DNA from: Thermoproteota archaeon | GTDB taxonomy: Archaea > Korarchaeota > Korarchaeia > Korarchaeales > Korarchaeaceae | Reading direction: 5' to 3' | DNA length: 28,715 nt | Assembly: GCA_027492205.1 (NCBI GenBank) | Contig: JAOZFN010000012.1 | Span: 85,340 to 114,054, forward strand | The notes under the pieces: generated by a model | The model's input: the letters and a program-made list of their open reading frames with translations, nothing else | Told to the model about the DNA's origin: nothing | Database searches by the model: none | Shown here: positions 1 to 28,715 of the stretch, piece after piece | Numbering within the stretch: the first letter of the stretch is position 1 | How the letters are laid out: every line of letters starts with the position of its first letter | Program-made: the position numbers and the translations under genes

Positions 1-830
1 TTGGAGGGCTCTGATTGCTTCCAACCCTGGGCGACGCTTGGTTCAACATCACCAACCCCTGCGCTTTCAATCTCTGCCCTTGGAGGGCTCTGATTGCTTC
101 CTTCAATTACCCCTATGGCTTCAGGATGGTTCCCATGAAGTATGACTCTTTCAATCTCTGCCCTTGGAGGGCTCTGATTGCTTCGATCAGGCTGTCGACC
201 GGGTTCAACGCCTCGAGCACCCTGGACTTTCAATCTCTGCCCTTGGAGGGCTCTGATTGCTTCAGGATCGACTGAATGCCCGCGCCGCTGGCCGGCTCTG
301 GCATCTCCTTTCAATCTCTGCCCTTGGAGGGCTCTGATTGCTTCAAGAAGGAAAAAGTCACCTTCGACGATGTCATCAGGTACCTGTCTTTCAATCTCTG
401 CCCTTGGAGGGCTCTGATTGCTTCGAACGCGAAATCCTTCTGGCCATCGCGGAGATCCTCCATGACGACCTTTCAATCTCTGCCCTTGGAGGGCTCTGAT
501 TGCTTCGCGTTCGCGGAGCAGGTGTAGGTTATCTCCACCTTCACCACGTCCTTTCAATCTCTGCCCTTGGAGGGCTCTGATTGCTTCGGAGATAGGTGGG
601 GCGCTGGTCGTGATGCACAAGGCGCGCTTTCAATCTCTGCCCTTGGAGGGCTCTGATTGCTTCGCTCTCGCTGTCCTATCAGCCGTCCCATGGCGCCCCG
701 AAACTCGCCTGCTTTCAATCTCTGCCCTTGGAGGGCTCTGATTGCTTCGCCGGAGGTGGTCGTGCCGTGGGCCCAGGCCTGACCGCGCCCCCGCTTTCAA
801 TCTCTGCCCTTGGAGGGCTCTGATTGCTTC
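1..830 (-). CRISPR. CRISPR array 1: 10 full 37-nt repeats plus 1 partial at the window edge, 10 spacers (39-48 nt)
   Basis: Identical repeats CTTTCAATCTCTGCCCTTGGAGGGCTCTGATTGCTTC start at 64, 148, 227, 308, 388, 470, 551, 627, 712 and 794 (partial at 1-21). On the minus strand the repeat ends in the canonical ATTGAAAG and contains a GCCCT-CCA-AGGGC stem. The leader lies to the right. Confidence 0.99.
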
Positions 831-926
831 CCACCCCCCTAATGGGTATATCCTCCAGAGGGCCTCCTCCACCCGCCCGATCCCGGGAGGGGAGGCCGGC
901 GCCGCCTTATAAAGATCAGCGCAGCG
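831..926 (-). promoter_or_regulatory. Leader of array 1 with TATA box (TTTATAA, 913-907)
   Basis: Non-coding region abutting the first repeat; near-identical to 22147-22259 upstream of array 2. Confidence 0.9.
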
Positions 927-1003
927 TGGCTCGCTGGGTCTTCGTCCTGGCGATTCAACAGGGATTCGCAGGATCGAGAGATAGGAGGGTTTGCCCGCTC
1001 AGG

Positions 1004-1645
1004 TCAGAAGCAAACGAGCTCCAGGTAAGCCTGGCCGTGCTCTGTTAGGGTTAGATCTTCGGTGAGGAGGCCTAAGGAAATTAGCCTCCTAATCTCTCGA
1101 TGGGCCGACGTGTGAGATATTCCAAGTCTGCTGGCTACCTTTCGCACGCTGGGTTTGTCCATCTCATGTATTGTCCTGAGTACAGCAGAGAGTCTCTCAT
1201 TCCTTGGGAGGACTACTCCAGATAGCGGGATCTCTGCGTGGCCAGAGAGGTTCTCGAAGTCTACTTCCAAGTTCACCCTTGTCCCTCCTAAAGCCAACTT
1301 AGTCAGGGCTAGGGTGGTCAGAACCACAAGGATTCTCATGCCTCCGCTGAGACTGGCTCTGATCACACTGTGGCCCCGAGAGAGCTCAGTAACTCTCTTC
1401 AGGATGCGGGCTATCTCCTTCGCTGGGCTTCCGGCGTAATCAACTTCGTGGACCTGAGGTGGTCTGCCGAGGTGCCCCTCTAAGATGGAAGAGAGGTTGC
1501 CAAACGCCCTCGCGGCCTTCTCATCTTCCCTGAAGCCAGCAGGCTCTATGACGAGCACATCGTCTTCAGACGAGATAGACGAGCGGAGGAAAAATCTGAG
1601 GGCAAACTTCTCGTCGTAGCCCATTGTCAGGATGTAAAGCGTCAG
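1004..1645 (-). CDS. csa3: CRISPR locus regulator Csa3 (CARF + winged HTH)
   Basis: LYILTMGYDEKFALR, SLSGGMRIL and C-terminal HTH SVRKVASRLGISHTSAHREIRRLISLGLL. The ORF-track ATG is at 1624, but the first CARF strand extends to an in-frame CTG at 1645. Confidence 0.9.
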   Translation of the reverse strand: MTLYILTMGYDEKFALRFFLRSSISSEDDVLVIEPAGFREDEKAARAFGNLSSILEGHLGRPPQVHEVDYAGSPAKEIARILKRVTELSRGHSVIRASLSGGMRILVVLTTLALTKLALGGTRVNLEVDFENLSGHAEIPLSGVVLPRNERLSAVLRTIHEMDKPSVRKVASRLGISHTSAHREIRRLISLGLLTEDLTLTEHGQAYLELVCF

Positions 1646-2301
1646 GCTAGACCCCTCGAACCATAGGATCTGGCGATCTCCTTAAGCAGCACCCCCTCCT
1701 TTCCACCCCTGCCACGGAAGGCGGCCAGGTTGTCTACGATTACCAGGGGGTAGAGGATGGCCAGGCACGGAAGAGGATCCCTTCGAGCCCAAGCCCTCAA
1801 TTGGGAGACGAGTCTCCTTGATTCCTCGCAACCAAACGTCCTCCGCAGGATATCGACATTCACGAGATCGATCAGCCCCTCCTCGTCGACGAGGGATGTG
1901 AACTCCTCAACGCACTCGTCGGCGAGCTCGTGCCTACCCGCCGGGGGCCTGCGCCCAATCATCGTGTGATGGTGCAGGTAGATCGCCAGCGCCATGTGGG
2001 AGACGAATTCCCGTTGAAGCGTCACAGATCTGTGGGCGATGAGGGCTGAGAAGTATTCGTGCCCGGAGAATCCCCTTCCCCTGCTTTGGTATTCTGTTGC
2101 CCCTTTGCCTATGTCATGCAGCAGAACAGTCAGCTTAAGCAGATCCCTTGCGGTCTCCTCGTCTGTTCCAACGAGCCGCGCAACCCTCACGTGATATCCT
2201 CGAGAGAGGAACTTCGCCTTGAGTTCTGATAAGGCAAATTTGAGGTGCTGGGAAAGAGTTTCTACTCCCTCCCCATCCTCAAAGAATGAATAGCAGATCA
2301 C
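1642..2301 (-). CDS. cas3'': Cas3'' HD nuclease (type I-A)
   Basis: ETLSQHL, LLHDIGK, HEYFSA and YLHHH motifs. The GTG at 2301 overlaps the cas3' stop (GTGA) with GGAGGTG upstream, so it is preferred over 2367. Confidence 0.93.
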   Translation of the reverse strand: MICYSFFEDGEGVETLSQHLKFALSELKAKFLSRGYHVRVARLVGTDEETARDLLKLTVLLHDIGKGATEYQSRGRGFSGHEYFSALIAHRSVTLQREFVSHMALAIYLHHHTMIGRRPPAGRHELADECVEEFTSLVDEEGLIDLVNVDILRRTFGCEESRRLVSQLRAWARRDPLPCLAILYPLVIVDNLAAFRGRGGKEGVLLKEIARSYGSRGLA

Positions 2302-3911
2302 AGTCTCAACCCCACCTCCCGGTCGTATAAGTCCGCCCTCGTCAGCCGGAATCTCACGTCCTCCCACCTAGCGGCCCTCACTATCATCCCAGCTAGCTCA
2401 TCGCAATTCAGGTCCAAGGTCTTCCCGCGAGCCTCAACGACGACGCTGCCGGGATGATCCTTCACCAACCTCCTGAGGGACCTAGCAGGGATTGGGATGG
2501 CTTCTCCGTCGTACTCTAGTGGTACCGGATACCCCCTCAGGAACCCTCCCCTTTCGGCTTGAGCCCCAACTTCGCTCAGGACATGCTCGGCCCTGAAGCC
2601 GGGATCCAAGGCCGCCCTGACCAGCCGGTCGTAACATCCAAGGGGAGACGTGATCTCCCCTCTCAGTAGAAACTCGGAGTAGGTTGGTGGGAGCCTTGGA
2701 TGGATCCGGAGCCTGCCCTCTGACGACCTTGCTGACTTAATGGCTAAAGCCGCCCTCTTCATGATTTCTTCCCCGTAAGGCCATGGCCCTCCTGGGTCGA
2801 CGATCTTCACAACACCGGATCTCTCGCGCCACCGCGCGACTCGCCCCATCCTCTGGATGAGAGCGGAAGGAGGAGCTAGGTCTGTGACCAGGAGATCTGC
2901 GCTGATATCCACGCCTGCTTCAATCACCTGCGTGGACACCACTATCCACCTGTCTCCCTCGTCGGCCAGGCGGCGTATTGCAGATACCTTCCTCTCCCTG
3001 TCAGACTCGGTGAACCTGGAGTGGAGGATCTCTATGGGAATATCGTTCCCGAACGTTGCCTTTAAGTTACGGTAGACCTCCTGGGCGCGAGAGACCCAAT
3101 TAACCACCACCAAGTTCCTCATATTTGGGTCGACGAGTTCCGTCGGATCAGCTCGCCCAACCCAGGAGATATCGAACTCCTTGGCCCTCTCCCTGGCAAC
3201 GAACTCGTCTTCAGGATCATCTAAGTCTACCTGAAACTCCCTGAAGACGCAGCCCCGCCCGAGCTGCGACACCTTTCTCAGCTCCCTCACCTGACCGTCT
3301 GTGAGCGTCGCGCTCATGATGAATGTGGGGGTGCCTCTCCTCGCCAAGATCCGCAGGACCGTCCCCAGCGCCCTTCGGAGAAGCGGGTCCTCAAGCTCAA
3401 TATGAGCCTCGTCCAGCACAACGGCAGACAGTAGAACGCTCGCCTGAGTGAAGTAGTCGTAGCCGTGCTCTTCCCTCTCGCGCACCCTCACGATCTTGGC
3501 CGTGTTCAGCTTCAGGGCCGCTAAGACGAAGGTGTCAACCGTGACGAAGGTTAGTGGCATCGTCAAGAACGGGGACTCTGGGGCGCCCATCCTCTGTCTG
3601 CCAACCCAGTCTCCGAGAACCTTCTTCGAGGAGGAGAAGAGGTCGTCCACTATCGTCCTCAGGGGGAGGACGTGGATCACCTTCTCGAACCATGAAGCGT
3701 CTCTCAGAGAGGCCTCGGCGAGGGCAAGGGACAGGGTGGTCTTCCCATATCCGGTTGGGGCCCTTATAGCATAGAATGGGGTTAGGGAGTTCTTTAGATC
3801 CTCCTCAGCCTGCTCGAGCACCTCCTCTATGAGGGGTCTCTTCTCAACTCTCCTGAACCCGCTCAGGCGCTTTAGAATCCTCTCAAGAGAGAATCTGAGG
3901 AGCCCCATCAT
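2298..3911 (-). CDS. cas3': Cas3' SF2 helicase
   Basis: APTGYGKT, LDEAH, MSAT, HSRF, STQVIEAGVDIS and QRMGRVAR motifs. Confidence 0.96.
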   Translation of the reverse strand: MMGLLRFSLERILKRLSGFRRVEKRPLIEEVLEQAEEDLKNSLTPFYAIRAPTGYGKTTLSLALAEASLRDASWFEKVIHVLPLRTIVDDLFSSSKKVLGDWVGRQRMGAPESPFLTMPLTFVTVDTFVLAALKLNTAKIVRVREREEHGYDYFTQASVLLSAVVLDEAHIELEDPLLRRALGTVLRILARRGTPTFIMSATLTDGQVRELRKVSQLGRGCVFREFQVDLDDPEDEFVARERAKEFDISWVGRADPTELVDPNMRNLVVVNWVSRAQEVYRNLKATFGNDIPIEILHSRFTESDRERKVSAIRRLADEGDRWIVVSTQVIEAGVDISADLLVTDLAPPSALIQRMGRVARWRERSGVVKIVDPGGPWPYGEEIMKRAALAIKSARSSEGRLRIHPRLPPTYSEFLLRGEITSPLGCYDRLVRAALDPGFRAEHVLSEVGAQAERGGFLRGYPVPLEYDGEAIPIPARSLRRLVKDHPGSVVVEARGKTLDLNCDELAGMIVRAARWEDVRFRLTRADLYDREVGLRL

Positions 3912-5176
3912 CCCCCCGCCGCGGCCAGAACGGCGTCCACATTCGACTTGGAGGCGAACGCCTTCAGAGCAATCATGAGGGGCCTGTAGATGTTTGCCCC
4001 AGAGCGATCCATCTTTCTGACGTCTCTGAGGGCCCTCGAGAGGACATCCAGTATGAGTTCTGGTCTCCCAGCTGAGATGGCCCTATAGAGGTCCTTGGCT
4101 ATTAGATAGGCCAGCATCTCGTTGTCCCCCTGGATAGGCCTCGAGAGCTCCGCCTCGGCCATGGCGGCCAGGGCCTCGAGGGGGGTCTGCAGACCCCCCC
4201 TCATCTCAACCCAAATGTCCTCTCTTTCCCTCATGGCGCGGATGTATTCCGTGGAGAACCTGAGGAGGGAAGAGAGATCCACATCTACCACGACCTCGGC
4301 CGCCTGAACTTTGCCCATCCTGGTCTGTTTGTAGATGCGCACGGGCCACGTCAGGTCTCCAGTAGCCTCAGCGCTCTCCAAGTACCGTGCCAAGTCGAGC
4401 GAGAGGGCCAGCTCGTATACCTCCTGGCTCCTGAGGTTCCTCTTGGTCTTGACATTGACCATCGTTACTGCGCGGATGGTCTCCAGGGCCGTCCTGTACT
4501 CTCCGGTCGGAACGAGGGTATCCAAGAGTGGGTGGGTGACGAAGTAGTAGCTCCCACCGTAGTAACCGGCGTAGCACTCTAAGAAGCCGAGTCCGAGCAG
4601 GGCGAACCAGAGTTCGTCCATCTTGATCAACGATGTCGGTCCCTTGGTGGGCGCCATGAACCTGGTGCTCCTCTCGTAGAACTCCATCTGCTTCACTACT
4701 GCAGGCACGATGAGGGAGGCGCCACCGCCGATGTGGCCGAGCAGGACCTCCCCGCGGAGGTTGGCGGACTGGAGCGACTTCAGGGGATCCAGCTTTCCGG
4801 AGTCGATCATGTCTGCCGCCCGGAGCATGGCCTCCCTGAAGAGCTGGGGGTAAGTCACCCCGTCCGGCAGGGATACGCCGTAGCAGGACTCGAAGGCCCC
4901 AGACAGGCTCCTCTTATCATTTCCGCCCACCTTGGTCCCCGGGGATTCGAGCACCTTACCTCCGAGGGCCTGGTCCTCGGATCTCTCCCTGAGGAGCGCC
5001 GCGAGATCCGTTGAAAATCGATCGGGTGGATCTTCCAGCAGGAGTTCGACGCCCTCTCCCCGCCAAGAGGAGAACTCTATCCCCCCAATACCCTGAGCGA
5101 GCATCGCCGCCAGGGCGGTCGTCAGGAGTTCTCGAAAGAACCCCGATCCCATGTAGGGAATGTGAATCTTGCTCAA
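3908..5176 (-). CDS. cas8a: Cas8a (Csa4-like) large subunit, type I-A
   Basis: 422 aa, coupled between cas5 and cas3'. PAVVKQMEFYE...WFALLGLGF resembles Cas8a. The call rests largely on position and size. Confidence 0.75.
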   Translation of the reverse strand: MSKIHIPYMGSGFFRELLTTALAAMLAQGIGGIEFSSWRGEGVELLLEDPPDRFSTDLAALLRERSEDQALGGKVLESPGTKVGGNDKRSLSGAFESCYGVSLPDGVTYPQLFREAMLRAADMIDSGKLDPLKSLQSANLRGEVLLGHIGGGASLIVPAVVKQMEFYERSTRFMAPTKGPTSLIKMDELWFALLGLGFLECYAGYYGGSYYFVTHPLLDTLVPTGEYRTALETIRAVTMVNVKTKRNLRSQEVYELALSLDLARYLESAEATGDLTWPVRIYKQTRMGKVQAAEVVVDVDLSSLLRFSTEYIRAMREREDIWVEMRGGLQTPLEALAAMAEAELSRPIQGDNEMLAYLIAKDLYRAISAGRPELILDVLSRALRDVRKMDRSGANIYRPLMIALKAFASKSNVDAVLAAAGG

Positions 5177-5952
5177 CGAATTATCACCTCCTCCGTCTTT
5201 CCCCAGACGTCAAAGGAGATCGTCTCGAGCGGCTCCTCAGATCTGACGCGGACGACGCCGGCTGGATAGCAGAGGGGGGTCTTGGGTACCTGAGAATAGT
5301 CGCCTATGCTCGACGATGGATCCACTACCTGCAGAACTTCGTAGCTGCCCTCCACAGTCATTCCATCCCTGAGGGTGAATGTGAATCTCGTCTCTACCTC
5401 CGTCGTTCTCCTTCTCTCCCCCTGGACCACCTCCACCGATTCGGCGGAGAAGAGAGACTCTCTGGAGCCGAGCCGAGTTATCCCCCAACCTGCCCTCTCT
5501 AGTTCCTCCACATCGTGAGCCCCCCTCCCCAGAATGAAGGCCACGTCCACCCAGGATTCTCCTTCTGAGTAGATGAACACGGAGGGAAGGGCCGTTATGC
5601 TGGGAAACACCTTTCCCCTGTAGAGCTGGTTTACCTTGTGGAGAGACCCGTGCGTCAGAGTGCGGGCCAATACAGAGATGGCGACGTGCTCGACCTCCCG
5701 TCTGACGAGTTCCGCGGAGCTTCCGGCCGGTCTCTTATCGCTGAGGACCTCCCTCCTGTCCCCCCTGATTAGGAGGAGGGGGTACGCCAGCGCCCCCATC
5801 GCCGTGGTGGGGGGCGGAAACCTCAGGGCCGCCCGCATCTTGCTCTGGGGCTGAATGCGGATGGCATACCCCCACGAGGGTCTCAGCCTGACGGCGAGGA
5901 TCTTCCTGATGTCGGTGGAGGACAGGCCCCTCCCCCTCCCGGGCGTCCTCAA
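5173..5952 (-). CDS. cas5: Cas5a
   Basis: WGYAIR, FPPPTTAMGALAY and ITRLGSRESL motifs. Confidence 0.93.
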   Translation of the reverse strand: MRTPGRGRGLSSTDIRKILAVRLRPSWGYAIRIQPQSKMRAALRFPPPTTAMGALAYPLLLIRGDRREVLSDKRPAGSSAELVRREVEHVAISVLARTLTHGSLHKVNQLYRGKVFPSITALPSVFIYSEGESWVDVAFILGRGAHDVEELERAGWGITRLGSRESLFSAESVEVVQGERRRTTEVETRFTFTLRDGMTVEGSYEVLQVVDPSSSIGDYSQVPKTPLCYPAGVVRVRSEEPLETISFDVWGKTEEVIIR

Positions 5953-6971
5953 AGCACGCTCGCCAAGGCCCCCTCAGGAGTGTCCGCAATGCTCACGAAG
6001 TCGAACTCCCCGAGATCAGAGATATCCTCCAGGGCGTCGTAGACCGTGAGGCTCACCTCCTCCTCGAACTTCTCCTTGAGCACCCTCAGTCGCCTGGCCG
6101 TCGCGAGGGCGGATCCCCAGTATATCGGAGAGGTGACGCTGAACGGGTGTTCGGTCTCCGCCACCACGACGCCCACGACATCACCCACGGGGAAGAACCT
6201 GCTGAGCTTGGCGCCAAACTGCCTGCCGCTCACCAGCCTAAAGAGGGCCCTCGCCGCGACGGACCTCCTCTTTTCGATCTCCTCGTCCTTGAGGATCTGC
6301 TCTCCAGTCACGGCGCTGATTCCGATTGAGGATAGGTCCAAGTTAAGGATGAATCCATAGAGGGCGGTGCCGGTCTCCACGTAGTATATCATCTGCTCAG
6401 AGGCGGCCTCCCTCTGCGACCTGTCCCTCACCTCCCTGAGCTGGGCGTGCCTCGCGTGGAGCTGCGGCTCCGTGACGCTGTATAGGGCGGCCCGCTTCAC
6501 GGGGAGCGCGTAGCTCACCTGGAACCTCGAGGTTCGCTTTACCGGAATCTTGCCAGCATACAGGAAGCCCCCGATGTCCTCGACGAGGCAGGACTTGAGT
6601 ATAGCCTCCTCCACCTTCACGGGGTCGTTTAGGAGGTCCTCTGGCTTCGATCCAGAGAAGACGGCCGCAAGCTTCTTCTTGACGTACTCGTCGCTCATGG
6701 ACTTGAAGAACTCTCCCCTGGCGCACTCCTCACAGACGGGGGCGCTCCCTCCATAGACCGCCTTGGCCTCTTCCACAAGGGCCTCCTGATAGGCGTGGGC
6801 CAGGCTCTCCCCGCTCAGCGCCGGGACGTAGATCACCTTGAACTCTTGATCCCTCGGGGAGTAGAACAGATAGGGTACCCTCCTGTGTTTAGAGTAGTTT
6901 CCCGTGGTCTCCACCGCGTTAAGGGCCTCTACATTCGCCTCAAACCTAATGCCAACGGACAAGAAGGTCAT
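5949..6971 (-). CDS. cas7: Cas7/Csa2 backbone subunit
   Basis: NVEALNAVETTGNYSKHRR, VPALSGESLAHAYQ, EDIGGFLY, VKRTSRFQVSYALP and GAKLSRFFP motifs. Confidence 0.96.
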   Translation of the reverse strand: MTFLSVGIRFEANVEALNAVETTGNYSKHRRVPYLFYSPRDQEFKVIYVPALSGESLAHAYQEALVEEAKAVYGGSAPVCEECARGEFFKSMSDEYVKKKLAAVFSGSKPEDLLNDPVKVEEAILKSCLVEDIGGFLYAGKIPVKRTSRFQVSYALPVKRAALYSVTEPQLHARHAQLREVRDRSQREAASEQMIYYVETGTALYGFILNLDLSSIGISAVTGEQILKDEEIEKRRSVAARALFRLVSGRQFGAKLSRFFPVGDVVGVVVAETEHPFSVTSPIYWGSALATARRLRVLKEKFEEEVSLTVYDALEDISDLGEFDFVSIADTPEGALASVL

Positions 6972-6980
6972 ACTCTCACC

Positions 6981-7310
6981 CTACCCATAGGAGAGCGCTA
7001 GGACGGCCAGCCTCCTGGCTACTGAGATGTCCTCCCTTATGGCCTCTAGAACGGCCTTGACGCACTCCTCTGACGGTATCTTGGGGAGAATCTTGGACTT
7101 TCCGTCGATCTTCACCGCGCTGAGCCCACTTGCGTCCTTGAACGACGCGTCGTACAGGGACCTGATGTGCCTCAGGGCATCCTTTACGGCGATCTCAACG
7201 GGATCATACGTAAGAGCATTTGAAATTCGGTCAACGTAACTGTAGTTCCTGATTTCTATGAAAAACCTCAGGAGGCCGGCCAACTCTGACATGCAATCGG
7301 CGAGTTCCAT
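6981..7310 (-). CDS. csa5: Csa5 (Cas11) small subunit
   Basis: 109 aa helical protein with YSYVDRISNAL and ARRLAVLALS; first gene before cas7. Confidence 0.88.
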   Translation of the reverse strand: MELADCMSELAGLLRFFIEIRNYSYVDRISNALTYDPVEIAVKDALRHIRSLYDASFKDASGLSAVKIDGKSKILPKIPSEECVKAVLEAIREDISVARRLAVLALSYG

Positions 7311-7332
7311 CGACCCTCGCCTTGGTACTAGG

Positions 7333-7401
7333 CTGGCTCACCGATTTAACTTTTTTGTCATGCATGGGATCAAAACATCGTAACAAATAATGTTGACAAA
7401 A
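7333..7401 (-). promoter_or_regulatory. Promoter of the type I-A operon (BRE-like CAAAAAAG + TTAAAT) with an overlapping inverted repeat
   Basis: Minus-strand TGACAAAAAAGTTAAATC lies about 35 nt upstream of the csa5 ATG. Inverted pair TTTTGTCA (7353-7360) / TGACAAAA (7394-7401). Confidence 0.7.
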
Positions 7402-7627
7402 TGGCCGAGCGTCAGCCATAAGCAGGAGCGGCGGAGAGCGCAGGCCCTTGGGGTGTGTGGCGCAGACTCTTACCCGGTCAGGAGACGTGTCGGTTTGGAC
7501 GGAGTGTGATTATAATCGGATGGGCCGACTATTTCACCGCCCCGCTCCAAAGGTGAAAGAATCGCGCCGCTGAGACCCCCTGCATCCGGAGTCGTCTGCT
7601 GTTCCTTGACCTCGCCCGGAGAACTTC

Positions 7628-8320
7628 TTAGTGGCCTCTGCGTGAGTTTATGGCGATTCTCCCGAGCAAAGAAAGATCCCTTGAGCCATCCACGATTCCC
7701 CTCTCCCTGAGGGCGGATATGTGCCTGTAGACGGTGGACGCGTTCACCCCGAGCCGGACCGCGATCTCCCTTGGCCCAAGGCCCTGAGCCAACATCTTTA
7801 GTATCTTCAGCTTCTCCTCTCCGATCTCCGGCTCCAGCGGCGCCAAGTCAACATCCGTCGGCTGACCCGTGAAGGGGTCCACTGCCACCACCCTCCCCCC
7901 TGCCAAGCAGACCGCGTAAACCATGGCTAGGCTGGCAAAGGATCTCCACTGGGAGGGCAAGGCCGCCACCTCGAGCCCCTCGTCCTGCAGCGACTTGATC
8001 CTTCCGTAGAAGAACTCCGCTGCCTCCTCAAATCCCCGGGCCTTCAGCCTCGTCTTAGCGACGACCATCCCCGGGGAGAGCCTTGAGACTACTCTGGCTA
8101 GGCTGTCGGCTGACTCCCTTATCAGGGAGTCCCAGGGCGGGAGGGCGGGAGGCAGGAAGAGCTCAACCCTCTCCACGAAGGACAGATCGAGCTGAATTAG
8201 AGAGGAAACAAGCTGGTACCTCAGGGGCGGCACCGTAGCCAGGACGACAAGCCTCGTTCGCCCGGGAGGTTCGGCAGGGAGTACCAATCGCCCGCCCCTC
8301 GAACGGGATTTACTGCTCAC
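7628..8320 (-). CDS. Csa3-like CARF + HTH regulator (divergent CARF)
   Basis: Rossmann-like N-terminus (RLVVLATVP, RVELFLP, EVAALPSQWRSFASLAMVYA) and clear HTH GPREIAVRLGVNASTVYRHISALRERGIV; GTGA-coupled to cmr6. Confidence 0.75.
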   Translation of the reverse strand: MSSKSRSRGGRLVLPAEPPGRTRLVVLATVPPLRYQLVSSLIQLDLSFVERVELFLPPALPPWDSLIRESADSLARVVSRLSPGMVVAKTRLKARGFEEAAEFFYGRIKSLQDEGLEVAALPSQWRSFASLAMVYAVCLAGGRVVAVDPFTGQPTDVDLAPLEPEIGEEKLKILKMLAQGLGPREIAVRLGVNASTVYRHISALRERGIVDGSRDLSLLGRIAINSRRGH

Positions 8321-9222
8321 CCGACTCTGCGGAAGATGCCGAATCCACTGGATTTCTTAGCGCCCATCCCGCGCTTAGTTAGGGTCTCATCTAATAGGAA
8401 GACGACCTCTTCGAAACTCTCCTCGGGGACAGCCAGGATGAACGTGAATGTGGTGCCCTCCCCTATTACCGGGAAGTGTATCGGGTTTGGAGACTCCATC
8501 TCGGAGGGATACGTCCTTCCAGTTTCGTCCGAGTAGTATCTCCTGTAGTGGGGAGTCATCACCTCGGGACGGATCGGCGAACAACCTCGCCATGATGTAA
8601 CGAACCCTCCAAATGCTACAAGCCTCCCCCTGTATTTCGCGGTGCCAAATAGGTCTACGAGGATTTTCACGGCGTTAGTGATCTCCTCCCCCCTATCGGC
8701 AAACTTAGATGCCACTTCTGCCGGGGCCACGCCCAGTTCTCCGCGCCTGATGGCCTCAACCTCATCCAAGCTAACTCCCCCTTCGAGCAGCCGGTAGATC
8801 AGCGAGGCGCGCATGGCCCCCTTCAAGGACGAGCCCGGAATCCACGGGATGCCGTACGGGTTCAAGTAAGCGAGCCCAAGCTCCCAAGCGGTGGCACCCA
8901 GCCCCACGTAAAGCCTAGTTTCAAGCAAATACCTTCTCTCTATGACCCTCGTGGCAGGCAGCGCTAGACTGGCCCCCCTGATGAGCTGGATCGCCCTATC
9001 TGAGTAAGATTTGGGGTACTTCAGCGATGTCAAAAGGTTCCAGTGCTTAGATTTGTGAACCTTCTCGTTCTTACTCAGAGACTCGATCTCTCCCACCTGT
9101 AGGGGCCAAACATGCGAGACCAGGTGTAGATTCGGGTTGGATAGGCCCATCATCAGCGCGGCAACGTTCTGCAATATCTCCCTAACCTTGGCCGCGTTCT
9201 CTTCGCCCATTCTCATCACCAC
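8317..9222 (-). CDS. cmr6: Cmr6 RAMP
   Basis: RLYVGLG, YGIPWIPGSSLKGAMR, MTPHY, PNPIHF and GMGAKKSSGFG motifs. Confidence 0.95.
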   Translation of the reverse strand: MVMRMGEENAAKVREILQNVAALMMGLSNPNLHLVSHVWPLQVGEIESLSKNEKVHKSKHWNLLTSLKYPKSYSDRAIQLIRGASLALPATRVIERRYLLETRLYVGLGATAWELGLAYLNPYGIPWIPGSSLKGAMRASLIYRLLEGGVSLDEVEAIRRGELGVAPAEVASKFADRGEEITNAVKILVDLFGTAKYRGRLVAFGGFVTSWRGCSPIRPEVMTPHYRRYYSDETGRTYPSEMESPNPIHFPVIGEGTTFTFILAVPEESFEEVVFLLDETLTKRGMGAKKSSGFGIFRRVG

Positions 9223-10262
9223 ACATCGAATCCTCGGTAGGACAGGGATTCTAAAACGGGGTGGAAATCCGACGCGAGGAGAACGCGCTCAGAGGGGCTG
9301 ATACTCTCGATGAGATCGCGTGGATAGTCTCCGCTTAAGAATAGAATACCTCTCACGAAGCTCGGTCGACCGGCCAGCCCAAGGTGGAGCGGCGAAGCCC
9401 TCCTGGCTCTGGCCCACCCCGAAGCCTTGCCCCTCCACTGGATTGGCATCCCTAGGAGCGCCCGGTGTACCTTACTCCCGCGAACCCCAGATCCCAAGTC
9501 CCTCTCTGCCTGCCTTAGGGCCGATTCTGCCGACTTGGCCAACAACCTCCAGGGTTCTCGGCCCTGCGTGGGGGTTCCAGTCTGGAAGGTCAAGAAGACA
9601 GAGTGGGAGGGACTCTGCGCCGATGGCAAAACGACGGATCCTGACTTCCAGTCTGCCCTCGACACCCCGAGGGACTTGAGGAGTTCGCTCGCTGAGTCTG
9701 CCCATTCTTCCGGCGATGCAGATCCCGTTGCTTTTTTGGCAAGGGCCAAGAATTCTGACCCCCTCCCGTCGCACACGTAATCGTCAATCCTGAAGCTCCC
9801 GTAGCATCTTGCGGACCTGAAACCAAACCCTCCGAAGGTGACGGCCAGCGATATGGCTTTCGCGACTTCCTCAGAACCCTTCTTCCAGAGATCCGGCAGC
9901 CTGGGGTGCACCGTAAGCTCGAATTTCAAGGGGAAGTGAAATATCCTCCTGTACTTCCTGAGCATCCAGAGGAATGGATCTCTGCTGCCGAGCTCGATCT
10001 CACCCTTCTCGACCGCTCGGCTCTTAATGAAGACCGAAGAGGCCCTCGTAGCTCTCCCGCCACCGCCGAATAGGTTTCGTTCTTCCTCCTTCACCTTCCT
10101 CAGATCCACGTTGAGAACTGACAGCAAATACCAGCGATACCACCTCCTTAGGACGCCGCGAACAGTCAGGGTTCTGACCGCGAGGTCGTCTCCCTGCCTA
10201 CGTGAGTCCCCCATAGACGCCGGGGAAAGCGCCGTGAGGGAAACCCTGAGTTCCCCGCTCAT
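9216..10262 (-). CDS. cmr1: Cmr1 RAMP
   Basis: LSPASMG, VRGVLRRWYR, ERNLFG, GGFGFRSARCYGSF and RRASPL motifs. Confidence 0.92.
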   Translation of the reverse strand: MSGELRVSLTALSPASMGDSRRQGDDLAVRTLTVRGVLRRWYRWYLLSVLNVDLRKVKEEERNLFGGGGRATRASSVFIKSRAVEKGEIELGSRDPFLWMLRKYRRIFHFPLKFELTVHPRLPDLWKKGSEEVAKAISLAVTFGGFGFRSARCYGSFRIDDYVCDGRGSEFLALAKKATGSASPEEWADSASELLKSLGVSRADWKSGSVVLPSAQSPSHSVFLTFQTGTPTQGREPWRLLAKSAESALRQAERDLGSGVRGSKVHRALLGMPIQWRGKASGWARARRASPLHLGLAGRPSFVRGILFLSGDYPRDLIESISPSERVLLASDFHPVLESLSYRGFDVW

Positions 10263-10684
10263 GGCCCTCCACCTTTAAGGGTGGCCTCAGCAAGGAGCTT
10301 CAGGGGCTCGGCCAGCCTAAGGAGTTCGTCGTGGGCGATCATGAGCCCGGTTGGAGATAAACCGAGGAGGGCCTCCAGCGCACCATCGACTGTTACCTCC
10401 TGACCTAGCACGCCAACTTTCTTGAGCCACTCGATCAGTAGCGTCAGCATGATCCTGTTAGCCTCTGCTCTATCCCTCCCCTCACCGGCGGAGCCGCCCA
10501 CCCGACTTTCACCGATCGAGTTCTTCGTGACGAAGGCTATTGTCATGAGCACGCCGCTATTCACCAGCATTGCAGGGAGCTTCTGGGCCAGATTCTTGAA
10601 CTCCGATTGGAGATTATTGGATCTTTCTTTGACGTTCTTGATGTATTCAAGCGCAAAGCTCATTCGCTCTCTCTCGCCAATCAC
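10259..10684 (-). CDS. cmr5: Cmr5 small subunit
   Basis: FKNLAQKLPAMLVNSGVLMTIAF...LKLLAEA; lies between cmr4 and cmr1. Confidence 0.93.
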   Translation of the reverse strand: MIGERERMSFALEYIKNVKERSNNLQSEFKNLAQKLPAMLVNSGVLMTIAFVTKNSIGESRVGGSAGEGRDRAEANRIMLTLLIEWLKKVGVLGQEVTVDGALEALLGLSPTGLMIAHDELLRLAEPLKLLAEATLKGGGP

Positions 10685-11610
10685 CCTTCAGACCCCTCCC
10701 TCCTGCCTATTACCTTGAACTTGAGTAGCTCGACGAACCCCAGCCCGGTCGTCATGTCGCCGCCCATGTGCGCGGGCCCGGGCAGCTTCTGAAGCAGGCG
10801 GTCCAGCACCTGGTGATCGCCGAAGACGGAGAAGTAGAATATCGTCTCGGGTGGGATGTCCTCTTGGAACCACAGCGTGCTAACCGTCCCCGTCTCCTCG
10901 TTGATGGCTATGTGGGGGGTTATGCTGAGTCCCCTGCTCAGGAGGTGCCTGAAAGTGTCATCTGACACGATGGCCAACCTCTGCTTGATCTCGCCATACG
11001 GCGAGATGCCTTCAAAGGCCCTGTCCAGCGCTCTGGGCAGGTTAGGATCGGCCTGGAGGGCCACATCCTCTAGTATTACGTACTTCGTGCCCCTGAGATC
11101 CACTGTGATCGCGCTGTCTTCTGCGATCAGCGCCTTGCCGTCGTGGCCCCAAGCTACGCGTGGATACGTGGAGTTTGCCTGACCGCCTGTGAGTCGCTGA
11201 GCGAACTCGATGTCCCTGAAGAACCTGTTCACTATGAACGGACACGTCACCCAGGCAAAGACTCCCTCTAGGCTCTTGACCGCCAGGAATAGCAGCCTAG
11301 CATCGGTGAACAGGGCCATACCTGCCGACTCGCCGCCCTTCCCCATCTCGGGGCCGAATATCCTCCTAACCTCCACCTGTGAGAGGCCCTTCTTCGGAGC
11401 CCAGCTCCTCAGGGCCCCCTTAACGCTGGACCCGTATATCACGGGGAGGCCCGTGTGGGCCTCTCTCTGGACTGGAAGGTCCGCCAAACCAGAGACACTG
11501 GCCCCACTCCCCGGGTGGAGCGGAGTCAGCGCCCTGACCAGAAAAATCGCGGCGGACCTCGTCACGGTCGAGACCCTATTTCCAGCATCCGGCTGGACCT
11601 CAGAGTTCAT
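10681..11610 (-). CDS. cmr4: Cmr4 RAMP (target RNA cleavage)
   Basis: TPLHPGSG, ADLPVQRE (catalytic Asp present), GSSVKGALR, DARLLF and GGDMTTGLG motifs. Confidence 0.96.
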   Translation of the reverse strand: MNSEVQPDAGNRVSTVTRSAAIFLVRALTPLHPGSGASVSGLADLPVQREAHTGLPVIYGSSVKGALRSWAPKKGLSQVEVRRIFGPEMGKGGESAGMALFTDARLLFLAVKSLEGVFAWVTCPFIVNRFFRDIEFAQRLTGGQANSTYPRVAWGHDGKALIAEDSAITVDLRGTKYVILEDVALQADPNLPRALDRAFEGISPYGEIKQRLAIVSDDTFRHLLSRGLSITPHIAINEETGTVSTLWFQEDIPPETIFYFSVFGDHQVLDRLLQKLPGPAHMGGDMTTGLGFVELLKFKVIGRREGSEG

Positions 11611-12752
11611 GACACCACCTCCGAGTCGAAGCTCGGACTCGCACGAACCACCATGGGAGAGCCGAACCCCCTCTCCCAGAACAGAGACCTCCTCCAGAAG
11701 GCGAGGGTCAGCTCAAGCCGACTAGCCGGCTCGCCGAGCCTCACGTAATACACCGATCCAGGTGGGGCGGCCGAGTACATGGGGCGCGCCCTTCTAGCCT
11801 TGAGGCTCCAGCCGCTCAGCTTCCATGGCCTTCCGACTATCCAGAGGATGTGACCGTTCACCCGAACGTACTCCGGCCTGCCTGGTAGTCCTGACAGATC
11901 CGGGTGAGAGACCCCTACTCGCCCGTCCCTGTAGATGGCGGGGCTGAGTAGGACCAGCTTCACCACGTCTCCCGCCTCGAGTTCCTCATCCTGAAGCCAC
12001 GGAAGGGGCTCGGCCATGGTGTGAGTCGTGACCCGGGCTGGTCGGCCCTCTCCACCGAGGCGGACTATTCCATCCAGTTCTCTGAGTTCCTCTCCGCTCT
12101 TCCTCGAGATCAGGGCGCAGAACGAGATATCGGCCACCCCGCCGTTGACCATCACTTTAGGAGGCCTGAGGTGAACGCTCGTGTAGAGGAGGCCTTGCTC
12201 CGACGTTCCCGTTGTCTCGCTGATCGTGAGGCCTAGCCTCCTCTCCTCCGAGAGGGAGACGACATCCCTTACGGGATCTCCTATCTCCGGTTTCTCCTTC
12301 AGGTAAGCCCTGAGGGCCTCGAGGGAGAGCATGCCGCTCACGGGCTCGTCCTCCTTGGTCTGGACGATCGGAGGAAGCCAGCGGTGGTAGCCGCGGGCAT
12401 CCCTCTGAACTGGCTGCAGGACTCGGAGCGCCTTCCTCCCCCCAACGTCTCTCACGACGACATCCTGCGGGGGCCAGAACCAGAGCCTTCCGCTGCATCG
12501 TAGGAAGGGCCCGTAGAACGTGAAGTCGGTTGCCTCTCCACGCTCCTCCTCTGCCTCGCTCTTGCTCGCGCCGGCTGAACTCCAGTCTCCCGTGAGGGCG
12601 GCGTAGAGATATAGAGCGGCCCCCGACAGCGTCCAAGGAGTCGGAAACCGAAGCGTCGAACCCTGACCACCCCTACCCAGCCCTCTCGAGTCCCCAAAGA
12701 AAGAGGAGTCATAAGGGATCAGCTCGAGTAGAAGGGAAGGGATGCCCACCAT
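11607..12752 (-). CDS. cmr3: Cmr3
   Basis: PYDSSFFG, FPTPWTLSGA, RLGGEGR, LLSPAI, SGW, PPGSVYY and GFG motifs. Confidence 0.95.
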   Translation of the reverse strand: MVGIPSLLLELIPYDSSFFGDSRGLGRGGQGSTLRFPTPWTLSGAALYLYAALTGDWSSAGASKSEAEEERGEATDFTFYGPFLRCSGRLWFWPPQDVVVRDVGGRKALRVLQPVQRDARGYHRWLPPIVQTKEDEPVSGMLSLEALRAYLKEKPEIGDPVRDVVSLSEERRLGLTISETTGTSEQGLLYTSVHLRPPKVMVNGGVADISFCALISRKSGEELRELDGIVRLGGEGRPARVTTHTMAEPLPWLQDEELEAGDVVKLVLLSPAIYRDGRVGVSHPDLSGLPGRPEYVRVNGHILWIVGRPWKLSGWSLKARRARPMYSAAPPGSVYYVRLGEPASRLELTLAFWRRSLFWERGFGSPMVVRASPSFDSEVVS

Positions 12753-15700
12753 CAGCCGCTCACCCCCCTCAAGACCTCTGAGAGATCCATCCTGAGCGCC
12801 TTGTTGAAGTTCAGGGCCTTCCTCACGCTTATTCCCCCTTGAGTTGAGGAGAACCGCCAGTAGAGCCCTAAGAGTTCTTGAACAACTCCAGAGGCCTCGT
12901 ACTCTTTTCCAGAACTGGGATGAATGTTTCTAGCTATCGCCATGTGGATCAGTAAGCGCACTATCCCCAGGTTCTCCTGGGCTACGGCTCCGGCCGCGGA
13001 GACCGTGCGGTCGACCAGCCCGAGGATCTCCTCGATGTCTCTGACCGCGTTCTTGCTCAGCCGAACGCCTCCCACGCCGCGAGTGAGTTCCAGGATCCTC
13101 CTCTCCACCGCCTCAAGGGGTCCCCCGCGCGGCTCCGCACACGTACTTCTGGGATCAGCGACCTCGACCTCCCTGAGGCTTAGAACCGCCCGCTCCTCGG
13201 CGAGAGATCTGGATAGTTTCGTGAGGGATATCCGGCCTTTCTCCCGGAGGTCGGCTTCCTCTCCTTCCAGAACCTCTCCCTTGGCTACCTTCTCTTCCAG
13301 CCTAACTCTCTCCAGAGACTCCCACATGGGAACTAGCCTGTGAGAGATCACCAGTCCCGCGCTAAGAGTGGCTAAGCGGCCCATCCCTAGAGAAAGGCCC
13401 TCTTCAGTTGAGACCACTTCCGCAGAGAAGACGCGGTATATCCTCTCTACCACGGATAACGGAGTGTTCTCCGGATCATTTGCAGGTATGACGGCGAGCA
13501 GGTCGTCGCCCCCGGAGTAGAACACCACGCCGCCTGCCTCCTCGATAAGACGCGGGAAGACCCTTCGCGCTAGCCCAGCCAGTATCCTGCTCAGGGAGCG
13601 GTGGAGAGATGGGGTCATGAGTCGATGCGTCTCAACGACCCTGGGGCTCGCCCCGCTCTCTCTGAACCTGGCGACCACCCGGGGGTGTAGCCGGCCCCCG
13701 ATCATCAGGCCCAGCTGGGCGAACTTCCTTCCGGAGATCCAGAGGCCCATGTCGTCCCCGTCCGCCTTGATGAAGGCCACGTAGTTCGAGGGAGCCCTCG
13801 CCACGCCCCTGGACTTCATCTCGTTTGCTAGCAGGTCTAAGACGTTCAAGACTGCCTTCACGGCCTCTCTGCCATCTCTCAGAAGGTTGGTAAGTTCGTC
13901 CCCCGTAATTACATCCTCAAGCAGTTCTAGATCACGCAGGGCAGCCTCCCACTTGGCCCTATACAGGAAAGACCCGGGAATCCCAATCCTCTCCAGCCTC
14001 TCCCTGATCGCGCTCAGGAACTCGCCCTCGACCGCCTTATCTCCCTCGATCTCGGAGAGTATCTGCCAAGCGTCCGACTCGACCCCCGCGAGGCCGCTGA
14101 GTCTCAGTTCTGAGAGGCGGGGGATTCCAGCGAGCCTGTCTGAAAGCCTGACGATGGCGGCGAGGGCTTCTGAGACCTTCATCTTGATGCTCTCTCTGAG
14201 GTCCTCGGGAAGCCCCTCGAGGGAAGACCTGAAGGGCCTGGCCGCTATGTCATCCAGGGTCGGGAGGGGACCTAGCTCAGAGAGAATCACCCCCCGCCTG
14301 AGGATGCGCTCTAGCTTGTCTCTGGGGCTCGCGGCGCCTCCCCTTTGCAGAATTCTGCTCCACAGCCTGATCAGAATCTGATACCTCCTGAACGCTCTCT
14401 TAATTAGGCAAACTGCGCAGAGTGGCTCTTCAGGTGATAGGAGCCAACCGACGGGTGAACCCCTCTGCCTGAGCTGCCTCACAAGCTCTCTCCATCCCTC
14501 CTCTGCACGGCTCGCTCCAACCGCAGGCAGGACGAGGGGGTTTCTAGAGCCACAGAGCCTGCATCTCCTGGAGACCTTCAAACCTCCCTCTTCTGATGGC
14601 TCCTCATGCTCAGAGAACGGTTCCGCAAGCTTCTCGGCTCTCACCCTAATTGCAAGCACGGAGTACGCTACAGGGTAGAAGAGGGTCGGTCGGGGCACGT
14701 AGCCGTGCCGGAGATCCTCCATCAGCACGGTAGTCAGGTCATCTAGCACGGATCCTGAATCTCGCAAGCTTTCATCCCATCCAAGGGCCTTTGTGGGTAT
14801 CAGGTTCTTCAGGGTCTCCCGAACGGCCTCCCTTACCTCAGAGTCGCTGAGCCCTTGGCAGCGCTCCCTCAGTTCGCTCCAGAACTCCCTCACATCTTCT
14901 AGTGTGACGTGAGCGACCCTTACTTGAAGGGGGTACGGCAGCCCATCCCCGAGCTGGCGACGCCACTGGAAGGAAATCTCCGAACTCAGTTCACCGAAGA
15001 TCTCCTCTAGGACGATGTCGCCCAGACTCTTTAACAGAGACTGGATCGCCTCTTTGACTCTCCTCTCTAGCTCCCCTACCCTTTCTTCGGGTGCGACAAA
15101 GAGGAACGTTGCAGGGACGGCCGGCACAAGGAGGTTCTTTACCAGAGCATTGAGTCCGTCCCCTCCGCCCCAGAGGGACGTCAGCTCCTCGTCGGTGAGG
15201 ACCCCCTCCGAGTAGAGGTAGAGATCCACAAGAGGGTCCCCGCGGAGATCTGGATAAATCAGTGCGTCGGGTCCAAGCTCGCGAACAACCATCATTATTC
15301 CGGCCATGGCCAAAGAACTCACCAGATAGCTGGAGGCCCAGAGATCCCTGACCCTCCTGCTCTGCCGCAGGAACTCCTGCACGCCGCCTATGTCCACCAT
15401 CACCAGCGCGGGCCTATCGACTGTGAAGGCGGCGGTGGTCACAAGGTGATCGAATATGCTGTGATCCGGCAGCCTGGAGTCGGCCGGGACAAGATGAGTC
15501 AGAGAGAACTCAGCCGGACCTCCAGGCTTAATCCCGACTGACTCAACCCATAGGCGAGGGAGCATTCTCCAGAGGTAGAGGAACTCCCTGCGTCTATCTC
15601 CACTCAGCCTGCGGTGAACGACACGGAGCCTCTGAGACAGCGCCTCCTGCAAGTCGGCCAGGGACCTGTGGAGTAGGTTCGTTCTTAGGACGTCCCTGAG

Positions 15701-16027
15701 CTTCTGAGAACCGTGCAAGCACGGCTTCCCCAAGAGCTCAGCGGAACTCATGGGGTGAAAGAAGATCTCGGCTGGCCCTTCCTCGCGCTCCCCGCTACCC
15801 CACTGAACCTCGCCCGTCTCTTCCCTTGAGAGAACAGTCCTATCCGCTGCTGAAGCCAACCAGTCGGCCTCTCTGACCCTATCCAGTCCAGAATCCGAGA
15901 GACCCAACGAGGACCTGAGCTCTTGGGCTGCACGCTCGTGCGCCCTGATCCCGAGGACTTTGAACGGGGGGTCGTGGAGGAGGGCGCATAGCTTGACTTC
16001 CCAGTAATTGGGGGGGCTTGCGCCCAT
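12752..16027 (-). CDS. cas10: Cas10/Cmr2 with HD domain, Zn finger and intact GGDD cyclase motif
   Basis: LLHDPPFK, PADSRLPDHSIFDHL, GVQEFLRQSRRVRDLWASSYLVS, CRLCG/CAVC, KADGDDMG and YSGGDDLLA motifs. Confidence 0.97.
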   Translation of the reverse strand: MGASPPNYWEVKLCALLHDPPFKVLGIRAHERAAQELRSSLGLSDSGLDRVREADWLASAADRTVLSREETGEVQWGSGEREEGPAEIFFHPMSSAELLGKPCLHGSQKLRDVLRTNLLHRSLADLQEALSQRLRVVHRRLSGDRRREFLYLWRMLPRLWVESVGIKPGGPAEFSLTHLVPADSRLPDHSIFDHLVTTAAFTVDRPALVMVDIGGVQEFLRQSRRVRDLWASSYLVSSLAMAGIMMVVRELGPDALIYPDLRGDPLVDLYLYSEGVLTDEELTSLWGGGDGLNALVKNLLVPAVPATFLFVAPEERVGELERRVKEAIQSLLKSLGDIVLEEIFGELSSEISFQWRRQLGDGLPYPLQVRVAHVTLEDVREFWSELRERCQGLSDSEVREAVRETLKNLIPTKALGWDESLRDSGSVLDDLTTVLMEDLRHGYVPRPTLFYPVAYSVLAIRVRAEKLAEPFSEHEEPSEEGGLKVSRRCRLCGSRNPLVLPAVGASRAEEGWRELVRQLRQRGSPVGWLLSPEEPLCAVCLIKRAFRRYQILIRLWSRILQRGGAASPRDKLERILRRGVILSELGPLPTLDDIAARPFRSSLEGLPEDLRESIKMKVSEALAAIVRLSDRLAGIPRLSELRLSGLAGVESDAWQILSEIEGDKAVEGEFLSAIRERLERIGIPGSFLYRAKWEAALRDLELLEDVITGDELTNLLRDGREAVKAVLNVLDLLANEMKSRGVARAPSNYVAFIKADGDDMGLWISGRKFAQLGLMIGGRLHPRVVARFRESGASPRVVETHRLMTPSLHRSLSRILAGLARRVFPRLIEEAGGVVFYSGGDDLLAVIPANDPENTPLSVVERIYRVFSAEVVSTEEGLSLGMGRLATLSAGLVISHRLVPMWESLERVRLEEKVAKGEVLEGEEADLREKGRISLTKLSRSLAEERAVLSLREVEVADPRSTCAEPRGGPLEAVERRILELTRGVGGVRLSKNAVRDIEEILGLVDRTVSAAGAVAQENLGIVRLLIHMAIARNIHPSSGKEYEASGVVQELLGLYWRFSSTQGGISVRKALNFNKALRMDLSEVLRGVSG

Positions 16028-16046
16028 CTGTGCTCGCCGCTGCCGA

Positions 16047-16129
16047 CCGGCTCACCTTATTAACGAAATGGCGCAGTTCTTTCAGCCTACGGGTCGCTTA
16101 CTGAAATTTCTGGCTGACCGATTAATAGG
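16047..16129. promoter_or_regulatory. Bidirectional promoter for cmr2 and the 16153 operon
   Basis: TTAATA on minus (16063-16058) and on plus (16122-16127), with the inverted repeat TTTCAG(16080-85)/CTGAAA(16101-06) midway. Confidence 0.65.
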
Positions 16130-16152
16130 ATAGGGGGCCTCACTGGTGAGGG

Positions 16153-17382
16153 ATGGTCGAACCTTCTAACCGAGAGAATGGGCCTAGAGAAGAAGAAAGG
16201 GCCTGCCTCTACCTGGAGAAGTGGTTTCGGGTGTTTTACAGGGATCTCACGGCCGCGCAGGGGGCGGCCTTGGAGTTGGACGCCCTAGCGGTGGTCGACC
16301 CGGCCTCTCTGCTCTGCTCTCCTGATCTGGAGTCAATCCGCCCGATGATAGTCCAAGTGGAGGAGAAGCGTAAGATAGGGAGTGAGGGCGTGCTAGACGC
16401 GTACAGGAGCCTAGGCATGTACCCTGGCGGGCGCCCCTTCATCCTCCTCGGGGATGGGGTAACGATGCAGGACGCGAAGAACTCTCTCGGTGGACTGGGC
16501 AGGTTGCAGCTCCCTCCGATTGTCGTCGGACCCCGATTGATTCAGGTCCTCCGTGTCCAGCGGCTGGACGAGAAGTATGGTGAGGTAGCAAATCTCCTGA
16601 AGATACTTCTCCTAACCTCGGCCTGCGGACTGTCTTTGGATGTTGTAGAGAAGATGTTGGCCTGGGCCAACCTCAAGACCATGCCGAGATTGAGGTTTCT
16701 GCTGAGCCTCCTCCGCCCAACAACGCTTGAAGAGTTCAGGAGGGAGTTACCCCAGATCCTTGATGAAATGAAATCGGAGATTCAAGAACTCGATGTAGGC
16801 AGTACAGAGACCAGATCAGAGTGGGGAGGAAACTCCCCTCCCACGCTCTTCGCCCTCGTGGGTATCGCCCGCTCTCCCAGGCTAATGAAAAGATTCTGGG
16901 CGCCTGCCGCCGCCGAGTTTGTCCTTCGCCGAAGATACAAGCGGGTCTTTGTGATCCACTCCGGAGATGAGAGGAGTGAAGAGACCGCGAAGAGGCTGGG
17001 GGAACTCGTAGAAGATCGGCTCAAACGCTCGGGCGCGGAGGCCCAGTTACTGGTCTATGGGCCAAGCAGAGAGTCTCGGGAATCCATTTTGAGATCCTAC
17101 CTGAGCGCGATAAGTCAAGTTGTAAGAGATTTTGGGGAGATAACGCTCTACCCGATAGATCTGGCATTCATTGGAGAGCTGGAAAAGACTGTCGTGCTGA
17201 AGATCGTTGAGAGCCTCTCGTCACGTGGGCATCTCCAACTAGAGGGCGGGGGTGGAAGCCTTGGGGTGTCAAATCTCTTCTGCGGGATTCACGGGATCAC
17301 ATGCATAGAAGCGGGGGGAGGTGAGGAGTTCCTTGAGCACGGGTTCATATTCGAGCGAGTTTGGCCTCTTGGCCAGGCTTAG
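16153..17382 (+). CDS. Hypothetical protein; putative N-terminal PD-(D/E)xK (Mrr-like) nuclease + C-terminal CARF-like domain
   Basis: 409-aa ORF with GGTGA RBS. Nuclease-like EERACLYL...ELDALAV...IVQVEEK...RPFILL. CARF-like TLFALVG...KRVFVIHSGDERSEETAKRL...LQLEGGGG. The ORF is solid; the domain calls are inferred. Confidence 0.6.
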   Translation: MVEPSNRENGPREEERACLYLEKWFRVFYRDLTAAQGAALELDALAVVDPASLLCSPDLESIRPMIVQVEEKRKIGSEGVLDAYRSLGMYPGGRPFILLGDGVTMQDAKNSLGGLGRLQLPPIVVGPRLIQVLRVQRLDEKYGEVANLLKILLLTSACGLSLDVVEKMLAWANLKTMPRLRFLLSLLRPTTLEEFRRELPQILDEMKSEIQELDVGSTETRSEWGGNSPPTLFALVGIARSPRLMKRFWAPAAAEFVLRRRYKRVFVIHSGDERSEETAKRLGELVEDRLKRSGAEAQLLVYGPSRESRESILRSYLSAISQVVRDFGEITLYPIDLAFIGELEKTVVLKIVESLSSRGHLQLEGGGGSLGVSNLFCGIHGITCIEAGGGEEFLEHGFIFERVWPLGQA

Positions 17383-18715
17383 GGACCCAGTCGTAGACCG
17401 GGCAGATGCCACGCGCTGGAGACTTCCAGACCTCTTCTTTTGGTTCGCCTCCGGTATTACGGCGGCCGCGTTCAGTGGTAGGGACGACATCAGCGACGTC
17501 GGAGCATGGGTGAGGGCCTTCGCGGGAGGTGGCGCTGGATCAGTGAACTCACGCTTGGTCGTGTGGCGAAAGAGGAGGGGAGTCGTCGAGTGGAAAAGAA
17601 TCGCATTCTTGAGGTGGCTTGAGCTGACCCCGTTCTCCATGTTCTCTCCCGACTCTCTCCTCTTCCCAGTCAGTGGGGAGTTGGAAGGGGGGGTGGAACT
17701 CCACGCGCTACTGAAACAGGGCTTCATTGTGGACGAGTCGGTGCTCCCCGATAGAGAACTCCAGGTATCCCCGGTAGGTCTCCTCTCTACAGCGGTACCC
17801 GCAGTGAGGTCGGGGATGAGTCTCATAATAGGAGCCCTGCAGGCTGCCCTAGCCAGAATTCTGTGGATCAGGACCGGACTGGGGCAGTTTGACGTAAAGG
17901 TGGCTGTTGGAGATGCCATAGCCTCCCTGCTTGGATACTTCAGGATCAACCTGAGGTCTAGCCCACCGTCAGCGATTGGCGACTTCACTACGAGCGTCAT
18001 CTCCCCGATAGATCGAGGACTGGCTCAGGCCGGTCTGCGAGGGCTCGTCGCAATTCTGGACAAGGGGTCCGTCTGGTCCCAGCCAAGTCAGGGTGAGCTG
18101 ACGTGGCTCGAGGGCTTCCTCAGGTGGACTTCCGACGTGCCTGAAGGAGGATTCAACGTCAGAATACCAAGACAGCTGCTGGGAAGGATCATTAAGGTTA
18201 GCAGAGAGAGAATGTCAAGGGACGGATGGATAGAGAGTTTCATCTCAAAGGCGGCAGATGAAGTGGCCGAACTCGCGGGAGGACGGGGAGCCGAAACCGG
18301 GATTGTTGTCGAGTTCTCCGAGCAGATGAACCTCATTGACCTGTACGTTTTAGATCGGGCCTTGGGAGAAAGTTTAAGAGAGGTCATTGCAATATTCACC
18401 CCCCTCTCCCTGCTTACGAGCTTCCCCCACCTCTATCAGTCGGCGAACTACCGGGAGGTCACCGGACGGGAACTCAGGCTAGGAGTGGGTCCACTTGGAG
18501 TCACGTGCATACTGTCCTCGGGAACCGACAGATGGATACACGAGAAGGCCGTGGGATGGGCCCTTCGTTCGCTCAAGGAAAGGGGGTACTCCAATATCGT
18601 CTACTGGCCGAACGGATCGACGCTTCAGGTCGCGGTGGGTCGCCTAGTTGCGGAGAGGGAGAGCGCAACAGTCCTCCCTCCGGCAGCGGCCCTAGGGAGG
18701 TTTGGAGAGAAATGA
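17321..18715 (+). CDS. Hypothetical protein; possible internal wHTH + C-terminal CARF-like domain
   Basis: 464-aa ORF (start could be TTG 17369). Wing-like ALLKQGFIV...LQVSPVG. Rossmann-like GIVVEFS, REVIAIFTPLS and NIVYWPNGSTLQVAVGRLVAERE. Confidence 0.55.
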   Translation: MRSSLSTGSYSSEFGLLARLRDPVVDRADATRWRLPDLFFWFASGITAAAFSGRDDISDVGAWVRAFAGGGAGSVNSRLVVWRKRRGVVEWKRIAFLRWLELTPFSMFSPDSLLFPVSGELEGGVELHALLKQGFIVDESVLPDRELQVSPVGLLSTAVPAVRSGMSLIIGALQAALARILWIRTGLGQFDVKVAVGDAIASLLGYFRINLRSSPPSAIGDFTTSVISPIDRGLAQAGLRGLVAILDKGSVWSQPSQGELTWLEGFLRWTSDVPEGGFNVRIPRQLLGRIIKVSRERMSRDGWIESFISKAADEVAELAGGRGAETGIVVEFSEQMNLIDLYVLDRALGESLREVIAIFTPLSLLTSFPHLYQSANYREVTGRELRLGVGPLGVTCILSSGTDRWIHEKAVGWALRSLKERGYSNIVYWPNGSTLQVAVGRLVAERESATVLPPAAALGRFGEK

Positions 18716-18903
18716 GGGCGCGTAAGAAGAGAGGGCGGGGGCGTGGCGCAAGGGCCTTGGGAGCCTACCGTGCAACCACTCCCGAGCGCCCCCGTCCGTC
18801 GACAATGAAGAGTTACTCAGATAAAAGAGTGCGCTGCCTCCCCGGGCCAGCGAGTTGGTGTCTAATGCGGGCCGCACCGAAGGGCTACTCGAGTCGGTGC
18901 GTA

Positions 18904-20301
18904 ATGTCTCTCGGGAGAGTTGTATTCACTGGAAGGTCTGTTGCGCCAGATGGTGCACGGCCCGCCCCGAGGATCATCAGGAGATCGCTTTCCAAGCTCG
19001 TTGAGGTTCTAGGCTTCAACGGAGATGCCTATGTGTACGTCAGCAGAAGAAAAGTCAGAGAGGCCCCCTGGCGAGAGATGGGTCTGGCTAAGCCCCCGAC
19101 CCTAGAGGTTAGGTTCTACCCCTGGGGATTCACTTCGTTCTGGGTGAGGACGGAGGTTCACAGGCGAGTGGGGCTCGAGGACCTAGCCGACCTTTGGGGA
19201 TCTGTCGCCGTCAAGATGCGGGGCCTTATAAGATCCGAGGGGACGAGAATCGGTGCTAAGAACGGGTCTAAGCTGTTTTCGCTGGTGAATGTGGTTCGCG
19301 GTTATGTGTCTGAGAGGGGGTGGGACAGGGCCGTGGTGTTCAAGCTAACGGCTCCCCTCGTAAGGAAGGAGGTCTCGCGCAGCCACGCAGAGACGCGACT
19401 GACCGAACTCAAGTTACGAAGTCCTGGAGACGTGTTCGCGCTCAGCGAGTTCGGCGTCTTTGCGTACTTTCCAAGTTTGACCGGCAGATCTGGTCACCGA
19501 GCCCGTAAAAAGCTCCGAAGGAGTGTGGAGTATGCGGCGGACCTCGCACTCGCCCAGAGGCTAATAGGAGATAACCCAAACATCTTGGCCGAGAGAAAGG
19601 TTGCCGATAACCTCATCTTCTTAGCCCCCGGCGCCATCACGGCCAGAAGGGAAGGTATATGTCTGGACGGTTTCTTTTCTTTCATCTACAAGTCGATCTC
19701 AGGGAAACTAAACTCCGCTGAGGCCTTTTTGAGGGCGATCTCACACATTAGGCTGATTTTTCCCCCGAGGATACTTGATCTCGGGAGGCTCTACTTGGGG
19801 ATGGCGAATCTAGGCCTCGACTCTCCCGTTGCTAGCGATGTCGCCTTTGCGGCGCTCGGAAGGGAGGAGTTCGACGTCGTCCTCCTGCTAGCCATCAAGG
19901 AGATAGTTGACGAGGAGGTGGCGGAACCCTCTCTAAAGGCCAAAGCACTTTGCGAGGCCGCGCGGCAGTTTGGGCTGTCTCAACCACCCAGAATATCTGA
20001 GCGATCACTTGCAAAGCGCCTTGAGTCCCGAGAGGATATCAAGGGCAGCCTGTCGATACCAGAGATCTGCCTAGTGCTCACTCGCATCGACGAGAGCGTG
20101 CTGTATGCCAGCGGAGGAGGACTCATGAACGGACTTGTGGCAAAGGGGTACGTCAGGAGGTGTGAAGTTGGAAGAGCTGGTAAGGGGGTCCCAAAGGTCG
20201 AAGTTTACATTTTGACATGGTTGCCCCAGCTAAGCGATCTCAAGAGCGTAATAAGAGAGCCAGTGAGGTCAATAGCCTGGAGAGTTCTCCGCCGAGACTG
20301 A
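18904..20301 (+). CDS. Hypothetical protein with C-terminal winged HTH; N-terminus resembles the CorA-like soluble domain
   Basis: Long ORF, open from 18505. ATG 18904 is preferred; ATG 18712 overlapping the upstream TGA is an alternative. wHTH-like LSIPEICLVL...MNGLVAKGYVRR...VEVYILT. Confidence 0.55.
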   Translation: MSLGRVVFTGRSVAPDGARPAPRIIRRSLSKLVEVLGFNGDAYVYVSRRKVREAPWREMGLAKPPTLEVRFYPWGFTSFWVRTEVHRRVGLEDLADLWGSVAVKMRGLIRSEGTRIGAKNGSKLFSLVNVVRGYVSERGWDRAVVFKLTAPLVRKEVSRSHAETRLTELKLRSPGDVFALSEFGVFAYFPSLTGRSGHRARKKLRRSVEYAADLALAQRLIGDNPNILAERKVADNLIFLAPGAITARREGICLDGFFSFIYKSISGKLNSAEAFLRAISHIRLIFPPRILDLGRLYLGMANLGLDSPVASDVAFAALGREEFDVVLLLAIKEIVDEEVAEPSLKAKALCEAARQFGLSQPPRISERSLAKRLESREDIKGSLSIPEICLVLTRIDESVLYASGGGLMNGLVAKGYVRRCEVGRAGKGVPKVEVYILTWLPQLSDLKSVIREPVRSIAWRVLRRD

Positions 20302-21817
20302 ACTCCTGTCGCTCTTCGTCCCATAGCTCCCAGGGAATCTCCCAGTGAGACTCTAACCCGGTCAGGATGGGCTGGAACGTGGTCAACCTCTCGCCTAATA
20401 GGGCAGACAGCATTCTGGCCATTCTGAGACCCGACTCAGGCGAGACGAACACAGGACCCCAGGCGCCCCTCAATGATCCCTCTAGGTACGCTAGCACGGG
20501 GGAGGAGATTGCAGCGAGTGCATTCAGCATTAGACCAAACTCACTCTCACCCACCTCGACGTGGATGAGAGTCGGTTCTCCGAAAAACCGCCCGGTAGGG
20601 CTGTAGGACCTGTATATGACCCCCCCATCCCTGAACTTTCTTATCTTGTAGCGTACTCCCCTGAATCCCTCCTCGACGAGAGAGCTCTCAGATATGCTGC
20701 CAGTTCTGTGGATCCTCGCAAGGAGCCTCATGTCCTCCCTGCTCAGTCTCTTCCGAGCGACGGTCTCTTTTGGAGAAATGGGTCTCAACCTCGCGGGGCC
20801 ACGCAGTGCGGCGGACAGCCGGCGTCCCAGGTCGGGAACCTCTATCCTGTCCAACCGGAAGAAATATCCCTGTCTCTTCACCACGCCCACGCGGATGTCG
20901 AGGCTCTCCAAGCCCTCGATCAGCGGAAATACTAGCCTCCTCGGCACAAGAACTATCGCGTAGCTGGGTGAGCGGCTAGAGACGGTCCAGAGTATGGAGT
21001 AAGTGAGCTTAGAGCTTGCAAAGTCCTCTACCAGCCTCCTAGACGGAAGCTCACAGACAACTGTCTCCAAGCCGAGAGCCGGGAAGTTGACGTGCCAAGG
21101 TCCGGAGACCATCTCCCCGTACCTCAGCTTCTTTATCGTGCGTGACACCGTAGGCTGAGATATCCCCGTCTCCCTTGACACGTCGGAGACTAAGAGATCC
21201 GGATTTCTGGCAAGGATCCTGAGAACCGCCATTCCCCTCCTGCTCAGATGCGGCTTTGTGTCGGATAAGCTGGCCAGCAGTATCCTGAAGTAGAGGGAGA
21301 AACTTACCTTATCAGTCAACTCCTCCGCGGCGGCCATCAGGTGAACGGCTTGCTTCACCGTGATTAGCCGCTGGCGGGCTGGAAGTATGCCCAACAGAGA
21401 GGGGGCATCGTATAGCGGAAGGCTGGAAACCTTCACTACGTGCGTGTTCTCCCTCCACCACCCCAGACTTCCCAGGGAGTACGCCCAGGCCAGGTCCATC
21501 GTCTCTGGGACCGCTCGTAAGAACTTGGGTGGAATGAAGAGCCTGAAAGCCTCCCGCTTGACGGCCTGCCTGATTCTAGATCCTAACCTTCCACTGAAGA
21601 TGAGCCTTTGCCCATCCTCTCTAACGCCGGATCTGTAGCCTGAAGAAATCGGCTCGTCCTCAACAGTAATCTCAGGAGGTATGTCCCAGAACGGACTCAT
21701 TAGAAGCTTCCTTTGTATCTCACGCACTTCACGCTCGAGGGCCTCTCTATTCGCGAGCATCCGCGCCCTAGCGGAGTGAGACTCGCTCTGAATTAATTGC
21801 GGGGGTCTCGCGACCAC
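20240..21817 (-). CDS. Tandem Lrp/AsnC-like winged-HTH regulator with an extra N-terminal domain
   Basis: AGGAGG RBS. HTH1: LSRRGMAVLRILARNP...SDVSRETGISQPTVSRTIKKL...VNFPALGL. HTH2: LSREDMRLLARI...VRYKIRKFRDGGVI. Confidence 0.75.
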   Translation of the reverse strand: MVARPPQLIQSESHSARARMLANREALEREVREIQRKLLMSPFWDIPPEITVEDEPISSGYRSGVREDGQRLIFSGRLGSRIRQAVKREAFRLFIPPKFLRAVPETMDLAWAYSLGSLGWWRENTHVVKVSSLPLYDAPSLLGILPARQRLITVKQAVHLMAAAEELTDKVSFSLYFRILLASLSDTKPHLSRRGMAVLRILARNPDLLVSDVSRETGISQPTVSRTIKKLRYGEMVSGPWHVNFPALGLETVVCELPSRRLVEDFASSKLTYSILWTVSSRSPSYAIVLVPRRLVFPLIEGLESLDIRVGVVKRQGYFFRLDRIEVPDLGRRLSAALRGPARLRPISPKETVARKRLSREDMRLLARIHRTGSISESSLVEEGFRGVRYKIRKFRDGGVIYRSYSPTGRFFGEPTLIHVEVGESEFGLMLNALAAISSPVLAYLEGSLRGAWGPVFVSPESGLRMARMLSALLGERLTTFQPILTGLESHWEIPWELWDEERQEFSLGGELSRLLTSLALLLRS

Positions 21818-21926
21818 CTTTCCTCCTACTTATGCGGATGATAGAGAAAGCTTCGCCGGTTTTTCTGGCCAATTCAGAAGAAAATGTCCAATAATCGCGC
21901 TATTTTCCGGAAAGACAGGTGAGAAG

Positions 21927-22001
21927 ATGGGGATTGTAGTGAAGAAAATGCCACCGCCTCTGCCGCCTAGGCCCCCCGTGATTCCAGATCCCCCGGAGTG
22001 A
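21927..22001 (+). CDS. 24-aa proline-rich micropeptide MGIVVKKMPPPLPPRPPVIPDPPE
   Basis: AGGTGA RBS just upstream, AT-rich upstream region, hairpin and T tract directly after; too short for the ORF track. Confidence 0.55.
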   Translation: MGIVVKKMPPPLPPRPPVIPDPPE

Positions 22002-22048
22002 GGGATCTAGGTTTTCTCCTCTCCCCCTTTTTTGTCTTGTTTTGTTGT
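21986..22048 (+). terminator. Hairpin + oligo-T terminator
   Basis: AGATCCC(21986-92)/GGGATCT(22002-08) followed by TTTT...TTTTTTGTCTTGTTTTGTTGT. Confidence 0.55.
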
Positions 22049-22146
22049 CGGGCATTTTGGAAGTTGGGGTTGACTGGAGCTGTATGCGGCGTGAAATGAC
22101 CTCAAAAGAGGTGCAGACAGGTTCTCTGGATAAAAGCCATGGAGAC

Positions 22147-22259
22147 CGCTGCGCTGATCTTTATAAGGCGGCGCCGGCCTCCCCGATCAGCGCGCCCCTC
22201 CCGGGATCGGGCGGGTGGAGGAGGCCCTCTGGAGGATATACCCATTAGGGGGTTGGGGG
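22147..22259 (+). promoter_or_regulatory. Leader of array 2 with TATA box (TTTATAA, 22160-22166)
   Basis: Matches the reverse complement of 831-926 except for a 14-nt insertion (22185-22198) and the last few bases. Confidence 0.9.
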
Positions 22260-22755
22260 GAAGCAATCAGAGCTACGCCTTTTTTGCCCAGAACGTGCCA
22301 AGTCTATGGCGGGTTCCGGCTCCGGAAGAACGAAGCAATCAGAGCTACGCCTTTTTTGCCCAGAACGTGGGTTCCCCTTGTCGTCCAACTCCTCTTCAAT
22401 CTTCACGAAGCAATCAGAGCTACGCCTTTTTTGCCCAGAACGTTTGGAATGGGAAGCCACGCCTCGACCCCTCCCTTGCCCCTGACGAAGGAAGCAATCA
22501 GAGCTACGCCTTTTTTGCCCAGAACGTGCGAAGCGTGGATAGCAAAGAAATCGAGTCGGATCTTGAAGCAATCAGAGCTACGCCTTTTTTGCCCAGAACG
22601 TGGAGGGGGCGGAGGCGGAGGGGTGGACCCGTCGCTCGTCGCCGGGAAGCAATCAGAGCTACGCCTTTTTTGCCCAGAACGTTACCAACAGATAGATTGA
22701 GAAGCCGGTCGAGTCTAAGAAGCAATCAGAGCTACGCCTTTTTTGCCCAGAACGT
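22260..22755 (+). CRISPR. CRISPR array 2: 7 identical atypical 37-nt repeats, 6 spacers (35, 38, 47, 37, 44, 36 nt)
   Basis: GAAGCAATCAGAGCTACGCCTTTTTTGCCCAGAACGT at 22260, 22332, 22407, 22491, 22565, 22646 and 22719; unique spacers; leader homologous to leader 1. Confidence 0.97.
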
Positions 22756-22913
22756 AGCAGGAAGAGCGGGCGACCAGAGTGGAGGACTTCTCGCGGGTGG
22801 TCAGCCCTCTCCGGAGGGGAGAGCCACGAGATCTCTTTCAGGCGGCTGCCAAGGATCCCCAGTGGAGCGGCCAGCCGGGGGGAGAAGATCGACCGGCGGA
22901 GGCCGGGCGTGCT

Positions 22914-23250
22914 CACTCCAGCCTGACCGCCCGCGTCGGGACCGCGAGCTCTGGGGAGTAGAAGCCGTAGCAGCCCACCACTTCCCGCCCCGCCGGCCGC
23001 ATCTCCGAGAAGAACTCTCTGAAGCTCGAGACGAGCTTGAACCCCCCGACCAGCGCGTCCCGCTCCCCCTCGAGGACGGCCAGCTCACGCCCAGCTCCAG
23101 CCTCCCGGCCTCCACCCCGCCGACCGCGGCCCCCTCCAAGACCCTGAGCCGCGGGGCGCCGGTCTCAGGCTCCACGGGGTCCTCTCGGCCCGACGACGTG
23201 GGGACCAAGTTGGATGGGAATGCCAGGGGCCTCGAGGAGTAGTCCCTCAG
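22914..23250 (-). pseudogene. Possible frameshifted gene remnant
   Basis: Protein-like text in two frames (LRDYSSRPLAFP...RLRVLEG; LAVLEGERDALVGGFKLVSSFREFFSEM...AVRLE*) with no convincing start. Confidence 0.25.
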
Positions 23251-23353
23251 GCCGGTCAGGGCGTGGGTGAGGAGGGTGCAACGGAGGCTCGACCTACAGA
23301 CGGTCGCCGGTCTCCACTCCGCCCTTCCAACCTCCTCGGGCTTCCGAGGCAGG

Positions 23354-24172
23354 TCAGTCGACCCTCATGTACCTCACCCCAGAGAAGAACCTGCCCGGCG
23401 CGAGGGCGACGAGCCCGGCGTCCAGACCCGCCAGGACCGCTGCTGAGATCAAGAGGTGCTCCAAGCCGATCGCGAAGCCCCCGAGGACCTGGCCGAACAC
23501 CGCCGCCAGGATGGGCGCCACCAGTATTGCGGACGCCTGCTGGGCCTCCCTTGCGCTCCTGGCCCTGGAGGAGGCCAGCACTGTGAGGGATATTGCGAGG
23601 AAGGCGTAGAGCGGGGACACGAGGGCGACGACCACGCACCACTCGGGGCCGGACGGGAACCACCACCCGCCGAACATGTCAGCCGACATCAGGTTGGTCG
23701 CCAGGGCCATCAGCGCGAAGGCGCCCCAGGAGGCCCCCACGCCCGGCGCCAGGGACGCGAGGGCCTTGGCCAGGAAGAGCTCCCTCTCGGTGAGCGGGGC
23801 GGCCAGGAGGACCTCTATGGTCCCCCTCTCCCTCTCGCCGGCGAAGCTGTCCGCCGCCATCACGGTCGACACCGCCAGGGGGATCACCAGGAAGAGCGGG
23901 GGGACGATCAGCGAGAAGGCCGCGTAGACAGACCTAGCCACCTCGTCCAGCCCCTCGGGAGCCGCGGGAAGGGGCAGGTCCCCGAGCCTGACGGGTATCG
24001 ATATGGGGACGACGGCGCCGCCCGAGATCCTGGCCCCGAACACGATTATGGCCGGCAGGACGACGCCGAAGTAGACCGTCAGCGCCAGGGCGGTCCCGAC
24101 CAGCCAACCGCTCCTAGAGAACTCCCTCCAGTCCTTCACCAGGACGCACAGAACCCTCGACCACCTGATCAC
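23354..24172 (-). CDS. ABC-2 type transporter permease
   Basis: Multiple TM segments; AADSFAGERERGTIEVLLAAP...LFLAK. Confidence 0.93.
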   Translation of the reverse strand: MIRWSRVLCVLVKDWREFSRSGWLVGTALALTVYFGVVLPAIIVFGARISGGAVVPISIPVRLGDLPLPAAPEGLDEVARSVYAAFSLIVPPLFLVIPLAVSTVMAADSFAGERERGTIEVLLAAPLTERELFLAKALASLAPGVGASWGAFALMALATNLMSADMFGGWWFPSGPEWCVVVALVSPLYAFLAISLTVLASSRARSAREAQQASAILVAPILAAVFGQVLGGFAIGLEHLLISAAVLAGLDAGLVALAPGRFFSGVRYMRVD

Positions 24173-25185
24173 GCCCGCACCACCCCCTCCCCAGACCCCT
24201 CGGCCGTCCTCGCGTCCACGTCTGGGCCCTCTCCCACACCACCGCCGGACCGGGACCTCCCCCGCGGCCCGCCCCGGACGACCGAGATGAACGCCTCCTC
24301 CAGCGACGAGGTCCGGCGGATCGACAGGATCTTGGCTCCCGCCTCGACCAGGGCCGCGCTGAGCTCGGGCACCACCGAGTCCGGATCCCCCTCAAGCTCC
24401 GCGACGAGCTCTCCGGACTCCAGCTTGGCGGAGGTCACCCCCTGGACCGAGAGGGCCACCCTCACCAGCCCCTCCGAGGGGTTGGCCAGGGCCACCCTCA
24501 CCGGGACCCTAATCGAGGCCCTCTCGGCGAGTTCCCTCGGCCTCCCCACGGCGAGGATCGTCCTCCTTATTATCGCGACCCTGTCGCAGACCTGCTCCGC
24601 CTCGAATAGGTTGTGAGTGGAGAGGAGGACCGTCTTCCCCTCCTCCCTGGCCACCCTCACCACCAGGTCCCTGACCTCCCTGGCGCTCATCGGGTCCAGG
24701 CCGGACGTGGGCTCGTCCAGGAGCAGGACGGGCGGGTCGTGGACGAGGGCCCTGGCTATGGCCAGCCTCTGCCTCAGCCCCCTGGACAGCCTCGAGGCCA
24801 GCTGATCCGCCCTTCCCTCCAGCGAGAAGAACCTCAGGAGCCTAGAGACCCTCGGCCCAACCTCTCCGCCGGGTACCCCGTACAGCCTGGCGAAGAACTC
24901 GAGGTTCTCCCTGACGGTCAGCCGGCCGTAGACCGACGGGACCTCGGGCAGGTACCCGATGGACTGCTTGGCCCTGGACGGCTCCCTGAGGGCGTCTACT
25001 CCCGCCACGACGACGGACCCCGCGTCTGGGGGTATCACGCAGCAGATTATCCTCATGGTGGTGGTCTTGCCGGCCCCGTTGGGGCCGAGGAGGCCGAAAA
25101 CCTCCCCCGACCCGACCGAGAAGGTCACGCCCTCGATGGCCGTGACGGGGCCGTACCTCTTGACGAGCCCGCTCACCTCAATCAT
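24169..25185 (-). CDS. ABC transporter ATP-binding protein
   Basis: GPNGAGKTT, LSRGLRQR and LLLDEPT motifs. The start MIEVSGL at 25185 overlaps the upstream TGA. Confidence 0.95.
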   Translation of the reverse strand: MIEVSGLVKRYGPVTAIEGVTFSVGSGEVFGLLGPNGAGKTTTMRIICCVIPPDAGSVVVAGVDALREPSRAKQSIGYLPEVPSVYGRLTVRENLEFFARLYGVPGGEVGPRVSRLLRFFSLEGRADQLASRLSRGLRQRLAIARALVHDPPVLLLDEPTSGLDPMSAREVRDLVVRVAREEGKTVLLSTHNLFEAEQVCDRVAIIRRTILAVGRPRELAERASIRVPVRVALANPSEGLVRVALSVQGVTSAKLESGELVAELEGDPDSVVPELSAALVEAGAKILSIRRTSSLEEAFISVVRGGPRGRSRSGGGVGEGPDVDARTAEGSGEGVVRA

Positions 25186-25934
25186 CCCCACCACCTCTCC
25201 ATCCTCTCGGCCGCCAGGAGCGCCGCCATGTCGGCGGCGAGGAGGATCAGCAGGGCGAGCGAGGTCTCGACTATTGGCCGGGCCAACCCGCCCAGCCCGC
25301 CGTCCAGGATCTCGTAGGCCAGCTCCGCCCACCCGAAGGGGGTCAACCAGCGGGGGCCGACCCTGGAGGCGGCGAATAGCCCCAGGGTGGCGGCGGCGCC
25401 GAGGAGGGCGCTGGAGGACTGGGATCGGCAGAGGGCGCTGGCGCCCGCCGCGCAGAGCGTCCCCGAGGAGATGGGTAGGAGGGCGTAGGCCGACGCCGCC
25501 AGGGTCCTCGCCAGGTCCGTGGGGCCGAAGACGCTGACGGCGTAGCACCACGTGACCGCGGCGGAGGCCGCGACCCCGGCGGCCAGGGCGGCCAGCCTGG
25601 CCGCCAGCTTGGCGAGGAAGACGGACCCCACCGACACGGGCGCGGAGAGGAGCGGCTCAAGGGTCCCACCCTCCACCTCCCCCGAGACTACGTCCATCCC
25701 GAGCATGACCGACACCAGGGACCCTATCTGGTAGAGGGTCCTCACGTAGCCCCTGACGGCCTCGGAGGCCGTCATCTCAACGGGAAGGACGGCCCCCTCC
25801 GGTAGCAGCTCGGGCAGCATCTTCAGGGCGGCAACCCCGGCCATCCCGAAGAAGGAGAGGGCCGCGGCGGTCCAGACGGCCCTCTGTGCCGAGAGCCTCA
25901 GCTCCTCACCCAGCAGCGCCCAGATCCCCCGCAC
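25182..25934 (-). CDS. ABC-2 type transporter permease
   Basis: TM segments; VSGEVEGGTLEPLLSAPVS...FLAK; likely GTG start at 25934. Confidence 0.9.
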   Translation of the reverse strand: MRGIWALLGEELRLSAQRAVWTAAALSFFGMAGVAALKMLPELLPEGAVLPVEMTASEAVRGYVRTLYQIGSLVSVMLGMDVVSGEVEGGTLEPLLSAPVSVGSVFLAKLAARLAALAAGVAASAAVTWCYAVSVFGPTDLARTLAASAYALLPISSGTLCAAGASALCRSQSSSALLGAAATLGLFAASRVGPRWLTPFGWAELAYEILDGGLGGLARPIVETSLALLILLAADMAALLAAERMERWWG

Positions 25935-26877
25935 GGGCCGCTCCCCCCACGAGCGCCACGAACGCCTCCTCCAGCGTCGGCCTGTGGATCTCGAACAGGT
26001 CCGGCACCACCCCCTCATCCAAGAGGCGCCTCAGGACGACCGCGGCCGCCGACCGCAGGTCGCCGGGCCCCCCTATCGGGTCCACCTCGACGACCCCGTT
26101 CAGGTCCCTTAGCCTGACCGCGCGCCTGGCTTCCCGCAGGGCGGCCTCCAGGAGCGGGACTAGGTCTCCCGCCATCCGCGCCCTGAGCCTGAGCACCGGC
26201 CTCCCGGCCGAGGACCTAACCTCGTCGAGGGGTCCCCGCGCGAGCACCCTGCCCCGGGAGATGAGGCATACCCTCGTGCAGACCCTCTCCATCTCCGACA
26301 GGACGTGGGACGAGACCAAGACCGCCTTCCCCTCCGCAGCCTGCCGGGCTATGAGGTCCAGCACCTGGGCCCTGCTGAGTGGATCCAGGCCGGACGTGGG
26401 CTCGTCCAGGAGCAGGACGGGCGGGTCGTGGACGAGGGCCCTGGCCAGGGCCACCCTCCTCTTCAGACCCTTCGAGAGGGATCCCAACCTGGAGCCCAAC
26501 CTGTCGGAGATGCCGAGCTCCCTGGCCACCTCCCTGGCCCTGCCCTCCGGGTCCGCCAGGCCGTGCAGCCTCGCGAACATCGTCAGGTACCTCTCGCCGG
26601 TCATCCTCGCGGGCAGGCCCGACCTCTCGGGGAGATAGCCCACCGACCTCCTGACCCTGTCCCTCTCCCTGACAACGTCCGCCCCGTTCACTATGGCCCT
26701 GCCGGCCGTTGGCCTGATGACGGAGGCGAGTACCCTCATGGCGGTGGTCTTGCCCGCCCCGTTGGGCCCGAGTAGCCCCACCACCTCCCCAGGTTCGACG
26801 TCGAAGGAGACGCCCCTCACGGCCTCTACCTCCCCGTAGACCTTCACGAGACCCTCCACCAGGACGCCCCCGTCCAT
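25906..26877 (-). CDS. ABC transporter ATP-binding protein
   Basis: GPNGAGKTT, LSKGLKRR, LLLDEPT and SSH motifs. Confidence 0.95.
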   Translation of the reverse strand: MDGGVLVEGLVKVYGEVEAVRGVSFDVEPGEVVGLLGPNGAGKTTAMRVLASVIRPTAGRAIVNGADVVRERDRVRRSVGYLPERSGLPARMTGERYLTMFARLHGLADPEGRAREVARELGISDRLGSRLGSLSKGLKRRVALARALVHDPPVLLLDEPTSGLDPLSRAQVLDLIARQAAEGKAVLVSSHVLSEMERVCTRVCLISRGRVLARGPLDEVRSSAGRPVLRLRARMAGDLVPLLEAALREARRAVRLRDLNGVVEVDPIGGPGDLRSAAAVVLRRLLDEGVVPDLFEIHRPTLEEAFVALVGGAARAGDLGAAG

Positions 26878-27081
26878 TCACCGCCTCCTCCCCAGGAACA
26901 GGAACGCCAGGACACCGAGGACCCCCAGGGCTATGACGACCGCCGACCACTTCACCTTCGTCCCGAGACCCCACTCGGTCCGCCTAACGATCAGATAGAG
27001 GCTGTAGACTTGGAGCGCGACTTGGAGGGCTATCAAGGGGAGCAGGAGCCTGACCACCTCGGCTAAGCTCACCACCACCAC
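26878..27081 (-). CDS. Small two-TM protein, PLDc_N-like
   Basis: LLPLIALQVALQVYSLYLI...KVKWSAVVIALGVLGVLAFLFLGR; start is one of the GTGs at 27072-27081. Confidence 0.8.
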   Translation of the reverse strand: MVVVSLAEVVRLLLPLIALQVALQVYSLYLIVRRTEWGLGTKVKWSAVVIALGVLGVLAFLFLGRRR

Positions 27082-27094
27082 CCCGCGGAATGAA

Positions 27095-27143
27095 CTACAC
27101 AATGTAGGAGCGGGGAAATATTTAAACGTCCTTACATCATGTC
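27095..27143. promoter_or_regulatory. BlaI/CopY-type operators flanking a TATA box
   Basis: CTACA-CAA-TGTAG (27095-27107), ATATTTAAA (27118-27126) and TACA-TCA-TGTC (27133-27143). Confidence 0.7.
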
Positions 27144-27158
27144 GTAGCTGGGGACAGG

Positions 27159-27569
27159 TTGCCGAGGAGGAGGGAGCCGCTCGAGCCCAGGGTCATGGAC
27201 ATCCTGTTCAGGAGGGGGTCGGCGACCGTCAGGGAGGTCCACGAGGAGCTGAGCCGGGAGAGGCCTCTCTCGCTCACGACCGTCGGCACCGTGCTCTCCA
27301 GACTTCACGGGAAGGGACTCGTGGAGCGGGAGTTCAGGACCGGCAGGGGAGGGGTGTACTACGTCTACAGGCCCAGGGTCAGCAGGGAGGAGTACGAGAG
27401 GAGCGTGGCCCGGGACGCGATCACGAAGGTGGTGAACACGCTTGGGAGACCCGGTCTGGTCAAGCTAATAGAGGAGGGGGCCGTTCACCTCAGCCCAGAG
27501 GAGCTCGGGGAGATCCTCAGGAGGATAGAGGCGGAGAGGTCCGCCGTGGGGGAGGGCAGTGGAGGGTGA
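27159..27569 (+). CDS. BlaI/MecI/CopY family repressor
   Basis: VMDILFRRGSATVREVHEEL...LSLTTVGTVLSRLHGKGLVER...YVYRPRVSREEY. Confidence 0.93.
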   Translation: MPRRREPLEPRVMDILFRRGSATVREVHEELSRERPLSLTTVGTVLSRLHGKGLVEREFRTGRGGVYYVYRPRVSREEYERSVARDAITKVVNTLGRPGLVKLIEEGAVHLSPEELGEILRRIEAERSAVGEGSGG

Positions 27570-28372
27570 CCCGCGCCCTCGGGGCGCTCGCGGCCCTCTC
27601 GCCTCTGGCCGCCACCTTCGGCCTCGCACTCTACTTCAGGAACGCCTGGGCAGCCGCGTTCCTGGGGTCGCTCGCCGCGGCGGGGGCGGCCTGGAGCGTT
27701 CTGAGCGGGAGGCTGGCCTCGGGGCAGCTGAGGGACTTCGTGGACCCCCCGCCCGAGGGCCTCTCCAGAGAGCTGGAGTCCCTGAGGTCGGCGCTGGGGG
27801 CGGGCCAGGAGGTGGAGCTGGGCGTCCTGAGGGATGACGAGCCGAACTCTCTAACGCTCTTCCTGGGCCCGGGGAAGTACCTGATCCTGGTGACTGGGGG
27901 GATGCTGAGGCTCCTCACGCCCTACGAGGTCCGTGCCGTTCTGGCCCACGAGGTGGCCCACGTGGCTGGAAGGCACCCCCTCCTCAGGGTGTTCGCGGCC
28001 GTTGAGGGCGTGCTGAACATACCCCTCGGGACCCTCCTGGGGGCAGCGGTCTGCAGGTGGCTGGAGTTCAGGGCGGACGAGGAGGGGGCGATGGCCTCGG
28101 GGAGGCCCCTGGACCTGGCGAGCGCCCTCGTCAAGGTGGCCATGGCCTACAGGGGAGGGCTGCCGGAGTCGCCCAGGGCGGTCAGGTGGACGGTGAAGAG
28201 CCTCCTCCTGACCGCGTCTGACGGGAGGGGCAGGCTTGGATCCTTGAGGAGGGCGTTCTCCTGGCACCCCGGCGTGGAGGAGAGGGTGGCCAGGCTCATC
28301 GAGATGGCGAGGAGGTCAGCCGGGGAGGGGGCGCCCGCCCTGAAATCCCCGCCGCTGCCGGCGGAGGGGTGA
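27566..28372 (+). CDS. Membrane Zn metallopeptidase (M48 HtpX-like / M56)
   Basis: N-terminal TM segments; AVLAHEVAH, EFRAD, LASALVK and HPGVEERV motifs. Confidence 0.9.
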   Translation: MTRALGALAALSPLAATFGLALYFRNAWAAAFLGSLAAAGAAWSVLSGRLASGQLRDFVDPPPEGLSRELESLRSALGAGQEVELGVLRDDEPNSLTLFLGPGKYLILVTGGMLRLLTPYEVRAVLAHEVAHVAGRHPLLRVFAAVEGVLNIPLGTLLGAAVCRWLEFRADEEGAMASGRPLDLASALVKVAMAYRGGLPESPRAVRWTVKSLLLTASDGRGRLGSLRRAFSWHPGVEERVARLIEMARRSAGEGAPALKSPPLPAEG

Positions 28373-28539
28373 CCCTGAGGGACGGGTCGGCCCCGCCCGC
28401 TCGGATCTGGATATTCGGGCGATCTCGACGGGCCACGTCTCGCGGCCGCCGGCTCGGGCGGCCCCCCGGGCCTCCCTCGACAGACCCAATCGGGTGTCTC
28501 AGCCCCAACTTAAATACCGGAGAGGCCCCGAATCGACGG

Positions 28540-28715
28540 ATGGGAATAACTGACGAACTCCTGAGGAGGCTGGAGACCGACAGAGAGTTCAGGCTGGCCG
28601 TGGCAGGGCTCCTGGGATACAGGGAGATACTGGAGAGACTGGAGGAGCATGACAGGAGGTTCGAGGAGATACTCAGGGAGATCCGCCTGATCAGGGAGGA
28701 GCAGGCCAAGACCTG
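28540..28715 (+). CDS. Partial archaeal coiled-coil protein (DUF3782/PaREP-like)
   Basis: MGITDELLRRLETDREFRLAVAGLLGYREILERLEEHDRRFEEIL...; TATA-like CTTAAATA at 28509; truncated by the window end. Confidence 0.75.
   Translation, partial: MGITDELLRRLETDREFRLAVAGLLGYREILERLEEHDRRFEEILREIRLIREEQAKT

Follow-up and report, generated by a model that had tools for sequence, protein, structure and literature searches.

Type III CRISPR systems delegate defence to effectors that are activated by cyclic nucleotides and, to our knowledge, every new effector family so far has revealed a new way of halting infection. In Card1/Can2 (Crf4; PDB 6wxw, 7bdv), a CARF domain, N-terminal in the aligned chains, is combined with a PD-(D/E)xK nuclease, and in Csx1/Csm6 an N-terminal CARF domain is combined with a HEPN domain. 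Can1 (6sce) carries two non-identical CARF domains, which form the cyclic oligoadenylate (cOA) site, in one polypeptide with its nuclease domains. The N-terminal part of Cam1 (8t64/8t65/8t66) is a short transmembrane helix domain, and its CARF domain is, in the published description, C-terminal, behind the effector part [PMC11229360].

The proteins compared here with these systems are encoded in a 28,715-nt stretch of DNA from a Korarchaeota genome (the window; contig JAOZFN010000012.1), which contains a type I-A/III-B CRISPR island of lower GC content with two separately conserved accessory modules at its edge. The following features are considered:

12752..16027, minus strand: cas10/cmr2, 1091 aa, divergent from P1 (NCBIfam TIGR02577, E 3.3e-55)
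16028..16152, no strand: divergent cas10-P1 intergenic region, 125 bp, read directly
16153..17382, plus strand: P1, 409 aa, 125 bp from the cas10 start at 16027 (minus strand)
17333..18715, plus strand: P2, 460 aa by the collection's gene call, frame open from 17321, overlapping the end of P1
18865..20301, plus strand: P3, 478 aa by gene call, open frame 18505-20301
20240..21817, minus strand: P4, 525 aa, convergent with P3, 3' ends overlapping by 62 nt
21927..22001, plus strand: micropeptide gene, 24 aa, proline-rich (MGIVVKKMPPPLPPRPPVIPDPPE), divergent from and upstream of P4
22260..22755, plus strand: array 2, 7 identical 37-nt repeats and 6 spacers of 35-47 nt

P1-P4, the micropeptide gene and the 7-repeat array all lie at the positions named by an earlier note on this DNA, which had treated the three co-directional ORFs P1, P2 and P3 as one unit. 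P1-P4 are real genes, since intact homologues with 56-76% identity are present in a genome of the same genus (G010), and P1-P4 form one uninterrupted, syntenic run in both G010 and the window genome (G000). The single unit held up only in part, however: P3 lies 150 nt from P2, a gap of identical length in both genomes, and belongs with P4. The region consists instead of two separately conserved modules, P1-P2 (module A) and P3-P4 (module B), which travel separately. The neighbouring Cas10, the only Cmr2-family match in the genome, has HD at residue 18, DGDD at 756 and, as the earlier note had already read, an intact GGDD (839-842), so that the cyclase motifs are preserved and the protein is presumed to be a cOA synthase. 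P1-P2 is hence linked in the window, at a distance of 125 bp, to a Cas10 with both GGDD and DGDD. The intergenic region contains TTAATA-type A/T boxes in both directions, identified as promoters by eye only, and GGTGA directly precedes the ATG of P1.

P2 is composed of an N-terminal part of ~310 aa without family match and a C-terminal domain of ~135 residues (~320-455). Searches of Pfam, NCBIfam, PADLOC and PDB sequences returned no match for P2, but at the level of the predicted fold, the C-terminal domain (pLDDT 58-80 in the model) is a CARF domain, with Cam1 as its best structural match by two aligners. In VIA-align, Cam1 (Z 13.9, rmsd 2.3, 114 aligned) is followed by Card1 (12.1) and Can2 (11.9) in second and third place; Can1 is listed with Z 9.8. 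CRISPR ancillary/CARF-type entries, among which we take VC1899 and SiRe_0806 to belong, fill the top 20 rows (Z 13.9-9.2), and the first unrelated row has Z 8.9. With Foldseek, all 7 matches at E<=0.001 are Cam1 chains (E 9.8e-5, probability 1.00, TM 0.62-0.70 on target), and Card1 also reaches a probability of 1.00. The loops after each strand of the CARF domain are very strongly conserved among five divergent members. P2 and Cam1 are alike in having the CARF domain at the C-terminus, but P2 shares only 13-17% sequence identity with Cam1, without a profile match, and its ~310 N-terminal residues hold no clear transmembrane segment. A Cam1-type transmembrane pore was rejected: the best 19-residue hydropathy windows (1.5-1.67) are charged and not kept in the paralogues, and the best of P2 (1.67) holds an arginine and is not kept in its paralogue.

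The layout of P1 is similar, with an N-terminal domain, a helical linker and a C-terminal alpha/beta domain (~226-409, pLDDT 60-90 over residues 230-400) that appears CARF-like, on weaker evidence than for P2. The best VIA-align matches are Cami1 (Z 9.1), Cdn1 (8.4) and Cad1-CARF (8.4), and, judged by title, 10 of the 14 top rows belong to CRISPR/CARF entries (Z 9.1-7.4), generic folds scoring 7.7-8.0; universal stress proteins and dehydrogenases lie less than 1.5 Z below the CARF matches. The Atlas lead is CARF_Card1 (score 0.86), which is carried by the top three clusters. The Foldseek comparison of predicted structures advised by the earlier note matched P2 to Cam1, whereas it gave zero matches for P1 at E<=0.001. 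Like P2, P1 matches nothing in Pfam, NCBIfam, PADLOC or the PDB sequences, and its relatives at E<=0.001 number four among 1.84 billion representatives. Within the N-terminal domain, the acidic residues E22, D31, E41 and D43 are invariant in the family alignment. Both models are poor overall (mean pLDDT 39 and 55), with the N-terminal domains unmodelled.

Card1/Can2 proteins are also found among the P1 matches, and they share with the proposed P1 and P2 the logic of a cOA sensor fused to an enzyme, but the arrangement is the opposite one: the CARF domain of P2 and the CARF-like domain of P1 are C-terminal. The Pfam profiles Card1_endonuc and CARF_Card1 match neither P1 nor P2, nor anything else in the whole genome, and a Card1/Can2 identity was rejected on the C-terminal position of the CARF-like domain, the lack of a profile match and a P1 [ED][ED]K stretch that is not invariant. 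P1 and P2 are similar in size to Csx1/Csm6 (400-470 aa), lie near type III genes as these do and have a CARF (P2) or CARF-like (P1) fold; they differ from them in the C-terminal position of that domain, the lack of a conserved R-x4-6-H and the lack of a profile match. In a regex scan, this HEPN motif was conserved in neither protein; it is absent from P2 and from both paralogues, and its sole match in P1, RVFVIH, lies within a strand of the CARF-like domain. With the motif not conserved and no Csx1_HEPN match in the window, a Csx1/Csm6 identity of P1 and P2 was likewise dismissed. None of the described CARF-family profiles (Pfam; PADLOC CARF1-9 and the Csx1/Csm6/Csa3 models) matches P1 or P2 at E<=0.1, or their relatives in a genome of another family (G007) at E<=0.05, and hhalign comparison with the genome's own CARF5 and Csa3 families gave nothing (probability <1%). 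Judged by their sequences, P1 and P2 represent putative families outside all described ones, which current profile libraries miss.

The two genes are always found together. The pair is present in 5/5 loci having sequence downstream of P1, and it abuts type III genes in 4/4 loci whose context is sufficient, one of them a III-D locus from another family, although with about six distinct lineages the P1-P2 family is tiny and these counts reflect few, partly related loci. The G010 orthologues are 56% (P1) and 61% (P2) identical to the window proteins, and G010 has in addition a paralogous pair, P1'-P2' (31% and 33% identity), directly upstream of cmr4-5-1-6-cas10-cmr3. The G007 pair, detected by hhalign (95.5%, E 1.5e-8, and 95.6%, E 1.1e-8), lies directly upstream of csm2(III-D)-RAMPs-cas10. 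In a metagenome locus with 34% GC (L069), a P2 match (99%, E 3e-18) has a P1-like gene directly upstream.

P4 is, by sequence similarity, a tandem Lrp/AsnC- or MarR-type winged helix-turn-helix (wHTH) protein and a predicted DNA-binding regulator, consistent with the convergent double-HTH gene of the earlier note. The first wHTH is placed by Pfam at residues 192-238 (MarR_2, E 3e-8 at 196-231), behind an N-terminal extension of ~175 aa, and Pfam HTH_24 matches 16 of the 22 members. The 22-member profile matches LrpA (1i1g) with E 8.8e-8 (profile positions 180-291, LrpA residues 3-118 of 141), and against PDB sequences a second HTH was located at profile positions 343-424. The layout of Lrp/AsnC regulators, with a small ligand-binding (RAM-like) domain behind the wHTH, is hence found in P4 at the level of sequence similarity. 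Csa3/CasR HTH profiles also match the first wHTH (PADLOC, E 2e-6 to 1e-4), and P4, frequently transcribed away from a cas operon or an array leader, occupies a position like that of local cas regulators. Unlike Csa3, however, P4 is a 525-aa protein that combines two wHTH units with an N-terminal extension of 175 aa; the matches to Csa3 profiles are confined to the HTH part, with no CARF part detected, and P3, its obligate-looking partner, has no counterpart in Csa3 systems. Conservation of P3 starts near position 18904 and includes a basic motif in mid-protein, R-x-x-R-[KR]-[KR]-[ML]-R-R ... D-[LV]-A-L-A-Q; by eye, with support from no tool, a C-terminal stretch resembles a wHTH. As a single sequence, P3 has no Pfam, NCBIfam or PADLOC match, and its 14-member alignment gave no credible Pfam match in any of the 14 members and a best E of 0.65 against PDB sequences, which points to a new family. 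The statement of the earlier note that no described system is recognised agrees with the lack of a family match for P1 and P2.

Within the phylum, P3 is present in 14/43 genomes and P4 in 28/43, a single genome holding as many as 7 P4 matches. In many genomes the two genes lie side by side in convergent orientation. By neighbour calling against a home-made reference set, which may miss or over-call genes, cas or CARF neighbours were found at 12/19 P3 places, in five arrangement classes and three genera; the 7/19 without a cas neighbour comprise 5 contigs of <4 kb, G020:C91 (6.7 kb) and G023:C40 (20 kb). P3-P4 pairs are further found next to type I-like operons, next to adaptation genes and next to a Csx1-like/CARF5 pair far from any cas10. 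Among the nine P4-only copies examined, eight form a clade of their own, with a cas neighbour in 0/8. Linkage of homologues to CRISPR loci, which the earlier note had proposed as a check, was therefore seen for P1-P2 and for most P3 places but not for the P4-only clade.

The micropeptide gene, also proposed by the earlier note, proved real: it differs from its G010 orthologue at 14/75 nt, and with 11 synonymous and 2 non-synonymous codon changes the peptide is under purifying selection, while the flanking DNA is poorly conserved. It is found only in G000 and G010 among the 43 genomes and belongs to the local P3/P4 unit in these two. Array 2 was counted as part of the block by the earlier note; its seven repeats are present, but it lies outside the conserved module, the repeat being absent, with <=3 mismatches allowed, from the 42 other genomes of the phylum, including G010, where an ABC permease gene comes straight after the micropeptide gene.

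Taking these observations together, we hypothesize, with slightly more conviction than doubt, that P1-P2 is a CARF-sensing cOA-response operon and that P3/P4 is a separate transcriptional control unit of CRISPR/cOA loci. Binding of target RNA by the Cmr complex would lead Cas10, with its GGDD intact, to make cyclic oligoadenylate, which would be bound by the CARF domains of P1 and P2 and thereby switch on their large N-terminal domains, both outside known families; the invariant acidic cluster of P1 would suit a metal-dependent hydrolase. Translation of the two proteins is probably coupled because the genes overlap, and since they are neighbours in every case and were duplicated together, the proteins may act together, possibly as a hetero-oligomer. 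Can1 offers a precedent with its two non-identical CARF domains, although those of P1 and P2 are encoded by two overlapping genes. P3/P4 would control transcription of CRISPR and cOA-response loci and not be specific to the III-B output. Of the second-messenger response arm suggested by the earlier note, the sensing part is backed by the CARF fold of P2, the CARF-like domain of P1, the type III linkage and the Cas10 motifs, while the single multi-gene unit is not. A more far-reaching version, which we regard as doubtful, is that P1-P2 forms a hetero-oligomeric cOA receptor, with a site built from two different CARF domains, that controls one effector domain, or two, with a fold or activity wholly without precedent, and that P3/P4 with the micropeptide is a previously unrecognised CRISPR-associated regulatory pair through which, in this archaeal lineage, cOA-response and cas loci are coupled to transcription.

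Several alternatives concern P1 and P2 themselves. Instead of acting as immune effectors, one or both could dampen the signal, as CARF ring nucleases or cOA sponges, or serve as regulators, given that ring nucleases such as Sso2081 are among the structural matches of both models and that the strong loop conservation in the P2 CARF domain is what a catalytic or tightly binding pocket would be expected to show. Ring nucleases occur in most loci with an active Cas10 [PMC12669027], and profile scans of the window ORFs recognised none other than, potentially, P1 or P2. Stand-alone ring nucleases are small, however (178-180 residues in the Sso2081 chains), while P1 and P2 have 225-310 further conserved residues with invariant positions of their own, which suggests an added activity and makes a role as damper or regulator in place of effector very unlikely in our view. 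Binding of a non-cOA ligand by Rossmann-like domains, with P1-P2 serving type III immunity otherwise (crRNA maturation, complex assembly or an unrelated nucleotide-dependent enzyme), would fit the lack of CARF membership at the sequence level, the overlap of the P1 matches with generic nucleotide-binding folds and the place of the pair at the head of the effector operon in two loci, a position that structural subunits also use. It is nevertheless highly improbable, as the CARF matches of P2 exceed those to generic Rossmann folds by 3-5 Z units, with a Foldseek probability of 1.00.

The relation between the two modules can also be read differently. By analogy with CalpL-CalpT-CalpS or Csa3, all four proteins might form one integrated pathway, in which cOA sensed by P1/P2 would lead them to act on P3/P4 (for example by cleavage, release or modification) and produce a transcriptional output. 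The contiguity of P1-P4 in G000 and G010 argues for this, as do the order type III - P2like/P1like - P3 - P4 in G007, of another family and another type III subtype, the second P3/P4 pair of G000, which adjoins two other CARF-type genes (Csx1-like and CARF5), and the presence, in every well-resolved class but G025:C83, of a CARF or Csa3-like gene no more than about 5 kb away. Yet the paralogous P1'-P2' pair of G010 has no P3/P4 of its own, the P1-P2 locus L069 has no room for further genes, P3/P4 of genus g3 lies between a type I-like operon and cas6/cas1 with neither P1/P2 nor cas10 nearby, and 150 nt separate P3 from P2, so that we consider a single pathway unlikely. Conversely, P3/P4 could have no CRISPR role and simply gather in variable defence islands, either as a pair of general regulators or as a selfish pair of the addiction type. 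The large, multi-copy P4 family, the eight solo copies without cas neighbours, the many short contig fragments carrying P3/P4 and the convergent, overlapping ends, like those of some toxin-antitoxin-like pairs, are consistent with this. The P3-linked copies lie near cas or CARF genes in five arrangements and three genera, however, far above the few-per-cent share of cas islands in a 1.9-Mb genome, and P4 is often in the divergent position usual for local regulators, which makes a lack of any CRISPR role quite unlikely.

If P1-P2 is a cOA-response operon and P3/P4 a separate control unit, as we prefer to think, P1 and P2 would add two sensor-bearing families of unusual layout, with a C-terminal sensor and genes that are always paired, and their activity could be new because the 225-310-residue domains have no known relatives. 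P3/P4 would be a candidate CRISPR-linked regulator set and a handle on locus control in a little-studied archaeal phylum. As the families are rare, their practical reach would stay limited if the mechanism turned out not to be new. Two scans of window ORFs (4 and 20 ORFs) gave no Csx1/Csm6 match, as the earlier note had maintained, and a Csx1-like HEPN candidate with RNFLAH is encoded on another contig (C15) of the same genome. The window also contains two Csa3-like CARF-HTH genes, at 1004-1624 and 7628-8320, which the earlier note left out of the responders.

The earlier note's description of the region between cas10 and array 2 is accurate in its open reading frames, the array itself, the Cas10 motifs and the gene order. 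On the minus strand the window carries array 1, a Csa3 gene, a type I-A set, a second Csa3-like gene and cmr6-cmr1-cmr5-cmr4-cmr3-cas10, and a 125-bp gap separates cas10 from the plus-strand gene P1. The features are as follows.

~65-831, listed with the minus-strand set: repeats of array 1
minus strand: type I-A set (cas3'', cas3', cas8a2, cas5a, cas7, csa5)
ending at 16027, minus strand: cas10
16153-17382, plus strand: P1
17333-18715 (gene call; frame open from 17321), plus strand: P2
18865-20301 (gene call), plus strand: P3
20240-21817, minus strand: P4, converging on P3 with a 62-nt overlap
21927-22001, after P4: micropeptide ORF of 24 codons
22260-22755: array 2, seven identical 37-nt repeats

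Cas10 retains its HD (residue 18), DGDD (756) and GGDD (839) motifs. The G+C content of the window rises from 58% to 69% past ~23000 (genome mean 63.3%). The lower-GC island covers about 70000-108000 of the contig (C1 of the genome G000), and two further arrays, cas6 and cas1 of this island lie upstream of the window. Per 5-kb bin the island has 56–63% G+C vs 66–69% in its flanks, and P4 and the micropeptide gene are located at its right-hand edge. A gap of ~400 bp (C1:84934-85340) divides the repeats of the array at the window's left (G000:C1:84531-86150, reaching window 1-811) into two runs.

Intact homologues of P1, P2, P3 and P4 are found in the same order in the same-genus genome G010, with identities of 56%, 61%, 67% and 76%, respectively. 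P1, P2 and P3 have no Pfam, NCBIfam or PADLOC match at E ≤ 0.1, save an irrelevant 14.7-bit NtrX match for P1, and their profiles match no PDB sequence. Across 1.84 billion representatives, an exhaustive HMMER search with the P1 profile returned four proteins (E ≤ 0.001), word-based searches recovered same-genus relatives only, and the P2 alignment, used as a pattern against 185,579 species genomes, found G010 only. A first metagenome scan yielded no relatives and an Atlas search with P2 no usable match. All three proteins are very rare. Judged by sequence, P1 and P2 represent new families, and hhalign finds nothing useful between the two; unnamed clusters in the 2020 CARF classification or in other censuses might include them. 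The excerpts of the literature consulted (PMC11229360, PMC12669027, PMC6546367) describe neither a paired or heterodimeric CARF system nor a P3/P4-like pair.

G010 possesses a second, paralogous pair, P1'-P2' (31% and 33% identity), preceded by a Csa3-like gene and a gene for a 171-aa protein. It lies immediately upstream of cmr4-cmr5-cmr1-cmr6-cas10-cmr3 and a 140-repeat array, with which it is co-directional. G007, whose genome belongs to a different family of this taxonomic order, has a distantly related pair (hhalign 95.5%, E 1.5e-8, and 95.6%, E 1.1e-8) immediately upstream of a III-D csm2 gene, three Csx7-type RAMP genes and cas10. P1-like and P2-like genes 11 nt apart are also present on L069, a 3-kb metagenome contig with 34% G+C (P2 hhalign 99%, E 3e-18), where a truncated ORF behind the pair has a weak match to the window Cmr3 (E 1.4e-4 in a 42-protein set), which is a hint only. 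A further metagenome contig, L070, ends within its P1-like gene, and a homolog of the 171-aa gene of G010 precedes it. A P2-like gene follows the P1-like gene in all five loci with continuing sequence, and type III genes adjoin the pair in all four loci with enough context. The two genes overlap by 41–77 nt in three loci and are 1 and 11 nt apart in the other two, which fits coupled expression. P1-P2 is a conserved unit that goes with type III systems.

The 171–178-aa protein directly ahead of P1'-P2' of G010 (L007:7634-8149) and of the P1-like gene of L070 (1791-2327) shares 65% identity between the two loci, matches nothing in PADLOC or NCBIfam, and contains a stretch, L-D-[IV]-S-G-x-T-Q-L-V-P-I-A-A, reminiscent of CARF/ring-nuclease loops. 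On L070, an ORF of 349 aa (653-1702), whose N-terminal part has hydrophobic segments, lies upstream of the 178-aa and P1-like genes.

Full-length P2 and P1 were modelled with AlphaFold on alignments of 4 and 7 rows. Overall, both models are poor (mean pLDDT 39 and 55), and their usable parts are the C-terminal domains (P2 300-455, pLDDT 58–80; P1 230-400, pLDDT 60–90). A structural search of representatives with P2 places Cam1 first (Z 13.9, rmsd 2.3, 114 residues), followed by Card1 (Z 12.1), Can2 (11.9), VC1899 (11.6) and Csm6 (11.3). The top 20 rows are all CRISPR ancillary or CARF-type proteins, among which we presumably may count the VC1899 and SiRe_0806 rows, and the first unrelated row stands at Z 8.9. 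Foldseek agrees independently, with Cam1 best in both searches: Cam1 chains account for all seven of its matches at E ≤ 0.001 (probability 1.00, target TM 0.55–0.70), with Card1 next (probability 1.00). For P1 the same structural search returns Cami1 (Z 9.1), Cdn1 (8.4), Cad1-CARF (8.4), Csx1-Crn2 (8.1) and Cam1 (8.1), with universal stress proteins and a periplasmic receptor at Z 7.7–8.0; Foldseek gives the P1 model no match at E ≤ 0.001, and CARF_Card1 clusters at 0.86 in the language-model Atlas provide a lead only. Because the support from structural search and Foldseek is strong for P2 and weaker for P1, the modelled C-terminal domain of P2 is taken to have a CARF fold and that of P1 probably has one. 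Neither protein matches a CARF sequence profile, and hhalign comparison of both families with local CARF5 and Csa3 alignments gave nothing. In the predicted CARF domain of P2, the loop motifs E-x-S/T-E-Q, T-P-x-S-L, L-S/T-S-G-S/T-D and G-S/T-T, which follow its four strands, are conserved.

The sensor domain is C-terminal in both proteins, and the parts ahead of it (~225 residues in P1, ~310 in P2) are not resolved by the shallow-alignment models. Across divergent members, E22, F25, F28, D31, A34, A35, E41, D43 and P91 are invariant in the N-terminal part of P1, and R81, P100, D107, H124, P147, R159, G161 and others in that of P2. A PD-(D/E)xK nuclease assignment for the P1 N-terminus was rejected: adding G007, L069 and P0008 shows that the [ED][ED]K stretch varies, and the model has a pLDDT of 25–45 in this part. 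A Cam1-like transmembrane segment in P2 and HEPN motifs in either protein were likewise dropped. Complex prediction with P1 226-409 and P2 300-460, run with controls absent, scored 0.12 and 0.03 vs a mark of 0.32 and speaks neither for nor against binding.

Among the 43 genomes of the phylum, P3 is present in 14 and P4 in 28 (up to seven P4 matches per genome), and a P4 gene lies beside P3 wherever there is room to see, mostly convergent. Residues 192-238 of P4 match Pfam MarR/HTH_24, as do 16 of the 22 P4 members for HTH_24, and the 22-member profile matches the Lrp/AsnC protein LrpA (E 8.8e-8) over the HTH and part of the ligand domain and contains a second HTH at positions 343-424. P4 is hence predicted to be a DNA-binding regulator. 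P3, as a 14-member profile, has no match, and hhalign finds nothing useful between P4 and P3; by eye on the alignment, with no tool result, the C-terminal ~70 residues of P3 resemble a winged helix. P3 starts 150 nt past P2 in both G000 and G010, and a GATAAAAG box, read by eye ~40 nt before the P3 start within this spacer (window 18716-18864), suggests that P3 has its own promoter.

Neighbouring genes at 27 loci were called by comparing their ORFs with an in-house set of 42 annotated proteins. P3 lies beside cas or CARF genes at 12 of 19 places (given below as genome:contig), and since these loci are partly related, the independent count is five arrangement classes, not twelve places.

Arrangement classes of P3 places beside cas or CARF genes
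(i) cmr genes and P1-P2: window, G010:C8
(ii) Csx1-like gene with RNFLAH and CARF5-family gene: G000:C15, G008:C6, G010:C5, G011:C94
(iii) type I-like operon, P4 P3, cas6, 462-aa gene, Csa3-HTH-like gene, BrxC/D-like ATPase, cas1: G019, G016, G020:C118, G025:C98
(iv) III-D and P1/P2-like genes, P3 P4, type I-like operon: G007
(v) Cas3-helicase-like gene, P3, P4, Cas1-like gene: G025:C83

The Csx1-like and CARF5 genes of class (ii) have PADLOC matches at E 0.002 and 2.6e-12, with Pfam Csx1_HEPN at E 0.004, below the cut-off. Of the seven places with no cas or CARF neighbour, five are on 1.9–3.8 kb contigs or are a lone weak match (G001), which leaves G020:C91 (6.7 kb) and G023:C40 (20 kb). Nine P4-only loci (18–20 kb) contain no cas gene except one Cas3-helicase-like match, and a maximum-likelihood tree groups eight of these nine copies in one clade apart from the P3-linked copies. 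The refuting condition named in the earlier note, homologues lying mostly away from CRISPR loci, does not apply to P1, P2 or P3 and holds only for the solo P4 branch.

The most economical account is one of two modules rather than one unit. P1-P2 would act as two paired cOA sensors whose output domains are new, for which the predicted CARF fold of P2 and the observed type III linkage provide the basis; by analogy with established type III biology, as covered in the excerpts of PMC12669027 and PMC11229360, Cas10 would produce cOA, which would bind the CARF domains and activate the proteins. The role of the pair may be killing, signal degradation or regulation. P3/P4 is a module distinct from P1-P2, and would act as a regulator pair linked to CRISPR and CARF loci. 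It had been proposed that the whole block forms the second-messenger response arm of the III-B system, with P1/P2 and P3/P4 joined in one response. The repeated placement of P3/P4 beside CARF-type genes is compatible with such a single pathway, which we nonetheless consider unlikely; what stands of the proposal is the CARF fold modelled for P2, the probable one of P1 and the type III linkage, and what falls is the single multi-gene unit.

Further genes accompany the P3/P4 pairs. Outside the window, at G000:C15:33781-35915 (L031:5781-7915), a 468-aa Csx1-like gene, with the RNFLAH motif and weak Csx1/Csm6 profile matches, and a 245-aa CARF5-family gene adjoin a second P4/P3 pair that is distant from any cas10. 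G008 and G010 share this arrangement, and in G011 the CARF5-family gene is still next to the pair, at the end of a contig. Adjacent to P4 there is also a recurrent operon of five genes (L036:12112-18902 in G007, L032:2475-9258 in G019 and L055:9457-16158 in G025), encoding proteins of ~670, 175–190, ~440 and ~305 aa and a Cas3'-like helicase. The helicase alone matches NCBIfam or Pfam, and the other four look like an unrecognised type I-like Cascade. The interval from cas6 to cas1 (L032:13383-16837 in G019, also L054 and L055) holds genes for a conserved protein of 462 aa that falls in no known family, one of 236 aa with a Csa3-type HTH and a BrxC/BrxD-like ATPase.

G010 conserves the 24-codon ORF in the corresponding position, where it is divergent from P4, and the ORF was seen in G000 and G010 only. 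The two copies differ at 14 of 75 nt, with 11 synonymous and 2 non-synonymous codon changes, and the ORF is a real coding gene, since synonymous changes outnumber non-synonymous ones while the flanks align poorly. G010 is without array 2, and an ABC permease gene directly follows its micropeptide gene. The array-2 repeat is absent from the other 42 genomes of the phylum, and apart from chance matches of 13–19 nt the spacers of array 2 match nothing else in the genome. The first 14 nt of the repeat (GAAGCAATCAGAGC) equal one end of the array-1 repeat in reverse complement, whereas its other 23 nt show no relation. Near-inverted ends in the array-1 repeat, which read ATTGAAAG on one strand and ATTGCTTC on the opposite one, keep the sequence from showing which strand of either array is transcribed; a TTTATAA box seen by eye ~95 nt upstream of array 2 favours plus-strand transcription.

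Follow-up and report, generated by a model that had tools for sequence, protein, structure and literature searches.

The stretch of DNA analysed here, called the window in the following, is the final 28.7 kb of contig C1 in the genome under study (G000), a draft of 1.94 Mb from an uncultured archaeon that is distributed over 17 contigs, has about 63% G+C and is 96% complete. Starting 23 kb upstream of the window, the order along the contig is array A, cas6, family-less ORFs together with an ATPase, cas1/cas2/cas4 and array B (array 1 in what follows), then csa3, a type I-A module, a csa3-like gene, a type III-B module and three family-less ORFs, and finally a 525-aa winged-helix protein, array 2 and ABC-transporter genes. 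Array A, which lies upstream of the window on the minus strand, has 78 normal repeats; array 1 has at least 18, with two N runs inside (C1:84954-85069 and 85235-85339, just upstream of window position 1). We refer repeatedly to G003, an independently assembled genome of the same genus. The features of the window are the following.

1 to 830, minus strand: array 1 (array B), with normal repeats ending in ATTGAAAG; it extends upstream of the window
831 to 939, minus strand: leader of array 1
1004 to 7310, minus strand: csa3 and the type I-A interference genes cas3'', cas3', cas8a2, cas5a, cas7/csa2 and csa5
7628 to 16027, minus strand: csa3-like regulator and the type III-B genes cmr6, cmr1, cmr5, cmr4, cmr3 and cas10/cmr2
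16153 to 20301, plus strand: three ORFs without a family match; the part from about 18311 is conserved in G003
20240 to 21817, minus strand: 525-aa winged-helix-domain protein with weak CasR/Csa3-like matches
22148 to 22259, plus strand: leader of array 2, homologous to the array 1 leader, with a TATA-like TTTATAA at 22160-22166
22181 to 22194, plus strand: 14-nt segment that the leader of array 2 shares with that of array A and that array 1 has lost from its leader
22260 to 22755, plus strand: array 2, seven identical 37-nt hybrid repeats and six spacers (35-47 nt)
22260 to 22272, plus strand: retained head of the normal repeat, GAAGCAATCAGAG (13 nt); position 14, a C, can be assigned to either part
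22273 to 22296, plus strand: the replaced 24 nt in the first copy, without hairpin and without ATTGAAAG tag
22280 to 22285, plus strand: T6 tract in the first of the seven repeats, on the strand that is transcribed; probably an archaeal terminator signal
22756 to 22773, plus strand: 18 nt that separate the last hybrid repeat from the flank in common with genome G001
22774 to 23364, plus strand: flank homologous to G001 (86-94% identity), absent from G003

The genes cas1, cas2 and cas4 are located at C1:82.5-84.5 kb, and cas1 is present in a single copy in G000. For the Cas6 family there are three weak matches in the genome, every one under the curated cut-off. The three ORFs between cas10 and array 2 (409, 464 and 598 aa) found no match in Pfam, NCBIfam or PADLOC; a homologue of the third, 67% identical, occupies the syntenic position in G003, and more distant ones (470-480 aa, about 30% identity) occur in G001, G003 and G004. 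A fourth array lies on another contig (C10:17882-20590) and contains 33 copies of a repeat of a second family, GTTGCAATCAGGCCCCGACTGAGGGGGCGATTAAAAC, which ends in ATTAAAAC and whose last copy keeps its first 21 nt only. The leader of this array has a GCGCTGATCTTTATAAGG block in common with the main family and its repeat contains GCAATCAG; the leader TATA block and the 5' GCAATCAG are common even to this second family, despite the single cas1. One 42-nt spacer is found identical and in the same orientation in both families, as spacer 46 of array A and at C10:18071-18112. At its distal end (C1:71393-71503), array A carries two degenerate repeats of another type, GAAGCAGATT...GGTTGAAAG, which is in active use in five arrays of G001 and suggests an earlier switch of repeat type within one array. 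A lone degenerate repeat beginning GAAGCAATCAGAGTTCTCTGAGG occurs without an array in G004 (C62:1456, locus L041), and is perhaps the remnant of a lost array.

Array 2 has the layout of a genuine CRISPR array, with at least three identical direct repeats and unique spacers of similar length (35, 38, 47, 37, 44 and 36 nt). As the preliminary description of this locus had reported, its repeats are 37-nt hybrids, identical in all copies (7/7), in which GAAGCAATCAGAGC, the first 14 nt of the normal repeat, is followed by TACGCCTTTTTTGCCCAGAACGT, 23 nt that are unrelated to the normal repeat (GAAGCAATCAGAGCCCTCCAAGGGCAGAGATTGAAAG, as in array 1). The count of the 14-mer over the whole genome agrees with this, its 103 occurrences being divided among 94 intact normal repeats, two cut by N runs and the seven hybrids. 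The conserved 5' end of the repeat family, GAAGCAATCAG, is present in the hybrid; GAAGCAATCAGAG is the only piece that hybrid and normal repeat have in common, and inside it lies the GCAATCAG that is common also to the repeat family of contig C10. The same description had pointed to near-identical leaders of arrays 1 and 2 and to one adaptation module for both arrays, and both points stand, cas1 being single and array 2 having acquired spacers. Of the 112 columns in the alignment of the two leaders from GCTGCGCTGATC (22148) to the repeat, 94 match, 1 is a mismatch and 17 are gaps, the latter made up of a single 14-nt indel and of 3 nt where leader and repeat meet. Array A has this 14-nt piece in its leader too, which places the deletion in the leader of array 1. 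Upstream of this block the leaders of array 1 and array 2 are unrelated. Array 2 possesses, in sum, a genuine leader with a putative promoter-like element upstream, and cas1 and cas2 are in the genome.

Consecutive hybrid copies share 37 nt in four of the six pairs and 38 nt in the other two, which indicates that the duplicated unit is 37 bp. Six such duplications have been made from a template without normal sequence in its last 23-24 nt, so that the leader and 13 nt of repeat suffice for uptake; the same duplications imply that the far cut is measured and not read.

The tail of the hybrid is peculiar to this array. Allowing up to 3 mismatches, the 23-nt tail occurs in the 1.94-Mb genome only at the seven places of array 2, and the hybrid repeat was not found beyond G000 among 38 genomes of the order. 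Scans for two adjacent hybrids, which may exclude G000 itself, returned two stretches from 185,579 species genomes, namely one contig of G003 and one unrelated tandem repeat, and four stretches from 241 million metagenome records, all of them unrelated tandem repeats. Neither the array 2 tail nor the hybrid tail of G003 has an exact match in viral contigs. We also considered the tail as the repeat of another array of G000 and rejected this, for no such array exists and the three other periodic hits are coding tandem repeats.

In evolutionary terms, this raises two questions: where did the replaced part of the repeat come from, and how has it been copied so faithfully? The sister genome holds the most informative evidence. 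Of 61 related genomes, only three have arrays with this repeat head, namely G000, G003 and G024, the last with one mismatch. The cas6-adjacent array of G003 (C8:51883-55195; locus L028 2384-5696) is composed of 43 units, 34 with normal repeats and nine leader-proximal ones with hybrids. Eight of these hybrids consist of GAAGCAATCAGAG followed by ATGTCGTACCACTTGTTGCCCC, and one older copy has a different tail; as in array 2, they break at +13 and share only GAAGCAATCAGAG with the normal repeat, and their tails are unrelated to the array 2 tail. The oldest hybrids lie 72 and 80 nt from the repeat that follows, distances that correspond to normal units; an integration in shifted register was predicted from this, and the corresponding search for copies of the leader end was positive: an exact copy of 25 nt stands directly before the first normal repeat (L028 3044-3068) and another of 23 nt directly before the oldest hybrid (L028 2974-2996). 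With an 18-nt probe, such internal copies were found only in this array, one of the six tested. The first event is seen as a 34-nt insert within a 38-bp direct duplication that comprises the last 25 nt of the leader and nt 1-13 of the repeat, the second as a 44-nt insert within a 36-bp direct duplication of the last 23 nt of the leader and nt 1-13 of the repeat, which may reach repeat +16. A target-site duplication of repeat length around an insert of spacer length is the signature of Cas1-Cas2, and integration was therefore displaced by about 24 bp upstream. The later hybrid copies of G003 share 34-37 nt and their 3' ends are ragged, which reflects copying by distance. Hybrids with the +13 head have arisen independently in G003, in an array that apart from its growing end is ordinary; the recurrence is based on two lineages that carry the repeat and hybrids, with three events, two of them within one array.

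In the first event of G003, both cuts lie immediately 5' of a CCCTC pentamer, 38 bp apart, which offers only a hint as to why the shifted register is used. The large array of the same genome has 204 repeats, of which 203 are normal. Its repeat 172 of 204 (C8 about 31368, locus L039) is 21 nt long, with GAAGCAATCAGAG followed by ATTGAAAG, and is without the 16 nt between the two hairpin-flanking CAGAG pentamers; it looks like slippage.

The explanation that we favour, at a probability of roughly 70%, is that array 2 derives from a self-propagating error of spacer integration which was then copied faithfully, and does not represent a second class of guide RNAs. An aberrant event would have joined the leader to the first 13 (or 14) bp of the repeat, followed by foreign, probably spacer, DNA. 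The single Cas1-Cas2(-Cas4) module would recognize the leader together with those first 13 bp, the second cut would be placed by distance (37 bp) and not by sequence, and each later insertion would copy the 37-bp hybrid, six insertions leading to seven identical copies. A single error of integration propagates itself because the first repeat is the template of all later ones. In G003 the founding step is preserved as a full-site integration in a register displaced upstream by about 24 bp, the cuts lying at leader -23/-25 and at repeat +13 to +16; afterwards the true junction faced 13 nt of repeat and then spacer DNA, and the next insertions duplicated 34-37 bp to give the eight copies. By analogy, we infer that the founding event in G000 was of the G003 type and that the replaced 24 nt of its hybrid are probably former spacer DNA.

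The same 37-bp copying would follow if, at the outset, a deletion or illegitimate recombination had eliminated an older array and brought trailer DNA next to the leader and repeat nt 1-13, an origin that we judge unlikely. It would agree with what lies downstream of array 2 in the window, where neither a copy of the leader end (18-nt probe) nor a normal repeat was found, and where the duplication of about 37 bp flanking a spacer-length insert, which is seen twice in G003, is missing. With the founding duplication absent, the break point shared with G003 is the one feature that assigns array 2 to shifted integration. An older array at this locus is plausible from the comparison with G001, in which some 750 nt separate the same flank from an upstream array of another, related repeat type; homology to this genome starts 18 nt past the last hybrid repeat. 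However, a random deletion would have broken the repeat at +13/+14, as in the integrase-made events of G003, only by coincidence. Moreover, the tail (24 nt) and the 18 nt downstream add up to 42 nt, a normal spacer length, and this segment (about 41-42 nt) shows no similarity over 41 nt to the 120 nt that precede the shared flank in G001 (score 6, below the shuffle mean of 7.5; p = 0.97), so that we rejected the tail as local DNA of the G001-like flank. On account of the shared break point, we favour shifted integration with later loss of the older array over deletion.

One further candidate in the flank was discarded. A degenerate normal repeat or leader-end copy with an apparent repeat-like hairpin, at about 22797-22830 and 42 nt downstream of the last hybrid repeat, scored 12 for similarity to leader and repeat, which is not above chance (p = 0.095 against shuffles; p = 0.27 against random genomic windows), and the same sequence is in the flank of G001. 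The flank shared with G001 begins with CCAGAG (22773-22779), and CAGAG pentamers bracket the 42-43 nt after the retained 13 nt, a pairing that may be due to chance or microhomology.

The preliminary description had gone further than the structure of the array, proposing that its guides could be a functional second class of crRNA, directed by their own 8-nt tag, CAGAACGU, to a different processor or effector that might be linked to the neighbouring genes; one of the extra Cas6 paralogues would be a further candidate. The seven identical copies of an array that is active in adaptation, the three Cas6-like genes of the genome and the three family-less ORFs nearby are all in keeping with this proposal, which nevertheless appears improbable to us. 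Searches for the second repeat in related genomes and collections gave no other occurrence, and array 2 thus lacks the mark of a distinct CRISPR-Cas system, a repeat conserved elsewhere and linked to dedicated cas genes; a tail conserved nowhere in the material searched argues against an orthogonal tag, as do the hybrids of G003, which have other tails and, with their last 2-3 nt varying between copies, no fixed tag. Nor does the suggested link with the adjacent genes hold, for the stretch between about 18311 and 22033 is also conserved in G003, a genome without an array at the site, where only 119 nt separate the winged-helix gene from the ABC permease in place of the leader and array of G000.

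The hybrid also differs from the repeats from which guides are made. Working repeats of G000, G003, G024 and G001, and in modified form that of contig C10, have a conserved 5' end, a GC-rich central stem and an (A)TTGAAAG 3' end, the stems of G001 and G024 having been judged by eye and folding having covered the repeats of G000 and G003 only. The ATTGAAAG tag or a near-tag is kept in the repeats of G000, G003, G001 and G024, and the 8-nt tag is required for loading into I-A and III-B complexes. The array 2 hybrid has CAGAACGT at its 3' end and so lacks the 8-nt ATTGAAAG end, the future 5' tag of the crRNA. It is also devoid of a stable central stem-loop: the folding energy is -12 kcal/mol for the normal repeats of G000 and G003 (z -2.8 and -2.5) and -3.7 to -4.7 kcal/mol for three hybrids (z about 0), that of array 2 having -3.7 (z 0.18). 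Furthermore, each of its repeats contains a T6 tract, seven in the 496 nt of array 2, whereas four segments of normal arrays with a total of 10,143 nt contain no T6 and a single T5. One study (PMC2253867) reports that an archaeal RNA polymerase terminates efficiently at runs of five to six T. Judging from these sequence features, transcripts of array 2 would be poorly made, given the T6 in every repeat, and poorly processed or loaded, given the lack of hairpin and of ATTGAAAG; if so, the array would be immunologically a dead end or contribute weakly at most.

Finally, an assembly artefact, in which reads of another array were joined to the array 2 leader, is hardly credible even though the draft is in 17 contigs and array 1 is interrupted by N gaps, since the junction of 14 and 23 nt recurs seven times, each time beside a different spacer, a 14-nt overlap would by our reasoning be shorter than assembler word sizes, the genome has no other tail-bearing array that could donate reads, and the same kind of structure is present in the independent assembly of G003.

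The spacers of array 2 (35-47 nt) fall inside the length range of those in arrays A and B (35-52 nt). No self-targeting by them emerged when the 98 spacers of G000 were compared with its own genome after masking of the arrays. Spacer 3 matches 38 of 47 positions in an ORF of the Phage_integrase family on contig C7 of G003, and seven of the nine mismatches fall in one codon phase; the other five of the six spacers have no match in the own genome, in 38 genomes of the order or in phage records, and the comparison of array 2 with phage records gave no match. The first 14 kb of contig C7 (G003:C7:1-14000, locus L069) contain three tyrosine-recombinase genes and may be an integrated element that G003 partly targets itself. 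This stretch is matched by spacer 3 of array 2, by spacer 62 of array A and by spacer 61 of the large array of G003 (36/43), so that array 2, matching the same stretch as array A, may sample the same kind of mobile DNA as the normal arrays. For a comparison of PAMs only these three protospacers were available, all diverged, and their flanks differ from one another.

Read as copied integration errors, array 2 and the hybrids of G003 would provide in vivo evolutionary support, from a lineage of uncultured archaea, for three points on which the evidence comes mostly from engineered systems: that the integrase needs the leader and the first 13 bp or so of the repeat, that a ruler of about 37 bp sets the second cut, and that off-register integration occurs in nature. 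An array may go on recording spacers behind repeats that have been stripped of their guide-making features. For annotation, the lesson is that a familiar leader may precede an unfamiliar repeat type without there being a new CRISPR-Cas system. More speculatively, shifted-register integration by Cas1-Cas2 could be a natural form of repeat birth, turning a spacer into repeat DNA that is then locked in at the growing end of the array, a generalization that we offer as possible rather than probable. If it is general, it would represent an undescribed failure mode that is able to silence the newest immune memories of an array, and also a source of new repeat sequences for the later evolution of Cas6 and effector specificity; the hybrid might already be tolerated by one of the three Cas6 paralogues.

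How does array 2 relate to known deviations of CRISPR repeats? In the literature searched, in which subscription journals were thinly covered, we met no natural hybrid repeats formed by shifted integration at a genuine junction, nor their self-propagation. The terminal decay of CRISPR arrays is gradual and affects the oldest repeat. Degenerate terminal repeats resemble the present case in being variants inside an otherwise uniform array, but here it is the newest repeats that are changed, all alike and with a sharp break at +13. A second term of comparison is the off-target 'neo-CRISPR' integration by Cas1-Cas2, which creates spontaneous CRISPR loci (Nivala, Shipman and Church 2018, cited in PMC6698737). 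As in those loci, non-repeat DNA has become a new 'repeat' through duplication of a fixed length between staggered cuts. Unlike them, the integration involves a genuine leader-repeat junction in shifted register, producing a hybrid repeat with the true leader kept; array 2 does not occupy a non-CRISPR locus devoid of a genuine leader, for it has such a leader and its flank lies near an array in G001.

The choice of the second site by a ruler is described for type I-E, for type II-A of Streptococcus thermophilus and for Pyrococcus furiosus (PMC5039180, PMC6895254, PMC6698737), and in vitro the P. furiosus system uses correctly spaced non-CRISPR sites. The fixed spacing of two integration sites is the same here, except that theirs comes from the laboratory and ours is a fossil record in natural genomes. 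The closest parallel is found in the type I-B system of Haloarcula hispanica (Wang et al. 2016, PMC4872114), where uptake depends on a motif situated some 8-10 bp into the repeat; duplication begins where leader and repeat meet, and its end is fixed without regard to sequence, to within about 1-3 bp. The mutant Rm16-30, altered in nt 16-30 of the repeat, still acquired spacers and duplicated 31 instead of 30 bp (PMC4872114). Array 2 is the natural counterpart of such engineered half-repeat mutants: in both, the leader and the leader-proximal half of the repeat suffice and the end is set by distance. Unlike the mutants, the hybrid of array 2 arose naturally, in an uncultured archaeon whose cas1-cas2-cas4 genes stand beside I-A and III-B modules, and hybrids of this kind have been propagated over further acquisitions, six in G000 and seven in G003.
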